From: an uncultured Verrucomicrobiae bacterium | GTDB lineage: Bacteria; Verrucomicrobiota; Verrucomicrobiia; Chthoniobacterales; JAFAMB01 | DNA length: 64,000 bases | Assembly (NCBI GenBank): GCA_963762565.1 | Contig: CAVXLD010000003.1 | Span: forward strand, 128,001-192,000 | Direction: 5' to 3' | In this document: positions 1-64,000 of the stretch, piece after piece | How positions within the stretch are numbered: the first letter of the stretch is position 1 | How the letters are laid out: every line of letters starts with the position of its first letter | The notes under the pieces: model-generated | The model's input: the letters and a program-made list of their open reading frames with translations, nothing else | What the model was told of the DNA's origin: nothing | Database searches by the model: none | Translations under genes and position numbers: made by a program

Positions 1-119
1 ATCACAGGGGGACTTCTCTTCTATCTGATGTGCTAGTGAAAGTAAATGCGCGATTTCACGGCAAAGACAAGCCGCGGATGGACTTAGATATTGCGCAGAT
101 AGACTCACGCGAAGGCCTC

Positions 120-428
120 CTATTGTTCGATAACCAGGTCGAGATGGAGACAACGTGCGTCGAAGTGCTTTAAGAGTTCCTTCGCCCTTGGGGCGACATG
201 GGCCGCCTCATAGTCGTCGCCGGCGAACCTGCGAATAGCGTCGACGGAAGAGAAACGGGTTATGGTCACAAATTCGATTTCGTCTCCGACATTGCGCCGG
301 AGAACGGACACGCCGTGGTAACCGTCGATTTCTTTAAGAGGAGGCAGAAAAGTGGAACGAAGAAACTCTTCGTAGAGATCTGCGTTCTGCTCGTTGGCGG
401 CCCAGCCGCGCCAAAGTCTCGCGATCAT
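120..428 (-). CDS. Antibiotic biosynthesis monooxygenase-like (dimeric alpha/beta barrel) protein
   Basis: 102 aa; MIARLWRGW...FVTITRFSSVDAIRRFAGDDYEAAHV pattern typical of ABM-like proteins. Confidence 0.75.
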   Translation of the reverse strand: MIARLWRGWAANEQNADLYEEFLRSTFLPPLKEIDGYHGVSVLRRNVGDEIEFVTITRFSSVDAIRRFAGDDYEAAHVAPRAKELLKHFDARCLHLDLVIEQ

Positions 429-475
429 TAGAGGAAGCTAGCCGCGAGCAGGGTAGAAGACAAACGAGTGGGGGG

Positions 476-527
476 TTGGAGCGGTGGAGTAGTGAAGTGT
501 TGGAGCGTTGGAGCGTTGGAGTATTGG
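476..527. repeat. Octamer tandem array (TGGAGYRN)
   Basis: tggagcgg tggagtag tgaagtgt tggagcgt tggagcgt tggagtat; related arrays near 11607, 28737 (reverse) and 60405. Confidence 0.75.
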
Positions 528-1029
528 GTGGCGCGGATCGACCGAACGAGCGCGCGGAGCTTTCGCCGTCGGCCAGTTGGCTGTTTTTCAAGGCGCGAGC
601 GAAGCGCCCATATCTGGTTCATACGGGTCGAGCGAGCAACGAGGAAAAACAGCCAACTGGCCACGGCCCGGAGGGTTGCGATGAAAATGGGCCGGCGGCT
701 GCGTTGCTCGTAGGTTACGTATCGATCAAGATATGCGCCCTCTACCGCCAGTCCGGCTCGGACCGCCTTGCCGGCGGCCCATTTTGATCGCAACGAAAGC
801 CATGTTATTTATGGGACAGCACACTAGGTTACTGCTAACGCTCTTAGTAATCTCGTAAGGTTAACCCGCCCCATTTGACCCTCTCGCTTTGTTTGCAAAA
901 CTGGTCGCAGAAGTCTTTGGCTCAGACCGAGTTTTGGGTATCGTCGGTTGTTAGCATCACCTCCAGGATTCAGTAGCTACTCGTATGGATACGCGCCTTA
1001 ACCTCCGACGGGCGGATCTGCCCGCATAC

Positions 1030-1170
1030 ATGGTTAGTTATTGCTGTGGCCCGTTGCTGGTTGTCTGCAACCTCCTTCTGATAGTGGTCCCAGCGACGAG
1101 AGCCGCTAACCAGTTGCCTGCAGTCACGGTTACCGGTCGAGTCACACCCACTCCCACGCCCCATGGCGAC
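1030..1170 (+). pseudogene. Possible 5' remnant of a TonB-dependent receptor or other secreted protein
   Basis: Signal-peptide-like LLVVCNLLLIVVPATRA followed by TonB-box-like LPAVTVTG, then runs into a repeat terminus at 1167. Confidence 0.3.
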
Positions 1171-1199
1171 GAGCCTCAGCGAGTCGCGCGAGTCGCTCC

Positions 1200-1739
1200 T
1201 CAGCGCGCCGTGGCGCCGAGTTCTCCTAGATGGCGGAGTACGATGCGGTGGGTTTCGGCCGCAAAAGCTTTCAGGTCGGGGTTAGAGCCGCCGATGCTTT
1301 CCTGTTGGAATGCGGCGCCATCAATATGATGGATCTGTTCCATCGCGTGCAGGTAGGCAGCATCGAATGCCGCTCCGGATAACGCGCTTAGTTTATCGAG
1401 ACGCGCCTGAAACTCGGCGTTGAGCGCAGTGGGGAATTCCATGCCGTTGGCTTCCATGATCGATTTTAGTTTGTTGCCCACCAGGGTGTGATCATGTTCC
1501 TCTGTGTTGGCTTGATCCTGGAGGTCCTGGGTTGTGGCTTTAGTTTCAGCAACCTTGGCCAGTTCGATTTCAAACATTCCACCTTGGGAAACCTTGGCGA
1601 CAAACGCTTTATCGGCCGCAGAAAAAGTATTGTCCGCGTAACTCGTGGATGCAGCGGCCACCAGCAGCATGCTGCTGAACGCACAGAAATAAAAACGGGA
1701 ACGGGTCATTGAAAACGTACTAGAATGATTCGCGATCAT
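1200..1739 (-). CDS. DUF4142 family secreted ferritin-like protein (start possibly 1709)
   Basis: Signal peptide, then SAADKAFVAKVSQGGMFEIELAK...DH...L.LSGAAFDAAY...H; typical of DUF4142. Confidence 0.8.
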   Translation of the reverse strand: MIANHSSTFSMTRSRFYFCAFSSMLLVAAASTSYADNTFSAADKAFVAKVSQGGMFEIELAKVAETKATTQDLQDQANTEEHDHTLVGNKLKSIMEANGMEFPTALNAEFQARLDKLSALSGAAFDAAYLHAMEQIHHIDGAAFQQESIGGSNPDLKAFAAETHRIVLRHLGELGATAR

Positions 1740-1832
1740 ACGAAATGAGGGAATAAGTTAGGGGTTAAGGGTCGGGTTCTGATTTTACTTTTACAACACA
1801 CTGGAAAACGATGTTCGTAATGGGAGGCAGGT

Positions 1833-1967
1833 AGCTCGCCGAGACTCGCCAATAGCAAATAGAAAATAGCAAATAGCAAAGGGGCCCTCGAGCTATCCAA
1901 CGCGGTTTAGCGATCGCATTTGCTATTTGCTATCTGCTATTTGCTATTCGACGAGCCTCAGCGAGTT
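1833..1967. repeat. Foldback element: inverted (TAGCAAA)n arrays with CTCGC-GAG termini
   Basis: aatagcaaatagaaaatagcaaatagcaaa ... tttgctatttgctatctgctatttgctatt; same layout at 15326-15460. Confidence 0.85.
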
Positions 1968-1971
1968 GATC

Positions 1972-4263
<2,292 letters not shown>

Positions 4264-4284
4264 TCAGGGAATCCCACTGTTCCA

Positions 4285-4321
4285 ATACATATTTCCCATT
4301 GGGACTATAGGCGTTACCTAT
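4285..4321. promoter_or_regulatory. OxyR-type binding site upstream of katG
   Basis: ATAC-N7-CCAT-N7-ATAG-N7-CTAT versus the OxyR consensus ATAG-N7-CTAT-N7-ATAG-N7-CTAT. Confidence 0.7.
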
Positions 4322-4358
4322 CGAAGTTCATGGATCCTAAGGCGTACCAGAGGACCAG

Positions 4359-4535
4359 CGGAGGGACGCGGCATTCACGCTTGCTATGCCGAGTGCGCTG
4401 CGACCTAAGAATGAGCGCAGCGTTTTCTTGTGCCACAACCGCGACGCCCCGACTAATGTGCTACGGCGCTTGAGGTTGCACGTTTGCCGGTCTGGTCACG
4501 CGATCCAGGGCGCCACACCAATGCGGCTCCCCTCC
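4359..4535. repeat. Dispersed MITE-like repeat (family F termini, conserved core)
   Basis: Core 4399-4514 matches the reverse complement of 24549-24667; imperfect GGAGGG..GC ATT / AATGCGGCTCCCCTCC ends. Confidence 0.7.
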
Positions 4536-4582
4536 GTCCTCGGCCATGGATGACGACGGATCAATAGACCGACCGAACTGCC

Positions 4583-4951
4583 CTATCTCGCGCTTTTTTT
4601 TGGGGTCAGGCCTTCCTCGAGGTAGGATTTCAGCACCAAAGCACTATTGTGGTCGGTGTCATGCGCGCTGTACAAGAGCGTGATGTCGCCCTGTTGAGCG
4701 GCGTCGAACAATGGTTGGCAGGCAGCCCGGTTACCGGCCAGCTCGGCCCGGTACCGGCGTTGGAATTCTTTCCATTTGGCGGGATCATGGCTGAACCACT
4801 GACGCAGCTCGGTACTAGGCGCTACCTGTTTGCACCAGGCTGTCATATGTAAGGCTTCCTTTTTCATCCCGCGCGGCCAAAGACGTTCCACAAGGAATCG
4901 AGAACCGTCCTCTTTCGCAGGCGGGTCATAGACTCGTTTAATGCTGATCAT
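4583..4951 (-). CDS. DUF488 / YeaO family protein
   Basis: MISIKRVYD...DGSRFLVERLWPRG...VAPSTELRQWFSHDP...ITLLYSA..HNSALVL; ATG at 4951. Confidence 0.9.
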   Translation of the reverse strand: MISIKRVYDPPAKEDGSRFLVERLWPRGMKKEALHMTAWCKQVAPSTELRQWFSHDPAKWKEFQRRYRAELAGNRAACQPLFDAAQQGDITLLYSAHDTDHNSALVLKSYLEEGLTPKKSAR

Positions 4952-5087
4952 AAGCTTTACTCTTGGTTGGCATTTCAGGTCTGCCGCACGGCCACGAATC
5001 GCTAGCGCCGCCTTGGTTAGTGCACTGCCAGAACTTCTCAGCGCCCTAAAGCAGCTCAAACCCGGTGGGGCCGCAGGGTTCAGATCG

Positions 5088-5210
5088 GGGAGGGCGCGCG
5101 TCCCCGCGCGCCGCGAAGATGTGCCACGACCCAAAGGCTTATCTACGTTTCGCATTCGCAACATGTCCTCGCCTTCGGTAACAACAGATCGCGAGGACGC
5201 GATCCCTCCC
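5088..5210 (+). repeat. REP-doublet element, family A
   Basis: GGGAGGGCGCGCGTCCCCGCGCGC ... GATCGCGAGGACGCGATCCCTCCC. Confidence 0.85.
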
Positions 5211-5255
5211 TAACGGTGGGCCTGGCTCAATCCAGGGACGAAGTGGCTTTCACCC

Positions 5256-6278
5256 TCAACCTTCCATCATAAGAACAACGCGGAAGCGAACCTTGCCGCT
5301 GTGCATTTGCTCATAGGCTTCCTTGACGCTGCTAAGAGGAAATTTCTCGATCATGGGATGCACATCGCTCAGCGCACTGAATTCTAAGGTGTCCTGAGAA
5401 TCGTGGGCGGAGCCGGAATACCAGCCCGAGATTCTCCGGCGGCCCATCAATAACGGAAACATGCCCACGGTGAGCGGATCGTTGGGCGCAGCCGGAATCA
5501 AGAGATTGCCATCTATGCCCAATCCAGCAACCACGTCGGAGATCGCCTTAGCGTTGGGAGCGGTCGCCAGGATCACACGCGCGCCGCCGAGCTTCTGCAA
5601 TTCAGCCACCGTATCGAGAGCCGCCGAATCGATGTAATGATGCGCACCGAGTTTTCTCGCGAGCGGTTCCTTGTCCGCGCCACGTCCGAGCGCCACGGTT
5701 TTGAACCCCATTTTGCGAGCGTATTGAATACCAAGATGGCCGAGGCCGCCAATCCCCTGCACAGCAACGACGTCGCCGGGACGCGCGCCGGAGTGACGCA
5801 AGGCGTTAAAGACCGTCACACCCGCGCACATGAATGGTCCAGCTTCTTCGGCCGGTACCTGGTCCGGAATGGCCGCGAGTGCTTCCTGCGGTGCGATCAC
5901 GTATTCGGCGTAGCCCCCATCGTAGTCGATCCCAGTTATCTTGCGATTAACACACATGGTGAAGTCGCCACGCCGGCATTCCTCACAAACGAAGTCGTGG
6001 CCGCCATGCCAGCCGACGCCAACGCGATCGCCAGTTTTCCAGTTCGTGACTCCGGCCCCAGGAGCGTCAACGCGGCCAGCAATTTCGTGCCCTGGCACCC
6101 GCGGATACTGCAGGCCCGGCCAGAAACCATCTTTGACTATCGCATCGCTGTGACAAATGCCACAGGCTTCCACCTTTATTCGCACCTGGCCGGCGCTTGG
6201 TTCGGGAATATCCCGTTCAACCAACTCAAAATCGCCGCCTGCTTTGCTAATCTGCGCCACTGTCATTTTCGTTTTCAT
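5256..6278 (-). CDS. Zinc-dependent alcohol dehydrogenase
   Basis: CGICHSD, GHEIAG, GIGGLG NAD-binding motif, GKVRFRVVL. Confidence 0.95.
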   Translation of the reverse strand: MKTKMTVAQISKAGGDFELVERDIPEPSAGQVRIKVEACGICHSDAIVKDGFWPGLQYPRVPGHEIAGRVDAPGAGVTNWKTGDRVGVGWHGGHDFVCEECRRGDFTMCVNRKITGIDYDGGYAEYVIAPQEALAAIPDQVPAEEAGPFMCAGVTVFNALRHSGARPGDVVAVQGIGGLGHLGIQYARKMGFKTVALGRGADKEPLARKLGAHHYIDSAALDTVAELQKLGGARVILATAPNAKAISDVVAGLGIDGNLLIPAAPNDPLTVGMFPLLMGRRRISGWYSGSAHDSQDTLEFSALSDVHPMIEKFPLSSVKEAYEQMHSGKVRFRVVLMMEG

Positions 6279-6416
6279 AAGGCTTAGCTTTTCAACCGTG
6301 CTATCTAAGGGTTTGAGAGAAGAGATCGAGTCAACTACTTCATCTTCATCTTGGATCAGCGTGGGGACCAGTCATTTAAGCGGGTAGATCACCATGATAT
6401 GTTTTACTGCATCGCG

Positions 6417-7151
6417 ATGAAGGACGGCGTCCCAAAAAATAAGTTTGGCAACTCTGACCATCGTCCTCCGCCGATGTTCGTCGCAGATCACCTTGGTCTG
6501 GATTTCCTCAACTCGATTGGGACCCCAGTAGAAGTGGTTGTTGAGTGGATTGCCAATGGAGAGGACCTTTTGGCCTGGCTGCTGGAAGCGAAGCTTATCG
6601 ACTCGACCCAAGTGGAGGTTATCCGGGCAAACTCATTCCCGGGGGAACTCAACGAAGTGGCGGCCCAAGCGCGTGCCTTACGCGAATGGTTTCGCGGCTT
6701 TGTTCTCTCACGCAAGGGACGTCCCTTGACCGCCAAAGTATTGAGTCAGCTGGAACCGTTAAATCGGGTACTGGAGCGCGACGAAGGTTACGGAGCAATT
6801 GTCCCTAGATCTGCTGGTCGCGAGAAGCCGCCAGCTTCGTCTGGGTTCGAGTTGCGGCGTCTGCGGCGCTGGGTCACACCGAACGCCTTACTTCTGCCGA
6901 TCGCGGAGGCGCTGGCTGATCTGGTCTGCTCGGAAGATTTCTCTCTGGTGAAAGGATGCGAGGGCAAAATCTGTACCTTCTTATTTCTCGACCGCACGAA
7001 CGGACGTGCCAGACGTTGGTGCAGCATGGCGGTCTGTGGTAACCGGGCAAAACAGGAAGCTCATCGGCAACGCGCCGTAAAGAGACGCAAATCGCCAGCT
7101 AGATCGGGAATGAACACGAAAGCGAAAAGAAAGACTTCAACCGCAGATTAA
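6417..7151 (+). CDS. ABATE / CGNR zinc-finger transcriptional regulator (start uncertain)
   Basis: LGLDFLNS N-terminal ABATE motif; C-x4-C...RRWCSMAVCGNRAK. Confidence 0.92.
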   Translation: MKDGVPKNKFGNSDHRPPPMFVADHLGLDFLNSIGTPVEVVVEWIANGEDLLAWLLEAKLIDSTQVEVIRANSFPGELNEVAAQARALREWFRGFVLSRKGRPLTAKVLSQLEPLNRVLERDEGYGAIVPRSAGREKPPASSGFELRRLRRWVTPNALLLPIAEALADLVCSEDFSLVKGCEGKICTFLFLDRTNGRARRWCSMAVCGNRAKQEAHRQRAVKRRKSPARSGMNTKAKRKTSTAD

Positions 7152-7457
7152 TCCGCCGCCGCTTCGCTATGGCGCGACACAGGCGCAGATGTACGCAGAT
7201 AGGATGCTCGTCGCGCTAATCGATAGAGCGAAACCGGTCGTTGGATCGACGAACGCCGGAAAACGGTAAAGATCCGCAGATTACACAAATTGCGCAGAAT
7301 TCGCTCAGGGGCTGAGTTAGCACCGCGAGTTAAAGGAGAACGTGTCGCTATGACAGACGTATTTTTATCGCCAGGCCATATCAAAGGTCAGAACGAAATC
7401 TGCGTTTATTTGCACCTGTCGCGCCAAAGCGAAGCGGCGGCGGATTCATCTGCGGTT
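7140..7457. repeat. Long intergenic inverted repeat (CGCAGAT-rich family)
   Basis: aaccgcagattaatccgccgccgcttcgctatggcgcgaca ... tgtcgcgccaaagcgaagcggcggcggattcatctgcggtt; related ends at 51945-52250. Confidence 0.8.
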
Positions 7458-7499
7458 GGGTTTGAGTTTCTTTGTTTTCGTGGTCCCAGAGGCGATCTC

Positions 7500-7550
7500 T
7501 GTAACATTTTTCGGGCCAATAACTGTGTTAATATCATGTAAGAGGTTATT
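7500..7550. promoter_or_regulatory. Two overlapping TAAC-N21-GTTA boxes
   Basis: TGTAAC-N21-GTTAAT (7500-7532) and AATAAC-N21-GTTATT (7518-7550). Confidence 0.55.
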
Positions 7551-7710
7551 AGACATTAGTGGGCGGGGACGAAAATTCGTAGGTACCAAAATTCGAACCA
7601 CGGTCACTTTGGATTGAGTCAATGCTCGGCTAGATCTGCGGAGCATACGGATCAATCGAGTTAACTTTGGCATGAAAGATGTTGGTGGATTCATGCGTGA
7701 AGATGAACCT

Positions 7711-7743
7711 AATAACCTGTAGAAGATTTCGAGAAAGGTTATT
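7711..7743. promoter_or_regulatory. TAAC-N21-GTTA box
   Basis: AATAACCT-N17-AGGTTATT, perfect 8-bp arms. Confidence 0.6.
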
Positions 7744-7925
7744 GACTGGTCTATCTGGAGCGAGGAGAAGTACCGCTGAGATGAAAACGAATGTGGCTAC
7801 TGAGCTCCTAAGAACAGGATTTCTGAAAAGAGTTGTTCCGGCTGACCGGCGTGGGCGTTTCGGCGACACCAGGGAGGCTCAGACCGTTGTTCGCTCGCAC
7901 AACTGAATCCACTGAACAAACCACC

Positions 7926-8816
7926 ATGAATACATCGAACCTTCCAACCATCGGGCTCCACACTGTCGAGGCCGACGGAATCAAGATCTTTTACCGAGAG
8001 GCAGGACCGGTTGACGGTCCCGTGCTTTTGTTGCTGCACGGTTACCCCACGTCTTCACACATGTTTCGGCATGTGATGCCGCGGTTGGCGTCCTCGTTCC
8101 GGTTGATTGCGCCGGATCTCCCCGGCTTTGGGTTTACCGAGGTGCCGGCTGCGCGGCAATACCAGTACACCTTCGACGATCTCGGGGTCACGATTAACGC
8201 GTTTGTGGAGGCGCTGAACCTGAAGCGCTATGCTATCTACGTGTTCGATTACGGCGCGCCAACCGGCTTTCGCCTTGCTATGGCTCATCCCGAACGGGTT
8301 GCTGCGATCATATCGCAGAACGGAAATGGTTATGTGGAGGGCCTGGGCGACGCTTGGGATCCAATCAAGAAATACTGGAAGGATCCGAGTCCCGCCAATC
8401 GCGAAGTGCTTCGCCAGTTTGTCGGTTTCGAGGGAACGAAGTGGCAGTACGTCCATGGAGTGAGCGATCCATTGTTGGTTGAGCCGGAGGCATACTGGCT
8501 GGATACGGCTCTGCTACAGCGTCCTGGTAACGTCGAAATTCAACTCGACCTTTTCCTGGACTACGCCAGCAATGTAAAGTTGTACTCAACATTCCAGGAA
8601 TACTTCCGTGAATATCAACCGCCGCTGCTGGCCGCCTGGGGAAAAAACGATCCGTTCTTTATTCCGCCTGGCGCCGAGGCATTTCGCCGAGATATCCCGT
8701 CTGCAAAAGTAGTCTTTTACGACACGGGCCATTTCGCGCTGGAAACCCATGTACAGGAGATATCCGATGAAATTCGCTCGTTCTTAAGCGAGCTAGTCCA
8801 GACCGGGAAGTTCTAA
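7926..8816 (+). CDS. Alpha/beta fold hydrolase (epoxide hydrolase/dehalogenase-like)
   Basis: LLHGYP, APDLPGFG, FDYGAP nucleophile Asp, GHFALE; ATG at 7926. Confidence 0.92.
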   Translation: MNTSNLPTIGLHTVEADGIKIFYREAGPVDGPVLLLLHGYPTSSHMFRHVMPRLASSFRLIAPDLPGFGFTEVPAARQYQYTFDDLGVTINAFVEALNLKRYAIYVFDYGAPTGFRLAMAHPERVAAIISQNGNGYVEGLGDAWDPIKKYWKDPSPANREVLRQFVGFEGTKWQYVHGVSDPLLVEPEAYWLDTALLQRPGNVEIQLDLFLDYASNVKLYSTFQEYFREYQPPLLAAWGKNDPFFIPPGAEAFRRDIPSAKVVFYDTGHFALETHVQEISDEIRSFLSELVQTGKF

Positions 8817-8881
8817 GCTTCTGTTTCTGTGCGATTCAGTGATCGCCTCATTGGCGTGACTCAGCTGGCCGGTCTCTCGGT

Positions 8882-9418
8882 ATGCCGGTTCTTGGGTCTA
8901 TTTCGGTGAAAAATCGGCTGGTTATCGAGCGGGTTGTTTCCGAGTTGTATGAACCCGTGTACCGGTTCGCCTTGTCCTTGACCCACAGCGAAGATGACGC
9001 GGCGGATCTCACCCAAGAGGCCTTCTTAAACCTCTGCCAGCGAAACGAGCAAGTGCGGGAACCCGACAAAATCAAGTCCTGGTTATTTACTACCCTTCGT
9101 AGAGCAGTTTTTCAGACGGTGCGCAGACGGCGTTCGCATCGTGAGGTTGAGCTGAACGCAAATGACCAGCCGCAGTCGAGGGATGATCCAACCGGAACGC
9201 TGCCCGTGGATTCCCGTGTGATCCTATGTGCACTATCCGAGCTGGGGGAGGATTATCGGACTGTGCTGGAATTGTTTTATGTCGCGGACCTCTCGTACAG
9301 GGAAATATCAACCACCCTGCAAATACCGATTGGGACGGTCATGTTTCGGCTGTCACGTGCTAAAGAGCAACTGAGAGGCGTTTTAACGAGTGTAGAAGCG
9401 CGCCGGCAGATCAGCTGA
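8882..9418 (+). CDS. ECF RNA polymerase sigma factor
   Basis: DAADLTQEAF, KSWLFT (region 2); LSYREIS..LQIPIGTV..RLSRA (region 4). Confidence 0.88.
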   Translation: MPVLGSISVKNRLVIERVVSELYEPVYRFALSLTHSEDDAADLTQEAFLNLCQRNEQVREPDKIKSWLFTTLRRAVFQTVRRRRSHREVELNANDQPQSRDDPTGTLPVDSRVILCALSELGEDYRTVLELFYVADLSYREISTTLQIPIGTVMFRLSRAKEQLRGVLTSVEARRQIS

Positions 9419-9475
9419 TTTCCGAAGCCGTCGGTGTTTTGTCAGCTTGAAAGCAGGTTATGGGCGGCTTTGACC

Positions 9476-9508
9476 AATAACTATACGGAACAGCTCGCAA
9501 AGGTTATT
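9476..9508. promoter_or_regulatory. TAAC-N21-GTTA box
   Basis: AATAAC-N21-GTTATT. Confidence 0.55.
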
Positions 9509-9734
9509 TCGATTTGTGTTGGGTTGTGAAAACTAATGAGTCGACAAGCTTAGACAAGACTTTGTCCATGTCGGTTCGGAGACACAGTAGACGAAAGTCC
9601 GTAAGTACGAACCGTCGTACGAGTCGGAGCATGGCATCTTGGAGGCATAATCATCTGATACCCAGGCAAAATCGAGCCCGAGGGTATAAGTTGGCATGTA
9701 ATCTGTTGAAGGTTTCTCAGTTTGACACGGATAG

Positions 9735-9767
9735 AGTAACTGTACCAAGTATAATGGAAAAGTTACT
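9735..9767. promoter_or_regulatory. TAAC-N21-GTTA box
   Basis: AGTAACT-N19-AGTTACT, perfect 7-bp arms. Confidence 0.55.
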
Positions 9768-9920
9768 AAAAGAACGATCGATAACGATTCACAGCGACCG
9801 TGCTGGCCACCGGAACCCGTATGAAAACCCCGTTGACATGCGAAGGCGGCGGCGGTCTGGAGCTGGCGAGCGTGTTGTGATTCAGTTTCAGCCTACAACG
9901 GAATAAAGAGTAAACAGAAT

Positions 9921-10622
9921 ATGAGTGCATTTTCTAACAAAGCGACGGTAGTTCTCGTCCACGGGGCATGGGCGGATGGCAGCAGTTGGAGTCGGGTTGT
10001 GCTGCCTTTGCTGAACGACGGTCTGGAGGTGATATGCGCGCCGATCCCGCTAACGTCTCTATCCGAAGATATTGCGGCCTTAGATCGGGTTCTAGAGCGC
10101 ACTGAAGGTCCAGTATTGCTGGCTGCGCACGCGTATGCCGGTGCGGTAATCGCGGGAACAAAAAACGAGCGAGTCAAATCGTTGGTGTATATCGCAGCGC
10201 TCGCTCCGGATGAGGGCGAGAGCGTGTCTGACGTATTCTTTCGCGAGCCGCCTCATCCACAGGCTCCTCACGTGCAGCCGGATGCGCACGGTTTGATTTG
10301 GATGCCAGACTCGGGGTTTCTGAACGCCTTTGCCCAAAATGCTTCGAAGGAGGTGAAGGCTATAAATACCGCGGTGCAAAGGCCGTTGTCTGTCCGTTGC
10401 ATTCAAGAGCCATCCCCGAAGCCAGGTTGGAGATCGAAGCCTTCCTGGTTCCTGATCGCGACTGAAGACCGTATGATAAATCCAAAGACTCAGCAGTTCA
10501 TGGCTGAACGTATGTCCGCCAAGATCAGGGTGAGAGCGGTCGATCATACTCCGCTCCAGACAGCGCCCGAAGAAGTAGTTGATATCATCCGAGAAGCCGC
10601 CGGCGAAACGCTGATCTCTTAG
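9921..10622 (+). CDS. Alpha/beta fold hydrolase (Abhydrolase_6-like); nucleophile elbow reads AHAYAG
   Basis: VLVHGAWADGSSW, LVYIAALAPD, EDRMI, DH; the usual GHSYGG serine is replaced by Ala. Confidence 0.85.
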   Translation: MSAFSNKATVVLVHGAWADGSSWSRVVLPLLNDGLEVICAPIPLTSLSEDIAALDRVLERTEGPVLLAAHAYAGAVIAGTKNERVKSLVYIAALAPDEGESVSDVFFREPPHPQAPHVQPDAHGLIWMPDSGFLNAFAQNASKEVKAINTAVQRPLSVRCIQEPSPKPGWRSKPSWFLIATEDRMINPKTQQFMAERMSAKIRVRAVDHTPLQTAPEEVVDIIREAAGETLIS

Positions 10623-10664
10623 TCGGCCCGGAACATCGGTCAGCGAAATAAAGGAAAAGCAAGA

Positions 10665-11435
10665 ATGAAAGAGGCAGTTGCGATAGTCACGGGTGCGAGT
10701 CAGGGAATTGGCCGGGCCACAGCGATGCGCCTGGCGAAGGATTTCTCGGGAGTGGTTCTTGCCGCTCGCAATGCGGAAGCGCTCCGGGAAGTTGCGGCTG
10801 AGATTAAGGAGAGTGGAGCTGAATCGCTGAGCGCCGCGCTTGATTTACGGACCAAGGAGTCCGCTGAGAATTTAGTGAACCAAACGCTTGCTCGGTTTGG
10901 AAGGATCGATGCCCTGGTCAACATCGCTGGGGCAGTACCACAGATCGGTCTCTTCGAGATGACGGACGAGCAGTGGCAAGACGGCATGGAGTTAAAGTTC
11001 CATGGGGCTCGCCGGTTGACGATCTCAGCTTGGGACGCTCTTAGAGCCTCACAAGGGTCGGTCGTTCTGATGTCCGGGAGTGCGGCTTTAGATCCGAAAC
11101 CTGGCTTTGCTGCTGTGGCCGCCATCAACGCCGCCATCATTGCCATGGCCAAGGCGTTTGCCGAGCAAGGCATAAAGGACGGGGTGCAAGTTAATAGCCT
11201 TGTCCCGGGGCCAGTAATGACTCACCGCCGGAAGACTTTTATGGAAAAATGGGCGCCGGCCCATGGAATGACAGTTGAGGAAGCCACGAAGAAGTTTCCC
11301 GCGGAGATAGGTATTAGCCGTTATGGCGCGCCAGAAGAGGTCGCTGACTTAATCGCCTTTCTGGTGTCTCCGGCGGCGAAATGGCTGACCGGAACTTCAG
11401 TCCGCATCGACGGTGGGGAGATTAAAGGGATTTGA
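10665..11435 (+). CDS. SDR family oxidoreductase
   Basis: TGASQGIG, LVNIAG, VNSLVPGPV, TGTSVRIDGG. Confidence 0.92.
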   Translation: MKEAVAIVTGASQGIGRATAMRLAKDFSGVVLAARNAEALREVAAEIKESGAESLSAALDLRTKESAENLVNQTLARFGRIDALVNIAGAVPQIGLFEMTDEQWQDGMELKFHGARRLTISAWDALRASQGSVVLMSGSAALDPKPGFAAVAAINAAIIAMAKAFAEQGIKDGVQVNSLVPGPVMTHRRKTFMEKWAPAHGMTVEEATKKFPAEIGISRYGAPEEVADLIAFLVSPAAKWLTGTSVRIDGGEIKGI

Positions 11436-11457
11436 GATTACTGGCAGTACTCCATCG

Positions 11458-11635
11458 CTTCGTTCTCGTCCTCGTCGTCGTCCTTCCGACTTCGCCAACG
11501 CCTGGTTGTGGAGCGCGCCTCGCTTGCGAGGCCGACTTCGGGAGGTAGGTAACATAGAGCGTGGGCTTCGTCGGACAGGCTGTTCTCGAGTGCGGGCTTG
11601 CGGATCATGGAGTACTGGAGTGTTGGAGTATTGCA
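11458..11635. repeat. Nested repeat: family E (GACGAG-rich) containing C containing D, followed by octamers
   Basis: cgttctcgtcctcgtcgtcgtcc|ttccgacttcgcc..gtggagcgcgcctcgcttgcgaggccgac..ggcttcgtcggacaggctg|ttctcga. Confidence 0.8.
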
Positions 11636-11686
11636 CTGGGCTGTCGTTGATCGACTATCCGCGGGTGCGGTGTTACACACAATGTA

Positions 11687-12217
11687 ATGCCGAACATGGA
11701 GATCCTTCTCACTTGTACCGTCTCTCTCCTGGCCGCGATTGTTGGCGGATGGATTGCCGGAAGATACGCCCTTCGCGCACAGAACCAAGCGGCAGAACAT
11801 CAGCGCCGGAGAGATCTAGAGGGGGAGCGTCGGGCGGTTAACAGCATCCTTCAGGCGATCGGAACCGAACTAACCGTCCTAAAGCACGACTTCTTAGACA
11901 GATTGCAGCAAGCCGACGACGCGCAAGAGTTGGCTTTTCAGATTCGCGGACCGTTATCGAGGAATTATTTCGCCGTTTTCGAATCGAATGCTGCGATGCT
12001 TGGAAAAATCGAGGACCGAGTTTTGCGGGAGAACATTATCCGTACGTACGGGTCTGCCAAAAGGCTATTTGACCATTTAAACTACTATTCCCGACAAAGT
12101 GATACCGGAGAAAACGCCAAACTGGAGGAGTTAGAGCAGAAGATAAGAGTTCAGATTGCAGCGATTCAAACAATGGTATCGGACGTGCAGAAAATGACCC
12201 TAAAATATCCCGTTTAA
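11687..12217 (+). CDS. Hypothetical protein, N-terminal membrane anchor plus helical domain
   Basis: 176-aa ORF; hydrophobic LLAAIVGGWIAG segment; no family recognised. Confidence 0.7.
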   Translation: MPNMEILLTCTVSLLAAIVGGWIAGRYALRAQNQAAEHQRRRDLEGERRAVNSILQAIGTELTVLKHDFLDRLQQADDAQELAFQIRGPLSRNYFAVFESNAAMLGKIEDRVLRENIIRTYGSAKRLFDHLNYYSRQSDTGENAKLEELEQKIRVQIAAIQTMVSDVQKMTLKYPV

Positions 12218-12268
12218 GAAAACCGGCGTCATACCCGTTCCCAAAGGGAATTGCGTTCCCAGAGGGAA

Positions 12269-12595
12269 TTAATGTCTTCTGGGGAGGCCTTCGCCTTCAA
12301 AGGGATACCCGCCGTCTTCCCAATCCGCGATGCCTCCCGGATAGTGCAACACATTTTTGAAACCGTGTTCGACGAACTGGTGATAGACCAGAACGCTGGC
12401 TGTGCAACCAGGGTTGGAGCAGTAGACGATCAGTTCCACCTTCGGGTTGAGCGTCTGAAAAAACGCTTTTTCGAACCGAATCGAACCCGGGATTCGCTTT
12501 TCGCGAAACATCCACTCGTCCAGACAATTCACCAGCGTGAATTCGTCTCTTCGGTCGATCTTCTGCTTCAGCTCCTCGCGATTGATGGTATTCAT
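12269..12595 (-). CDS. Rhodanese-like domain protein
   Basis: INREELK...RIPGS...IVYCSNPGC..S...YPGGIADW; RBS caggag upstream of the ATG at 12595. Confidence 0.88.
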   Translation of the reverse strand: MNTINREELKQKIDRRDEFTLVNCLDEWMFREKRIPGSIRFEKAFFQTLNPKVELIVYCSNPGCTASVLVYHQFVEHGFKNVLHYPGGIADWEDGGYPFEGEGLPRRH

Positions 12596-12650
12596 AGGCC
12601 TAATCTCCTGTCCCATTAATAGCATCGCTTTCGTTGCGATCAAAATGGGC

Positions 12651-12771
12651 GGTAGGGCGAGGCTCCCGTACGACCTTGAACTCTCTGCAGGGGAAATGAC
12701 CTGGCCGAATCCCAAGGTGTGCGACCGTTCTTCGCGTGCCGAGCCGTGGGTTGCGCCACCCGCGGCTCGGC
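12651..12771. repeat. GTAG-type REP (family B), partial
   Basis: GGTAGGGCGAGGCTCCCG plus an internal gccgagccg..cggctcggc hairpin. Confidence 0.7.
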
Positions 12772-12850
12772 AGCCTAGTTTTCAATATTGTGTATTCCCC
12801 TAATGCACATTAATAATCGCGCTTCAGACTGTTAATCTTTGCTTCAAAGA

Positions 12851-13861
12851 ATGAAAGACGCGCGCTCCACGCTGACGAACTACCTGGTAAATAAAGAAGA
12901 CTCTCGGGTGCGGCCCTTCAGGTCCGGGGTAGGGAGAAAAATCGGTCGGCGAGAAAGACGCATTCGCGGTTGGTTCGCCACCTGCGCTTTGTTTCTGCTC
13001 TGCTGGGGCGTTCCGGTTCACGCGGGATGGCTAAAACCGGACATCGATTACTCGAATTACCAAACACCCTTGGCGGATCAGGTCGTGAACCGGATTAGGG
13101 CCAAGATCTTAGCTCGCCTGGGACCGGGAGAGAGCCGGCAAGACCGCTATTTCATCATTCCTTTCGCTTACCAGGACAGAAACCATAGGCCCGACTCTTC
13201 GCACTCCTTCATCTCGGTGATCCGCGTGTTCGCCGATCAAAAGGAACCCAAGTACACCCCGGGATTAAGACGAGGGAAGGATACGAACCGAAAATTTGAG
13301 GCATTTACCATTAGCTGGGTACCGCACGATTTCCTCACGAATACGCACCTCTGCGTGTTCGATCGACTTGGCAGCCGCATCTTTCCGAGCCTGGAGACAT
13401 GTTCGCCCGTCGCCGGAAGAAACTGCAACCTGTTTGAGACACTAAAGCTAGCGGTGAACGAGAAAGTTGCAGTGGGAATGTGGGGACCTTACGAGATCAA
13501 GAAAGTGGGGTTTGATCTTGGAGTGAGAAGGAAACAGCTGCTCGACGAAGGAAAAATCCGCTATATAGCCGATGACCGTCTTTACCGTAAGGACGGGGTG
13601 GCCATCAATTGTTTCCATGCGATGGGGAACCTGGAACAGCTTTATCCTAATGGCGGATTTTTAGGTTCAGGTTGGCAGATGTGGGGGATTGATGGGACAG
13701 CTAGAATTCTGATCGAGTATACTAAGGCTGCTCGTTACACTGGCCTGATTCTCGAGCCGGTCGATTATAAGAAAGATCTCTACGGATTCGTGTACGCACC
13801 AGCACCCAATAGCTTTGGTGTTTATAATCCGTTCCGCAACGCCACTGCGTATCATGATTAG
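12851..13861 (+). CDS. Hypothetical secreted protein, possible permuted papain-like fold
   Basis: Signal-like LFLLCWGVPVHA; SHSF ... AINCFHA. Confidence 0.7.
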   Translation: MKDARSTLTNYLVNKEDSRVRPFRSGVGRKIGRRERRIRGWFATCALFLLCWGVPVHAGWLKPDIDYSNYQTPLADQVVNRIRAKILARLGPGESRQDRYFIIPFAYQDRNHRPDSSHSFISVIRVFADQKEPKYTPGLRRGKDTNRKFEAFTISWVPHDFLTNTHLCVFDRLGSRIFPSLETCSPVAGRNCNLFETLKLAVNEKVAVGMWGPYEIKKVGFDLGVRRKQLLDEGKIRYIADDRLYRKDGVAINCFHAMGNLEQLYPNGGFLGSGWQMWGIDGTARILIEYTKAARYTGLILEPVDYKKDLYGFVYAPAPNSFGVYNPFRNATAYHD

Positions 13862-13938
13862 TTCGTGTCCAGGAGGGACGATAGGATAGTAGCGACTCGA
13901 GTGTGGAGCTAGCACCTGGCAGACGCGCACCCAGGGGT

Positions 13939-14100
13939 TCGTTCTCGTTCTTTCGTCGTCGTCCTCGATGAGCGTGTGAGCAGTATCGATGTCGCAAACC
14001 CAGGCGTGTTCGCGAAGATTGCATCGCAGGCAATTCGAAAACGTTCGGAGAAAACGCTCGCTCATCGAGGACGAGGACGACGACGAGGACGAGAACGATT
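13939..14100. repeat. Family E inverted pair
   Basis: cgttctcgttctttcgtcgtcgtcctcgatgagcg ... cgctcatcgaggacgaggacgacgacgaggacgagaacg. Confidence 0.8.
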
Positions 14101-14144
14101 CCGGCCAAAACGCCCGTCCTAGCTCCTAGATTCTAGCTCCACTG

Positions 14145-15320
14145 TCAGTCCTCCCAGGGAAGGCCAACATAATTTTCGGCCAACGCGGTGGCTGCGGCAG
14201 AGGACGTTGTCAGATAATCTAACTCTGCTAACTGGCGTTTATATTCGAACGCATCATTATGATCGAACCGGTGCATCAGGCTGGTCATCCACCAGGAAAA
14301 CCTCTGTGCTTTCCATACTCTTCGCAGACAACGGTTAGAATAGGAATCCAATAGAGAGCTCTGGCCTTTTTGGTAGAAACTGACCAGAGCTCGGGCTAAC
14401 AACCAAACATCACCGACGGCAAGATTCATACCCTTAGCGCCGGTGGGCGGAACTACATGAGCGGCATCGCCCGCCAGAAATAAACGGCCGTATTGCATCG
14501 GTTCGGCAACAAAGCTTCTCATCGGGGTCACACTCTTCTGAAGAATCGCTCCGCGCCGGACGCGTTTGTCTCCGGGAAACGCGAGGCGCTTTTCGAGGTT
14601 CTCCCAGATCCGGTCATCGGACCACAGCGATAAATCTTCATCCGGGCGGCACTGAAGGTAAAGCCGGGTAATTTTCGGCGATCGCATGCTGAAAAGCGAA
14701 AACCCGTCCTCATGATTTGCGTAGATCAGTTCTTCCCAGCTCGGCGCCGCTTCCGCCAATATGCCCAACCAGGCAAACGGATAAGTCTTCTCAAAGAAGG
14801 TTAGTGTCCCGTGCGGAACTGCTGTTCGCGACACGCCGTGAAACCCATCGCAACCGGCGATCCAATCACAAGTGATCTCCTGGTTCTGTCCTTGATAACG
14901 AAAACTGACTCTGGGTTGGTTGGTCGCGGTCCCGTGGAGAGCAACCTCCGTCACCTCGAAGAAAATCTGGCCGCCGCGACTAATGCGGGCTGCGATCAGA
15001 TCTTTTACCACTTCGTGTTGCCCGTAAACCATGATTGCCTTCCCCGTAAGACTCGTGAAATCAATCCGGTGAAGCCGACCGGAAAACCCCAGGTTAATTC
15101 CTCCATGCGGCATCGCTTCTTTTTTCATTCGGTCTCCAATCCCACAGTCAGACAGGAGCTGCGCTGTCCCATGCTCGAGCACACCCGCCCGGATGCGCGA
15201 CTCAACGTACGAGCGGCTTTTATCTTCCAAGACGATCGATTCTACGTTCTCCAGCGAAAGCAGGTGGGAGAGTAGTAGTCCTGCAGGTCCGGCTCCAATG
15301 ATCGCGACTTGTGTGCGCAT
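14145..15320 (-). CDS. pobA: 4-hydroxybenzoate 3-monooxygenase
   Basis: MRTQVAIIGAGPAG, RIRAGVLE, GCDGFHG, GDAAHVVPPTGAKGMNLA, LAENYVGLP. Confidence 0.97.
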   Translation of the reverse strand: MRTQVAIIGAGPAGLLLSHLLSLENVESIVLEDKSRSYVESRIRAGVLEHGTAQLLSDCGIGDRMKKEAMPHGGINLGFSGRLHRIDFTSLTGKAIMVYGQHEVVKDLIAARISRGGQIFFEVTEVALHGTATNQPRVSFRYQGQNQEITCDWIAGCDGFHGVSRTAVPHGTLTFFEKTYPFAWLGILAEAAPSWEELIYANHEDGFSLFSMRSPKITRLYLQCRPDEDLSLWSDDRIWENLEKRLAFPGDKRVRRGAILQKSVTPMRSFVAEPMQYGRLFLAGDAAHVVPPTGAKGMNLAVGDVWLLARALVSFYQKGQSSLLDSYSNRCLRRVWKAQRFSWWMTSLMHRFDHNDAFEYKRQLAELDYLTTSSAAATALAENYVGLPWED

Positions 15321-15325
15321 ACGCC

Positions 15326-15460
15326 AGCTCGCCTGAGGCTCGCTGCCGAAATAGCAAATAGCAAATAGCAGATAGCAAAAGAGGCGCCCGAACTATCGGG
15401 CGCTGGTTGGCGGATCAATTTGCTATTTGCTATCTGCTATTTGCTATTCGGGGACGAGCT
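15326..15460. repeat. Inverted (TAGCAAA)n foldback element
   Basis: Same architecture as 1833-1967. Confidence 0.8.
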
Positions 15461-15494
15461 TCGGGTAAGTAGTGAAACATGTTATCAGTAGGTA

Positions 15495-15905
15495 TTATCT
15501 AGAGTCTGGCGCCGCCGAGTCGGTCGGACCCAATCTCTCTGCGATCACTTCTTCAGCAGCGTGAATTGCTGCGTTCGCGCCGGGTAACCCGCAATAGATG
15601 CCGGCGTGAAGCAGAAGTTCGCGGATTTCTTCAACGATTACCCCGTTATTTAGGGCCGCTCGAATATGCATCCGAAACTCTGGTTCGCGATTAAGAGCCA
15701 CTAACATTGCGAGCGTGATCAGGCTGCGTTCGCGGCGAGTTAACCCTGGCCTTTCCCAGATCTCGCCCCAGGCATACCGGGTAATAAACTCCTGGAACGG
15801 CCGGTTAAAGTCGGTCAGTTTCGCGTCCGCACGCCGAACATGCTCATTTCCGAGAACCGCGCGCCTGGTCTTTCGGCCTTGGTTGTAACGCTTTTTTTCG
15901 TCCAC
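15495..15905 (-). CDS. pcaC: 4-carboxymuconolactone decarboxylase
   Basis: RRAVLG..HV, FITRYAWGEIW.RPGL, RSLITLAML, YCGLP. Confidence 0.95.
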   Translation of the reverse strand: MDEKKRYNQGRKTRRAVLGNEHVRRADAKLTDFNRPFQEFITRYAWGEIWERPGLTRRERSLITLAMLVALNREPEFRMHIRAALNNGVIVEEIRELLLHAGIYCGLPGANAAIHAAEEVIAERLGPTDSAAPDSR

Positions 15906-15955
15906 GTTAATGATCCTTCAATAGAAAATCCAAGACGGCGCTGGCGAAGCCACGG

Positions 15956-17323
15956 TTATGCATGCTTCTTCTCCGGATCGGGTCGCTGGGACGTTAGGCG
16001 CAACACCCGGTTAATAAACTCATCCGCAGCGCCAAGCGCGTTCTCGGGAAGAAAGATCCGGTCAAGTGAATTTTGATCCAGCCATTTGGTGATGCTCGGA
16101 TCCTGTACCAGGACCTCATGCAAATGCAGCTCTTTCTGCTTGGCGCGTTGGCAGGCCAGCTTGATCACGCGATCGGCTTCCGGTTTGCCGACATACTGCG
16201 CCAGGCGAACCGAAACGTCTTCAGCATAAACCAACCCGTGCGTCGCATCGATATTCTCGCGCATTCGAGCTGCATCAATTTTTAAGCCGGAGAAAAGAGC
16301 ATTCGCATTTTGAACAGCTCCGCCGGTTAAACGGAGCATTTCGGTCAGCGGCCCCCATTCGCTATGCCAATGACCAACGGCTCGTTCATGTTCCTGCACC
16401 ATCGAAGCCGCCATCGTAGCCAGCAGCCCTGGAATCCGGGTGCAGGCGGCGATGATCATTGTCGGCGCGATCGGATTTCTCTTGTGCGGCATGGCTGAAG
16501 AACCGCCCTTGCCCTCGCCGCCTTCTTCAACTAACTCGCCGACCTCGGTCTGCATCAACAGCGCGGCGTCCATTGCAATCTTGTTCAGGCAGCCGGCCAG
16601 CATAGCCAGGCTCGCTGCAATCTCGAGTAACCGATCACGGGCTGTGTGCCATGTGATGACGGGTTCGGCCAGTCCCAAGCGTTCCGCCAGTCTGGTCAAC
16701 ACCGCTAACCCTCGGTCCCCGCTCGCGGCCAGCGTACCTACGGCGCCGCCGAACTGTAGAACTGTCGCAGACGTGCGCGCTCGCCTGAGATGTTGTCTGC
16801 AGCGGATCAGCTGATCGAGCCAGCCGGCGACTTTGAATCCAAAAGAAATTGGGCGGGCCTGCTGGAGCAGGGTCCGGCCTATCATCACGGTTCCCCGGTG
16901 TTCGCCTGCGAGGCCCGCCAGCCGGTCCTGCAAACGGCCCAAACCATTGTCTAACACGAACAGTGCCGCCTTGAGCTGCAGCATCTCTGCGCTGTCGATG
17001 ACATCTTGACTGGTGGCTCCAGCGTGCACATGATGTGCCGCTGCTCCACCGGTTTCGCCAGTTTCGCGCACCAGGGCGGTTAATTCTTTCACCAGGGGAA
17101 TGGCGGGGTTACCTGCATTTTTGGCTGCGGCGATAATCTTTTGTTGGTCGATTCGGGCCTCGTCGCATACGCGGGTGATCAGACTTGCTTGCTCAGCAGG
17201 AATCAATCTAACGTCCGCCTGCGCCTGAGCGAGAGCCGCTTCGAACCGCAACATCGCTCGGATGATCGCTTCATCCGTCAAGAGCGCCTCGATTTCGGAG
17301 TCCGTGAATAGTTGATCGAACAT
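15956..17323 (-). CDS. pcaB: 3-carboxy-cis,cis-muconate cycloisomerase
   Basis: GATSQD, GRTLLQ, GGSSAMPHKRNP fumarase-family signature; pca context. Confidence 0.95.
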   Translation of the reverse strand: MFDQLFTDSEIEALLTDEAIIRAMLRFEAALAQAQADVRLIPAEQASLITRVCDEARIDQQKIIAAAKNAGNPAIPLVKELTALVRETGETGGAAAHHVHAGATSQDVIDSAEMLQLKAALFVLDNGLGRLQDRLAGLAGEHRGTVMIGRTLLQQARPISFGFKVAGWLDQLIRCRQHLRRARTSATVLQFGGAVGTLAASGDRGLAVLTRLAERLGLAEPVITWHTARDRLLEIAASLAMLAGCLNKIAMDAALLMQTEVGELVEEGGEGKGGSSAMPHKRNPIAPTMIIAACTRIPGLLATMAASMVQEHERAVGHWHSEWGPLTEMLRLTGGAVQNANALFSGLKIDAARMRENIDATHGLVYAEDVSVRLAQYVGKPEADRVIKLACQRAKQKELHLHEVLVQDPSITKWLDQNSLDRIFLPENALGAADEFINRVLRLTSQRPDPEKKHA

Positions 17324-17341
17324 AACGGCCGTGAAAGGCTC

Positions 17342-17935
17342 TCAGAAATCGAAGAAGACGGTTTCACCCGGGCCCTGCAGAATCACGTTCCACACGTAGG
17401 AGTTCGGATCGGAAACTTCGGGTCGAGCAAAAAGGGTGGAGCGGCGTGCTGGCTCGATCAATTTCACTATTTCATCGGTGTTATTCCGCTCGTCTCCCAG
17501 GAAATAAATCCGCGTAACTAAGCGATCGAGTAATCCCCGCATAAAGATCGACACATTGATATGGGGTGCTTGTGGGACCCCGGTCGACGAAGGCACCGGA
17601 CCCGGTTTAACGGTGCGGAATATGAAAGTTCCATCCGGGTCTGTTGGACACCGGCCGAAGCCGCTGAACCCTGGTTCGAGCGGTTTATCCTGCTCGTCTT
17701 CCGGGTGAACATATTTTCCGAAACTGTTCGCCTGCCAAATCTCAATCACTGCATCCGGCACGGGCAATCGATCCGCATCCAGGATCCGGCCCTGCACTGT
17801 GATGATGGTCCCGGCTACACCAGGAACTGTGAGGTCAGTCTGGTAAAGATCCTCAAAACCAATCTCGAAGAATGGACCGACTGTTTGCGAGGCTGCGAGT
17901 AGCAGTAGTGCATTGCCCGGAGCGCGATCGGTCAT
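17342..17935 (-). CDS. pcaG: Protocatechuate 3,4-dioxygenase alpha subunit
   Basis: SQTVGPFF, EIWQAN, QAPHINV...RG, ETVFFDF. Confidence 0.95.
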   Translation of the reverse strand: MTDRAPGNALLLLAASQTVGPFFEIGFEDLYQTDLTVPGVAGTIITVQGRILDADRLPVPDAVIEIWQANSFGKYVHPEDEQDKPLEPGFSGFGRCPTDPDGTFIFRTVKPGPVPSSTGVPQAPHINVSIFMRGLLDRLVTRIYFLGDERNNTDEIVKLIEPARRSTLFARPEVSDPNSYVWNVILQGPGETVFFDF

Positions 17936-18642
17936 GGGCGGTTCTCCATCGGAGTGGCAAGTCGACCCCGCAATACGATGTCAAATTTGAAACTGAGCGC
18001 CTGCTCCGGGATGGTGGTCTGCCAGTCAAAGACCGAGATTAACCGTTGCCGGGCGGCTTCGTCGCGGATGCCGTTGAAAATTGGATCGAAAGGAATCAGC
18101 GAATCCCCCGGAAAATACATCTGGGTTACAAGGCGGGTAGCGAAAGCGGGACCAAACAACGAAAAATGAATATGAGCCGGACGCCATGCATTCGGATGAT
18201 TCCGCCACGGGTACGCGCCTGGCTTAATGGTAAAAAACTGATAGCGGCCTTCGTCATCCGTGATGAGCTGCCCTTTGCCGATAAAATTTGGGTCCAGCGG
18301 CGCGTCATGCTGATCGACGCGGTGCCGGTAGCGTCCGGCTGAATTGGCCTGCCAGATTTCAAGCAGCGTATGGGGGAGTGGTCTCCCGTCTTCATCGAGG
18401 ACTCTGCCCGAGACCAGGATCTTCTGTCCCAGAGGAGGGGCATCGCCGTGCAGGGTTAAATCGGCGCCAGCCTTAAGCTGATGCGCTTGGAAGCGCGGAC
18501 CGGTGACCTCCGAAAGAGTCTGCGGGATAGGTACCAGCGGCTGGCTGGGCGCACGTTTAACCGAAGAGATATAATCCGGGTGGAGATGGGGTGGGTGAAC
18601 GCCGAGAACAGGTTTTCGATAGGGACGAAGCGGGGTAAACAT
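17932..18642 (-). CDS. pcaH: Protocatechuate 3,4-dioxygenase beta subunit
   Basis: GRYRH, PGAYPWRNH, WRPAHIHFS Fe ligands; 4-bp overlap with pcaG. Confidence 0.97.
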   Translation of the reverse strand: MFTPLRPYRKPVLGVHPPHLHPDYISSVKRAPSQPLVPIPQTLSEVTGPRFQAHQLKAGADLTLHGDAPPLGQKILVSGRVLDEDGRPLPHTLLEIWQANSAGRYRHRVDQHDAPLDPNFIGKGQLITDDEGRYQFFTIKPGAYPWRNHPNAWRPAHIHFSLFGPAFATRLVTQMYFPGDSLIPFDPIFNGIRDEAARQRLISVFDWQTTIPEQALSFKFDIVLRGRLATPMENRP

Positions 18643-18658
18643 GGTCGTAAGCTCGGAT

Positions 18659-18673
18659 GTTCGTTAAACGAAC
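18659..18673. promoter_or_regulatory. PcaR/PobR-type operator upstream of pcaH
   Basis: GTTCGTTAAACGAAC (GTTCG-N5-CGAAC). Confidence 0.8.
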
Positions 18674-18793
18674 GCCTGTACGATAGCCGCCAAACAGGCT
18701 GCGGCGTTCTCTCCTACCTGTCAAACGCGAAATATCGCATACCAATCTGCCTGTGCAGTAGATAATGCACAGGAAATGATCGGCCCAAGATCC

Positions 18794-18974
18794 GGGAGGG
18801 CGCGTGTCCCCGCGCGCTGGGAAGGCGGTGCAACAGATGAGGCGTCGATTAACCCTGGGTTTGGGAGACGCCGGGCTTCGCGAACGGCGGATCGCGAGGA
18901 TCCGCCGTCGCCTAGATTGCGTCCCATTATTTCCCTGTTCGTGCAGGCTATGGCGGACAGGCAGCGATCCCTCC
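18794..18974 (+). repeat. Family A element with nested family C insertion
   Basis: Right REP split: gatcgcgagga[tccgccgtcgcc...ggctatggcggacaggca]gcgatccctcc. Confidence 0.85.
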
Positions 18975-18990
18975 ACGATGGCCGACTACC

Positions 18991-19821
18991 TCAACCAAGA
19001 TGGCCGAGACAGGAAGAAATATTCTTGGCGGCTCTCTGTAGAATCGGCAGGAATTGCTGCAAGAGTTCGGTTTTAGACGTACGCGGCGCCTGAGTGCCAA
19101 TATTGATCGCAGCCACCGCTTTGCCGCCTCTGGAAAAAATCGGTACCGCTAACGAACGCAGGCCTATTTCCAATTCCTGGTCCACTAACGCGTATCCCTG
19201 GCGGGCAACAGTCTTCAACTCTTTGCGCAGCAGCTCGGGCTGGCAAATGGTCCGTTCAGTGAACCGGCTGAGGACGGCGATTTTGAAATAGTGTTCGAGC
19301 GCTTCCGGCGGCAAGTTAGCCAATAGAGCTCTGCCCATAGAGGTACAGAACGCGGGCAGCCGGCTGCCAATGCCTATGGATACAGACATGATGCGCCGCG
19401 TTTGGACCCGAGCGACGTAGACAATGTCCTGGCCATCCAAAACCGATGCCGAGGATGATTCTTTCGTCTCGTGGGTGACTTCTTCGAGGAAACGCTCCGC
19501 GATCTTGGGCAATGAAAACGAGGAAAGATAAGCGAACCCAAGATCGAGAATCTTAGCGGTGAGTCGAAAATATTTTCCATCGGTGGTGACATATCCTAGT
19601 TGCACCAGCGTGTATAAGAAGCGCCGGACGACAGCGCGCGCCAAGCCGGTTCTCTCTGCGACTTCGCTCAAGGTCAACGCGTCCGGATCACGCAGGCTAG
19701 ATCGAGCCTGCGGTTTGAGGTCTTGGACACCGAACGCTTTGATGATTTCAATTCCTCTAGCCAGTGAAACGACAAAATCGGGGGTAGCAGCAAAGGATGG
19801 AGGAGAGGTCTGCTTGGGCAC
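18991..19821 (-). CDS. pcaR: IclR family regulator of the beta-ketoadipate pathway
   Basis: FVVSLARG, LSEVAERTGLARAVVRRFL, GSRLPAFCTSMGR, DQELEIGLRS. Confidence 0.92.
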   Translation of the reverse strand: MPKQTSPPSFAATPDFVVSLARGIEIIKAFGVQDLKPQARSSLRDPDALTLSEVAERTGLARAVVRRFLYTLVQLGYVTTDGKYFRLTAKILDLGFAYLSSFSLPKIAERFLEEVTHETKESSSASVLDGQDIVYVARVQTRRIMSVSIGIGSRLPAFCTSMGRALLANLPPEALEHYFKIAVLSRFTERTICQPELLRKELKTVARQGYALVDQELEIGLRSLAVPIFSRGGKAVAAINIGTQAPRTSKTELLQQFLPILQRAAKNISSCLGHLG

Positions 19822-19866
19822 GTATCTAGAGGTTGTTCTGGATCCCGTAGACCGAGCGGCCGGGCC

Positions 19867-19881
19867 GTTCGGTATTCGAAC
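19867..19881. promoter_or_regulatory. PcaR-type operator upstream of pcaR
   Basis: GTTCGGTATTCGAAC. Confidence 0.75.
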
Positions 19882-19994
19882 TTAGGAACCCCTTTTTCTT
19901 AGTTGAACCGGGGGCTCGGAGCAATCGAAAAGCGAGGTCTCCTGGCGCCTTGGCTTGACAACCTGGGCGGCCCGAATACGATTTTCGGACAACT

Positions 19995-20009
19995 GTTCGT
20001 TATACGAAC
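19995..20009. promoter_or_regulatory. PcaR-type operator upstream of pcaI
   Basis: GTTCGTTATACGAAC, downstream of a TTGACA at about 19955. Confidence 0.8.
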
Positions 20010-20018
20010 GGTAGCGGC

Positions 20019-20173
20019 ACAGAAAATTTCTTACAGAAGCTAACGAAGCAAACAAAGGGCTAAGGTGACAGGTTTCTGCGCCACTTTTGACCTCTTTCCT
20101 TCGTTATCTTCGTTACCTTCTGTAGAGAACCTCTGTCTTGTGGCCTTTGTGATCTTCTGTAAAAAAGATTCTT
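20019..20173. repeat. About 155-bp direct repeat, copy 1 (internal foldback)
   Basis: Near-identical to 21124-21279. Confidence 0.85.
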
Positions 20174-20271
20174 GGGACGCAAATGCCGACCCGCAAGCAT
20201 CGACCTGCTTATGACGAAGCCCCATTTTCCGCACCCAATCTCAAGTGGGCGTTACTCATCTCCTGAGTACC

Positions 20272-21093
20272 ATGGCTAAAATCCTCCCACTGGCCGACGC
20301 GGTCGCGGAACTAGTCAACGACGGCGATCGGGTGGCTTGCGAAGGATTCACCCACCTAATTCCGTTCACAGCCGGACACGAAATCATCCGGCAACAGAAA
20401 AAGAACCTGACCCTGGTCCGTCTGACACCGGACCTCATTTACGATCAAATGATTGGGATGGGGATTGCAGCCAAATTGGTGTTCTCCTGGGGAGGTAATC
20501 CGGGCGTGGGTTCTCTTCACCGCCTGCGCGACGCGGTAGAACAACAATGGCCGGCAAAGCTTGAGATCGAAGAGTTCAGCCATGCCGGCATGGTACAAGC
20601 CTACAGTGCCGGTGCGGCCGGTTTACCTTTTGGAATTCTCCGCGGATTTACCGGAACGGATCTACCTAAAGTGAATCCGAAGATTAAGTCTATCACCTGT
20701 CCCTTTACTGGTGAGATCCTGGCAGCGGTTCCTGCCATTAGGCCCGACGTTGCCGTGATCCATGCTCAAAAGGCCGATCGGGAAGGCAACGTCCTGATCT
20801 GGGGAATTATCGGAGTGCAGAAAGAAGTCGTGCTCGCTTCCAAACGCGCGATCGTGACTGTCGAAGAAATTGTTGACCGGCTTGAGCCGCCTCCAAACGC
20901 CTGCGTATTACCGAGTTGGGTGGTCTCGGCGGTTTGTTTGGCTCCAGGAGGAGCGTATCCGTCGTACGCGCAAGGTTATTACGAGCGGGACAACCGCTTT
21001 TATCAAGCGTGGGATGAGATCAGCAGGTCACGCGAAGAATTTCTGAGCTGGATGAAGCTCAACGTCCTGGCAGGTTCCGCAACACCCAAATAA
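20272..21093 (+). CDS. pcaI: 3-oxoadipate CoA-transferase subunit A (CatI/GctA-like)
   Basis: EGFTHLIP..AGHEIIRQ, FSWGGNPGVGSLHR; pca context. Confidence 0.88.
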   Translation: MAKILPLADAVAELVNDGDRVACEGFTHLIPFTAGHEIIRQQKKNLTLVRLTPDLIYDQMIGMGIAAKLVFSWGGNPGVGSLHRLRDAVEQQWPAKLEIEEFSHAGMVQAYSAGAAGLPFGILRGFTGTDLPKVNPKIKSITCPFTGEILAAVPAIRPDVAVIHAQKADREGNVLIWGIIGVQKEVVLASKRAIVTVEEIVDRLEPPPNACVLPSWVVSAVCLAPGGAYPSYAQGYYERDNRFYQAWDEISRSREEFLSWMKLNVLAGSATPK

Positions 21094-21123
21094 AGCACAC
21101 ACAAACCACAGAAGGGCACAAAG

Positions 21124-21279
21124 ACAGAAAATTTTTCACAGAAGCTAACGAAGCAAACGAAGGACTGAGGCGAGAGGTTTCTGTGCCACTTTTGACCTCT
21201 TTCCTTCGTTATCTTAGTTACCTTCTGTAAAGAACCTCTGTCTTTGTGGCCTTTGTGATCTTCTGTAAGAAAGATTCTT
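21124..21279. repeat. About 155-bp direct repeat, copy 2
   Basis: Near-identical to 20019-20173. Confidence 0.85.
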
Positions 21280-21284
21280 AGGAG

Positions 21285-22067
21285 ATGGACTACACAGCAG
21301 ACGAGATTATGACGGTTTCGGCGGCGCGAATGCTTCGGGACCAGGCAGTTTGTTTCGTCGGGATCGGGCTTCCCTCGAAGGCCGCTAACCTGGCCCGACT
21401 AACCCATGCTCCTGACCTTGTCCTGATTTATGAATCCGGGCCGATCGGCGCCAAACCCTCGGTTCTTCCTCTCTCGATCGGTGACGGCGAACTTTCGGTG
21501 ACAGCGGATACGACGGTTTCGACCGGTGAGATTTTCAGCTTCTGGCTCCAGGGCGGAAAAATTGATGTTGGATTCCTCGGCGCCGCCCAGATTGATCGAT
21601 TTGCAAATATCAATACTACGGTAATCGGGAGCTACGAGCATCCGAGGGTTCGATTGCCCGGCGCGGGCGGTGCTCCGGAAATCGCGGGTTCAGCCGGGGA
21701 GGTTTACCTCGTGCTAAAGCAGGCCCGCAAGACGTTTGTTGAACGCCTGGATTTTGTGACCTCGGTTGGTCATGGAGACGGTGGCGACTATCGGAAGCGC
21801 CTCGGCTTGCCAGGAAAAGGTCCGGTTGTAGTCATCACCGACCTTGGAATTTTTTGTCCAGATCAGAACACGCAGGAACTAACCCTTGCGAATATTCACC
21901 CGGGCCAGGAAATCGACGAAATTCGCGCAAGAACGGGCTGGGACCTGAAAATATCGGAGGATCTACGGTTAACTCAGCCACCAACCGAAGAGGAACTGGC
22001 TGTGCTGCGGGAACTTGAGCGTCGCACGGCGGAGGCGCACGGTTTGAGAATAGCAAATAGCAAATAG
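21285..22067 (+). CDS. pcaJ: 3-oxoadipate CoA-transferase subunit B (CatJ/GctB-like)
   Basis: CFVGIGLP, LIYESG catalytic Glu, RLPGAGGAPEIA. Confidence 0.88.
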   Translation: MDYTADEIMTVSAARMLRDQAVCFVGIGLPSKAANLARLTHAPDLVLIYESGPIGAKPSVLPLSIGDGELSVTADTTVSTGEIFSFWLQGGKIDVGFLGAAQIDRFANINTTVIGSYEHPRVRLPGAGGAPEIAGSAGEVYLVLKQARKTFVERLDFVTSVGHGDGGDYRKRLGLPGKGPVVVITDLGIFCPDQNTQELTLANIHPGQEIDEIRARTGWDLKISEDLRLTQPPTEEELAVLRELERRTAEAHGLRIANSK

Positions 22068-22258
22068 CAAAAAGGGCGCTTGGTTTACGGGCCAATTCAC
22101 GAAGCGGCTCTGACAGCCGTCGCATCGGGGTTTTCGCCAAGAAAGATTGGACTTTTTTCTTGAACTCAAGCACCGCCATCTGCGATGGTCCCGCCGAGCT
22201 TTAAGCGGTCACGGAACCGGATGGCCGTGATTCCCCCCAGTTTTTAAAAGAGTTACCT

Positions 22259-24436
22259 ATGTCACGTTGTCGGCCGGTGGCGCGACGTTTTTCCCTCGGT
22301 CGCGCTTTGGGAGTCTTAGCAGCCTCTATGTTGGCTGTTAGCAGTTTGATGGTTTCGGCATTCGCCGAGAATAATGGTGTTTCTCTGGCGCCTCAGCTAG
22401 GATGGAGCAGTTGGAGCTTTGTCCGAAGAGGCCCGACGGAAGCGATCATCAAAGCGCAGGCTCTGGCAATGCACCAGAATCTGCAATCCAGCGGGTTTCA
22501 ATATGTCAATCTCGACGATTTCTGGTACCTAGATCCGCGGGTCACGGTGGACGCTTACGGTCGTTGGGTTCCTGATCCCATAACATTCCCGGACGGAATG
22601 GCGGCGCTCGGCGCCTACATTCATAGCCTGGGACTGAAATTCGGGATGTATATCACGCCTGGTATTCCCGTGGCCGCCGTTAAGGCGAATACTCCGATTG
22701 AAGGCACTCACTATACGGCCAAAGACATCGCCGATGTTCCCCAATATGAGATCAATTACAATTTCGGCAACGTTAACTATTATATCGACTTCACCAAGCC
22801 GGGAGCACAGGCATTCATTGACTCCTGGGCTAAACTTCTTGCGTCTTGGGGTGTCGACTACATAAAATTGGACGGGGTAGGAACTTGGGATGTCCCCGAT
22901 GTGATTGCCTGGTCGCAAGCGCTAAATAAGAGCGGGCGAGAGATTCATTTTGCTCTTTCTAACTCGCTCAGTCTGAATGCGGCGACCACTTGGGAAGCGT
23001 ACGCCAATAGCTGGCGTATCACTGGCGACGTTGAGTACTATCACAGTTCGGTTTATCCGCTGACAAGTTGGAGTAAAGTCCTCAATCATTTTCAGTCAAT
23101 GCCGCAGTGGACTGCGTTTTCGGCCCCTGGCCGCTGGCCGGATCCGGATTCATTAGAGATCGGAAACGGGTCACTGGACGGAATAAATTCGGACGGCAGC
23201 GCGTTCACGCAAAACGAACGGCAAACGCTGTTCAGCTGGTGGTGTGTTACGGCAGCGCCCCTCATACTAGGAACTGATCTGACCAGTAATACCGATTCCT
23301 ACGATTACTCCTTGCTACATACTAGTGAGGTGATCGCGGTTGATCAGGCGGGGGTCCAGGCAGCTCCGGTGGTGGATTATTTGAATAGCGATCCGAATGG
23401 GACTCAGCCTGAAACCTGGCGGGCTAAGGAAGCTGACAGCAGTTTCGTCGTTCTGGCATCCAATCCGTCAGGAAATACGCAGACCGGGACAACCGTTTGG
23501 TCGCTCTTTGGCATCCCAGGACCGGTAATGGTCCGCGACCTCTGGAACGGAGTTAACCTCATCGGAACCCCAAATGAGGATGGCGGATACCAAATTCCGG
23601 GTCCGCTGCCTTTCAGCCTTTCGGCATATCAGAGCCAGCTCCTAAAGGTGACGCCTATGGCGCCGATAACGCAATATCTGGTGAACGGCCCGAATTCGCA
23701 GCTGCTGGGTTCAGCTGTGTATGCGCAAGCCAATACTTGCAGCGACGGTACCAAGGCAAGCTACATTGGAAATGGGGGATCGATCGTATTCGGGAATGTT
23801 TATGCAGCAAAGGCCGGCACCTACACCCTCTCGATTCTGTATTTCACAGATCCGGCTCGCCCCAGCACAATCAGCGTTAACAATGGAGCGGCGGTGACCG
23901 TAACGTTTCCTAGCACCGGCTCTTTTTCGACGCTTGGGGCGATCACTCAGCCGGTGCTGCTCAACGCCGGCTACAATACGATAACGATTTCCGGGTCTGG
24001 CGGTTCCTACGCGCCTGACATCGATTCGATCACGGTCCCAGCAACCACCACTCAGTACCTGGCAGACGCGGCGAAATTTACCGGCAAGGACGTCGCAATC
24101 GTCGCCTCGCCTGAGGGCACCGACGGAAAGAAACTCTCGGTTAGCCAAGGAGGCAATTACACGGTTACGTTTGACGTGTCCATTGCCAGCGGTGGAGCTC
24201 ACTCACTGTTGATATTGTATCTCTCCGGGTCGGCGGCATCGGCTGATATCAAAGCCAGTTCATCAAAAGCGGTGGTTGTGAATTTTCTTTCGACGAGCGG
24301 CAATCCGGGAAATTCGGATGTCGTTGGCGTAGCCAATGTAAATCTGGACCTCCGGCAGGGTTCGAATACGATCACGATTTCTTCGGTTTCCAAAGAGACG
24401 GCTCCTGACCTTGATTCAATCATCGTGGTCGAGTAG
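22259..24436 (+). CDS. Secreted GH27 alpha-galactosidase with two C-terminal CBM35/CBM6-like modules
   Basis: PQLGWSSW, VNLDDFW, DYIKLD, WRITGD, DPDSL; repeated L..G.NTITIS....APD.DSI. Confidence 0.9.
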   Translation: MSRCRPVARRFSLGRALGVLAASMLAVSSLMVSAFAENNGVSLAPQLGWSSWSFVRRGPTEAIIKAQALAMHQNLQSSGFQYVNLDDFWYLDPRVTVDAYGRWVPDPITFPDGMAALGAYIHSLGLKFGMYITPGIPVAAVKANTPIEGTHYTAKDIADVPQYEINYNFGNVNYYIDFTKPGAQAFIDSWAKLLASWGVDYIKLDGVGTWDVPDVIAWSQALNKSGREIHFALSNSLSLNAATTWEAYANSWRITGDVEYYHSSVYPLTSWSKVLNHFQSMPQWTAFSAPGRWPDPDSLEIGNGSLDGINSDGSAFTQNERQTLFSWWCVTAAPLILGTDLTSNTDSYDYSLLHTSEVIAVDQAGVQAAPVVDYLNSDPNGTQPETWRAKEADSSFVVLASNPSGNTQTGTTVWSLFGIPGPVMVRDLWNGVNLIGTPNEDGGYQIPGPLPFSLSAYQSQLLKVTPMAPITQYLVNGPNSQLLGSAVYAQANTCSDGTKASYIGNGGSIVFGNVYAAKAGTYTLSILYFTDPARPSTISVNNGAAVTVTFPSTGSFSTLGAITQPVLLNAGYNTITISGSGGSYAPDIDSITVPATTTQYLADAAKFTGKDVAIVASPEGTDGKKLSVSQGGNYTVTFDVSIASGGAHSLLILYLSGSAASADIKASSSKAVVVNFLSTSGNPGNSDVVGVANVNLDLRQGSNTITISSVSKETAPDLDSIIVVE

Positions 24437-24466
24437 ACCCGGTTGGGACTGCACCCATCGCCGAAA

Positions 24467-24709
24467 CGGAGAGGAGCCGCATTCCGCGCTCTATCATCGC
24501 CGGCGTTCTTCCATACACGACGCTCCGCGTCTCAAGCATGTATTATCTGCGGCTCCCTTGATCGCTTGACCAGACCCCCAAACGTGCAACCTCAAACGGC
24601 TTGGTACGGTCTTCGGGGCGTCGCGGTTGTGGCACAGGACAAACGTTGCGCTTACTCTTAGGTCGCAGACGCGATCGGTATAGCAACTCTGAATGCAACG
24701 CCCCTCCGT
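24467..24709. repeat. Family F MITE-like repeat upstream of the tubulin-like gene
   Basis: cggagaggagccgcattc ... gaatgcaacgcccctccg; core shared with 4399-4514. Confidence 0.7.
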
Positions 24710-24890
24710 TCCTCCTCTGGTACAGCTCAGGATGCGAACCAGACCTATAACACGGTATAGGATTGTTAGTTACAACCTCGAATCATGCGTTTCGCGGCTT
24801 CTTTTTGTTCGACGATCGAAAATTCTCGCGTTCGTCCCTTGCTCCGCGAGTGGGCACATCTAGACTGAAGGGAACTCCCGATATCTGTAC

Positions 24891-26963
24891 ATGAATGCGA
24901 CCGAATTGAACGTAAACGAGTCCGTCTCAGGAGCTGAAGAAACGGTAAGGCCGACGCCTGAGGGATTAATTCTTGCCGAAATTACAAACACCGTGACGCA
25001 GTTTAATGTCGAAGACATTCTGCAACGGCTGAAAGCCTTCGCCCAGAGTCTGAAGCAGCATCCTAAATCGTCACGGGACCACGCCGGCGATGTAGCCCTG
25101 CCGACCGTGGGAATTATTGGGATGGGCCGGTGCGGAACGAATATCGCCATCGACCTGGCCAATCTGGTGTACGAACAACGGAAGATTGGAATAAAAGAAC
25201 TATCACGTCGTGGGCGCGCCATGGCAAAGCGCCAGTCGCCCGCTGAGAAAAGATCGGAATCAAGCCATACTCGATCTGCCAACGGAAAAGCGGACGCGCC
25301 TTCATTCTGGGAACGCCTCTTTGGAGAAAAATCTGATCGTGATCAGGTGTTTCTGGTCGACCCAGTCATTCTCACGGCCGACCTGGACGGGGATACCACG
25401 CAAAGAATCAAGGTGGCGAATCCGACGCTTACCCAAGGCGCGCTCAGGTTCGGGATCACGGAGCTCGATTGGCTTAACCGGGGCGGTGCTGGCAATATCC
25501 CCGTCGTAGGACATTATTTGGCGACCTTGGCGCTCTTGGCCGAGGCAAAACCTGAAACGCCTTGGGCTCGCCACCGGAGCTACCTCGTCGATTCTTCCGG
25601 GTTGGCGGCCAATGCCTCCCGCCTTTTTTTCTATCTATTTAGCGCGGGCGGCGGATCGGGATCCGGTATGGCGCCGGTGTTTGGCCGGGCTCAACAACAA
25701 GCCCGAATGGTCAACGTAAAGCGGCAACGCCCAACCGGGCAGTCAACGCGGGAATATACAGAGGCGCTGTGCAGCGTTGGTGTCGCTGTTCTTCCGGATA
25801 TTTTGAGGACCGCGCATTCCCAGCATTACAACGCTGGCCGCCTTTTGTGCGAGTACTTGGCTTCGCTGAATCGCTTCGAACAAAGCTTCGATCCCGCGAC
25901 GGGCATGCCGCTACCGACATTTAATTGTTTGTTACTGGTGTCGAACACGGTGGTTCATCACGCGCTTGGTGAACGCTTTTCTTCCGAAATATACGCGGTC
26001 AAGGCTGAGCAGCTCGCGAACAAATATGTGGCTCGGCAACTCTTTAACCTGCTGACCGCACAAGCGTTGGTCGAAGATTATCGGATCACGGATCCAAAGG
26101 TAATTCCCGCAATGAATGCGGCAGGCATCAGTCTCGATGATACGACGAAGCTTGATATTAACGACTTGGAGAATTCGTTAAGCGGCACAGCCGTGATTGG
26201 GTACGCCGAGCAATTCGGGCATGAAGATTTCGGACAGCTGTTCCTGCGAGCGGTTTCTCCTGCCTCGTATAATTCGGACAATGAAGTTTTTGAAGGTATT
26301 AGCCTGCTTCCAAACAAATTTGAGGATTACCAGGCGACAATCGAGGCCTGCCGCAAGAATAACTCGATCGAACAGCTGCGAGACTTGGCCTTGTTTGGAA
26401 AAGCTTTGTCCGTAGTCGCAATTGTGTCGGCTCCACGGTCAGAACTATTTGAGCAATACAATCTTCGCAAGGTGCATGAAAATATAGAATCGCTTTTTCC
26501 GAACGCGACGATCAAGCGTTATGCGCTCATCTTGGGTGCTTCGGAGAATTGTTCCTTGACCCTGATTATTTCCGGCAGTGCATGTCTGGTGCCGGACGCG
26601 TTGTTTGCCATTCGAAATTATATCTTTGGTTGCTTCGTCGCCGACAACGGGCAACAGGAGCGTTTCACGCAGGTATTTAACCAACTTATGTCGAACCGTC
26701 AGTTTGAGCCTGGCGAGTTGGCTTCGATGCTGCGAGACAAAGAATCGCTAGACCCGATCATTGTGGGTATGGGCAGCCAAGGAGCCTGGCGCCGGCGGAA
26801 ACAAGAATTGGAATTGAGAGCTCAAAGCTTAAACCCGCGCAATGTCCCAAATAGTGCGCCGCCAGTAGTCGTAGAAGATGTTCTGCTTTCGAGACAGGAG
26901 GTAATCGACGCGTTGGAGTACATACATAGGGTGAGCAGTTTCCATAGACCGGTGACGGTTTAG
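24891..26963 (+). CDS. Divergent tubulin/FtsZ-superfamily GTPase
   Basis: IGMGRCGTNIA (T1), ADLD (T2), GGAGN (T3), SAGGGSGSGM (T4 signature), LLLVSN (T6), LDINDL (T7). Confidence 0.85.
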   Translation: MNATELNVNESVSGAEETVRPTPEGLILAEITNTVTQFNVEDILQRLKAFAQSLKQHPKSSRDHAGDVALPTVGIIGMGRCGTNIAIDLANLVYEQRKIGIKELSRRGRAMAKRQSPAEKRSESSHTRSANGKADAPSFWERLFGEKSDRDQVFLVDPVILTADLDGDTTQRIKVANPTLTQGALRFGITELDWLNRGGAGNIPVVGHYLATLALLAEAKPETPWARHRSYLVDSSGLAANASRLFFYLFSAGGGSGSGMAPVFGRAQQQARMVNVKRQRPTGQSTREYTEALCSVGVAVLPDILRTAHSQHYNAGRLLCEYLASLNRFEQSFDPATGMPLPTFNCLLLVSNTVVHHALGERFSSEIYAVKAEQLANKYVARQLFNLLTAQALVEDYRITDPKVIPAMNAAGISLDDTTKLDINDLENSLSGTAVIGYAEQFGHEDFGQLFLRAVSPASYNSDNEVFEGISLLPNKFEDYQATIEACRKNNSIEQLRDLALFGKALSVVAIVSAPRSELFEQYNLRKVHENIESLFPNATIKRYALILGASENCSLTLIISGSACLVPDALFAIRNYIFGCFVADNGQQERFTQVFNQLMSNRQFEPGELASMLRDKESLDPIIVGMGSQGAWRRRKQELELRAQSLNPRNVPNSAPPVVVEDVLLSRQEVIDALEYIHRVSSFHRPVTV

Positions 26964-27061
26964 TGTGCTCGGCTAGCCGCGCACGTGAGAAGTGAGAAGT
27001 GATAAGTGATTGGTGATTGGTGATTGGGTACGAGGCGCGAAAGAAGCTTATGGGCCTGCAG

Positions 27062-27793
27062 TTAGGCCACGAGATCTTCGTCCCATTTTTCGGCTGTTAC
27101 CGGCACCTTCCCAGCGATCAAGTCTGCGAATGCGAGCAAAGTTTTAAGCGCATCACCGACTGGATAGTAGAAGGCGTCCCAATGCTCGCTGTCTTCGCCG
27201 TCGTGGTTTGGGATGACATAATCGAAATGCCAAGCGTCTTTCAATTCGGTGTATGCGCTTGTCGCGCGGCGTTCGATGTTTTCGAGATCCTTCAGGGACA
27301 AAGTCCCTTTTTGCCGTTGGGTGCGCCGCAACAGCTTGTGACGCATCACATCGGTCAGAAAATCCGGCAACGAGACGTTGCGTGATTTCAAAAATACGAT
27401 CTCCGCGCGCGACAGGGGCGAGAGAAAAACGGTCAGCAGATTCACTTTTGCCGTCAGCGCTTCCTGCAGTCTCCGCCCGACAAAAGGATTGCCCTCGAAA
27501 AAGAGCTCGCCCGTCGCAGAGGCCCGATCGAGATCACTTAAATCGACGGCTTGCAGGTCTCCTCGCACATCAAGAACAATAAAATTTTCTCGTTTGCGGA
27601 AGGTTTCGATTTCTTCTCGCGGTCGGAACCAATAGTCTTTGCCATCGATTTCGCCGGGTCGGGGGGAACGACAATTGTAAAGCACGAGCTTGCGCAAACT
27701 CGCGGCTGATTCGGGATAAAATTTTAAGAACGCGTGGTGAAGCGGGCCTTTGCCGACACAGGACGGACCGGAAAGGATAATGAATCGTCCCAT
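27062..27793 (-). CDS. gmk: Guanylate kinase-like protein (atypical, long)
   Basis: ILSGPSCVGKG P-loop; RSPRPGEIDGKDYWF. Confidence 0.75.
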   Translation of the reverse strand: MGRFIILSGPSCVGKGPLHHAFLKFYPESAASLRKLVLYNCRSPRPGEIDGKDYWFRPREEIETFRKRENFIVLDVRGDLQAVDLSDLDRASATGELFFEGNPFVGRRLQEALTAKVNLLTVFLSPLSRAEIVFLKSRNVSLPDFLTDVMRHKLLRRTQRQKGTLSLKDLENIERRATSAYTELKDAWHFDYVIPNHDGEDSEHWDAFYYPVGDALKTLLAFADLIAGKVPVTAEKWDEDLVA

Positions 27794-27901
27794 GTAAGAA
27801 ACAGAGCTAGGCTAGATCAGGATTCAAGCGCATAGTTGCCCCGGCTCAATAGCTCCGTAACGTAAAACCGCCGACATTTTTGCGACGGTCTGAGGCAACA
27901 T

Positions 27902-28402
27902 ATGAGCAATACGGAATCACTGAAAAAGCTCGTTGGGAATTGGTTGATCGATGTGCAACGGCGCGGGGCTGAGCTCTACGCCGAGAACCAGGCAGATGAA
28001 GCGTTGTACCTTTCGTTTGAAGGACGGGATCTACTGCGATTCGCCGTCAGGATCGATTTCGTGGCTCAGGAAATAATGGTGCACATTAATAGCGCCGCGC
28101 TGAGCACCGCTAAGCGCGAAAGTTTTATATTAAATGAGGAGAGTCTTCGCTCGCTGGCGAAACAAATGTGTCCCGTTCGGGAAGGACAGGCGATTATTTC
28201 TGTCTATGTTCTCGCCCGGCTGGCGATTATGTGCCACGCCTATCAACGCTTGTTGGAAGAATACGACCGGGAACACCACATTCATACATCAACACATACG
28301 GTGCAGGAGATCGAAGCTGATCTGCGCGAGTGTCTGACTCCTGAGGAACAGCAAAGGACCGAAAATCCTTTCTTACGACAGAAGAGTGAAGGGGTGAAAT
28401 GA
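27902..28402 (+). CDS. Hypothetical protein
   Basis: 166-aa ORF with gagg RBS; no family recognised. Confidence 0.65.
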   Translation: MSNTESLKKLVGNWLIDVQRRGAELYAENQADEALYLSFEGRDLLRFAVRIDFVAQEIMVHINSAALSTAKRESFILNEESLRSLAKQMCPVREGQAIISVYVLARLAIMCHAYQRLLEEYDREHHIHTSTHTVQEIEADLRECLTPEEQQRTENPFLRQKSEGVK

Positions 28403-28545
28403 GTCCTATAGTCAGGGAGGTTTTTTGTCCCGAAGAGACTACAGGACTCAGCCTGGGGTTTTAACCTGGCTAAAGCCCTGGGTTACGCGATTAACAAATG
28501 CGCCCTGAAAGCACTTCCAACCCCGCCTTATCGGGGTGCAATTCG

Positions 28546-28674
28546 GGGAGGGCGCGTCCTCGCGCGCCGCGAGGACGTGCCACCACCAAGCGGCCTATTT
28601 TCTTCCGGGATCAAAACACGCCCCCGGTTTCGGTCACGATCCGGCAGGTGCCGGGCGAGGACGCGATCCCTCCC
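28546..28674 (+). repeat. Family A element
   Basis: GGGAGGGCGCGTCCTCGCGCGC ... GCGAGGACGCGATCCCTCCC. Confidence 0.8.
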
Positions 28675-28734
28675 GCCTCGTGCGCCTTCAGCATCTCCAA
28701 CCCCGCGTCCGCGGGGTGCTTTTCGGACTTGGCG

Positions 28735-28895
28735 CAATACTCCAATACTCCAACACTCCGCGTGGCCGGATTCGAGGACAGCCTGTCCGCCGTAGCCTAG
28801 AGGCTCCATGTTGCCAACCGCTCGAAGTCGGCCTCGCAAGCGAGGCGCGCTCCACAACCAAGGAGTCGGCGAAGGCGGAAGGACGAGAACGAACG
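28735..28895. repeat. Nested E/C/D repeat with octamers (reverse of 11458-11635)
   Basis: ttcgaggac|agcctgtccgccgtagcc..gtcggcctcgcaagcgaggcgcgctccac..ggcgaaggcgga|aggacgagaacg. Confidence 0.8.
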
Positions 28896-28964
28896 AAGCG
28901 GGAAGATAATGTCTTGGGAAATTTGAAAGAATTGCTCCAGATTGTGTCTATTCCGTAGCGATCC

Positions 28965-29417
28965 ATGAAAGACAAACTCATCATCGTCGTCGATCTTGGT
29001 CTAGTCAGGGCGTATCGAATTGAGCTGAGTCCACAGCGAACTCCGCGCCTACAACAGCTCCAGCAGGTGGTGCTGGATGAGGCGCATAGCCGGATAAAGG
29101 ATCGAGTCACGGATTTTGCGGGCAGACATGGATCACCAACGCAAAAAAGTCGGAGTGCGCCAAAGGCGGATGACCAAAATCTTAAGCTCGAATCCAAACG
29201 ACGTCTGATTCGTCAGATTGCTGTCAGGATCACCCAGATCATCCAGCAGAATGCCAAGAACGGATGTTGGTTGGCTGCGCCGAAGGAAATCAATTTGCAA
29301 ATACTGAACGAATTACCTCCGGCGGCCCGAGAGCGGATCCAGAAGACTGTGCCATGTGATTTTACCAAGCTTAGTCCCGCGGAGGTGCTGGAACACTTTC
29401 TGGAACGGACTGTGTGA
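28965..29417 (+). CDS. Host attachment protein family (baeRF-like)
   Basis: LIIVVDLGLVRAY...VTDFAGR...LAAPKEI...DFTKL. Confidence 0.75.
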   Translation: MKDKLIIVVDLGLVRAYRIELSPQRTPRLQQLQQVVLDEAHSRIKDRVTDFAGRHGSPTQKSRSAPKADDQNLKLESKRRLIRQIAVRITQIIQQNAKNGCWLAAPKEINLQILNELPPAARERIQKTVPCDFTKLSPAEVLEHFLERTV

Positions 29418-29435
29418 CGAGCGTCCGCTCGTCAC

Positions 29436-29730
29436 GTGAGAAGTGAGAGGTGAGAAGTGGGGGGTTGCAAAATCGTTCTCATCCTCGTCGTCGTCCTTCC
29501 GCCTTCGCCGACTCCTTGGTTGTGGAGCGCGCCTCGCTTGCGAGGCCGACTTCGAGCGGTTGGCAACATAGACCGTTGGCTACGGCGGACAGGCTGTCCT
29601 CGAATACGCGTCCCAGCTTCAAACGCATTGAATTTCCCCAGGTCCATTCCCAGCGCGCCGTCCTGGGTTCGTACCGTGGGAAGAACGGATTTTTCGAGGA
29701 CGAGGACGACGACGAAGGACGAGGACGATT
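29436..29730. repeat. GTGAGAR heptamers plus family E inverted pair with nested C/D
   Basis: aatcgttctcatcctcgtcgtcgtcc..cggacaggctgtcctcgaa ... ttcgaggacgaggacgacgacgaaggacgaggacgatt. Confidence 0.8.
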
Positions 29731-29758
29731 TCGGCCTATTACAGGCCTCAAAAGCTGC

Positions 29759-29791
29759 TGACATAGGGCTGTCATCGTGGCCCTCTACTGT
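29759..29791 (+). promoter_or_regulatory. Candidate WYL-activated promoter
   Basis: TGACA-N6-TGTCAT-N10-TACTGT. Confidence 0.6.
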
Positions 29792-29865
29792 GGCGAAGCG
29801 AGCGATTGGACGGGAATAAATAGCCCCAGTCGTTCGTATAACACCTTGAGGATCAGGAGACAGCC

Positions 29866-30252
29866 ATGATGAAAGAAGACGCAACAATACTAGTGGGCCG
29901 GCAGCGAAAGCGTGAGAATTTGAACGGCCTCTTCGTATTGTGGCTATTGATATTAGTACTCGCGTTGGTCGGCGCCATCGTAGCCGCGAGCAGCAACGCA
30001 CCAGTGATCTGGATGTTGGCGTGGCCAGCGCCGTTGATTGTGATCTTTACAGCCGCCAGGTTTATCGGTGAAGGGTTCCACACGCGAGATGGGGTCCTGG
30101 TTTTCGGACGGCCGATGACAACACATCCAAATGTTCCGCTCGCCGGCGCCGTTGATTCGGCAACGAGCCGTCATGTTGTTGAGGGACGGAAGGAATTAGA
30201 GAAACGCTGGCACGAACAAAAGCGAAAGTTTGGCCCATACCTAAGGCAATGA
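29866..30252 (+). CDS. Hypothetical membrane protein (2 TM)
   Basis: caggag RBS; two hydrophobic segments. Confidence 0.7.
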   Translation: MMKEDATILVGRQRKRENLNGLFVLWLLILVLALVGAIVAASSNAPVIWMLAWPAPLIVIFTAARFIGEGFHTRDGVLVFGRPMTTHPNVPLAGAVDSATSRHVVEGRKELEKRWHEQKRKFGPYLRQ

Positions 30253-30324
30253 GCACCATGTAGAAAGATGGTTACCCGAAGAACGGATTCGGAGTGCCGC
30301 TAAAGCTTGTTTGAACCCGGATCC

Positions 30325-30507
30325 GGAGGCGCGCGTCCCCGCGCGCTTTTTTTTTGCGCGTGCCATCAGACGAAAGGCCTCGGTTGGTTCTCGGTTTGGA
30401 ACCTGCCGCGCTTCGGAAACGGATCGCGAGGATCCGACGTCGCCAACATCTCGAAGAAAAAGAGCCTCAAAACAGAAGGCTATGTCGGACAGGCAGCGAT
30501 CCCTCCC
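30325..30507 (+). repeat. Family A element with nested family C insertion
   Basis: ggatcgcgagga[tccgacgtcgcc...ggctatgtcggacaggca]gcgatccctccc. Confidence 0.8.
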
Positions 30508-30543
30508 CTTGCAAGAGACCGCACTCCACACTAGTGGAACGTC

Positions 30544-31698
30544 GTGGTTTGTATAGATAACGCCCGGGTAATTCTCGAGGATCAGGTGCTGCAGTCAGGA
30601 TGGGTGAGCTTTGAGTCTGGTTTCATTGCAGGAATTGGGCAAAGTGCTCCCATCCAGACGGACGAGGATATCGACGCCCGGGGTCTTTTTTTGTCCCCTG
30701 GGTTCATCGATCTCCATATTCATGGTGGACGGGGGTTTGATTTTCTTGACGCAACTCCGGAGGGATTCGCTGACGCGGCCTCATTTCATCTGACTGGCGG
30801 CACCACATCGCTCTGCCCAACCGCAGCCACTGCGACCTACGAGAGGTTCGAGTCCGTGATCTCGCGGTGGCAGCAGGCCCAATCGCTAACCCGTTGCCGG
30901 CTCTTCCCGCTACACTTGGAGGGGCCGCATTTGGCTCGGGGGAAAGCGGGGGCGCAAGATCCCAGCTTGATGAGACCGCCCACTAAGGCCGACACTCAGT
31001 GGGTCCTTACCCGTGCGTCCGCGATCTCTCAGATCACGATAGCGCCGGAGTTACCAAACGCCTTAGAGTTTATTTCGGCAGCCTCTAACGCCGGCATTCG
31101 CATGAGTGCAGGCCACACCGAAGCGACTGGAGAGGAGGTTCAAAAGGCGGTTGAAGCTGGTCTCACGAAGGTGACCCATCTCTTTAATGCGATGTCGTCA
31201 GCTACAAAAAAGGGGATTTTTCGGCAGCCTGGCGTGCTGGAATATGCTTTGGCCGACGAGAGCCTGTTTTGCGAGTTGGTTGCCGATGGGTTTCACGTTC
31301 TGCCCACGCTCACGCGGATGGCGTACAACGCAAAAGGACCCGATCGAATTGCGTTGATTACCGACGCATTGGCTGGGGCAGGGCTGCCGGTTGGCTATGA
31401 ATTCCGCCTGGGCCGCCTCGACTGCAAAGTCAGTGACGGCTTCGGGATGCTGGCGGATGGATCCGCCTTGGCCGGAAGCCTGGCGCGAACCATCGATCTG
31501 GTCCGATTTATGGTGCAAGTGGTCGGTCTTCCGCTGTTCGAAGTGGTTCGGATGGCGAGCCTGACTCCCGCTCGGGTCCTGGGTAAGGAAAAGCTGTTCG
31601 GCTCTATCGCTAGAGCGAAAAACGCTGATTTAGTCCTGTTCGATGACGAGTTCAAAGTACACGGGGTCTGGGTCGGCGGGAAACGGGTGGTTGGATAG
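30544..31698 (+). CDS. nagA: N-acetylglucosamine-6-phosphate deacetylase
   Basis: PGFIDLHIHG, HLEGP, GHT, THLFNAM, ADGFH, ITDA, LAGS. Confidence 0.93.
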   Translation: MVCIDNARVILEDQVLQSGWVSFESGFIAGIGQSAPIQTDEDIDARGLFLSPGFIDLHIHGGRGFDFLDATPEGFADAASFHLTGGTTSLCPTAATATYERFESVISRWQQAQSLTRCRLFPLHLEGPHLARGKAGAQDPSLMRPPTKADTQWVLTRASAISQITIAPELPNALEFISAASNAGIRMSAGHTEATGEEVQKAVEAGLTKVTHLFNAMSSATKKGIFRQPGVLEYALADESLFCELVADGFHVLPTLTRMAYNAKGPDRIALITDALAGAGLPVGYEFRLGRLDCKVSDGFGMLADGSALAGSLARTIDLVRFMVQVVGLPLFEVVRMASLTPARVLGKEKLFGSIARAKNADLVLFDDEFKVHGVWVGGKRVVG

Positions 31699-31707
31699 CG
31701 GTTGGCT

Positions 31708-32290
31708 GTCGTCCTCGTCCTTCCGCCTTCGCCGACTCCTTATTGAGGAGCGCGCCTCGCTTGCGAGGCCGACGTAGAGCGGGTGGCGATATAGAGAGTG
31801 GGCTATGGCGGACAAAGCTGTCCTCGAAAAGACGTGCCGCGTTGATCCTCCGAGCGTGTCCGCGAAGCCGCGACCTGGAGGGGAGCCGCTTTGTAAGATG
31901 GCAGGTCTAGATTGTTGGCAGCCACCGAAAGCCTTCGGGGTTAGACAGGCGGCTCCCGGGAATAACCCAGCGTACCATTTGTACCCAACGCTACCTGACC
32001 GTTGCCCGTCCAAATCGCTGCAAAGCCTGGAGCCGTTCCCGGGAGCCGCTTGCTGCGAACGGATAGACCTAGCGACCTACAAAGCGGCTCCCCTCCACGG
32101 CGCTCGGTTTTTCATTGTCAAGGGGCTGGATTACGTTGGGGGCGTGCAACCGTTTTTTCGAGGACAGCTTGTCCGCCATAGCCGGCTCTCTGTATCGCTA
32201 CCCGCGCTACGTCGGCCTCGCAAGCGAGGCGCGCTCCACAATAAGGAGTCGGCGAAGGCGGAAGGACGACGACGAGCACGAGGACGATTT
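31708..32290. repeat. About 580-bp multilayer foldback (E/C/D arms, F core)
   Basis: Arms about 31708-31830 and 32155-32275 are near-perfect inverted repeats; inner tggaggggagccgctttgta/tacaaagcggctcccctcca pair. Confidence 0.85.
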
Positions 32291-32317
32291 CGGCCTTTTA
32301 CGGGCCTTAAAACCTCC

Positions 32318-32350
32318 TGACATAGGGTTGTCATGGCTGCGTGATAGCCT
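32318..32350 (+). promoter_or_regulatory. Candidate WYL-activated promoter
   Basis: TGACA-N6-TGTCAT-N10-TAGCCT. Confidence 0.6.
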
Positions 32351-32419
32351 GCTTCTGTTGTTGATTGGGCCAGTCGTGCCGATCAGCCCAATTCGAAAAA
32401 CTGAACCAACAGGAGCTAC

Positions 32420-32815
32420 ATGACTACTATCACCAGATCAGGGGTATTTGAAGGTCGGAAGGCGTATCTAAAGGAACCGCGGATCGGTTCGTCGCTTTGC
32501 GTTACCGATTTCTTGTCCGTACGCGATCGGCGGATCGCTCAAATCGATGAGAGCCCGAGAGCGCGCGAAAATGAGTTGGCGATGCTCAGAGCCGCGAGTC
32601 AGCGAAGGAACCGGGCAGAGGTACTTGGCCCGCTAGAGCGGTTTGCTTATTCGCTGATTTCCGCTGCCGCCCTAACCGTCGTCTTGGTTGGGATTGTAAG
32701 CCTGGGAGATTCCTCTCGGAGGGGTGCTGGCTTTGCCCCTTCAGCTCAGGCGGCCAATGAAGTGCTCAGTGCGTATACCCGCCAATCTGCTGCAGACCAG
32801 ACTCGTCCAAACTAA
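32420..32815 (+). CDS. Hypothetical single-pass membrane protein
   Basis: caggag RBS; TM YSLISAAALTVVLVGIVSL; immediately upstream of the WYL gene. Confidence 0.7.
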   Translation: MTTITRSGVFEGRKAYLKEPRIGSSLCVTDFLSVRDRRIAQIDESPRARENELAMLRAASQRRNRAEVLGPLERFAYSLISAAALTVVLVGIVSLGDSSRRGAGFAPSAQAANEVLSAYTRQSAADQTRPN

Positions 32816-32837
32816 AAAAGAAGTTAAGTTATGACGA

Positions 32838-33782
32838 GTGAATCGCATCGACAGACTGGTCGCTATCCTGATCCATCTCCAAGGGCGCAGGGTGACCCGC
32901 GCCGAGGATATTGCCGATGAGTTTGCCACCAGTATTCGGACGGTTTATCGGGACATTGCCGCTTTGGCGGAAGCGGGTGTCCCGATCGTCGGTGAGGCCG
33001 GCGTCGGGTACAGCATCGTAAGAGGGTATCATCTTCCACCTGTGCATTTCACTACCGAAGAAGCGACCGCACTGATCACAGCCAATCTGCTGATGGATCG
33101 CTTCGCCGACAAGTCGTTGATGTCGCCGATGGGTTCTGCTTTGGCGAAGATCCGAGCCGTTTTGCCGCCGGATCATCAGGACCATATCACTCGGCTCGAG
33201 AGCCGGATGTCGCTGCCGACCAGTCCGCGGCCTACGCGGTCAGCCAGTCTCTTCGCCATCCAAAAGGCCTTGGCCGAACGCACCGTGTTGCGAATTTCTT
33301 ATTGTGGCGCCGGCAAGGCCGAATCTTTCCCACGCCAGATCGAACCCATGGGGCTGACCTACTATGGAGATCGCTGGCATTTGATTGCTTGGTGCCGCAT
33401 GCGCAAGGATTATAGGGATTTCCGGACAGACCGAATTCAGGAGCTAGCGGTTGTGCCTGAACGCTTCGAACCGCGCACGAACTTTTCGCTCGACGAATTC
33501 CTGCAGCGATCGGACCAGACAAGGACGACGGTAACAGCCGTAATCCGAGTCGACGCAGTGACTGCCGAGCGGGTTCGTAAGGAAGCGCCATTCAAGATTG
33601 TGCGAGAAGCGCGCGCGGAAAATGACGTCACCTTCGTGATCGAGGCTGGTAACTGGGATTGGTATATGGGCTGGTTTCTCTCGTTTGGATCTCGCGTTAC
33701 GATCATCGAACCGGATGCGTTCCGCGTGCGGTTGTTTGAGGTAGCACAGGCGACTGCGAACCATCACGGCGGGGCGGTGTGA
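32838..33782 (+). CDS. HTH-WYL-WCX transcriptional regulator (YafY/PafB-like)
   Basis: RIDRL, SIRTVYRDI, EPMGL....WHLIAWC..R...R.FRTDRI, C-terminal WFLSFG...IEP. Confidence 0.93.
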   Translation: MNRIDRLVAILIHLQGRRVTRAEDIADEFATSIRTVYRDIAALAEAGVPIVGEAGVGYSIVRGYHLPPVHFTTEEATALITANLLMDRFADKSLMSPMGSALAKIRAVLPPDHQDHITRLESRMSLPTSPRPTRSASLFAIQKALAERTVLRISYCGAGKAESFPRQIEPMGLTYYGDRWHLIAWCRMRKDYRDFRTDRIQELAVVPERFEPRTNFSLDEFLQRSDQTRTTVTAVIRVDAVTAERVRKEAPFKIVREARAENDVTFVIEAGNWDWYMGWFLSFGSRVTIIEPDAFRVRLFEVAQATANHHGGAV

Positions 33783-33783
33783 A

Positions 33784-33903
33784 GGGAGGGCGCGCGTCCT
33801 CGCGCGCTGGAAACGGGGTGCAACATATTAGGCGTCGATTAACCCTGGGTTCGGAAGACGCTCGGCTTCGCGAACCACTGATCGCGAGGGCGCGATCCCT
33901 CCC
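33784..33903 (+). repeat. Family A element between convergent genes
   Basis: Family A termini; internal sequence shared with 18794 and the 35870 array. Confidence 0.85.
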
Positions 33904-34802
33904 TACGCGCGCCGGGCGAGGAAATAGACACCCAGGTTCACCGCGACAAAGACGAATGCATATCCGGCGGCGAGCCAGCAGAGAACTCGCTTTACTGCGG
34001 CATCAGCTGACTCGTTAACCAGCCTGGCGGGAACGCTGACAATTTGGGCTCCGACAATATCGTTAAGCTTCCAACCAAAACCGTTATCTTTTCCGTAGAT
34101 CTTGGTCATTTCGTGCGGGGCATCCTCGGCGTTACCGTGGCAAGCGAGACAGCTCTGACTATCGACGCGGATCGGCGCGCTATAATAGAGTGATGGACCC
34201 TCAGGAGTGTCCCGATAACCAACGACCTCAGTTTTAGAAGGTGTCTTGTTAAAGATATTCACTATGTCAGCCTCCCAGGCCACAGTCCTATCGCGCGGGT
34301 TGGTTGGGTTAAGCGTTGCTTCTTTATAGGAATAATCAGGATATCGTTTTCGGAAGTAATTGAAGGCTTCGGTTGCGGCGTAAAATGGAATCGATTGGGC
34401 AGCAAACTCTGGCTCCTGGACACTGCGAGGTTGTTGTTTAACGTTTTGCACGATTTGCTCTGAAAGGACCTGGAGAGTCTGTCTCTCCTTTGCGTTGGAA
34501 AGCCCGGAAATCGCTTGTTGTAAGGCCTGTGGGAACTGCGTGTTGAGGACCTCATTCAGGGTTTTTACCCCCTCAGCAACTCTGGCTTCCTCGTGGGTCA
34601 ACAGAGGTTCGATTTGCTCGGTCGTATACACGCGTGAAGCCTTGGCGGTTTCCATCATGAGCTGAGCATTTTCAAGCACCTGCTGTTCGGCGAGTTGACG
34701 GAACTCTCTCTGGACGAAATAGGCGGTTGCACCAAGACAAAGGACCAAAACCGGAATGAAACCCGCGTTAAATATTAGTACCCGTGGCAAGCTCGTGGTC
34801 AC
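33903..34802 (-). CDS. DUF3365 / Tll0287-like c-type heme sensor domain membrane protein
   Basis: YKEATLNPTNPRDR, CLACH heme motif, YGKDNGFGWKLNDIVGAQIVSVP, flanking TMs. Confidence 0.88.
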   Translation of the reverse strand: MTTSLPRVLIFNAGFIPVLVLCLGATAYFVQREFRQLAEQQVLENAQLMMETAKASRVYTTEQIEPLLTHEEARVAEGVKTLNEVLNTQFPQALQQAISGLSNAKERQTLQVLSEQIVQNVKQQPRSVQEPEFAAQSIPFYAATEAFNYFRKRYPDYSYKEATLNPTNPRDRTVAWEADIVNIFNKTPSKTEVVGYRDTPEGPSLYYSAPIRVDSQSCLACHGNAEDAPHEMTKIYGKDNGFGWKLNDIVGAQIVSVPARLVNESADAAVKRVLCWLAAGYAFVFVAVNLGVYFLARRA

Positions 34803-34924
34803 ATCTGTTAGGTCCCTTCACGAAGCAAAAAGATCAAGATTGATCTTTTAACATTACCGCCATCGCAAATGTCGATGGGATTTTCGGGCGATCCAGAATA
34901 GGGTAACTCTGCAAGGATATAGCA

Positions 34925-35764
34925 ATGGACCAAATATCAGCTCAGAACACAGGGAAGGGGTTCTCGTTTCGCTTGGCCGCAGTTGACTTGGACGGGACTT
35001 TGCTTGGACCGGACAAACAGGTTGGGCCTGAGAACGCGGCAGCGGTTCGACGGCTACGGGACCGCGGGGTAGTCGTGATCATCGCATCTGGTCGCCGCCA
35101 TCAGAACAGTGTTCGTTTCCAGCGGGAATTGGGACTGACCGGCCCGATTATTGCATGCCAGGGCGGCCTGATTCGAGACGGGGAAAGCGGGAATGTGGTT
35201 GAAGCTCATTTCCTGCCTCAGAGCGTGACCCGTCAGATTCTCAGCGATGCGGAGAAGAACGACATTCAGACGATCTATTATCACCTGGACCACTTATACG
35301 TTGCCGAGCGTCATAATCGTTGGATTGATCTCTACGAGTCGCGGGTCGGTGAGCGAGCCGAGATTTTGCCGGCTCTGGAGCAACTGGACGGTCGTAGGGC
35401 GCTAAAGCTTGTTTGGTATGGAGACCCGCTCCTCCTAGTCAAGATTAGGCCCGAAATGTCGGCCCATTATTCGGACAAAGTGGACGTCCTTGCAACCGAG
35501 AAGGAGAACCTGGAGTTCATGCCTCGGGGAATCAGTAAGGCGACAGCCCTGGCCAAAGTGGCGGCCGAGTATGGGGTCCGCCAGGAAGAAGTTTTGGCGT
35601 TCGGTGACGGAGAAAATGATGTCGCAATGCTGACTTGGGCAGGGCTAGGTGTTGCTATGGGGCACGGTAACCAAGCCGCCATTAAAGCCGCGAAACGGGT
35701 GAGTCCACCCGGTCCACCGGCGAGCGCGTTCGCGCGCGCGGTGGATGCGTTGTTCGACTGTTAA
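34925..35764 (+). CDS. Cof-type HAD-IIB hydrolase
   Basis: DLDGTLL, ASGR, SKA, FGDGENDVAML. Confidence 0.93.
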   Translation: MDQISAQNTGKGFSFRLAAVDLDGTLLGPDKQVGPENAAAVRRLRDRGVVVIIASGRRHQNSVRFQRELGLTGPIIACQGGLIRDGESGNVVEAHFLPQSVTRQILSDAEKNDIQTIYYHLDHLYVAERHNRWIDLYESRVGERAEILPALEQLDGRRALKLVWYGDPLLLVKIRPEMSAHYSDKVDVLATEKENLEFMPRGISKATALAKVAAEYGVRQEEVLAFGDGENDVAMLTWAGLGVAMGHGNQAAIKAAKRVSPPGPPASAFARAVDALFDC

Positions 35765-35807
35765 TAAACAGAGCGTGTTGCTTCACCCAGTCGGAGGGGA
35801 GCCGCAT

Positions 35808-36289
35808 GGCTTTGCGAACGACGGATCGCGAGGACGCGATCCCTCCCTTGCGCGGCATCGCCCAAGACCGGGAGGGCGCGCGTCCTCGCGCGCTGGGAAG
35901 GCGGTGCAACATAAGAGGCGTCGATTAACCCTGGGTTTGGAACACGCTGGGCTTTGCGAACGGCGGATCGCGAGGACGCGGTCCCTCCGTTGCGCGGCGG
36001 CGCCGAAACCCGGGAGGGCGCGCGTCCTCGCGCGCTGGGAAGGCGGTGCAACAAATGAGGCCTCGATTAACCCTGGGTTTGGAACACGCTGGGCTTTGCG
36101 AACGGCGGATCGCGAGGACGCGATCCCTCCCTTGCGTGGCATCGCCCAAGACCGGGAGGGCGCGCGTCCTCGCGCGCTGGGAAGGCGGTGCAACATAAGA
36201 GGCGTCGATTAACCCTGGGTTTGGAACACGCTGGGGTTTGCGAACGGCGGATCGCGAGGACGCGATCCCTCCCTTGCGCGGCATCGCCC
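35808..36289 (+). repeat. Tandem array of family A units, 142-bp period (3 full units plus a partial)
   Basis: GGGAGGGCGCGCGTCCTCGCGCGC at 35870, 36012 and 36154. Confidence 0.95.
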
Positions 36290-36316
36290 TCAATGGCCTT
36301 TTTCTTGACGAGTTGA

Positions 36317-36332
36317 TTCTACTATAATAGAA
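36317..36332. promoter_or_regulatory. Putative autoregulatory operator of the XRE-cupin gene
   Basis: TTCTACTATAATAGAA near-palindrome downstream of TTGACG (36305). Confidence 0.5.
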
Positions 36333-36337
36333 ATAAA

Positions 36338-36931
36338 TTGCATATCGGAAACAAGACAGTGAAAGCTAATCAGCCCGGAATTGAGCAGAGGATCGCCGCC
36401 CAGTTGAAGCAGCGTCGCCTGGCTAACGGGCTCTCTCTGGCGGATTTAGCGGAACGATCCGGTGTTAGCCGGGCCATGATCTCGAAAGTAGAACGCTCTG
36501 CTGCCAGCCCGACGGCTGCTCTGCTGGGGCGCCTTTGTAATGGGCTCGGTCTGACGCTCTCCTCTTTAATCGCCAATGCCGAAGAATCGGCTTCGCCGCT
36601 GGTTAGAGCCAAAGACCAAACCCGCTGGCAAGATCCTGCCACCGGGCTGATCAGAACGATGATTTCGCCTGATCTGGCGAATTCGCCGGTTGAGATCGTT
36701 CGTATCGATCTCCCTCCAGGCGCCAGCGTGAGTTACGATCCTCAACGTTATTTACGTTATGACCAGCACGTTGTGCCTATCAAAGGCCACCTCCATCTGG
36801 GCGTTGGGGACAAAGAATATCAGCTAGGAACCTGGGACTGTCTGTTAATGCCGACGAATTTAACCCTCCACTTCCATAATAGAGGACCGGTTAGCTGCCG
36901 CTATCTGGTCATTGTGAAAAAAGCGACATGA
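36338..36931 (+). CDS. XRE family HTH regulator with cupin domain
   Basis: LSLADLAERSGVSRAMISKVER..SPTAALLGRL; C-terminal cupin. Confidence 0.92.
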   Translation: MHIGNKTVKANQPGIEQRIAAQLKQRRLANGLSLADLAERSGVSRAMISKVERSAASPTAALLGRLCNGLGLTLSSLIANAEESASPLVRAKDQTRWQDPATGLIRTMISPDLANSPVEIVRIDLPPGASVSYDPQRYLRYDQHVVPIKGHLHLGVGDKEYQLGTWDCLLMPTNLTLHFHNRGPVSCRYLVIVKKAT

Positions 36932-37428
36932 AAATAGAAATCCGGCCCGCGGAGACCAATGATTTGGATGCGATGCTCGCCATCTACAACGACGCGATTA
37001 TCAACACAACGGCTGTGTATGATTATCAGCCGCGAACAAGCGATGCGCAGCGGCAATGGTTCGAAACTAAGCGGGCACAAAGCTTACCGATTTTTGTCGC
37101 CCATGATGGCGCCAGGATAATCGGGTTCGGTTCTTTTGGACCGTTTCGTCCCTGGCCGGCCTATCAGTACACAGTTGAAAACTCGCTTTACGTCGATTCT
37201 GGTTACCGGCGAAAGGGCGCCGGGACGGCGTTGCTAGGATCGCTCCTAAGCGCGGCTCAGGCGGCGGGCTACCACGCCATGGTGGCTGGAATCGATGCTA
37301 CCAATGAAGCGAGTCTCGCTCTCCACCGAAAGGCCGGTTTCGATCCAATCGCTCACTTTCGTGAGATCGGTTGGAAGTTCGAACGCTGGCTGGATTTGGT
37401 GTTTATGGAGAAGATTTTGAGCCCGTAA
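36928..37428 (+). CDS. GNAT acetyltransferase (phosphinothricin/methionine-sulfoximine acetyltransferase-like)
   Basis: IYNDAIINTTA, YTVENSLYV, RRKGAG, NEASLALH, KFERWLD; overlaps the upstream stop. Confidence 0.92.
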   Translation: MKIEIRPAETNDLDAMLAIYNDAIINTTAVYDYQPRTSDAQRQWFETKRAQSLPIFVAHDGARIIGFGSFGPFRPWPAYQYTVENSLYVDSGYRRKGAGTALLGSLLSAAQAAGYHAMVAGIDATNEASLALHRKAGFDPIAHFREIGWKFERWLDLVFMEKILSP

Positions 37429-37692
37429 CCGCGACCACCCAATCGTTTACATGCGAGATGAATTTGAGGATGCGATGGGCGGTGGTTAGCGCTGGGTTAC
37501 TCCCGGGAGGCGCCTGCTAGATACTCAAAGAGCTGCCAGCCGGTAAAGCGCCTCCCCTCCACTGTCGCCGGGTTTCTGCCGCATTTGCTATCTGCTATTT
37601 GCTATTTGTCATTGCCCGCGTTGCGGGTCGCCTCGCCCCACCAAAGAGGCGGCGATCCGCCCTACAAATCACTTGTCACCAATCACCTCTCA

Positions 37693-38676
37693 CTAAACTT
37701 GTTTCCACGGTTCCGGGACCCATTCAAAGCCTTGATCTTTCTTGCGGATATGGCCGATGCCGGGGAAGGGGAGGTGATAACCAATTACCCTGGTGCGCGC
37801 CGCAGCTAGCTTTTCGAAGACGCTTTTGCGGGTTGCAGCTGCCTGCTCAGGATCGGAGTCAACCCCAATGGTCCAGTCCGGATTATGAAACATAATGACG
37901 TAGTTATGGGCGAGGTCGACGATATGAACCAGCTCGTCGTCACCGGATTGGATATGGAGGATGGTATGACCGGCGGTATGGCCAGGCGCCAATTCTGTCG
38001 TGACACCTTCTACTATTTCGTTTCCGGCCTGAAACTTGTGGAATCGGGATTCGAGTGTTAACAAGGTATCTTGAGCACGCTGAGCATACAGTTTTCTATC
38101 TTCCTCTTTCATTAAAGTCTTGGAGAGGTCCGGCTCTTTCTGGATCCAGAAGTCCCACTCCGTTTCGTTGATGAAATGTTGGGCCGATGGAAAGACCGGT
38201 TTGTTGTCGGTGCCGAGCAATCCCCCGTGATGATCCGGGTGAACATGCGATAATAGAACCGCTGTGATTTGATTGGGACGATAACCGGCAACGGCGAGCT
38301 GGGCTAACAAGTGACCAGCAGTGGTGGGCAACAACTTTCCGAACCCGGTGTCGCAGAGCAGTACATCTTTTCCGTTATCGATCAGAACCACATTGTAGTA
38401 GTTCAGAACATGGTCGGTCGGCAGAAAATCGGCTTCCAGAGCGGAATTGAGTTCATCAGGGGTCGCCTCCGACGCCCAGAAAGGCTGGACTGGTTGAAAA
38501 ATCTTATAGCCGTCGTTGAAAACCGTGAGCTGGAAGTCGCCGACATTGAATCGGTAATAACCTGGGTTGGACCGGTTCGGTATCATCGCCGCTTCTGCCC
38601 GGGACTGTAGGCCGATGGCGGCTGCGCCGAGGCCGAGCAAGCCGATCGCGTGTCTTCGCGAGAGATTGGGATTCAT
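37693..38676 (-). CDS. Tat-exported metallo-beta-lactamase fold hydrolase
   Basis: LSRRH twin-arginine signal; SHVHPDHHGG, APGHTAGH, GYHLPFPGIG. Confidence 0.92.
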   Translation of the reverse strand: MNPNLSRRHAIGLLGLGAAAIGLQSRAEAAMIPNRSNPGYYRFNVGDFQLTVFNDGYKIFQPVQPFWASEATPDELNSALEADFLPTDHVLNYYNVVLIDNGKDVLLCDTGFGKLLPTTAGHLLAQLAVAGYRPNQITAVLLSHVHPDHHGGLLGTDNKPVFPSAQHFINETEWDFWIQKEPDLSKTLMKEEDRKLYAQRAQDTLLTLESRFHKFQAGNEIVEGVTTELAPGHTAGHTILHIQSGDDELVHIVDLAHNYVIMFHNPDWTIGVDSDPEQAAATRKSVFEKLAAARTRVIGYHLPFPGIGHIRKKDQGFEWVPEPWKQV

Positions 38677-38761
38677 AGCGTATTAGGGGCTAAAACGAAT
38701 TTGGGTGACGCGTTGTGGGAGTCAACGGGAAAACGGGGGGCGCGGAGTGATGGAGTGGTGC

Positions 38762-38939
38762 GGGAGGGCGCGCGTCCCCGCGCGCCGCGAACAGGTCTGC
38801 ATGGTGGATACACGCAAACGCTCGCACTGGTCTGTCCTGGGCTCTCCGAACCGCGGATCGCGAGGATCCGACTTCGCCAAAGCTAGGAGAAAAGAAGCCC
38901 CAAACCGAAGGCTATGTCGGACAGGCTGCGATCCCTCCC
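38762..38939 (+). repeat. Family A element with nested family C insertion
   Basis: ggatcgcgagga[tccgacttcgcc...ggctatgtcggacaggct]gcgatccctccc. Confidence 0.85.
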
Positions 38940-38987
38940 GTCGATGGGCCCGTGTTCATCGGGCGACGAGAACGAAGGTGGTCTCTT

Positions 38988-39563
38988 TCAGGCCTCCCCA
39001 ATTCGCTCCCAAATCCCTTCGTAACGAACGGTGAGCCCAGTCTCATCGACATCGATTAGGGCGGTAAAACCACTGGCGAGGCTCCGGTAGCGATAGGTCC
39101 GGTCGGACAAACGTTCATAAGACTGGCGGGCGTAGACTATCTCTAGCGACGGGAACCGAATCCACGCGGCGGCGATTTCTTCCGATTGGCCGACAGCGAG
39201 GTTAAGGCGCTTGATGGGTAAACTATTCGTGATCGGTGACAGCTCAAGGTCAACGTCGAGGCAGCCGGTCAAGGTGTCGATAGCACCCGAGCCATGGACA
39301 CTCCAATTGCTATCGCTGTCCACGGAGAGCGACAAAGCCGACCGTTCTAGACCAAGACGTTGTTCGATTGAGACGGTTCGGGTCCGCCAATCGGCGTCGC
39401 ATTCGATCCGGTAATGAACCTCTAACGGAGCGTTCTCATGGATGGCGACAATTGTGCCGGTCAACTCGACGCCCAAAGTCAATCCCCGGGCGACAGCATA
39501 CTCGAGGCTGTTATTGTCCATGATCCGCCGCCAGCAAAGCGCGCGATCAGTTAATGCCGTCAT
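38988..39563 (-). CDS. Putative glycolipid-binding domain protein
   Basis: YRIECDADWRT, GCLDVDLELSPITNSLPIKRL, QSYERL, VDETG. Confidence 0.85.
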   Translation of the reverse strand: MTALTDRALCWRRIMDNNSLEYAVARGLTLGVELTGTIVAIHENAPLEVHYRIECDADWRTRTVSIEQRLGLERSALSLSVDSDSNWSVHGSGAIDTLTGCLDVDLELSPITNSLPIKRLNLAVGQSEEIAAAWIRFPSLEIVYARQSYERLSDRTYRYRSLASGFTALIDVDETGLTVRYEGIWERIGEA

Positions 39564-39743
39564 GGCTAGTTATTATCGTCGTTGTCGGTTTTCTTGCGAA
39601 AAGCAGTCCTTCAGGATAAACCGCGACGATTTATACAAGGTACAAGGAAAAGAACAAGCCTAAAACCGATTGCAAAAAATCCTTGAAAATCCCAGATCTG
39701 CCTCGCTATTGAATCCAAACAAGCAACCGGAGAACTCCATATT

Positions 39744-40535
39744 ATGACAGCGTTTCCCAGAGAGCTTTGGGCCATGTTCGTGGATTGCCCTGCGGATGAG
39801 CTGGCGCCTTGCTATTTCTACGAATATTCGCGTGAGAGCAAAAGCCTGCGCGAGATGTGCGCTAACGACCGCCCAGGTATTCCTGCGGGCGTTAGCAACG
39901 GGTTCGACTACTATCTATCAACGCCGTGGTCAACCGCTCACGAAGAGTTGATGACTGACCCGGCAAGAACCTTCATGCTTTGGCCAGAATGGCCCGATAA
40001 ACCGTATCTGCAAATTCCAGCAGAAGAACGAAGGAGACGGTTACGCTGGTCAGCTAAGGACGACCCTAAGATCGCTCACTTGAAAAAGCTGTCTTTCTTC
40101 GCGATGACGCAACTTAGTCCGGAAGGTCTACGTCCGGTGAGCCGAGCCGGAGCGACCGGTCCGTCGGGGGAAGGTTGGTCAGAAGCGCTGGCGGTTTCGC
40201 GGGAAAAATTGGGGTGGCCCGTGCATCAGGTCAACGCATCGATGTGGGAAACCGTGTTCCGGATCGATTGGAAAGCCTTTTCCGACGCTCAACTTGTCGA
40301 TATGTTCAAAGCGTGGCTGGACAAATATCGCCCCACGCCGTCCAACGTTCTAACCGAGAACCCATCGGTTACGAACCGTTTTGAAACTCACTTAAAACAG
40401 CTCGGGGCGCTCCGAATCTCGAGAAAGTTTAAAGAAGAGGAGATTCCACCGGAGCTTGTTGTTTATCAAGACAAGAGCGAAGGGGCCAGAGCAAAGCTGG
40501 TGGCTCAGGGCGTGATTGAGTGGTTCTCGGTTTAG
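39744..40535 (+). CDS. Hypothetical protein (possible mobile-element-type regulator)
   Basis: 263-aa ORF after an AT-rich leader; YEYSRES ... IDW..SD.QL...F..WL...RP ... LGALRI. Confidence 0.7.
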   Translation: MTAFPRELWAMFVDCPADELAPCYFYEYSRESKSLREMCANDRPGIPAGVSNGFDYYLSTPWSTAHEELMTDPARTFMLWPEWPDKPYLQIPAEERRRRLRWSAKDDPKIAHLKKLSFFAMTQLSPEGLRPVSRAGATGPSGEGWSEALAVSREKLGWPVHQVNASMWETVFRIDWKAFSDAQLVDMFKAWLDKYRPTPSNVLTENPSVTNRFETHLKQLGALRISRKFKEEEIPPELVVYQDKSEGARAKLVAQGVIEWFSV

Positions 40536-40555
40536 CCTGCCTGCCTCGCGAATTG

Positions 40556-42538
40556 TTATGATTCGCTAGGCAGGCAGGCTATTGCGACTCCTGCGACGGG
40601 CAGCTCGGGACCGCCGAGAACGAACTTGGTTTCTTTTGGTAGCGGCAGCGAAACCTTGGTCGAGCCGTAGTTGAAAAAGTAACGGAGGTTTCTGTTTACT
40701 CGGGTTCGGAGCCCTTCGGGTAGCGGCATCGTTGGTAAATTGGTTCGAGACACGATGTCTTCCACTATCGCATCCAACAACGATTGTTCGGGCACGCTTG
40801 CCAGATAAGTGAACGATTCGTGAGTGAAAGCGATCCCGTCTCCGTTCGCCGACGTAATCCAAGGTGTTGCTCGGGTCTCAATTCGTTCCAGCCAGAATCG
40901 GCATTGATAACTTACCCCCTTCCAGGACAGAGGAACGGTCTCGAAGTCCGGCAACGATTCCACACGTACTACCCGCATAGGAAGGATGTCTTGGAGCGGT
41001 CCTGGGGGAAGGTTCGGAGGAATTTGGAAATCTGGTGTTTTTGAGCCCGTGCGGGGGCCAAACAGTGCGGCGCCAGGGAACCTTTTGAGAGACGCAATGA
41101 GCTCGGGCCGCATGATTGGTAAGCTTGGTACTAGAACTAATTTATACCCATCGAGGTCGGCGCTTTGCGGTAGAATATCGACATTGAGGCCAAGCCGGCG
41201 CGCTGATCGGTAGAACGACAGCGCCAACGTGAAATAGTCGAAAGCTTCGCGTTGAGGTTGGATGCTCAATGTCCAATCAGCCTCGTAATCAAAGATCAAC
41301 GCGACTGGGGCAGTCTCGCTTTGCCGGTCATGCCTAAGCGCAGCGTCGGCTAATTCTTTCGCGGTCTGGCGAATCTCCTCCGCCGCAATATCCGGGCTGC
41401 CATCGGGCCGATTAATTCCCGAATGCATCTGTTCCTGGGCGAAAGGCGCTTGACGCCAACGAAAGTAGCTGACGACCTCGGCTCCGTGCGCAAATGCCTC
41501 GTGCGTCCAGAGCCGCACCATTCCCGAATGGGGAGATGGATTGTAAGAAGCCCAGTTGACTGGCCCTGGCTGTTGTTCCATCACCCACCAACGGCCCCGG
41601 CCGCAGGTCCGATAGAGATCATGGTGAAAGGCTGGAAAATCGGGGTCCCCGGATCGCAGGAATTTACGCTTATGCGCTTCCGGCACGTCGAGCAGAGTCA
41701 GAGCTCCGAGGGGATACGAATCCCAACTGGCGGCGTCCAAATCGCGAGCAAGGTCGAAATGGTCGAATGCCAGAAAATCACCCATAAAATTATGAAGGAT
41801 CGTGCGCCCCGGAGATAAAGGGCGGATGATCGCCACCTGCTCCCGGTTGAAGGTTTTCACCTGATCCGAACTGAACCGCCGAAAATCCAAAACGTGCGCC
41901 GGGTTAGGTTCGGTCACGGTCAGGTTGGGCAACTCGATCTCGTCGAAACTCTGGTACTCCATGCTCCAGAACACATTGCCCCAGGCCTGGTTGAGACTGG
42001 CAATCGTTTGATACTTATCCTGTAACCATTTTCTAAAGCCGATCCGCGCCGCGGCCGAATAACTGAGGGTCGTGTCATGACAACCATATTCATTGTCCGT
42101 TTGCCAGGCGGCGATGGCGCTATGTTCGCCGAATGTCTCGGCGAGCTTGGTTACGATCCTGGCCGCTTCGCTTCGGAAACCTCCATGCGAAAAGCAATAA
42201 TGACGACGAGAACCGAAGATTTTCGGTCTTCCCTGTTGGTCGACGGCCAACATGTCCGGCATCTGGTCGACTAACCATTTTGGTGGGGTCGCGGTGGGAG
42301 TGCCGAGCACCACGGATAAGCCCCGGGCGGCCGCCAGATCCAGCACCTCTTGCAGCCAGCCGAACTGGTATTTCCCGGGCGCCGGTTCCAGGCGGCTCCA
42401 AGCAAATTCTCCGACCCGGACATAACGAATACCCAGATCCCGCATCGCGCTAAGATCGTCCGGCCATTTGGAGCGGTCCCATTGTTCCGGATAGTAACAG
42501 ACCCCGAGGGAATAAGGCGTAATGGGAATCGTTGGCAT
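40556..42538 (-). CDS. GH42 beta-galactosidase
   Basis: YYPEQW, GEFAWS, TDNEY acid/base, VMEQQPG nucleophile, QEQMH. Confidence 0.95.
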   Translation of the reverse strand: MPTIPITPYSLGVCYYPEQWDRSKWPDDLSAMRDLGIRYVRVGEFAWSRLEPAPGKYQFGWLQEVLDLAAARGLSVVLGTPTATPPKWLVDQMPDMLAVDQQGRPKIFGSRRHYCFSHGGFRSEAARIVTKLAETFGEHSAIAAWQTDNEYGCHDTTLSYSAAARIGFRKWLQDKYQTIASLNQAWGNVFWSMEYQSFDEIELPNLTVTEPNPAHVLDFRRFSSDQVKTFNREQVAIIRPLSPGRTILHNFMGDFLAFDHFDLARDLDAASWDSYPLGALTLLDVPEAHKRKFLRSGDPDFPAFHHDLYRTCGRGRWWVMEQQPGPVNWASYNPSPHSGMVRLWTHEAFAHGAEVVSYFRWRQAPFAQEQMHSGINRPDGSPDIAAEEIRQTAKELADAALRHDRQSETAPVALIFDYEADWTLSIQPQREAFDYFTLALSFYRSARRLGLNVDILPQSADLDGYKLVLVPSLPIMRPELIASLKRFPGAALFGPRTGSKTPDFQIPPNLPPGPLQDILPMRVVRVESLPDFETVPLSWKGVSYQCRFWLERIETRATPWITSANGDGIAFTHESFTYLASVPEQSLLDAIVEDIVSRTNLPTMPLPEGLRTRVNRNLRYFFNYGSTKVSLPLPKETKFVLGGPELPVAGVAIACLPSES

Positions 42539-42594
42539 GGGCTGTCACGGTATCGCGATCATGCCCGATGACAAATGCAGAGGGTAGCGATTTT

Positions 42595-42703
42595 GGGAGG
42601 CGCGTGTCCCCGCGCGCCTTAGACGTGTTGATGCGGAACCAATCCTCAGCTTTTGAATATGCCTGGCTCCGCAAACGACGGACCGCGGGACGCGATCCCT
42701 CCC
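42595..42703 (+). repeat. Family A element
   Basis: GGGAGGCGCGTGTCCCCGCGCGC ... CGCGGGACGCGATCCCTCCC. Confidence 0.8.
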
Positions 42704-42741
42704 TACTCTAGGAACGCGCCCTAGCGTTTCTTGACGAGGTG

Positions 42742-42780
42742 AAAGCAAAGCCGGGCGCAAGCTTGCGCTTGCGCCCGGCT
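42742..42780 (-). terminator. Rho-independent terminator after the GH3 gene
   Basis: Minus strand: GCCGGGCGCAAGC-GCAA-GCTTGCGCCCGGC-TTTGCTTT. Confidence 0.75.
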
Positions 42781-42802
42781 GCATTTTTCACCCACCGCCA
42801 CT

Positions 42803-45424
42803 CTACGGATTCGAAGTGAATTCTTTGGTTACGCTAATCGTGCCTGTTAGAGGCAGATCACTGACCTGAGAGGAAGATCCAACCCAGACAGTGTAAGTGT
42901 CTTTGGGAGCGTCCCACATCTCGGTATTGACGTTCCAATACTCGAAGGAACGCTGATCCAGTTGTAACGTTATATTCTGCGATGCCCCCGGCGCCAAGAC
43001 TTTCGTTTTCAGGAAGCCTTTTAGCTCTCTTGGTGGACGCTTAACCGGAGGGTTCTTCTCCCCAATGTATAACTGAGCCACTTCCGCACCGGCCACCTTG
43101 CCAGTATTGGTAACGGTGAAGGTTGCGGTAACAGATCCTGTTCCGTTATAGGTAGGTGTGACGCTCAGATTCGAAAACTCGAATGTCGTATAGGACAAGC
43201 CGAACCCGAACGGGAACAGCGGCTGGATTCCTTTCTTGTCATATCCGCGATAGCCGACGAAAACACCTTCACTATAGCTAATCGAGTCGGGATGCTGATT
43301 AACCGGATTAGGGAAGGTGCCATAGGCAGGATTGTCTTGGGCTCGTTTCTCCATCGTAATCGGCAATTTGCCGGAAGGATTGACGTCCCCGAACAGGATT
43401 TCAGCCAATGCCTGACCACCAAGCTGGCCCGGATAGAATGCTTCCACCAAGCCGTCAACCTGATTAATCCACTGCTCGGAATCGAAGTTGCCACCGCCGT
43501 GAAAGACAACCACGGTGCGCGGGTTGGCGGTAGAAACGTTCGTGATGAGTTCATCCTGGAATTCCGGGAGTGTAAACGACCGATCCTCTCCTTCACCTTC
43601 ATATTCATTGCTGATGCCGGCAGCGATAATGACGGCGTTATAACCAGCGATGGTCGAGGGGGGCTCTAACGACGCGTAGCTGACCTGCATACCGGTTAGG
43701 CCGCCTTGCTCGAAGGTGTCAAAAAATCCGCCAACACGACGGTAATCGATTTCAATATAGTAGGTTCCAGCGGTTAAGGTCGCTTTAGCGGAGTAGGCAG
43801 GAGTTGGACCATAACCGACTGGAGGGGTCGTAGGACTGTTAAAGTTATCAAAGATGGCGGTCCCGTTGGTGGCGGTGGTCCCGATAATAAACCGCAATCC
43901 GCCGTCTCCGCGCAGCTTGAACACATAATCACCAGACGTAGGGACGACAATTTGACCGACCCATTTGGCCGAGAAGCTACCTTGGTTGGTCGACACCGGA
44001 ATTGGATCGATGTCCCAATCAAAGTTAACTTCGTTATCTACTCGAGTAACTGCTGGCGATCCGGAAAGATCGTTGCTCGTGTAGTAAGAAGCCTGCAGGC
44101 CCTGGGTAATTTCACCGTTGTTGCTGTACTGCCAGATCGTATTGGCTGGATCAAGCGAGCAAACCGAGATGAAATCGACTTCTGTGTTTGCGCCAACTTC
44201 AGACTTGATGCCATCCAGTTCACTGACGTACTCGATCGGGGTGACATAGGAACTGCCGAATCCGGTTGGAGGAGCATACTCAGCCAGATTTCCGATAACG
44301 GCGATCTTCTTAACCGTGTTCTTGTTAAGCGGCAGAAGATTCCCGTTGTTCTGCAGCAGAATTAACCCTTCCCGTGCGACATTCAATGTTGCCTGTTCGC
44401 TAAACGGATCATCCAATGGGATAGAGGTTTTCAACTGTTGTCGGTTCAGAAACCCGTACGAGATCGCACCCGTCAAGATGTGTTGCACCTTAAGATCGAG
44501 ATCTGCGAATGTCAGCGGGCTCGGAATCCAGGGGGATAGCGTCTGCTGATTCATGAAGCTACCGGATGGTAGGTCGATGTCGCATCCAGCCAACGCGGCG
44601 GTTAGCCCGTCGTGGATGGCATCGTAGTCTGACATCAGAATCCCGGTGAAGCCCCATTCACTCCTGAGAATTGTGGTCAACAGGAAGGGGTTTTCACAGC
44701 AAAAAGCGTCGTACCCGGCGCTATCCACGGCGTTATACGCCCCCATGACGGTTGCTACGTGACCTACTTTAACCGCGGCTTCGAACGGTGGCAGATAGAT
44801 CTCTCGGAGCGTGCGCTCGTCTACGATTATATGCACGTTGGTCCGGTTCTCTTCTTCGTCGTTGCAAACGAAGTGTTTGGCGCAAGCCCAGACTCCTTGA
44901 GCCTGGATACCTTCAATCTCCGATGGATTGAGTTGGGCTCCCAGGAACGGGTCTTCACCCGTCATGTATTCGAAATTTCTACCGCCCATTGGTACCCGAT
45001 AGAAATCCATCCCCGGGCCAAGAATGCTGAAGTATCCCCGGGCGCGAGCGTCACGTCCCATGGAAACGCCTTGATCGTGAGCGCGGTCCGGATTCCAGGT
45101 AGCGGCCAAGGTTAGTCCGGAAGGGAACCGAATGCTAGGTTCGTTCCGGCGAACACCCAGCGGTCCGTCCGTTTGATAGAGCTGCGGATTGAGGGGAGAA
45201 AAGTCGTTGACTGGGATTGGTTTGAAGTCGAAAAAGCCCGTACCGCCGATGTAGCTGAGCGCATCGTCAACGGTGAACTCTTTCAAGATCTTATTTACTC
45301 GTGAACTAACTGTGCTTGGGCTTAGTTTTGAGCTGACTGTGCTTTGGCTCTGTTGAGCATGGGCACTCAGCAGACATAAAAATAGTCCGCTGACGGTAAG
45401 ACGAGACAGAAGAGACGTCTTCAT
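42803..45424 (-). CDS. Secreted GH3 beta-glucosidase with PA14 and FN3 domains
   Basis: Signal peptide, DGPLG, GGRNFE, KHF, LMSDY nucleophile, PA14 insert, EGEDR, PFGFGLSYT, ELKGF. Confidence 0.95.
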   Translation of the reverse strand: MKTSLLSRLTVSGLFLCLLSAHAQQSQSTVSSKLSPSTVSSRVNKILKEFTVDDALSYIGGTGFFDFKPIPVNDFSPLNPQLYQTDGPLGVRRNEPSIRFPSGLTLAATWNPDRAHDQGVSMGRDARARGYFSILGPGMDFYRVPMGGRNFEYMTGEDPFLGAQLNPSEIEGIQAQGVWACAKHFVCNDEEENRTNVHIIVDERTLREIYLPPFEAAVKVGHVATVMGAYNAVDSAGYDAFCCENPFLLTTILRSEWGFTGILMSDYDAIHDGLTAALAGCDIDLPSGSFMNQQTLSPWIPSPLTFADLDLKVQHILTGAISYGFLNRQQLKTSIPLDDPFSEQATLNVAREGLILLQNNGNLLPLNKNTVKKIAVIGNLAEYAPPTGFGSSYVTPIEYVSELDGIKSEVGANTEVDFISVCSLDPANTIWQYSNNGEITQGLQASYYTSNDLSGSPAVTRVDNEVNFDWDIDPIPVSTNQGSFSAKWVGQIVVPTSGDYVFKLRGDGGLRFIIGTTATNGTAIFDNFNSPTTPPVGYGPTPAYSAKATLTAGTYYIEIDYRRVGGFFDTFEQGGLTGMQVSYASLEPPSTIAGYNAVIIAAGISNEYEGEGEDRSFTLPEFQDELITNVSTANPRTVVVFHGGGNFDSEQWINQVDGLVEAFYPGQLGGQALAEILFGDVNPSGKLPITMEKRAQDNPAYGTFPNPVNQHPDSISYSEGVFVGYRGYDKKGIQPLFPFGFGLSYTTFEFSNLSVTPTYNGTGSVTATFTVTNTGKVAGAEVAQLYIGEKNPPVKRPPRELKGFLKTKVLAPGASQNITLQLDQRSFEYWNVNTEMWDAPKDTYTVWVGSSSQVSDLPLTGTISVTKEFTSNP

Positions 45425-45819
45425 AGGAGGGTACTTCGTAGGGTCGGGAACAGGCTGCGCTGTCCTTATGTGAGAACTGCTGTTAGCGCCGGCTGAAACC
45501 GAGATCCTGATCCAAGTTTAATACTGCCGATGCACCGATTACTGATACGGCCCGCGAGGAGGAGGTGGGGCCGGAGTGATGTGAAACCCACGAAAAATCC
45601 GTTTCCGGGTGTTCCATAAGGATTAATGAGGTTAGTGATTGATCCGGTGGGTCGTCGATCAACCTGCCTGGCGCCCGGTGATCCGAAAGATTCGGTTCGC
45701 CGCTCGCCCTGCTCTAGTCCGACCGACGACGCACCATGATCGGGGGAGGTTCAATTTCTTCTCAGAAGAAATGGGGTTTGGCAAGGAATAATTCTTTCAA
45801 ATTGAAGTATTTTTGCGAG

Positions 45820-46212
45820 TTGGTAGGGCGAGGCTCCCGAGGCTGGCACGTTGGCTTGATGCGTTTGTTCCCAACGCCTGGAGGGGAGCCGCTTTGGCTC
45901 GTGTCTGGTTCACCCCGTGATGTTCGTTCCAATGTTTGTCCAACCGGAGGTTGTGAGAACAGGCGGCTCCCGGGAACGACCCAGCGGTTTGCTACTGTAG
46001 TCGGCCGGGGTCCATAACGAATCGGAACCTATTGGCCAAACATCACGCTGGGTAATTCCCGGGAGCCGCCTGTTGCCTAATTCTTTGGCCAAATCGCGCG
46101 CTGAAACAAATACCGCGAGGTCTTTAGTGATGCGCCAAAGCGGCTCCCCTCCAGGCGTTGGGAAAAAACACGCTCTGTAAACGTGCCAGCCTCAGGAGCC
46201 TCGCCCTACCAA
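45820..46212. repeat. About 390-bp three-layer foldback (B outside, F, inner CCCGGGAGCCGCC pair)
   Basis: ttggtagggcgaggctcccgaggctggcacgtt ... aacgtgccagcctcaggagcctcgccctaccaa. Confidence 0.9.
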
Positions 46213-47460
46213 TCTATCCCCAGAATCCCAGAGCTCCAGCAGGCTAGGATGTTGGCCTGCGGTGATCCGCTCGTAGTTAGGAGCGATCAGGTCGTCTATG
46301 GGCAGGACAGCTGCTCCCAGGGCGGCTGCTTCGTCCTGAAGCATCCCTTGGAGAATTCGGATATGACCACGGTCGACTCGTCCGTTTTTCTGACCAATCC
46401 TGGCGCAACGTTCCACCAGATAAGACAGGAGAGGGCCGGGTAAGTGACCGCCGATCACAATGGCCTCCGGGTCGAAGAGGAGCAGGAGATCACCGATGAT
46501 CAGCGTCAGATACGACGCGGCGGTCTTTAACCAATCTAAAACGACCTCGTTTCCTTGTTCGAAAAGATCGACAATTTTGGTTAGGCTACGCGTGTCGATC
46601 CCGGCCTCGTGCAAGCGTTGGGTTAGCGAAGTTAGAGAAAGGTAGGCCTCGAGGCAGCCGCGCTTACCACACCCGCACGACCTCGCGTTCCGTCTCTTAT
46701 CGACTACGAGATGTCCCAGTTCCCCGGAGCCGCCTCTAAAACCACGATAAGGACGCCCATTGACGATGATGCCGCCACCCACGCCGACTCCGACATAGAT
46801 ATAAACAAAACTATCCAAAGACTTGCCGGCCCCATACCAGCTTTCTCCGATCGCAGCGGCAGTAGCATCGTTATCTACTACCACGGGCAACTTAGTGCTC
46901 CGGCTGAAGTAATCCTGCACCTTCACCTGTTCCCATCCGGGAAAGTTTGGCGAGAAAACAACTTTGCCGTGCTGAAAATCCATTGGGCCAGGGAGGGCGA
47001 TTCCGAGCCCTAAGATTCGTTTGCGATGGTTTTTCTGGCGAAGTTCGCGAATGGAGCTCAACGCCTGTTTCAAGGCGTCTGCCGGGGTGGTAAGATGCTC
47101 GGCTCGATAGGTGCGAGATCGGATCACGCCTTTGAAGTCAACCAGTACACTGGCAATATGATCGCGTTCCAGATGCAGTCCTACCGAGAACGCTGCATCC
47201 GCGTTTATATCGAATAGTTTTGCCGGCTGGCCGCGCTCGGCAACTTTTCGGCCAAAATCTCGGATTAGCCCGGTTTGACTAAGACCGTCAACAATATTGA
47301 AGACGGTCTGGTTAGTCAGACCGGTCAAGCGCGCAACATCGACTCTAGAGACGGGCCCGTGCAGCCGCACAATCTCCAAGATCACTCGTTGATTGAGTAA
47401 ATGGGCGTGCTCTAAATTCGCTCCGTTTCTGGATCTGGTTCGCCCCGACTGGCCTTTCAT
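46192..47460 (-). CDS. ROK family transcriptional regulator
   Basis: HTH SRVDVARLTGLTNQTV; PGP, DNDATAAAIGE, GELGH, CGCGKRGCLE. Confidence 0.93.
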   Translation of the reverse strand: MKGQSGRTRSRNGANLEHAHLLNQRVILEIVRLHGPVSRVDVARLTGLTNQTVFNIVDGLSQTGLIRDFGRKVAERGQPAKLFDINADAAFSVGLHLERDHIASVLVDFKGVIRSRTYRAEHLTTPADALKQALSSIRELRQKNHRKRILGLGIALPGPMDFQHGKVVFSPNFPGWEQVKVQDYFSRSTKLPVVVDNDATAAAIGESWYGAGKSLDSFVYIYVGVGVGGGIIVNGRPYRGFRGGSGELGHLVVDKRRNARSCGCGKRGCLEAYLSLTSLTQRLHEAGIDTRSLTKIVDLFEQGNEVVLDWLKTAASYLTLIIGDLLLLFDPEAIVIGGHLPGPLLSYLVERCARIGQKNGRVDRGHIRILQGMLQDEAAALGAAVLPIDDLIAPNYERITAGQHPSLLELWDSGDRLVGRGS

Positions 47461-47503
47461 TAGCTTCTTTCGATGACAATGCAGTAAACCACATTAGGGG
47501 GGA

Positions 47504-47625
47504 GGTGAAAGGTGAAAAGTGAGAGGTGAGAGGTGAGAGGCGCGAGCCGTGGAGCGTGCCTCGCTTGCGAGGCCGTGGTAAGCAACGCGAGATTCCGGGA
47601 CGAACCCAATGCTATCAGCGCTCTA
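47504..47625. repeat. GTGARAR heptamers plus family D terminus
   Basis: gtgaaag gtgaaaa gtgagag gtgagag; gtggagcgtgcctcgcttgcgaggccgtggt; internal ctatcagcgct. Confidence 0.7.
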
Positions 47626-47792
47626 TATCCGGATATGACCTGGGGGTCTATATGTGATGCGACCGGGACGCTTAGAGTGACATTCAAGAGCGCTGAACAA
47701 TGATAGGCTAGTCACATCGTCATCCTTGCGCTCCACGACCGGCGTGAAAAACGTGTGGCGGCGATGCAGCCCGGTTGTATACCAGGATTAGG

Positions 47793-48494
47793 ATGCAAGA
47801 TTCTCCGGATTGGCAATATGACGAGTTCCACGGCTTCGCCTTGGATTTCCACGATCCTGTTCAGGTCAAACTCTACGATGGACAACAAGGGACAGATCTC
47901 GACGCAGAAAGCCAGATTGTCCGTTTCCTAGGAATTTCCGAGAAAGATACTTTGATTGAATATGGTGCGGGGACGGGCGCTTTCGTTGAAGCTGCTGCCA
48001 GAGTTTGCCGGCATGTACACGCGGTGGATGTGTCTCGAGCAATGATCGAGTATGCGAGCGAGCGGTTAGGCAAAATCGGGGTAGCCAACGTCACATTTCA
48101 TCATGCAGGATTTCTTACCTACGAGCACCGAGATGCGCCGGTGAGTTTCGTGGTTGCGAAATTTGCTCTGCATCATTTGCCGGATTTTTGGAAAATAGTT
48201 GCTCTGGGTCGAATCAACCGATTCCTCCAATTGGGAGGTGGTTTTTATTTGGAGGATGTGGTGTTTTCGTTTCAGCCGGAATCCTACAATACAGCGATCC
48301 AGCAATGGATTGACCGAGCATCCGAATCAGGAATCAGTTTTTCAAAAAAAGACTTCGAAGGGCACGTGCGCGATGAGTACAGCACTTACTCCTGGATGAT
48401 GGAGGCAATGATTCAGCGCGCAGGATTTGCCATTCGGAATTCAGAATTTCTTTCTCCGACAATCGCTACCTACTTGTGCGAGAAGGTTGAGTAG
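47793..48494 (+). CDS. Class I SAM-dependent methyltransferase
   Basis: IEYGAGTG, AVDVSRAM, ALHHLPDFWK. Confidence 0.9.
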   Translation: MQDSPDWQYDEFHGFALDFHDPVQVKLYDGQQGTDLDAESQIVRFLGISEKDTLIEYGAGTGAFVEAAARVCRHVHAVDVSRAMIEYASERLGKIGVANVTFHHAGFLTYEHRDAPVSFVVAKFALHHLPDFWKIVALGRINRFLQLGGGFYLEDVVFSFQPESYNTAIQQWIDRASESGISFSKKDFEGHVRDEYSTYSWMMEAMIQRAGFAIRNSEFLSPTIATYLCEKVE

Positions 48495-48504
48495 CTTGAG
48501 TAGC

Positions 48505-48715
48505 TGGTAGGGCGAGGCTCCCGAAAGACCTAAGGGGCTTCGCAGCGCGATTGGCAGTCCGACACCCATTCAGATGAAACGCCTATCATCGCGCCGAGCC
48601 GTGGTGCGCGCTCGACCAACGGCTCGGCAGCTTATCGGCCTAGGTCGCTAAACGGTCTCGGTGGGTCGGCTTCGTTGATATCCGTCTTAGGTCTTTCGGG
48701 AGCCTCGCCCTACCA
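48505..48715. repeat. Family B (GTAG) REP doublet with internal hairpin
   Basis: tggtagggcgaggctcccgaaagacctaag ... cttaggtctttcgggagcctcgccctacca. Confidence 0.9.
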
Positions 48716-48719
48716 AAGA

Positions 48720-50825
48720 TCAACGGCTAGCAGGCTTTCCTTGAACGAGTTCATCGACCAAAGGTTTGGCGTCGTACATTTTGTCGAGTGCTTCGAGGAT
48801 CGCTGCTGAATCGACAGCGACAGATCGGCTTCGTTGGTCGCTGTAAGCAAAATCACCCGCCAACGACTCGATGTTGCCATCGAAGATTAAACCGACGAGT
48901 TCTCCGGCTTCATTTACTACGGGGCTACCGCTATTTCCGCCAACGACATCCGCAGTAGTGACGAAATTGAAGCGGGTCTGGAGATTCAGCTTATCATGCC
49001 GGTCGATCCAGCGTGGGGGGAGATCGAACGGCTCGTGGTTCTGATGATCGTTGGCGCGCTGAAAAAGACCGGCAAAGGTCGTGAAAGCGGGAATGGTTTG
49101 TTCATCTTCCTGGTAACCACTGACTGCGCCGAACGACAGGCGGAGGGTGCTGGTGCCGTCCGGGTAGATCTCATTTCCTTTCAGGGCGAACCTCGCGCGG
49201 GCGATCTGGGCGTAGGCCTGTTGTTCCGCCTCGCCGGTCTCGTCAAAAATACGGCGAAGACGTCGTGAGGTTGGGTCAACCAGAGACGCCAGTTCAATCA
49301 TCGGATCTTGGTAATCCTTCAAGGCGGCGGCGCCTCCTTCGTAGAGTTGGCGCCTAACGGCGACGTCCTTCAGTTTCGTCCCGCTGACTAGCTCGCGGGC
49401 GCGTTCACTGGGAGATTTACCAGCCAAGATTTCCTTTACTAGTGGGTCCTCCGGGCCGAGGCGCGTTGCAAGATCAGTCAGCGAATTCGATAGTTCTAGT
49501 TCTTCGACGTCATCATAGATCGGCGCCGGCGAGAAGAGCTGTAATTCAAGAGGTTGACGATTTGAGTCCCGGAATTCGGCTAACCGTTCTCCATTTGGTT
49601 TTGGATGCTCGACGGCAGCCCGAACCAACGTACGGGCTATCTTGAATAGTCGACTGTCGAATCCTTGTGCTCCCCGGCGCCATTCTCCTTCGAAAAGGAA
49701 GCCGCCAACCAATGCCTTAGCCATTTCAGTCTCGGCTTGTTCGATGCGGTTATATGCCTCCAAGGCGGGCTGCAGCGTGGATTGGGTCTGCAATTGGGTG
49801 CGAAAAGCTCTTTCGTCTTCAACGCGCTCCCCAAAAAATTCGGGAGAGAGTAGAGCCGCCAGCTGACCGTTACCGCGTTTCCGCGAGTTACGAATGCCGA
49901 ACAGATCGCTATCAATCCGGCGTTGATTCTCCAGGGAGTGGGCTCCGAAAGCAGCCAATAACACCTCGCGGCGATAATAAGTCTGCAGCTGTAACGGCAG
50001 CACGCGGTCCCGCAGATTCGTGAGAGCCGAAACGGTCAACTGCCGATTCGTACGTCCCGGATGGCCGGACACGAACACCAGGTCGTTTTCGGCCGGACCC
50101 TGCGGGTTAATCTTCAAATAATTCTCCACATGAGCCGGTTGCCCGTTCTCGTAAGCTCGAAAGAGACAGATATCCAGATCGAAGCGGGGATACTCAAAAT
50201 TATCGGGATCTCCTCCGTAGAACGCGATCCGTTTCTCGGGAGCAAAGACCAGGCGGACATCGGTATAACGCTTGTACCGATAGAGTTGATAACTTCCGCC
50301 TCCATACAGCTTTACCACTTCACTGTAGAGGCCCGTAGCGTTTTGTGACTCCTGTTCGATGTCGGCAATCACGCGGTTCCGGGCGAGAAAGGCCTGACCC
50401 GCGTTCATGGACGGCGTCACGGCAGCGTTAACTCGTTCGGTTACATCCTGAATTGACTGCAGAACATCCAGTTCCAGGTCCGGACACTGTTTCTCCTCGG
50501 ACAACGTGTGGGCGTAGAATCCGTCGGCCAGATAATTATGAGTCGCGTCACTTAGTTTCTGCAGACTGTCAGACCCGACGTGATGGTTGGTCAGGACCAA
50601 GCCATTCTGCGATACAAAGGATCCGCTGGCGCGGCCAACCCGGACGCTGCTCTTTTGGAGATGCTCCAGCCAATCGGCTGTCGGGGTGAAGTGATATTTT
50701 TCTTGGAGTTGCTTAACCGGCAGATTGTTGAAGAGCCAAAGGCCTTCATCCGCGGACAAGCGGCCCGGCAGGAGGACAGTGATTAAGCACAGAAGAAGCC
50801 AAAATCTTGAATCGCGGGTGCGCAT
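48720..50825 (-). CDS. S46 family dipeptidyl-peptidase
   Basis: Signal peptide then DEGLW, SGSFVS..GLVLTNHH, DNFEYPR, GGNSGSPV, GLIFDGN. Confidence 0.93.
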   Translation of the reverse strand: MRTRDSRFWLLLCLITVLLPGRLSADEGLWLFNNLPVKQLQEKYHFTPTADWLEHLQKSSVRVGRASGSFVSQNGLVLTNHHVGSDSLQKLSDATHNYLADGFYAHTLSEEKQCPDLELDVLQSIQDVTERVNAAVTPSMNAGQAFLARNRVIADIEQESQNATGLYSEVVKLYGGGSYQLYRYKRYTDVRLVFAPEKRIAFYGGDPDNFEYPRFDLDICLFRAYENGQPAHVENYLKINPQGPAENDLVFVSGHPGRTNRQLTVSALTNLRDRVLPLQLQTYYRREVLLAAFGAHSLENQRRIDSDLFGIRNSRKRGNGQLAALLSPEFFGERVEDERAFRTQLQTQSTLQPALEAYNRIEQAETEMAKALVGGFLFEGEWRRGAQGFDSRLFKIARTLVRAAVEHPKPNGERLAEFRDSNRQPLELQLFSPAPIYDDVEELELSNSLTDLATRLGPEDPLVKEILAGKSPSERARELVSGTKLKDVAVRRQLYEGGAAALKDYQDPMIELASLVDPTSRRLRRIFDETGEAEQQAYAQIARARFALKGNEIYPDGTSTLRLSFGAVSGYQEDEQTIPAFTTFAGLFQRANDHQNHEPFDLPPRWIDRHDKLNLQTRFNFVTTADVVGGNSGSPVVNEAGELVGLIFDGNIESLAGDFAYSDQRSRSVAVDSAAILEALDKMYDAKPLVDELVQGKPASR

Positions 50826-51011
50826 AGAGTTTCCCAACGTGATTAGCCGCAAAAGAGCACAGCCGGGAGAAAGTGAAAAGGTGAAAGCTGATCGGTGATT
50901 ACTTGCCTGCGGACGTAGCATCAGGTAGCCTACGAGGCGTCGCATGGCAGGCGGCTCTCAGTGAAACGACGCGCCACCCCAATATTCCGAGGACGAGGAC
51001 GAGACAGGCGC

Positions 51012-51926
51012 CTACGACGCTGTACGAGTTGCTCTTTTGCTCAACAACGCAGAACCCGCTTTTGACGCATTCGGTCGACGAATCGCGCTACAGATGAAGT
51101 CACCAATCGCAGCGACTTCATCCAGGTTGATACCCGCCTCAACGCCTAGGCCTTGCAACAAATAGAGCACGTCCTCGGTTGCCACATTGCCAGTAGCGCC
51201 CGGCGCATAGGGACAGCCGCCAAGCCCGGCTACTGAACTATGGAAGATTGCTAAACCCGCATCCAGGCTAGCCAAGATATTCGCCAAAGCTTGACCAAAC
51301 GTATCATGGTAATGGCCAGCCAGTCTGGCGATTGGGAATTCTTGGCTGGCTGCGGGCACTAGTTCTCTAACCCGCCTTACCGTCCCAATGCCGATGGTAT
51401 CTGCTAAATCGATCTCGTCACATCCGAGAGCGGCTAACCGATTTACTACCCGAGTAACCGAACTAATCGGAACATCCCCTTCATAGGGGCAGCCAAAGGA
51501 ACAAGAGATACTGCCACGCAGGCGGACGCCGTTGGGCTTGGCGACGTCTGCAACGGCCGCGTAGCGTTCAAATGACTGATCAATCGTGCAATTAATATTC
51601 TTCTGACAAAAGGTCTCGCTGGCCGCGGTGAAAATTACGACCTCATCTGCCTTAGCCGCGACAGCGTTCCGTGCTCCTTGCAGATTCGGCGCAAGAACCG
51701 AGTAGATAGCCCCAGGTCGCCGCGTAATCCGTTCCATCACTTCAGCAGCGTCCGCCAATTGAGGAACCCATTTCGGGGAAACAAACGAGGTGGCCTCGAT
51801 GTTAGCAAACCCGGCAGCGCTCAGACGGTTGATCAACTCGATTTTAATCTCGGTCGAGATTTCAGATTTCTCGTTCTGCAAGCCGTCCCTTGGACCCACT
51901 TCGACGATTTTGACGGAACTAGTCAT
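51012..51926 (-). CDS. liuE: Hydroxymethylglutaryl-CoA lyase
   Basis: EVGPRDGLQNE, HYHDT, GLGGCPYAPGATGNVATED. Confidence 0.93.
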   Translation of the reverse strand: MTSSVKIVEVGPRDGLQNEKSEISTEIKIELINRLSAAGFANIEATSFVSPKWVPQLADAAEVMERITRRPGAIYSVLAPNLQGARNAVAAKADEVVIFTAASETFCQKNINCTIDQSFERYAAVADVAKPNGVRLRGSISCSFGCPYEGDVPISSVTRVVNRLAALGCDEIDLADTIGIGTVRRVRELVPAASQEFPIARLAGHYHDTFGQALANILASLDAGLAIFHSSVAGLGGCPYAPGATGNVATEDVLYLLQGLGVEAGINLDEVAAIGDFICSAIRRPNASKAGSALLSKRATRTAS

Positions 51927-51944
51927 GGAAGCCACAGATTTAAA

Positions 51945-52250
51945 TTATCCGCAGATTACGCAGATTTCGGTATTAGGAGGTGCCAAGCGGTGGAGCGTGC
52001 CTCGCTTGCGAGGCCGTGGGTGAGCAACGCACAATCGAGAACTGCCTTCCATCGCTATCTGCACTCTATAACGCGATTTTCGCCTCTGCACAGAAACAAG
52101 AGCGCAGCCCGATGAAGCGCCTTCCAAACCGTCCGCCCTGATTACCACGGCCTCGCAAGCGAGGCACGCTCCACGGGCGGTACCGCCTCAAAACGTAATC
52201 CGCCTCCGCAAAGTCTACGGCGCGACAGGTCCTGCGTAATCTGCGGATCA
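51945..52250. repeat. Family D inverted pair inside CGCAGAT-type ends
   Basis: gtggagcgtgcctcgcttgcgaggccgtgg ... ccacggcctcgcaagcgaggcacgctccac. Confidence 0.85.
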
Positions 52251-52251
52251 C

Positions 52252-54294
52252 TTAGTCAGGTTTTTTGGGCGTGAAGTGGAGGAGTTGGGCACCCTCGGGG
52301 ACTTGGTCGGCGACATTGACTAATACTTGATCGACGCGGCCGTCAACCAAAGCAACGATGGTGTGTTCCATTTTCATTGCTTCCATTACCACTAAGGGAG
52401 TCCCTTTCGTGACTGTCTGGCCTTCCTGCACTAGCACCGCCACAATACGACCCGGCATCGGAGCAGTCAGTTGAGTCTCTGGCGGACCGAGCAGTACGTC
52501 GTAGGCAAGAGGATCGATCAGAGTGAGAGTCACATGCTCGCCATCGGCCGACAGATCGAAGATATTGTTTTTTTGATAAACCCGGCCGGTTGATCGGCGG
52601 TCACCGATTAAAACGACTAAGCGGCCGTCGTGATACTCTTGAATTTCGAAGTGGTCGGACTCTCCGTTTGCTTCCAGGTGGAATCGTGCGGGCTTCGCAG
52701 TTGCGGTTGGATAGGTCAGGACTGCATCCACAGTTTGGTTGCTGGCCGACCACGATAGACGCCGAGTATAGGTAGCGTTCAGACGCCAACCTGACGTCGT
52801 AGCCCAGGGCGAATAAAGATCGCCGTTCTCAATACGACGGTCTTGTTCTTCGCCTTTTAGCAAAGCGGCTGTAGCCAGCACAACGTAAGGAAACCGGATC
52901 ACTTCATCAGAAGTTAACAAAAAGCTTTCGTTCCGCGCAATCAAACCGGTGTCGAGATTAGCGGTACTGAAATCCGGCAAACGACTTAGCCGGCGCAAGA
53001 ACGGTAGGTTTGTCTCTAATCCCAGCACAACAGAATCATCGAGCGCGTCGTGCAAACGGGTAACTGCTTCCGCTCGATCTTTGCCCCACACGACGAGCTT
53101 GGCCAAAAGCGGATCGTAATAGGGAGTGACGGTGTCGCCTTTGCGCACCCCAGCGTCAAGGCGAATTGGAGCCATCTCCGGAGACGAAGGTACTTTAAAA
53201 TGGACGGCTTCCGGAGTTTTGAATACCTCCAAGGTACCGGTTGAGGGTAGGAAGCCTGAGCTCGGTTTCTCGGCGTAGATACGGGCCTCGATGGCGTGGC
53301 CCCGAAATTGAAGTTGAGCTTGCGGCTGAGGTAGGGGAGCTCCGGCTGCCACCAGGAGTTGCCATTCGACCAGGTCTTGGGCGGTGATCATCTCCGTCAC
53401 AGGATGTTCGACCTGCAATCGGGTGTTCATTTCCAGGAAATAGAACTTAGAGTCCCGATCGAACAGGAACTCGATAGTTCCCGCACCTGTATAGTTAACT
53501 GCGCGAGCTGCAGCCACAGCGGTTTCGCCGATCAACCGGCGTTGGGATTCGGTGAGCCCAGGGGCGGGTGATTCTTCAATGATCTTTTGATGGCGCCGTT
53601 GAACGGAACAATCTCTCTCGAAGAGGTAGACACAATTACCGCGCGTATCGGCAAAGACCTGTACCTCGATGTGGCGTGGCCGGTCGAGATACTTCTCGAT
53701 CAGGATGCTATCGTCTCCAAAACTGTTCTTAGCTTCACGGCGGCAAGCAGCCAACAGATCGTCGAACTCTGCGGTTCCGTGAACCACCCGCATCCCTTTG
53801 CCACCGCCGCCTGCCCGCGCTTTCAGCATGACGGGGTATCCGATCACCTCGGCTTGAGAGCGCAGGAAAGTGGGTGCTTGATTTTCACCGTGATAACCTG
53901 GGAGAACAGGAACCCCCGCCTTGGTCATCATTGATTTAGCGGTGCTTTTGTCGCCCATGGCGTGGATGGCAGCCGCTGGTGGCCCCACAAAAACGAGCCC
54001 AGAAGCAACGCAGGCCTCGGCGAACTCCGCGTTCTCTGCCAGGAAGCCGTAACCGGGGTGGATCGCTTCGGCTCGGCTCTCGCGGGCAGCTCTTAGGATA
54101 GATGGGATCGAAAGATAACTTTCGCTGGCGGTTGTGCCGCCAATGCCAAACGCTTCGTCGCAGACGCTGACGTGTTTGGAGTTCTTGTCGACATCCGAAT
54201 AAACGGCAACCGTCCGAATACCGAGCCTGGAGGCAGTTGCCGCGATGCGGCAAGCGATCTCGCCTCGATTAGCAATCAGGATTTTGCGGAACAT
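52252..54294 (-). CDS. liuD: 3-methylcrotonyl-CoA carboxylase alpha (biotin carboxylase plus carrier)
   Basis: ANRGEIA, HPGYGFL, GGGGKGMR, RDCSVQRR, EMNTRLQVEH, EAMKM biotin site. Confidence 0.92.
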   Translation of the reverse strand: MFRKILIANRGEIACRIAATASRLGIRTVAVYSDVDKNSKHVSVCDEAFGIGGTTASESYLSIPSILRAARESRAEAIHPGYGFLAENAEFAEACVASGLVFVGPPAAAIHAMGDKSTAKSMMTKAGVPVLPGYHGENQAPTFLRSQAEVIGYPVMLKARAGGGGKGMRVVHGTAEFDDLLAACRREAKNSFGDDSILIEKYLDRPRHIEVQVFADTRGNCVYLFERDCSVQRRHQKIIEESPAPGLTESQRRLIGETAVAAARAVNYTGAGTIEFLFDRDSKFYFLEMNTRLQVEHPVTEMITAQDLVEWQLLVAAGAPLPQPQAQLQFRGHAIEARIYAEKPSSGFLPSTGTLEVFKTPEAVHFKVPSSPEMAPIRLDAGVRKGDTVTPYYDPLLAKLVVWGKDRAEAVTRLHDALDDSVVLGLETNLPFLRRLSRLPDFSTANLDTGLIARNESFLLTSDEVIRFPYVVLATAALLKGEEQDRRIENGDLYSPWATTSGWRLNATYTRRLSWSASNQTVDAVLTYPTATAKPARFHLEANGESDHFEIQEYHDGRLVVLIGDRRSTGRVYQKNNIFDLSADGEHVTLTLIDPLAYDVLLGPPETQLTAPMPGRIVAVLVQEGQTVTKGTPLVVMEAMKMEHTIVALVDGRVDQVLVNVADQVPEGAQLLHFTPKKPD

Positions 54295-54304
54295 TGGACG
54301 GTGA

Positions 54305-54433
54305 GGGAGGGCGCGCGTCCTCGCGCGCTGTGAAGCTGGTGCATGCTGCTAGAGGTCGATGGGTCCTGGGCTAGGAACAGGCAACGCTCTGGGAACGATC
54401 CGGCGGCTGCCGGACGAGGACGCGATCACTCCC
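54305..54433 (+). repeat. Family A element (degenerate right end)
   Basis: GGGAGGGCGCGCGTCCTCGCGCGC ... CGAGGACGCGATCACTCCC. Confidence 0.75.
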
Positions 54434-54459
54434 CGGACGAATCTGTCATCTGTCATTTG

Positions 54460-55257
54460 TTATTTGTCATTCTGTTGAGTCTTGACCCAACTGGGGCGCC
54501 GTTTTTCTAGAAAGGCTTGGACGCCTTCGCGAGCCTCTTCGGAGCCACGCAGTCGCGCGATTCGCTCGGCGGTATCGACAGCGAGCTTTTCCGATAGCAA
54601 ATCGATGTCTTGGATCAGCCGTTTCGATTGGATCACGGCTTGTGGGCCGTTTTGCGTGATCTGAGTGACGATCGAGTTGAGTCTCGCATCCAAGACATCC
54701 GGAGTGACAACCTCATGTACCAAGCCAATCCGACACGCTTCTTGAGCAGTAAATCTTTCGCCGGTGACAAAATAACGACGGGCAGCGCGGCTACCAATTG
54801 CTTGAATCACGAAAGGGCTGATCACCGCCGGCATCAGACCAAGCTTCACCTCGGAAAACCCAAAGCTGGCCTTGCTACTAGCGATGGCGATATCCGCAAC
54901 CGCAATTAGTCCGAGTCCGCCTCCATAAGCATCTCCTTGCACCCGCGCAATAACCGGCTTCGGACAATGGTAGAGCGTGCGTAACATGGTGGCGAGGCGA
55001 TAGGCGTCCGCGAAGTTCTCTTGGTAAGGAATCTCCGCCATTCGCTTCATCCAGCTCAGATCCGCACCCGCACAGAAAGTGGTGCCGGAACCAGTTAGCA
55101 CGATCACCCGCACCTCATCGCGATCCCCAAACATGCGGAAGCTGTGCTCTAATTCTTTGATTGCTGTCTCGTTAAAGGCGTTGTGCACTCTAGGGCGATT
55201 CAGTGTGACGGTGGCGACTGCACCGGAGATAGTGACATCTAAGGTATGCCAATTCAT
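54460..55257 (-). CDS. liuC: Methylglutaconyl-CoA hydratase (crotonase family)
   Basis: FCAGADL, YGGGLGL, SEVKLGLMPAVISP; liu context. Confidence 0.88.
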   Translation of the reverse strand: MNWHTLDVTISGAVATVTLNRPRVHNAFNETAIKELEHSFRMFGDRDEVRVIVLTGSGTTFCAGADLSWMKRMAEIPYQENFADAYRLATMLRTLYHCPKPVIARVQGDAYGGGLGLIAVADIAIASSKASFGFSEVKLGLMPAVISPFVIQAIGSRAARRYFVTGERFTAQEACRIGLVHEVVTPDVLDARLNSIVTQITQNGPQAVIQSKRLIQDIDLLSEKLAVDTAERIARLRGSEEAREGVQAFLEKRRPSWVKTQQNDK

Positions 55258-55295
55258 GAGAGCTCCTGAAGGGTTGGGGGTGAACCTAGCCTGCA

Positions 55296-55413
55296 GAAAA
55301 CATTAATTTCACCACAGAGACACAGAGACCACGGAGAGAAAGAGAAAAAAAGAGAAAAGAACTCTTATTCCGGTCTTTGTGAACTCTGTGTCTCCGTGGT
55401 GAAATAATGTTTT
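55296..55413. repeat. CACAGAGA-type foldback
   Basis: gaaaacattaatttcaccacagagacacagag ... ctctgtgtctccgtggtgaaataatgttttc. Confidence 0.8.
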
Positions 55414-55426
55414 CCTCCGCGAAGCC

Positions 55427-57034
55427 TCACATGCGGAAAAGACTGAAGCGGGGTTCCGGAATGGTAGCATTTAGGGCGGCGGATATGCCGAGGCCTAGCA
55501 CGAGCCGGGTATCAAGGGGATCGATGATTCCGTCGTCCCAAAGCCGCGCGCTGGCGTAGTAAGGATGGCCTTGCCGTTCGTACTGCTCCCGGATCGGCGC
55601 CTTAAATTCCGTCTCTTCATCTGCGGTCCATTGACCTCCCTTAGCCTCGATAGCGTCACGTTTGACCCTCGCCAAAACGGTCGCCGCCTGTTCTCCTCCC
55701 ATCACTGAGATCCGAGCGTTCGGCCACATCCAAAGGAACCGAGGTGAATAGGCGCGTCCACACATCCCGTAGTTCCCGGCTCCGAACGAACCGCCGACAA
55801 TCACCGTAAATTTCGGTACTTGGGCGGTGGCTACCGCGGTGACCATCTTCGCGCCGTGCCGGGCAATGCCTTCGTTCTCATATTTTTTACCGACCATAAA
55901 CCCGGCAATGTTTTGGAGGAAGACAAGCGGGACACGTCGTTGGCAGCAGAGCTCGATGAAATGAGCGCCTTTTTGCGCGGATTCAGAGAAAAGAATCCCA
56001 TTGTTTGCAAGCACGCCGACTGGGTAACCCCAAACGTGAGTGAACCCGCAAACTAATGTGGCGCCGTATAAGGCTTTAAACTCATCAAACTCAGATCCAT
56101 CGACGATCCGGAGGATCAATTCACGGACATCATACGGTTTGCGCGAGTCCGCCGGAATGACGCCGTAAAGCTCTGCCGGATCGGCGCCGGGTTCTCGAGG
56201 AGGGCGGCATTCGAGTTGAGCTGTTTTTCGGTGGTTCAAGTTACCGACGATATTGCGGGCTATAGCCAGCGCGTGGGAATCATCTTGAGCGAGATGATCG
56301 GCCACGCCGGATAATCGCGCGTGAACGTCGCCGCCGCCAAGCTCCTCGGCGGTGACCTCTTCGCCAATGGCGGCTTTTACCAGCGGCGGGCCTCCTAGAA
56401 AGATGGTGCCCTGGTTCTTAACAATGATCGACTCATCACACATGGCCGGCACATAAGCGCCGCCCGCCGTACAGGAGCCCATTACCAGAGCGATTTGCGG
56501 AATTCCTTGAGCCGACAGGTTCGCTTGGTTGTAAAAGATCCTTCCGAAATGGTCTCGATCCGGAAACACTTCGTCTTGGTTCGGGAGATTGGCGCCGCCG
56601 GAGTCGACCAGATATACGCAGGGAAGACGATTCTGTTCTGCGATTTCCTGGGCGCGCAAATGTTTTTTGACGGAGATCGGATAATACGTGCCGCCTTTCA
56701 CCGTCGCATCGTTACAAACAATAACGCATTCTTTCCCCGAGATACGGCCGATCCCTGTGATCACGCCGGCGCCGGGCGCGGCATCGTGGTACATTCCGTA
56801 AGCGGCCAATTGCGAGAGTTCGAGAAACGGAGTTCCGGGGTCGAGCAATCGTTGAACGCGCTCTCTGGGGAGTAGCTTACCCCGACCCAAGTGTTTTCGG
56901 CGTGCTTCTTCGCCGCCGCCCTCAGCCAGCTTTTTTGCGATGACTCGCAGATCGTCGACGGCTGATTGCATAGCCGCCGCGTTTGCTTTGAATTCGTCAG
57001 AGGTCGGATTGAGTTTAGACTTTAGGGTGGCCAT
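55427..57034 (-). CDS. liuB: 3-methylcrotonyl-CoA carboxylase beta (carboxyltransferase)
   Basis: [46 protein letters not shown]. Confidence 0.95.
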
Positions 57035-57315
57035 CTGTCGGCGGAGGGGAGTGGTTAAGCGTTTCGGTAGATTAAGTAACCGCTTCCGGTTCAAAGTTCA
57101 CGTTGGGATTTTTTGGGGGGGCGACGCTCGCCGGGCGGTGTTGATAGACCGGGAGACTGGGTGTGCGCTGGGCGGTGCGCGCAGATAGGACCTATAGGAC
57201 CAATGGGACTTATAAGGGAAACTCATAGGTCGCATGAGTCACATAGAGCCTGCCGGGCCGCAGGACATTCGGCCTGGCGCGCGATCTCCATCTGACAAAT
57301 AATCTGCTTTTCACC

Positions 57316-58122
57316 ATGATTGATCGACGCGAAATCGACGTACTGCGATCGCTTCTAGAATCCAATGCGGAAACGACGTCAACCGACCTAATCGAACGAT
57401 TTGGTGGTGACACGGCCAGCTTGCAGAGCGTGATTGAGTCGCTCGAGCGCGACGGTTATTGCTTTGAACAGAAGGCTGGAACCATTCGACTTTTGTCCGA
57501 GCCGGACGCGGTTCGGCCGCAAAGCGTTGGAGCACGACTGACGACGCATACGATTGGACGCGAGGTCTACGTCTTTCGGGAAACGAGATCGACCAATGAT
57601 TTGGCGCGGCAGGCCGGCGTCGGCAAAGCCAGCGAAGGGGTAGTCTTCTTTGCAGAACAACAAACGGCGGGGCGGGGAACGCACGGACGCAATTGGGTGT
57701 CTCAGGGTAATCAAGGTCTTTGGTTTTCAATCTTGCTGCGATCGACATTGCCGGTTGAGCGATGGCCGGTTTTGGTCCAAATGGCGGCATTGGCCGCCGC
57801 TGAAGCTGCCGAAACCTGGATTGATGACCCGATCGCTATTAAGCCACCTAATGACTTGGTGTTAGGCGGCGGCAAACTGGCTGGGTTTCTATTGGAAACA
57901 TGCAACGCCTGGAATTTTCAAGTGCTGGGTATTGGGATGAATGTCCGTTCGGCGCCCCAAATCGAAGGGTACCCGACATCCGCTTTGGACGATTTCGCCA
58001 GAAAGCGGGTTCCCTTGTCCGAACTGGCGGCGGGAATCCTAAACCGATTTGAAGACTGGTACTTGCGGAAGACGGTCGAGTGGGTGGCGGAAGCGGTCGC
58101 AAATAGCAAATTTCCGCTGTAG
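57316..58122 (+). CDS. birA: Biotin protein ligase with N-terminal HTH-like domain; C-terminal domain apparently absent
   Basis: STND, AEQQTAGRG..GRNW, KPPND, KLAG, LGIGMNV. Confidence 0.85.
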   Translation: MIDRREIDVLRSLLESNAETTSTDLIERFGGDTASLQSVIESLERDGYCFEQKAGTIRLLSEPDAVRPQSVGARLTTHTIGREVYVFRETRSTNDLARQAGVGKASEGVVFFAEQQTAGRGTHGRNWVSQGNQGLWFSILLRSTLPVERWPVLVQMAALAAAEAAETWIDDPIAIKPPNDLVLGGGKLAGFLLETCNAWNFQVLGIGMNVRSAPQIEGYPTSALDDFARKRVPLSELAAGILNRFEDWYLRKTVEWVAEAVANSKFPL

Positions 58123-58159
58123 TCCATGCTGGCCTACGGGCTTTTTTTAGGGGCTAGGG

Positions 58160-58479
58160 GGGCGAAGCGGCGAGTGGGCGAAAGGGCGAAACGGCGAAGG
58201 GGCGAAAGACGCGGGCCGGTAGGGCGAAAATCTCGGCGCGCCGTGGGTTCGACCATTCAGGGTACGTCTATGCGCGCCGGATTTGAGCCGCGCCGTGCGG
58301 TTGCCACCTCGCTGGCTCGATCGTCCTGAGAACGGATGCGTGTTGGACGTTGCAGCGCGCACGCATGGCTCAAATCCGGCGCGTAAACATCAATAGAAAT
58401 GGCTTGTCATGGGCGCGCCGAGATTTTCGCCCTACCGGCCCTTCGCCACTCGCCCATTCGCCGTTTCGCCCTTTCGCCG
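58160..58479. repeat. About 320-bp foldback: GGCGAAnn octamers plus GTAG REP doublet plus inner pair
   Basis: ggccggtagggcgaaaatctcggcgcgcc ... ggcgcgccgagattttcgccctaccggcc; inner cgcgccggatttgagcc/ggctcaaatccggcgcg. Confidence 0.88.
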
Positions 58480-58488
58480 AGACCTTCC

Positions 58489-59385
58489 TCACCTCCGCTC
58501 GACTCGCTGGGTGAGGTCTCCCTTGGCCGAGGCCAGTTGTTCGAGCAGCTTTTTACCGTGGCCGGAGGCTCGGAAAAGCGAAAGCCGATGCCGGGCGATA
58601 TCGCGCAACTTGTTGGTGACGTATCGTAGGATTTGTTGATGGCGTGGTTCCCAGTCTGTCGGTAGCTTGGCCGCTTCTTCTAAGCCTTCCACAAAGCCAC
58701 GGATCAGAGCAGCTCCGATATTGACTTTGTAAACATTCAATTCGGTTGCGACCTTGATATCATCGGGGTGAATGCCGCTGCCGCCGTGCAAAACCAAAGG
58801 GATACGGGTGGCCTGGGCGATATTGGTCAACAGATCGAGATCGAGCCGGCTTTGTTGGCCGTGCATCGATCCCACTGAGACCGCCAGGGTATCGGCGCCG
58901 CCCTTCTGCACCATCTCAGCCGTGTCGTGGGCAGCCGCGGTGACGGCGCGTCCGCCCTGATATTCGCCGCCGAACTGGCCAATCTCGGTCTCCAGAATCG
59001 CCCCAACCGCGTGAGCTGCCTCGGCAAAACGGGCAGTGCCGGCAATGTTCTCGGCCAAAGGCAAATGGCCGCCATCATACATCACGGAGTGATATCCACG
59101 GCGTAAGGTCCGAAAAATGTTCTCGTCTTTTCCGGGATGATCCTGGTGCATCAAGACGGGTGCAGCCGCTTTCTCGGCCAGGGTACGAATAATAGCCGAT
59201 AGCTCATCAATTCCGCCGTAATCGAAGTTAATAAAATCGGTTTGAACCATTACCGGAGCACTCTCCAGCTCGGCTGCTTCGATCACCGCTCGCGCCATTT
59301 CGAGGTTGCTCACATTGAACGATGGGACCGCGAACCGGTTTTCAAACACGTAGGCGAGAAACAAGCGAGGTTTAGTAACGAACAT
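58489..59385 (-). CDS. Class II fructose/tagatose-bisphosphate aldolase
   Basis: AVPSFN, HQDH, SVMYDG, GSMHG, LVLHGGSG, KVNI; ATG at 59385. Confidence 0.9.
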   Translation of the reverse strand: MFVTKPRLFLAYVFENRFAVPSFNVSNLEMARAVIEAAELESAPVMVQTDFINFDYGGIDELSAIIRTLAEKAAAPVLMHQDHPGKDENIFRTLRRGYHSVMYDGGHLPLAENIAGTARFAEAAHAVGAILETEIGQFGGEYQGGRAVTAAAHDTAEMVQKGGADTLAVSVGSMHGQQSRLDLDLLTNIAQATRIPLVLHGGSGIHPDDIKVATELNVYKVNIGAALIRGFVEGLEEAAKLPTDWEPRHQQILRYVTNKLRDIARHRLSLFRASGHGKKLLEQLASAKGDLTQRVERR

Positions 59386-59440
59386 ATATTGCGCTGGAGA
59401 TTCTTTGTTTCTGGCCGGTTTGCAAGCGGTTTCCTCGAGA

Positions 59441-59490
59441 GGCGTTCGGCGTTTGGCGTTCGGCGTTCGGCGTTTGGTGGTTGGCGGTTC
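59441..59490. repeat. GGCGTTY heptamer array
   Basis: ggcgttc ggcgttt ggcgttc ggcgttc ggcgttt. Confidence 0.8.
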
Positions 59491-59876
59491 GCAGTTTCGT
59501 AAATTTTCACGAATTCCCGTTGCTTCAGGTGAAGAATTGTCGTTCGAGATACTGCTCGTTAAATCCACATGTGATTGCTTATCAGAAACTTGGGATCTTC
59601 ATCCGACTTGGGCATGCCTTGTGCATTACCTGGTCGGATGCGAGGACTTAATCTTATGAACACACTACTCGACAGGAAATCTCAATCCATTCGGGGTCGT
59701 GATTCGAGCTACGCGGGACGTGGCGGTGTCGGGAAAGCATTTGTTAGCGCTGATAGACGAGGGGCCCGCCATGTGAGTTATCTTTGCTCACCATCGGCCT
59801 CGCAAGCGAGGCAGCGCTCCACGAGGCCCGTTTTGCCAATCACCAATCACTAATCACCTTCATTTCTCCTCTCCCT

Positions 59877-60344
59877 ATGGAAACTAAACCACCGCTTCCT
59901 CCATTCACTCTCGAAACCGCGATACAAAAAGCTCGTTTAGCCGAGGACGCTTGGAATTCACGCGACCCGGAACGTGTTGCCCTCGCCTACACAGCCGATA
60001 GCCGCTGGCGCAACCGTGCTGAGTTCTTCAATGGGCGGCCAGCCATTATCGAGTTTCTCCGGCGCAAATGGGCCAAAGAAATGGACTACCGCTTGATAAA
60101 AGAGCTATGGGCCTTTCATGAAAACCGGATCTCGGTCCGATTCCAATATGAATGGCATGATGATTCCGGGAATTGGTTTCGAGCCCATGGGAACGAGCAA
60201 TGGGAATTCGACGACAACGGTCTCATGCGCCGCAGAGAAGCCAGCATTAATGATGTTCCGATTAAGGCCGCCGATCGTAAGTTCTTATGGCCAGCTGGTC
60301 CTCGTCCGGCGGATCACCCGGGGCTGAGTGAGCTTGGACTGTGA
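59877..60344 (+). CDS. DUF1348 / SnoaL-like (NTF2 fold) protein
   Basis: [43 protein letters not shown]. Confidence 0.92.
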
Positions 60345-60625
60345 TGCCATGGCTCACGAGGCCCTTCGTTCTCGTCCTCGTCCTCGAATCCGGCCGAGCT
60401 GAGTGATGGAGTGTGGAGTGTTGGAGTAGTGTCCCTTCGCGGAATCGCACTGCGTAGCAGGTTGAAGAGTGAAAGGTGATATGGCGGCAGGCAGGCCGTT
60501 GAACCGAATGGTCCCACTAGTCGCATCGGCCTGCCTGAGCAAGATTGCGTGCGTCGAAGGCTCCCATCCGGGGTATTTCTTTAATTTTGTGAAACCTAGG
60601 ACCCCCGACCCGGGAAATAGGTGTT

Positions 60626-60909
60626 ATGAAGATCTTTGCGACAGTTCTCACAGCGATCGCGGTCGTCGCGGCTCTCGGTACCGCGGGACCGGCCGCAGCC
60701 GGTGGCCGCCGCATCTGCGCTGGGCCGCCCATCCAGTGGATGGGAATTCAGCCTGGAGCGCGAATTGGTCGATTTCACCTTGGTCCCAGCGGAATCGAAA
60801 ACTTAAAGGACCGCCCTGTATTGCGCTTATGGTTCATTTGCCCGGGCAAAGCCGGATCATGACTCTCGAACAAGTAAAGGAACTCTTGAAAAAAGGATCG
60901 GACCATTGA
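60626..60909 (+). pseudogene. Internally deleted, frameshifted third copy of the downstream secreted protein family
   Basis: One frame gives signal peptide plus IQPGARIGRFHLGPSG; another gives PCIALMVHLPGQSRIMTLEQVKELL; both match the ends of the two paralogs. Confidence 0.75.
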
Positions 60910-60926
60910 ACGGATCCACCGGGAAA

Positions 60927-61511
60927 ATGAATAACATGAACCTATTCAGAGCGATTTTGTTTTCAGCGCTTATTCCGCTGGCCGGCCAGGTGTTTGGCGC
61001 GTCCGAAGATCTATCGATTGTGCCTGGGTCAAGTATCGCCGGCACATCTCTCGGCCCCGACGGATTGCAACAACTAAAAAAGCTAGGTAGGCCCTACCGG
61101 ATTGATCGCGGGATGTCACAGACACGACAGGTCTGGAAGTGGTCCAGGCCGGATGGAAGATTAGAGACGTTCTTCATTCATACAGTGAATAATGGAGTCA
61201 TTGATGCGAAGCCGGCCGATGGAGTGAGCATCGATTTGATCCGTACGACGATAACTCGGTTTCGAACCGCAGACGGGATTCGGGTCGGGAGTACGCTCGA
61301 TCAAATCCGGAAGAGTTTTCCCAATGTTGGTCCGGTTGAAGGGACACCAACGATTTTCGATGACCTGAAGCGGGGAATCGCGTTCGAATTTAGCGATGCG
61401 CCTATCGGCCACTCGATCTGCATCGCCATCATGGTGCATCCACCGGGCCAGAGTAATATTGCGACCCAGCAGCAGGTAGCCGAAGTGCTCGAGAATGGAG
61501 CCAAGGAGTAG
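60927..61511 (+). CDS. Secreted hypothetical protein, paralog 1
   Basis: Signal peptide; highly similar to 61737-62321 (KLG.PYRIDRGMSQT.QVWKW, FRTA.GI.VGSTL.QIRKSFP). Confidence 0.85.
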   Translation: MNNMNLFRAILFSALIPLAGQVFGASEDLSIVPGSSIAGTSLGPDGLQQLKKLGRPYRIDRGMSQTRQVWKWSRPDGRLETFFIHTVNNGVIDAKPADGVSIDLIRTTITRFRTADGIRVGSTLDQIRKSFPNVGPVEGTPTIFDDLKRGIAFEFSDAPIGHSICIAIMVHPPGQSNIATQQQVAEVLENGAKE

Positions 61512-61736
61512 TTGGGGAGAAGGATGAAAATGACAGATGACAAATGACAAATGCAGGGAGACGAGAAGGCTGAGGCCAACTATCTGTCATCTGTCATTTT
61601 CATCCGTTGTTGTGAAACTCTCGCGGAAAAAGCCGGGAAAGCAGTATCGATGAAAAATTTTATTGCTTGTGGAAACGGTTTTGAGATTAGGAGCCAGACA
61701 TTGGCGGGTGCGGTTCACAGACCGGGAAAATTTGAA

Positions 61737-62321
61737 ATGAAGCTTTTCAAAATGGTTCAGGTCGCCGCGGTGCTATTGATCACCAGCCCCGTGCTGGCTG
61801 GCGGGACCGGGACAGAGGGGGCTTCGATTATGCCGGGCGCTAGCCTAGCCGGCGTATCTCTTGGTCCCAACGGCACGCCGGAATTGGGAAAGCTCGGCAA
61901 GCCCTATCGGATTGATCGAGGAATGTCTCAGACCCACCAGGTGTGGAAATGGTTTCGGCCTGGGGGGCGATTCGACACGTTCTTTGTTCACACGGTTAAT
62001 AACGGAGCCATTGACGCGCAGCCGGCAGACGGTGTGACCATCGATCTGATCCGGTCGACTGCTACTCGATTTCGAACGGCTAACGGCATCGCGGTCGGCA
62101 GTACGCTGAACCAGATCCGGAAGAGTTTTCCTGCGGTTGCGCCGCCGGCAGATACACCTACAATTTTCGACGATGTGAAAGCAGGGATCGCTTTCGAGTT
62201 TAGCGCTGCTCCCGGTGGTGATTCGCCCTGTATCGCGATAATGGTTCATCCACCCGGCCAAAGTAATATTGCGACCCAGGAGCAAGTGGCAGAAGTGCTG
62301 GAGAACGGGAACACGGATTAG
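61737..62321 (+). CDS. Secreted hypothetical protein, paralog 2
   Basis: Signal peptide MKLFKMVQVAAVLLITSPVLA; similarity to paralog 1. Confidence 0.85.
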   Translation: MKLFKMVQVAAVLLITSPVLAGGTGTEGASIMPGASLAGVSLGPNGTPELGKLGKPYRIDRGMSQTHQVWKWFRPGGRFDTFFVHTVNNGAIDAQPADGVTIDLIRSTATRFRTANGIAVGSTLNQIRKSFPAVAPPADTPTIFDDVKAGIAFEFSAAPGGDSPCIAIMVHPPGQSNIATQEQVAEVLENGNTD

Positions 62322-62338
62322 TCGGGCGATAGGGCAAA

Positions 62339-62530
62339 GGTGATTAGTGATTGGTGATTCGTGATTGGTGGAAGGCAGCTCGTGGAGCGGGCCTTGCTTG
62401 TCCTTACTAAGCCTCGCTAGCCCTGAATCGAGCCGCCCCTAGCGAATCACTGCGGTCGGCCGTTTGCTTTCGCTTTTCGCCTCTGACCAATCACTAGTCA
62501 CTAATCACTAATCACTAATCACTAATCACC
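62339..62530. repeat. Inverted GTGATTR / TAATCAC heptamer arrays
   Basis: gtgatta gtgattg gtgattc gtgattg ... caatcac tagtcac taatcac taatcac taatcac taatcac. Confidence 0.8.
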
Positions 62531-62586
62531 TCCAGACCCCTTCTCGGCTTGAATGCACCGCGCGTTTTTGATTACATGCCTAAGCC

Positions 62587-63339
62587 ATGGCTGACTGGCT
62601 GAGCTCGAGCGCCGGTGGAAACCTGCGATTCGACACCACCCAATGGAGCTTGGTCTCGGCTGCGGCAGCGGCGGGGAACGAACGCAGCCGGGCTGCCTTC
62701 GAGGATCTTTACCGCGCTTATTCTCATGCGGTTTACGCGTTTATTCGGCGACGGGGTTATGCTCGCCAGGATGCCCAAGACTTGACCCAGGACTTCTTCC
62801 TTCATCTCTTGGAAAAAAATGCATTTGTTCGGGCAGATCCGAATCGAGGAAAATTTCGCAGTTTCCTTTTAGGAGCTCTCGAATTCTTTTTGCAGCATGC
62901 TGATGAACGGGCCAGAGCGGAGAAACGTGGCGGCCGCGCGGCGATGGTCTTTCTCGACGATGAGACGGCCGAGGCAAGTTATCAGTTAGCCGATCCCAAA
63001 CAAAACGCGGAGCAAGTCTATGATGCGCGTTGGGCGGCAACACTGATTCGATCGACGGTCGATCGCCTCAAAACCGAGATGGAATGGCAGGGTAAAGCGG
63101 ACTTATTCGAACAAATCCGGGGTTTTTTAATTGAGGGTGAAGATCGATCCTACCAAGAAGTCGCGGAAAGCACCGGATTAACGCTGGGAGCAGTCAGATT
63201 AACCATTCATCGGATGAGAGTGCGTTACCGCGAACTGCTACGGGCGGAGATCGCGAGAACGGTGGTCAGTTCAGCGGATTTCGATCAAGAGATTCAGGCG
63301 CTGCGCGCGTCCTTGCGAAGCGGCTATCTGCCGGGCTGA
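62587..63339 (+). CDS. ECF sigma factor (PVC-type with F.TT.WS N-terminus)
   Basis: FDTTQWSLV, DAQDLTQDFF, GKFRSFLL, AEKRGG, SYQEVA...G.T.GAV...IHRMR.RYR. Confidence 0.9.
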   Translation: MADWLSSSAGGNLRFDTTQWSLVSAAAAAGNERSRAAFEDLYRAYSHAVYAFIRRRGYARQDAQDLTQDFFLHLLEKNAFVRADPNRGKFRSFLLGALEFFLQHADERARAEKRGGRAAMVFLDDETAEASYQLADPKQNAEQVYDARWAATLIRSTVDRLKTEMEWQGKADLFEQIRGFLIEGEDRSYQEVAESTGLTLGAVRLTIHRMRVRYRELLRAEIARTVVSSADFDQEIQALRASLRSGYLPG

Positions 63340-63640
63340 ACTCGCTTAGGCTCGTTCGATAGCCGATAGCCAATAGCCGATAGCCAATGGTGATCGGGTC
63401 GCCACCCGTGGAGCGCTGCCTCGCTTGCGAGGCCGTGGTGAACAAAGACAACCTCGGGTCAGACCTATCGCCTATCAGCGCTCTTGCGCGTGTTCAATTA
63501 GGCATCTTGGGTCCAAATGGGGACGAACGCACGAAGTCAAGCGACGATACAGAGCGGGGACACAATGTGGGTATGACTTACGAGCTCGCCCTGTTCACCA
63601 AGGCCTCGCAAGCGAGGCAGCGCTCCACGGGTGACGACCC
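63339..63640. repeat. GATAGCC heptamers plus family D inverted pair
   Basis: cccgtggagcgctgcctcgcttgcgaggcc ... ggcctcgcaagcgaggcagcgctccacggg. Confidence 0.85.
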
Positions 63641-63654
63641 CTGAACGTCTTGGC

Positions 63655-63999
63655 CTATTGTTTATGCTCTTTTTCGTAGTTCGCTTTCGCTTCGTCGGCG
63701 ACCTTTTGGAGAATATCTTTACCAAAGCGGCGCTGGATCTCTGGCAACGCGATCTCGTTGTAGCCGATCATATGGCTGATTCTGTCGATTAGGACCTCAT
63801 CACCAGCCACCCGGCGCATTTCGATGTTATAGCGCTCCTTCATCAGCCGGATTAACTCATCGTCCGTTGGGGCGGGGAGTCCGGCGAACTCATATGCAAG
63901 AACGCCGTGGCTGGTATCCTTTTGGGCATCGGCCAGGCCTTGTTCGTAGTCCGCCTGAGAATAACCGGCTGGCGCCTTCTGTCCTGGCGCAAGGCCCGC
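63655..63999 (-). CDS. Hypothetical protein, 5' end outside the window
   Basis: Frame open to the window edge: ...YEQGLADAQKD...YEFAGLPAP...LMKERYNIEMRRVAG...GYNEIALPEIQRRFGKDIL. Confidence 0.7.
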   Translation of the reverse strand, partial: AGLAPGQKAPAGYSQADYEQGLADAQKDTSHGVLAYEFAGLPAPTDDELIRLMKERYNIEMRRVAGDEVLIDRISHMIGYNEIALPEIQRRFGKDILQKVADEAKANYEKEHKQ

Positions 64000-64000
64000 A

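Follow-up and report, generated by a model that had tools for sequence, protein, structure and literature searches.

The DNA analysed here is a stretch of 64,000 nucleotides, referred to as the window, and a gene at 24891..26963 within it raises the question of which branch of the tubulin/FtsZ superfamily its product represents and what such a protein might do. In the original prediction, this gene was described as a stand-alone 690-aa open reading frame whose product combines tubulin and FtsZ motifs. The translation bears out the reading frame, which lies on the + strand, starts with ATG, encodes 690 aa and includes the stop codon within its coordinates. All eight of the motifs quoted in that prediction (8/8) are found in the translation, in the order claimed. 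The features of the gene are the following, with the quoted motifs placed by residue number in the translation:

24891..26963, + strand: whole gene, encoding a 690-aa putative FtsZl2-family tubulin/FtsZ-like protein (the window protein); monocistronic
24891..25100, + strand: N-terminal extension, residues 1-70, with predicted helices at 23-37 and 40-54; poorly conserved
25101..26066, + strand: nucleotide-binding (GTPase) domain through H7, residues 71-392, with S1-S6 alternating with H1-H7
25119..25142, + strand: T1 loop GMGRCGTN, residues 77-84, tubulin-like (G.CG.N); T1 region motif IIGMGRCGTNIA, residues 75-86
25173..25355, + strand: residues 95-155, a charged H1-S2 insert specific to the family and variable within it in sequence and length
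25380..25388, + strand: T2 loop DLD, residues 164-166, from the family alignment; motif ADLD, residues 163-166
25482..25496, + strand: T3 loop GGAGN, residues 198-202, from the family alignment; motif GGAGNIPVVG, residues 198-207
25641..25670, + strand: T4 signature SAGGGSGSGM, residues 251-260, the sole stretch seen by the Pfam Tubulin model; motif FSAGGGSGSGM, residues 250-260
Residues 299-315: motif AVLP...QHYNA
25941..25946, + strand: T6 loop SN, residues 351-352, invariant (116/116 rows); motif LLLVSN, residues 347-352
26007..26027, + strand: H7 motif E...N.Y, residues 373-379, from the family alignment; motif ANKYV, residues 376-380
26151..26168, + strand: T7 'synergy' loop and motif LDINDL, residues 421-426, with D422/D425
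26184..26579, + strand: residues ~432-563, C-terminal domain of the canonical FtsZ/tubulin type, in which helices H9 and H10 accompany a beta-sheet
26580..26960, + strand: family-specific helical C-terminal extension, residues 564-690, with E618 and K637 invariant and W633, E641 and Y677 at least 90% conserved

From the perspective of its fold, the window protein is predicted to belong to the tubulin/FtsZ superfamily and to possess the full two-domain architecture, consisting of a Rossmann-type GTPase domain, H7 and a C-terminal domain. The tubulin/FtsZ Rossmann GTPase fold is present in the full-length AlphaFold model (pLDDT 75.6, pTM 0.82), for which all the counted Foldseek matches in the PDB (500/500) have E<=1e-3; the rows listed (48/48) are FtsZ, CetZ, tubulin or TubZ, and the matches cover both domains. 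The top match among those listed is CetZ2 (4b45_A, E=7.5e-11, target-normalised TM 0.76), and identity to the matched solved structures is low (11-14% in the Foldseek alignments). It is on this model and its matches to CetZ, FtsZ, tubulin and TubZ that the superfamily assignment of the original prediction holds. At the sequence level, PDB sequence and profile searches gave 0 matches, Pfam Tubulin (PF00091) stayed below threshold (19.4 bits vs a cut-off of 33), the Pfam scan contained neither FtsZ_C nor PF13809 and the NCBIfam scan yielded nothing relevant.

The long helical C-terminal extension that had been proposed is retained in the models for residues ~564-690, but not for ~432-563, which correspond to the canonical C-terminal domain: strands and helices alternate at 432-563, short helices follow up to 690, and a long coiled coil is absent. 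Residues 418-690 modelled alone reach moderate confidence (pLDDT 67.9, pTM 0.48) and give 31 Foldseek matches at E<=1e-3, with FtsZ chains aligned over ~145-152 columns at an rmsd of 3.5-5 Å. For the extension itself (564-690), a Foldseek search for structural matches outside the C-terminal domain found none. The two other proposed additions, an N-terminal extension of ~70 aa and a charged insert after T1/H1 (15 K+R and 9 D+E in residues 95-155), agree with the predicted model, in which residues 115-154 have pLDDT <50. In the window protein, no transmembrane segment was detected, nor any helix that is clearly amphipathic and membrane-targeting; its top 19-residue hydropathy window falls inside the folded core, at residues 556-574. 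Solved filaments have no counterpart to the H1-S2 insert (61 residues), the N-terminal extension or the C-terminal extension (127 residues), and these three additions could alter or block canonical filament contacts.

The window protein carries all the GTP-binding loops (T1-T6 and H7), together with a T7 containing two acidic residues. In an alignment of 116 family sequences from at least three phyla, G77, G79, C81, G82, D164, G199, G201, G254, G255, G257, G259, P302, N314, N352, N377 and D425 are present in every row (116/116), D422 is present in 115/116, with E in the remaining row, and the nucleotide-loop residues are retained in 101-116 of the 116 rows. Since the same positions are retained across 116 sequences and at least three phyla, the motifs are not due to chance. 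The best-conserved segment of the family alignment is T7/H8, where the D-x-x-D spacing of D422 and D425 equals that of DFAD in FtsZ. Tubulin rows in supplement 2 of PMC2875224 read GQCGNQ, VDLEP and HSLGGGTGSGM, and FtsZ rows GGGGGNA or GGAGNN, GAGANPE..VG, GGGTGTG and N[VL]DFAD. Against this alignment, T1, T2 and T4 of the window protein are nearer to tubulin and T7 is of the FtsZ type, in keeping with the mosaic that had been predicted.

These features point to FtsZl2, a family defined by computer analysis in 2010, with PFL_1302 of Pseudomonas fluorescens Pf-5 as its type protein (Makarova and Koonin 2010, PMC2875224). BLASTP aligns the window protein with the Pseudomonas putida FtsZl2 ortholog at E=1e-99 and 33% identity, colinearly over residues 40-681 of 690, and with the homologs P0044-P0050 at E=1e-80 to 1e-85. 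The P. putida ortholog shares blocks with the PFL_1302 and Pfl01_1250 rows of the PMC2875224 alignment, and this ortholog and P0044-P0050 contain long blocks that are the same as in the FtsZl2 rows of supplement 2, where RLDANDL is labelled T7. The FtsZl2 blocks GRCG.N, S.GGG.GSGM, SN, E...N.Y and LD.NDL are all found in the window protein and are conserved in 93-116 of the 116 rows, and the genera Pseudomonas, Psychromonas and Laribacter are common to the 12 FtsZl2 members of PMC2875224 and the loci collected here. Judged by sequence comparison, the window protein is a divergent, non-proteobacterial member of FtsZl2, that is, a full-length homolog and not a new superfamily branch. Of the two options initially offered, a relationship to the FtsZ-like families is supported by this homology, but 'new branch' is unsupported because FtsZl2 was described in 2010 and relatives are present in at least 568 species-representative genomes. 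Novelty had been made to depend on the protein lying outside any well-characterised family; FtsZl2 has had a name since 2010 but is uncharacterised.

Further likenesses to FtsZl2 include the common T1/T2/T3/T4/T6/H7/T7 signature blocks, a length of ~700 aa, the absence of a coiled coil together with a ~300-aa mixed alpha/beta C-terminal region (as seen in the model), which PMC2875224 terms "no similarity", and a stand-alone gene without associated genes (80 loci and the window, with crude ORF calling). In contrast, the window protein is just 31-35% identical to the proteobacterial members, its T4 reads GGGSGSGM vs GGGTGSGM, and its host belongs to the Verrucomicrobiota (Chthoniobacterales-like), outside the Proteobacteria-only range given for the family in its first description (PMC2875224). 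This non-proteobacterial host is treated here as a sign of a wider FtsZl2 range rather than as a ground for exclusion.

FtsZl2 reaches beyond Proteobacteria into Verrucomicrobiota and Bacteroidota, which is new here. Its distribution is sparse, with relatives in at least 568 of 185,579 species-representative genomes, and the closest relatives of the window protein are encoded in Verrucomicrobiota/Chthoniobacterales MAGs. The family tree largely tracks taxonomy; in it the window protein groups with Bacteroidota and metagenomic sequences in an assemblage that is sister to the proteobacterial clade. Locus L004 was omitted from this tree as a partial sequence (about 372-382 aa), and L013, L015, L017, L037 and L044 were included in it; the targets of these five are missing from the crude neighbourhood table, where a longer opposite-strand ORF was taken in place of the target at 4/5 of them.

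The genomic context agrees with a gene that stands alone. The upstream alpha-galactosidase gene is 455 bp away and the downstream gene is convergent, which makes the gene monocistronic, and no neighbour is conserved and no neighbour cluster recurs from lineage to lineage in 80 loci and the window. Homologs are instead flanked by lineage-specific housekeeping genes, in neighbourhoods that are stable within Gammaproteobacteria. The largest neighbour cluster, an MHYT-GGDEF-EAL protein with 28 sources, mostly of Pseudomonas type, was considered as a target paralog ('cluster 1') and rejected, as it has no BLAST link to the target. Another candidate, the ORFs of 'cluster 4' upstream of the gene in Pseudomonas, was likewise rejected: these frames are rich in Arg/Ser/Ala/Pro and shadow a dehydrogenase gene on the minus strand. 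The absence of a TubR, BtubB or kinase partner had also been claimed; a TubR-like gene and an A/B pair are indeed absent nearby, but immediately downstream, at 27062-27793 and on the other strand, is a divergent gene resembling guanylate kinase. This gene was rejected as a partner: it scores 57.7 bits vs an equivalog cut-off of 160, adjoins the gene only in the near-identical genomes of loci L001 and L004, and is missing next to the 81%-identical homolog in L003. The window is otherwise an ordinary metabolic chromosome of unremarkable local GC. A tRNA scan gave 0 hits, Rfam 0 matches, and promoter and terminator scans performed no better than on shuffled sequence.

Could the protein be a highly divergent version of the FtsZ with which its host divides? 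FtsZ shares with it the two-domain fold (TM 0.63-0.75), C-terminal domains that superpose at 3.5-5 Å and the D-x-x-D spacing of T7; verrucomicrobial FtsZ is described as unusually divergent in PMC9871819, and the search for a canonical ftsZ spans the 64-kb window. However, no dcw genes occur across that window, as had been predicted, T1, T2 and T4 are nearer to tubulin, the extensions are large, FtsZ_C is unmatched and Pfam Tubulin is below threshold. The protein is also orthologous to FtsZl2, which coexists with conventional FtsZ according to PMC2875224, a statement concerning Proteobacteria. A division role is thus highly improbable, and 'non-division' is to be read as resting on the local context in the 64-kb window and on that same statement. 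The remaining members of the superfamily differ from the window protein in other ways.

CetZ is an archaeal cell-shape protein, a non-division paralog coexisting with FtsZ. It provides the top structural match (4b45_A, TM 0.76 over the target), but at 13% identity and with no significant sequence-level match, and the window protein is about twice its length because of the extensions. A G.CGN T1 loop is also seen in one archaeal row of the published alignment, which we take to be CetZ-type. The alignment concerned is that of PMC2875224. Tubulin and BtubA/B share T1 G.CG.N, T2 DL(D/E) and T4 GGG(S/T)GSGM with the window protein, additional C-terminal helices after the second domain are a further likeness to tubulin, and Verrucomicrobia is the phylum hosting BtubA/B (PMC9871819). 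In contrast, their structural matches reach TM 0.20-0.59 at 10-14% identity, with 0.53-0.59 at 11-14% for the full-length model, the gene is single and not one of an A/B pair, and T7 carries D..D as in FtsZ, unlike that of tubulin. FtsZl1 (Pfam Tubulin_2, PF13809), the other divergent 'FtsZ-like' family of PMC2875224, has, according to that study, a coiled coil, T6-H7 elements that are not confidently identified and vWA/OmpA operons, from which a membrane-remodelling role was proposed. The window protein differs in having T6, H7 and T7 and in lacking a PF13809 match, a coiled coil and a vWA/OmpA operon. For FtsZl2, neither the present results nor the literature searched hold anything bearing on membrane remodelling, which was initially suggested as an alternative to a cytomotive activity.

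The genes of TubZ and PhuZ are carried by plasmids or phages. The superfamily fold is common to them and the window protein, and Foldseek matches to TubZ (4ei7_B, TM 0.59) and to phage tubulins/PhuZ (9 viral matches at E<=1e-3), together with the HTH fusions of some relatives described below, would fit a tubulin by which a mobile element segregates its DNA. Such a role is nonetheless very unlikely, given that tblastn searches of 72,556 plasmids and 50,697 phages came back without a relative, whether the query was the Pseudomonas member or the window protein, that no TubR-like or other adaptor gene, integrase or tRNA lies near the gene, and that FtsZ and CetZ outscore TubZ and PhuZ in Foldseek.

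A link to conflict or defence is suggested by domain fusions in distant relatives. In P0052, the FtsZl2 module is joined to a TIR_2 domain (E=2e-31), and the N-terminal part of this protein matches PADLOC candidate-system models, while P0056 and P0088 have N-terminal XRE-type HTH domains; a search for longer fused forms (1209-3450 aa), rated as weak evidence, found none. By analogy, the filament-forming domain might switch on an effector, serving as its sensor or scaffold, and the sparse distribution of the family would suit such a system. This alternative is nevertheless improbable for the window protein. Only 3/12 of the distant proteins that were scanned carry fusions, none of them in the verrucomicrobial clade, and the best PADLOC match of the window protein has E=0.038. 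The neighbours are metabolic, with no mobile-element genes in 64 kb, and the stable gammaproteobacterial neighbourhoods, the largely taxonomic tree and the blank plasmid and phage collections likewise argue against it.

The window protein is best discussed as what it probably is, an FtsZl2 member that forms a GTP-dependent head-to-tail polymer and is encoded by a chromosomal, monocistronic gene without a conserved neighbour, which belongs neither to a dcw cluster within the window nor to a plasmid or phage segregation system. Head-to-tail polymerisation is inferred from the conserved nucleotide-loop and T7 residues and from the fold, and filament formation by FtsZl2 was also predicted by the 2010 authors (PMC2875224). 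The protein would bind GTP and assemble into protofilaments in which each GTPase site is completed by the T7 loop (D422/D425) contributed by the adjoining subunit; hydrolysis would then be linked to the dynamics of the polymer, as it is for FtsZ, CetZ, TubZ and tubulin. Lateral contacts, or the binding of lineage-specific partners, are likely to be made by the N-terminal helices, which are variable, by the charged insert between H1 and S2 and by the conserved helical extension at the C-terminus. These same family-specific additions can be read differently, as the working parts of a non-polymerising GTPase or regulator, a monomer/dimer switch or a scaffold that has kept the tubulin fold and nucleotide binding. 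The conserved E618, W633, K637, E641 and Y677 suggest a function of its own for the C-terminal extension, and no filament-associated partner gene is conserved. Against this reading, T7, which is needed only for cross-interface hydrolysis, is best conserved, and the C-terminal domain that brings it onto the next subunit is kept; a non-polymerising protein is hence rather unlikely, although more plausible than the division, segregation and defence roles discussed above.

Beyond the polymerising reading, a bolder proposal, somewhat less probable still than a non-polymerising protein, is that the extended FtsZl2 family constitutes an independent, strictly chromosomal tubulin-type cytoskeleton of at least three phyla, distinct from FtsZ, BtubA/B, TubZ/PhuZ and FtsZl1. 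The filaments might provide an assembly platform, with the conserved helical C-terminal extension as its readout; relatives fused to TIR or HTH domains might employ the same polymer module to switch NADase signalling or DNA binding, and the verrucomicrobial clade might be a subfamily apart, with partners of its own.

As for what this means for the family, the 2010 authors found no clue to the function of FtsZl2 (PMC2875224), the literature search found no experiment on any member, and FtsZl2 is among the few tubulin/FtsZ branches for which that search found no experimental data. Because its members fall below the Pfam and NCBIfam thresholds, they go by the annotation 'hypothetical protein'. 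Also new, on the strength of the models, is that the supposedly unknown C-terminal half of FtsZl2 would hold the canonical domain on which filament contacts depend. Hundreds of species encode FtsZl2, readily manipulated Pseudomonas strains among them. The family is made a cleaner target for a first study of its biochemistry and cell biology by its wider range, this predicted canonical C-terminal domain, the lack of plasmid and phage relatives in the collections searched and the TIR and HTH fusions; the same points do not turn the window gene itself into a new kind of system.

On sequence grounds, the tubulin/FtsZ-superfamily protein of the window is an established member, in the broad sense, of FtsZl2, a family defined by Makarova and Koonin in 2010 with PFL_1302 from Pseudomonas fluorescens Pf-5 as its type (PMC2875224). 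Its gene is the following:

24891..26963, + strand: FtsZl2 gene, ATG start, 690 aa

Membership follows from shared alignment blocks, colinearity and placement among known proteins. Long blocks of the FtsZl2 rows (supplement 2, PMC2875224) recur in the database relatives P0044-P0050 and in a 727-aa protein from P. putida (locus L046), with which the window protein is colinear over residues 40-681 (E=1e-99, 33% identity). In a protein atlas it adjoins Pseudomonadota clusters of about 730 aa, one of them auto-named 'Tubulin-like protein'. The original prediction had allowed for a new branch of the superfamily, a reading that is abandoned here, as the protein falls in a family named in 2010, of which it is a new, non-proteobacterial member. 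The defining paper gave the range as the type species and 'several other Proteobacteria', its supplement 1 holding 12 members from Pseudomonas (5), Marinomonas (2), and one each from Psychromonas, Cellvibrio, Pseudoalteromonas, Chromobacterium and Laribacter. Its text on the family describes conserved T1, T4, T6, T7 and H7 motifs, all present, no coiled coil, and a C-terminal region of about 300 aa, of mixed alpha/beta structure and without detected similarity to other proteins; the authors had no functional clue, because there were no associated genes (PMC2875224). FtsZl2 is a named family apparently without bench study: no such work was found in open-access papers and bioRxiv, where alternative spellings of the family names matched the 2010 paper alone, and the locus tags of the 12 original members led to that paper or to nothing. 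Among the papers listed for FtsZl1 and FtsZl2, the 2010 paper and a 2011 review are, to judge from titles and abstracts, the only ones on these families, and a 2023 superfamily survey left out divergent 'FtsZ-like' Tubulin_2 sequences and did not treat FtsZl2 (PMC9871819).

The family, as delimited by sequence comparison, is large and conserved. A word-seeded search with the window protein retrieved 51 proteins: 32 full-length with 78-97% identity (the sole named one from a Chthoniobacterales MAG), four fragments and 15 distant relatives with 29-45% identity, those named coming from SAR86, Agarivorans, Shewanella and Aeromonas. At E<=1e-3 an exhaustive profile search gave 182 representative clusters, 73 of them at E<=1e-30, and at least 568 relatives were confirmed when one genome was scanned for each species. 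From these, 80 loci were kept: four from Verrucomicrobiota, one from Saprospiraceae (Bacteroidota) and 75 from Pseudomonadota, mostly Pseudomonas, Alkalimonas, Rheinheimera, Colwellia, Alteromonas, Agarivorans and Psychromonas, with one Laribacter. A FastTree tree was built from 116 rows, namely 79 of the 80 loci (L004, a partial sequence, was left out), 34 database proteins, two fusion proteins cut to their tubulin-like part, and the database protein P0084. A branch with support 100 has all 75 Pseudomonadota rows on one side. The window protein belongs to a sister assemblage (26 rows, support 85), made up of the verrucomicrobial clade, the Saprospiraceae protein and metagenomic sequences, a topology that is indicative only, because of the long branches in this assemblage, the quick method and the lack of an outgroup. 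The loci L041 (Laribacter) and L039 (labelled Paucimonas), betaproteobacterial by label, nest among Pseudomonas rows, which points to gene transfer or else to a mislabelled bin.

The eight motifs quoted in the original prediction are all found in the 690-aa ORF, in the stated order, and its description of a mosaic of tubulin and FtsZ motifs proved accurate against the superfamily alignment of the 2010 paper. There, tubulin rows carry GQCGNQ at T1, VDLEP at T2 and HSLGGGTGSGM at T4, while FtsZ rows carry GGGGGNA or GGAGNN at T1, GAGANPE..VG at T3, GGGTGTG at T4 and N[VL]DFAD at T7 (PMC2875224). The window protein is tubulin-like in GRCGTN, ADLD and GGGSGSGM, whereas GGAGNIPVVG and LDINDL (D-x-x-D) are FtsZ-like. 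The mosaic is, however, a trait of FtsZl2 as a whole. The predicted nucleotide loops are invariant in a 22-sequence alignment with identities as low as 26%, and across the 116 rows G77, G79, C81, G82, D164, G199, G201, G254, G255, G257 and G259, as well as P302, N314, G316, R317, S351, N352, N377, D425 and L426, occur without exception; D422 is found in 115, the remaining row having E. Conservation is highest in T7/H8, and lowest in the N-terminal extension and the 101-155 insert.

The predicted fold of the window protein is that of tubulin and FtsZ, with both domains present. Its AlphaFold model (mean pLDDT 75.6, pTM 0.82) has low-confidence stretches mainly at residues 1-18, 57-65 and 115-154. 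Foldseek returned at least 500 PDB matches at E<=1e-3, and the 48 listed are all FtsZ, CetZ, tubulin or TubZ, with sequence identities of 11-14%. CetZ2 (4b45_A) aligned with E=7.5e-11 and TM 0.76, normalised to the 334-residue target, a value over the whole CetZ chain that lies beyond the reach of the GTPase domain alone; among the matches listed, FtsZ reached 0.63-0.75, TubZ 0.59 and tubulins 0.53-0.59. Nine matches at E<=1e-3 in a viral structure library were phage FtsZ, tubulin or PhuZ-like proteins, each weaker than the cellular ones. Residues 418-690, folded separately with 19 homologs (pLDDT 67.9, pTM 0.48), matched 31 PDB chains at E<=1e-3, superfamily members throughout the matches listed, FtsZ chains aligning over about 145-152 columns with rmsd 3.5-5 A. 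The C-terminal part is thus divided, from the predicted model, as follows:

residues ~432-563: canonical C-terminal domain (predicted model and structure matches)
residues ~564-690: additional helical extension (predicted model)

The extension gave no structural match of its own among PDB chains; in it E618 and K637 are invariant, and W633, E641 and Y677 are conserved at 90% or more. The window protein showed no transmembrane segment and no obvious membrane-targeting helix. By analogy with FtsZ and tubulin, the protein would assemble head to tail in a GTP-dependent manner, the T7 loop of one subunit completing the active site of its neighbour. The predicted fold, the kept nucleotide loops and the conserved acidic T7 on a retained C-terminal domain support this mechanism, and the 2010 authors, replying to reviewers, made the same prediction for FtsZl2 (PMC2875224).

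The FtsZl2 gene is apparently monocistronic. Its upstream neighbour, which encodes a GH27 alpha-galactosidase with carbohydrate-binding modules, stops 455 bp short of it, and the downstream neighbour is convergent. Base composition around it is unremarkable (GC 0.55 at 24001-26000 and 0.51 at 26001-28000; window range 0.51-0.59). Other features of the window are:

14145-19821, - strand: protocatechuate and beta-ketoadipate pathway cluster
20245-22067: CoA-transferase subunits, after the protocatechuate cluster
27062-27793, - strand: divergent guanylate-kinase-like P-loop protein, 243 aa, convergent with the FtsZl2 gene
28965-29417, + strand: 150-aa protein matching Host_attach and bacterial eRF1-like family 12 (baeRF)
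32838-33782, + strand: HTH-WYL-WCX transcriptional regulator

The 14145-19821 cluster encodes a FAD-binding monooxygenase-family protein, a CMD-family decarboxylase, a lyase, both dioxygenase subunits (alpha and beta) and an IclR regulator. Apart from the FtsZl2 gene, the window codes for protocatechuate catabolism, glycoside hydrolases and leucine catabolism. Small ORFs without family match (27902-28402 and 28536-28958) flank the baeRF protein gene. HTH-WYL-WCX regulators often control stress or defence genes; the neighbours of this one have no family match. The guanylate-kinase-like protein matches Pfam Guanylate_kin over residues 2-72 only and is probably not the housekeeping gmk, because its score with the NCBIfam guanylate kinase equivalog is 57.7 bits, where the cut-off is 160. 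No dcw genes, second tubulin-like gene or mobile-element genes occur in the 64 kb, Rfam gave 0 matches and a tRNA scan none.

Crude ORF calling and clustering in the 80 loci and the window region revealed no neighbour common across lineages. The neighbours that do recur are housekeeping genes particular to a lineage: RapA, an MFS transporter and an MHYT-GGDEF-EAL protein in Pseudomonas, ETF and ETF-QO in Alkalimonas and Rheinheimera, sucAB/CD and PFK in Agarivorans, and UvrA, GNAT and acetyl-CoA synthetase in Colwellia. Upstream ORFs in Pseudomonas, considered as partner genes, were rejected as shadow frames of a divergent dehydrogenase gene. The alpha-galactosidase gene is common to the window and L001 and L002 only, and the guanylate-kinase-like and 166-aa genes to the window and L001 and L004 only; these verrucomicrobial loci come from genomes 89-96% identical to the window, and in L003 (81% identical) the neighbours differ. 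A 938-aa Ser/Thr protein kinase gene (L003, 3-2816, - strand), seen in that one locus, lies on the opposite strand to the 81%-identical homolog and ends some 1.3 kb upstream of it. Neither the window protein nor the P. putida member had a tblastn match in 72,556 plasmids or 50,697 phage genomes.

Domain scans of 12 distant relatives revealed fusions. P0052 (1079 aa) has a TIR_2 domain (E=2e-31) ahead of the FtsZl2 module and, further N-terminal, matches to PADLOC candidate-system models, and P0056 (895 aa) and P0088 (409 aa) carry XRE-type HTH domains. All three lie outside the verrucomicrobial clade in the tree and say little about the window protein; their architectures hint that certain lineages may have redeployed the module as a switch or scaffold. 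In open-access papers and bioRxiv, a jumbo-phage paper was the only match to TIR combined with tubulin.

Standard libraries barely register the window protein: its one Pfam match, to Tubulin, is sub-threshold (19.4 bits, cut-off 33) and confined to the T4 loop at residues 245-271, NCBIfam gives no relevant match, PADLOC none, and sequence and profile searches against every PDB chain none. Typical family members (P0001, P0045, P0053 and others) also lack any Pfam or NCBIfam model at threshold. FtsZl2 members are therefore annotated as hypothetical proteins, an annotation gap that concerns a family found in at least 568 species.

Follow-up and report, generated by a model that had tools for sequence, protein, structure and literature searches.

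Two copies of a palindromic promoter box, a gene for an HTH-WYL-WCX regulator and two genes for small membrane proteins very likely constitute, as judged from sequence comparison, a real predicted regulator-and-targets module in the window, i.e. the whole stretch of 64,000 nucleotides analysed here. We consider it fairly probable that a homodimeric WYL activator would bind both boxes and drive gene 1 together with its own operon, with single-stranded DNA (ssDNA) as the probable trigger. The same box adjoins the same kind of WYL regulator in many other bacteria, with a spread over Bacteroidota and Verrucomicrobiota.

Promoter boxes, predicted target genes and regulator in the window

The window contains exactly two copies of the 18-mer CTGACATAGGG(C/T)TGTCAT, boxes P1 and P2 (Table 1), whose 17-mers are TGACATAGGGCTGTCAT (29759-29775) and TGACATAGGGTTGTCAT (32318-32334), respectively. 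The core of the box is TGACA-N6-TGTCA, i.e. GAC-N8-GTC, and both copies are followed, in this order, by N10, a TAnnnT hexamer, a CAGGAG ribosome site (29854-29859 for gene 1, ATG at 29866; 32410-32415 for gene 2, ATG at 32420) and a small membrane-protein ORF. The preliminary description had placed the motifs, the -10 hexamers and the ORF starts at these positions and had given both ORFs a CAGGAG site, and every one of these features is there. Allowing up to three mismatches, the 17-mer matches only these two sites in the window, against 0.19 expected, and TGTCA-N11-TANNNT has four matches against 0.70 expected, a number reached in none of 100 shuffles. P1 would occupy approximately -39 to -24, assuming a transcription start 7 nt past the -10 element. 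No sigma-70-type promoter was found across 29400-34000, there is no -35 hexamer at the proper distance from the TACTGT of P1, and neither P1 nor P2 has a -35/-33 element. The predicted leader of gene 1 folds with -22.1 kcal/mol (z = -3.0), and GATTGG and CAGGAG are columns in common in alignment A1.

Table 1. Positions of the predicted module and its flanks in the window
Feature	Position	Strand	Evidence
P1 upstream flank: CGAGGA-type repeat tail, GGCCT...AGGCC hairpin, A-tract	29703..29757	+	direct repeat D8, blastn
Box P1, C-TGACA-TAGGGC-TGTCA-T, proposed WYL dimer operator	29758..29775	+	sequence, comparative scan, L032
P1 -10-like hexamer TACTGT, 10 nt 3' of TGTCAT	29786..29791	+	sequence
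Predicted gene 1 leader, 5'-proximal stem-loop (arm GAUUGG), CAGGAG	29797..29865	+	RNA fold, alignment A1
Target gene 1, 128 aa, two hydrophobic segments, no known family	29866..30252	+	hydropathy, homologue search
Intrinsic terminator, 11-pair GC stem then T run; ends monocistronic gene 1 unit	30325..30355	+	
P2 upstream flank: repeat tail, hairpin, A-tract; kept in L032 P2	32263..32316	+	repeat search, blastn, L032 alignment
Box P2, C-TGACA-TAGGGT-TGTCA-T, proposed WYL dimer operator of the ORF32420-WYL operon	32317..32334	+	sequence, comparative scan, L032
P2 -10-like hexamer TAGCCT, 10 nt 3' of TGTCAT	32345..32350	+	sequence, L032
Target gene 2, 131-aa single-pass membrane protein, no known family	32420..32815	+	hydropathy, alignment A3
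314-aa HTH-WYL-WCX regulator; GTG start 22 nt past gene 2 stop	32838..33782	+	Pfam, PDB sequence search, fold search

The two targets had been described as apparently unrelated small membrane proteins, in agreement with BLASTP (E = 31). According to our hydropathy script, ORF29866 has two hydrophobic segments, at residues 22-40 and 45-63, with both ends predicted to be cytoplasmic, and its homologues (26 clusters, annotated solely as hypothetical proteins of Verrucomicrobia) conserve the motifs WPAPL and RFIxEGxHxRDG. ORF32420 has a basic N-terminal part and a single membrane segment at around residues 75-93 by the same script; its homologues (84 clusters; 39 representatives among 1.84 billion proteins) display an invariant C-terminal RPN, within QTRPN in most of those aligned (alignment A3). 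None of the 37 representatives scanned has a Pfam domain at cut-off, neither membrane protein matches Pfam, NCBIfam or PADLOC, and the Atlas matches are all below 0.9, the AF2 model having a pLDDT of 59. By analogy with DriD-DidA and DdaA-AciT, our best guess is that these proteins, once induced by damage, would slow cell division or envelope growth; DidA, too, is a small membrane protein. The roles as division inhibitors or defence effectors proposed at the outset would likewise be guesses by analogy.

The regulator harbors the Pfam domains HTH_11 (5.7e-12), WYL (7e-20) and WCX (9.3e-13). ORF32420 had been noted to lie directly upstream of its gene, and since only 22 nt separate them the two are probably co-transcribed from P2. 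The PDB sequence search retrieved PafBC (1.7e-16), PafB (7e-14), DriD (3.8e-7), CapW (1e-6) and BrxR (2.5e-6), and the fold search, performed with a structure model of pLDDT 77, DriD (6e-17), PafC/PafB (2.5e-16 and 2.5e-15), CapW (5e-10) and BrxR (3e-9). In both sequence and modelled fold, the solved activators come out as the closest relatives of the window protein. The arginines of PafB described as needed for ssDNA binding (R181, R204, R208, R211 and R214; PMC11804915) align to R166, R189, R193, R196 and R199 of the window protein. In alignment A4, the first three of these do not vary and R196 reaches a conservation of at least 90%. Two points speak against the main reading: the tyrosine of the WYL motif (PafB Y196) is a histidine, H181, in the window protein, and other WYL proteins are described to bind other ligands, e.g. 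c-di-GMP (PMC11880434).

Conservation of the box and its probable mode of action

A motif scan was performed on public genomes with the exact 18-mer CTGACATAGGGNTGTCAT, so that conservation within the box is by construction; it gave at least 119 loci and at least 121 sites. Among the matches listed, around 110 are Bacteroidota by title and four are Verrucomicrobiota, the source genome being absent. The consensus over the 121 sites listed is TGTCAT-N10-T(A/T)nnTTTG, with a constant distance of 10 nt to the -10/-7 promoter box. In the flanks, which the query leaves unconstrained, the preferred bases before the box are C at -3 (93 of these 121 sites) and T at -2 (102), and those after it are T at +28 (102), +32 (107), +33 (119) and +34 (98) and G at +35 (93). 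All seven verrucomicrobial sites listed (two in the window, two in L032 and one each in L045, L052 and L108) have TGTCAT-N10-TAnnnT. L032, a syntenic relative locus with approximately 78% nucleotide identity, retains both boxes and both TAnnnT hexamers while its N10 spacers have diverged, the same pattern of differing spacers and constant TA...T spacing first seen in the window.

This promoter anatomy suggests activation: the box would take the place of a -35 element and form the upstream half of a promoter that depends on an activator. A homodimer of the adjacent HTH-WYL-WCX protein would bind the TGACA-N6-TGTCA palindrome, centred near -31.5, its proximal half-site TGTCA (around -28 to -24) falling at the position of the GTC read by the PafB HTH (the '-26 element'). 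The WYL protein would thereby replace the missing -35 contact and recruit RNA polymerase, like PafBC, DriD and SiwR, once its WYL domain binds ssDNA generated by DNA damage. The predicted outputs are the monocistronic, terminator-closed gene for the two-segment membrane protein and the operon of the single-pass membrane-protein gene and the regulator (32420-33782), which would imply positive feedback, the regulator lying within its own operon.

The same regulator and operator might instead serve repression, the dimer covering the promoter and leaving it upon ssDNA binding, like CapW and BrxR, both detectable relatives of the window protein. WYL repressors whose own promoters contain palindromic operators are described (PMC11662680, PMC9122588, PMC9122601), the box covers a region that RNA polymerase must occupy, an operator over the -35 being compatible with repression, and P2 would drive the regulator's own gene, an autoregulation typical of repressors. 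We nevertheless regard repression as unlikely, because a repressed promoter would still require its own -35/-33 element, which P1 and P2 lack and whose position is filled by the box in the 121 sites listed. Moreover, the distance from box to -10 is kept to the nucleotide across phyla, a trait of activators that touch RNA polymerase, whereas a steric block has no need of it, and the solved activators outscore the solved repressors in both searches.

Adjacency of box and regulator was assessed with phmmer, using the window WYL protein on the 79 long-flank loci among the matches listed. In 27 of these loci, a close homologue (E 1e-27 to 1e-72) encoded on the same strand ends upstream of the box, between -9 and +157 nt from it; in one, a divergent homologue lies 79 nt from the box; in three, a WYL gene follows 50-753 nt downstream; and in 48, phmmer detected no WYL homologue up to 800 nt away. 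Across the approximately 1.3 Mb of flanks, only three non-adjacent homologues were found among the matches listed, at 2.4, 2.8 and 7.1 kb, the second of which has its own near-exact box beside it. Chance would not be expected to produce this adjacency, since Bacteroidetes are described to carry an average of about 2.1 WYL proteins in each genome (PMC6789036). The recognition helix SIRTVYRD of the window protein is common to all 34 box-associated homologues among the matches listed, and their HTH is nearly invariant (R34, T35, Y37, R38 and D39 fully so; alignment A4), consistent with an invariant operator. These observations support the initial proposal, in which the neighboring HTH-WYL protein has the shared box as its operator in a PafBC-like layout. 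That another factor, or a special polymerase or sigma element, uses the box, with the WYL gene a frequent neighbor or fellow target, seems highly improbable: the 48 loci devoid of a nearby homologue would suit it, but boxes without a neighboring WYL gene are also what a multi-promoter regulon predicts, and against it stand the 27 homologues ending at most 160 nt away, with only three elsewhere, a GAC...GTC palindrome of the kind that HTH domains of the WYL family recognize, and an HTH as invariant as the box.

The genes behind the box at the listed loci are mostly of the DinB-superfamily, GyrI-like, glyoxalase, SRPBCC, EVE and uvrB kinds. The 79 downstream ORFs there include 23 DinB/DinB_2, three DUF1569, eight GyrI-like, five glyoxalase, five SnoaL, four DUF1761, two UvrB, and three each of AHSA1, OmdA, EVE and Peptidase_S51. 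These kinds fit a genotoxic-stress regulon; SiwR is described to activate adjacent DinB-superfamily genes upon genotoxic stress (PMC10693628). Together with the conserved arginines, they point to ssDNA or DNA damage as the probable signal. Speaking against the main reading, both targets in the window fall outside DNA repair and detoxification.

Duplication and repeats around the boxes

The two promoters share a 60-nt direct repeat, D8 (29716-29775 vs 32275-32334, 88%), which blastn widens to 73 nt at 89% (29703-29775 vs 32263-32334), so the early caveat of a local duplication 5' of the boxes was correct. Because flank and box were duplicated together, P1 and P2 are not mutually independent, and independent support for the box comes from sequences of other genomes. 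The source genome is rich in repeats. The dispersed repeat upstream of the boxes has five copies in the window, and the other four (11460-11589, 28771-28892, 29470-29604 and 31709-31834) lack the box; the box is not part of this repeat, contrary to the possibility, raised at the outset, of a mere repeat found at many unrelated loci. The P1 flank of L032 is unrelated to that of the window, and the locally duplicated P1 flank is not required to explain the box. That the promoter likeness comes from duplication or a repeat piece alone, with no regulatory meaning, is scarcely credible: the 89% identity including the box, the five-copy family and the repeat-rich genome would favor it, but the four other copies have no box, L032 P1 keeps its box behind an unrelated flank, at least 119 loci from other phyla have the same 18-mer ahead of a promoter box, and the downstream genes are too varied to suggest a single mobile element.

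Comparison with known WYL systems

CapW (CBASS) and BrxR (BREX) belong to the same domain family as the window regulator and also have palindromic operators, and CapW is likewise described to sense ssDNA. However, they are repressors beside defence systems and more distant by sequence and fold, whereas the ORFs neighboring the window regulator match no defence-system model (PADLOC). DriD from Caulobacter (didA and others) and DdaA from Acinetobacter (aciT and others) are described as homodimeric, ssDNA-activated WYL activators whose outputs include a cell-division inhibitor. As in the window, their palindrome is reported to overlap the position of the missing -35 and to keep a fixed spacing to the -10 (for DriD, PMC13004042). 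DriD is the best fold match, although its sequence similarity is weak. In the DriD/DdaA site, CGAC-N7-GTCG, the gap separating GAC from GTC has one base fewer than in the window, a difference in half-site spacing that, like that of SiwR, speaks against the main reading.

SiwR from Mycolicibacterium smegmatis resembles the window regulator, by its description, in being a single-gene, homodimer-type protein that binds ssDNA and whose operator is a palindrome reaching across the stretch from -35 to -10 (PMC10693628). The Bacteroidota relatives of the window regulator adjoin DinB, DinB_2 and glyoxalase genes, like SiwR. They differ in that the SiwR operator, read from the EMSA oligos, is TAGGAC-N7-GTCCTA, that SiwR is divergent from its targets, that the targets in the window are membrane proteins and not DinB genes, and that SiwR orthologues are reported only in Actinobacteria.

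PafBC from mycobacteria and other actinobacteria ('sigma adaptation') shares the HTH-WYL-WCX architecture, is the top solved-structure match by sequence and has its ssDNA-site arginines conserved in the window protein. Its promoter is printed as tGTCgg(N10)tA(N3)T, in agreement with the preliminary description, with the -26 element at -23 to -28, two arginines reading GTC and no -35 (PMC8635444); this geometry of a GTC-containing hexamer, N10 and TAnnnT is identical to that of the window. The two proteins have approximately 20% identity in the fold alignment, and their phyla and target genes differ. PafBC is a heterodimer of two paralogues on the single half-site tGTCgg, whereas the window has one gene and the full palindrome TGACA-N6-TGTCA, which would imply a homodimer with both HTH domains on the DNA.

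Two promoter units and their predicted regulation

A search with the 17-mer of the box (arms TGACA-N6-TGTCA), allowing up to three mismatches, returned two matches in the 64-kb window against 0.19 expected, at P1 and P2 and nowhere else. Each match opens a unit that ends in a small membrane-protein ORF, in the second case followed by the gene of an HTH-WYL-WCX regulator (the WYL protein). A simple sigma-70 scan of 29400-34000 found no sigma-70-type -35/-10 promoter, and the hexamer lying 17 nt 5' of each -10 falls within the box spacer. Read from the sequence, this anatomy is established for both promoters.

Features of the two promoter units and copies of the dispersed repeat in the window
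Feature	Position	Strand	Basis or remark
Unit 1 box (P1), CTGACATAGGGCTGTCAT	29758-29775	+	direct sequence reading
Unit 1 -10-like element, TACTGT	29786-29791	+	ten bases after box
Unit 1 CAGGAG	29854-29859	+	follows 69-nt leader
Unit 1 ORF (ORF29866), 128 aa	29866-30252	+	ORF listing
Intrinsic terminator	30325-30355		strong; closes unit 1
NagA-like amidohydrolase gene	30544-31698		between units 1 and 2
Unit 2 box (P2), CTGACATAGGGTTGTCAT	32317-32334	+	direct sequence reading
Unit 2 -10-like element, TAGCCT	32345-32350	+	ten bases after box
Unit 2 CAGGAG	32410-32415	+	
Unit 2 first ORF (ORF32420), 131 aa	32420-32815	+	ORF listing
Regulator gene, 314 aa	32838-33782	+	22 bases after ORF32420; Pfam HTH_11, WYL and WCX
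Dispersed repeat, copy 1	11460-11589	-	
Dispersed repeat, copy 2	28771-28892	+	
Dispersed repeat, copy 3	29470-29604	-	
Dispersed repeat, copy 4	31709-31834	-	
Dispersed repeat, copy 5	32151-32290	+	

The WYL protein displays HTH_11 (5.7e-12), WYL (7e-20) and WCX (9.3e-13) domains in one chain, which is the HTH-WYL-WCX architecture of the PafBC-like class, and its AF2 model (pLDDT 77) shows three folded blocks. For binding, direction of regulation and ligand we infer a scheme in which a homodimer would occupy TGACA-N6-TGTCA with its centre near -31.5, the -35 region being taken by the distal arm and the PafB-like -26 position by the proximal one, and in which the ssDNA-bound regulator would help RNA polymerase onto a -10-only promoter. 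P1 would then yield a monocistronic transcript for a two-segment membrane protein and P2 one encoding both a single-pass membrane protein and the regulator; since the P2 unit includes the regulator gene, positive feedback is predicted. Alternatively, the WYL protein may act as a repressor, which we consider improbable. The repressors CapW (1e-6) and BrxR (2.5e-6) do appear among its PDB sequence matches, ranking after PafBC (1.7e-16), PafB (7e-14) and DriD (3.8e-7), and in the fold matches they again stand behind (5e-10 and 3e-9) DriD (6e-17) and PafC/PafB (2.5e-16 and 2.5e-15).

The predicted leaders of both units start with a stem-loop that has GAUUGG in its 5' arm. The one in the P1 leader (29797-29840) has a folding energy of -22.1 kcal/mol (z = -3.0), and a second small hairpin in the same leader overlaps the start of the ribosome site; the one in the P2 leader (32362-32395) is weaker, with z = -1.2 in the window and -2.2 in L032, a syntenic verrucomicrobial relative whose own stem-loops lie at 1871-1912 and 4076-4112. 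Between the window and L032 the P1 stem arm differs by one change, A-U in place of G-U pairing resulting in L032 or the window. Rfam 15 gave no match at the gathering score over the whole window, and for 20 box-bearing loci all Rfam matches were far below that score, none of them being a Bacteroidota RNA family.

Two further matches in the window were rejected. The site at 39220-39252 on the reverse strand (TGACC-N6-TGTCA-C-N10-TAGTTT) has one arm mismatch and the correct TAnnnT spacing, lies inside ORF 38988-39563 and is probably a chance match. A half-site match at 32116-32137 is within the repeat region and lacks the left arm.

Duplication, dispersed repeats and a syntenic relative

The preliminary description had cautioned that sequence upstream of the boxes is shared, and the 73 bases ending at the box are indeed 89% identical between P1 and P2. 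A dispersed repeat about 130 nt long, present in five copies in the window, contributes its CGAGGA-rich tail as the upstream part of this duplicated stretch. The caveat is right but leaves the box unexplained: copy 5 is the only one with a box after it, and none follows copies 1 to 4, so that the box is not part of this dispersed repeat, REP or MITE-like as it may be.

Synteny with window positions 28912-37854, at about 78% identity, is seen in L032, a verrucomicrobial MAG contig that contains both boxes. A four-way alignment of P1 and P2 from the window and L032 shows no change in the box or in the TA...T of the -10, the N10 spacers being variable, so the spacing pointed out for the window is kept in the relative as well. 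The flank 5' of P1 in L032 is unrelated to the window P1 flank. By this comparison, P1 and P2 both had the box ancestrally, and the flank is a later copy made in the lineage of the window.

Several other features of the region were recorded. Besides its CGAGGA-type tail, the dispersed repeat carries the GC-rich palindrome GGCCTCGCAAGCGAGGCGCGCTCC. An inverted pair of repeats (28805-28892 and 29485-29572, 97%) brackets a small gene; the 150-aa ORF at 28965-29417 (+), with matches to Host_attach (1.1e-14) and bacterial eRF1-like family 12 (6.4e-08), is flanked by inverted dispersed-repeat copies, and its L032 orthologue lacks these repeats. A second inverted pair (31709-31815 and 32169-32275, 93%) encloses 353 nt with a further inverted repeat and has a MITE-like look. 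A tandem array at 35808-36289 holds 3.4 copies of a 142-nt unit with 92% matches, and related copies at 33717-33918, 28545-28683 and 30328-30422 stand singly behind several genes, in one case immediately behind the stop codon of the WYL gene. L032 lacks a Tll0287-like gene that the window has (33903-34802, -; 8.2e-40; CxxCH motif); the difference is a 1.1-kb indel, in round figures, located between the WYL gene and the HAD hydrolase gene.

The box, its putative regulators and its genes in public genomes

Scanning a species-representative genome collection with CTGACATAGGGNTGTCAT gave at least 119 loci holding at least 121 sites. By arithmetic, chance alone should give about 70 matches to a uniform 17-mer over the whole collection; the listed sites are clearly not chance because of their flank profile. 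Taxon counts were read from record titles, and the matches listed are a sample of the distribution. Among them, about 110 loci are from Bacteroidota, including one Rhodothermaceae and one Balneola, both of which we take to belong to that phylum; four are from Verrucomicrobiota (L032, L045, L052 and L108), one is from Fibrobacterales and four are labelled Proteobacteria or Myxococcota. Genera of Bacteroidota with the exact box include Mucilaginibacter, Chitinophaga, Pedobacter and Flavobacterium.

The flanks of the 121 listed sites, which the search left free, show recurring bases. On the 5' side, C at -3 and T at -2 occur in 93 and 102 sites, respectively; on the 3' side, +28 is T in 102 and +29 is A or T in 115, followed by T at +32 (107), +33 (119) and +34 (98) and G at +35 (93). 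The profile thus reads T(A/T)nnTTTG exactly ten bases 3' of the 18-mer, which is the Bacteroidetes -7 promoter box (TAnnTTTG), and the box takes the place of the -33 element. TAnnnT is found at the same offset in all seven verrucomicrobial sites among the matches listed and the window. The conservation of the promoter across genomes is evident outside the box; within it, the free position is C in 62, T in 56 and G in 3 of the 121 sites, the other 17 positions being conserved by construction of the search. An A at +40 in 76/121 is a weak hint of a transcription start about 7 nt after the -10. Extra sites beside exact boxes, such as TGACA-TACCGT-TGTCA in L056 and others with the spacers TACTGT (L059) and AACGGT (L037), carry other spacers, so the arms matter more than the spacer. 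Those in L056 (9948-9963) and L059 (9947-9962), both on the forward strand, lie between the WYL gene and its target, 53-54 nt 5' of the exact box, and the one in L037 (9893-9908) lies 108 nt 5' of it; the three are possible tandem operators.

Homologues of the window WYL protein were sought with phmmer against all ORFs of the loci, with long flanks covering 79 of the at least 119 loci. Among the matches listed, 27 of the 79 long-flank loci have a same-strand homologue (E from 1e-27 to 1e-72) whose end lies -9 to +157 nt 5' of the box, and in several of these its stop codon is the TGA within the CTGACA of the box. In L068 the homologue is divergent, 79 nt from the box, and in L037, L007, L032 and the window the regulator gene is downstream. 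Only three homologues are found farther off in the long-flank loci listed, at 2.4, 2.8 and 7.1 kb, and next to the distant one in L028 there is a separate near-exact box. The adjacency of box and regulator is a plain feature of these loci. For the remaining 45 of the 79, the fetched flanks contained no WYL homologue, as expected for further promoters of one regulon.

The HTH is nearly invariant among 34 WYL homologues, and recognition-helix residues R34, T35, Y37, R38 and D39 are invariant in A4, an alignment of box-associated homologues. The palindromic box, the gene adjacency and this invariant helix together suggest that a WYL dimer would read a specific operator through its HTH. Homologues come in a full-length form (about 315 aa) and a WCX-less form (about 230 aa). 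The WCX-less HTH-WYL proteins (about 225-237 aa; L012, L022, L043, L063, L069, L071, L055 and L028) have the same recognition helix and stand before the same box, with mainly DUF1761 or DUF1569 genes as partners.

A Pfam scan of the 79 first downstream ORFs, among the matches listed, gave DinB or DinB_2 for 23 and DUF1569 for three, GyrI-like/Cass2 for eight, glyoxalase and SnoaL for five each, DUF1761 for four, AHSA1 for three (plus one weak Polyketide_cyc2), OmdA, EVE and Peptidase_S51 for three each and UvrB for two. Ten ORFs belong to single families, among them the WYL gene itself, DJ-1/PfpI, DoxX_2 and an outer-membrane efflux protein; two or three of these sites (aminotransferase, peptidase M1) look like chance. 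Six have no family, two of them being the L032 orthologues of ORF29866 and ORF32420. The 36 truncated ORFs of the short loci, scanned with E up to 0.01, follow the same pattern: 11 DinB-type, three GyrI-like, two glyoxalase, two AHSA1, one SnoaL, one UvrB N-terminus, two others and nothing for 14. Several of these families include binders or inactivators of DNA-damaging natural products, which offers a lead. The uvrB genes behind the box, in Mucilaginibacter/Bacteroidota (L006, about 9850-10018, -; L077, 10001-10127, +; L110, 301-430, +), have unusually long leaders of 108-149 nt that look conserved among themselves.

The membrane proteins and known WYL systems

ORF29866 and ORF32420 are unrelated to each other, and both are real, conserved genes, with homologues in 26 clusters (46-95% identity) and 84 clusters (48-93% identity), respectively, named solely as hypothetical proteins of Chthoniobacterales or Verrucomicrobia. 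At its N-terminus ORF29866 is basic; it also has hydrophobic segments at residues 22-40 and 45-63 and the conserved stretch ARFIxEGxHxRDGVLVLGR. At 128 aa, it lacks about 30 internal residues (an acidic region and GPSGRIEL) of most homologues, which measure 154-174 aa, and this short form recurs in one 95%-identical metagenomic cluster. ORF32420 combines a conserved N-terminal SRSGV...KEPRxGSSLCVTDF and one membrane segment with a variable tail. Only the last residues of that tail, RPN, are invariant, and most aligned homologues share the longer QTRPN. An exhaustive profile search for its family gave only 39 representatives of 79-196 aa; none of the 37 scanned had a Pfam domain at the cut-off, one weak YCII match (0.0077) falling below it.

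PADLOC, NCBIfam and Pfam gave no family for either ORF, and in the ESM Atlas the best feature score was 0.87 for both, below the tool's level for more than a lead, with heterogeneous structural rows. No homology to a named family was found for either ORF in Pfam, NCBIfam and the ESM Atlas, nor for ORF32420 in the profile search. The AF2 model of ORF32420, built from 35 sequences (pLDDT 59, pTM 0.22), was too poor for a fold search. Kinship with DUF1761, a membrane-protein family that follows the box at four further loci among the matches listed, was rejected at a profile-profile probability of 0.2% for both families. Across all loci analysed, HMM searches located homologues of both small ORFs in L032 only. 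Since WYL activators in Caulobacter and Acinetobacter reportedly drive division inhibitors, a brake on division or envelope growth is the most natural guess for both proteins, though at best an unlikely one.

To our knowledge, the WYL activators worked out so far (PafBC, DriD, SiwR and DdaA) are from Actinobacteria and Proteobacteria; our literature search found no operator or regulon for a WYL regulator of Bacteroidota or Verrucomicrobiota, no paper with the box and no occurrence of its 14-mers. As a speculative whole, which we hold with little confidence, this WYL subfamily, with a near-frozen 18-bp operator replacing the -35/-33 element, might run a LexA-independent genotoxic-stress response in Bacteroidota and Verrucomicrobiota; in this soil verrucomicrobial lineage it would have been rewired, its targets becoming two small membrane proteins specific to the lineage. 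These two would form a new family pair that inhibits cell division or envelope growth upon damage, one of them in a positive-feedback operon with the regulator. If the activator scheme proposed for P1 and P2 is right, it would provide a very widespread regulator subfamily with a ready-made operator open to experimental test, and a predicted Bacteroidota stress regulon (DinB-superfamily, GyrI-like, glyoxalase, SRPBCC, EVE and uvrB). The system would also be a counterpart of the PafBC half-site promoter, homodimeric and with a full palindrome, bearing on the generality of WYL proteins replacing the -35 contact, and the two conserved, unannotated membrane proteins would be circuit outputs, a concrete entry point to their function.

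Published work allows a comparison with the known systems. The DriD site overlaps the place of the missing -35, its distance to the -10 being constant (PMC13004042), and reads CGAC-N7-GTCG (PMC13010146). This DriD/DdaA operator and the box have GAC and GTC cores in common, the box spacing being one base longer, and the division-inhibitor targets of DriD/DdaA are comparable to the window membrane proteins in size and membrane topology alone. SiwR is described as an ssDNA-binding homodimer that activates adjacent DinB-superfamily genes from a 19-bp palindrome across the region between -35 and -10 (PMC10693628), TAGGAC-N7-GTCCTA as read from the EMSA oligos in supplementary file 1 of that paper; this differs from TGACA-N6-TGTCA (GAC-N8-GTC). 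SiwR-like partners, DinB-superfamily or glyoxalase-like, are found in Bacteroidota relatives (DinB, DinB_2 or DUF1569 in 26/79 and glyoxalase in 5/79, among the matches listed), whereas the window targets are two family-less membrane proteins. The GAC...GTC cores are common to the PafBC, DriD and SiwR sites and the box, with eight bases between them in the box against seven.

For PafBC, the in vivo motif is given as tGTCgg(N10)tA(N3)T with no -35 element, the PafB HTH contacting -23 to -28 with two arginines that read GTC (PMC8635444). The window has the same layout (TGTCAT-N10-TACTGT and TGTCAT-N10-TAGCCT), with the spacing kept in the 121 listed sites, and P1 and P2 likewise have no -35 element. 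Arginines R181, R204, R208, R211 and R214 of PafB are reported as required for ssDNA binding (PMC11804915). They align with R166, R189, R193, R196 and R199 of the window WYL protein, so the arginines of the WYL ligand (ssDNA) site are kept, and the first three of these are invariant across A4; the WYL-motif tyrosine of PafB is a histidine (H181) here. PafBC is a PafB/PafC heterodimer with one DNA-reading HTH, whereas the window has a single WYL gene and a two-armed palindrome. Because of the single gene and the palindromic operator, we do not file the system as PafBC, only as one that would work like PafBC.
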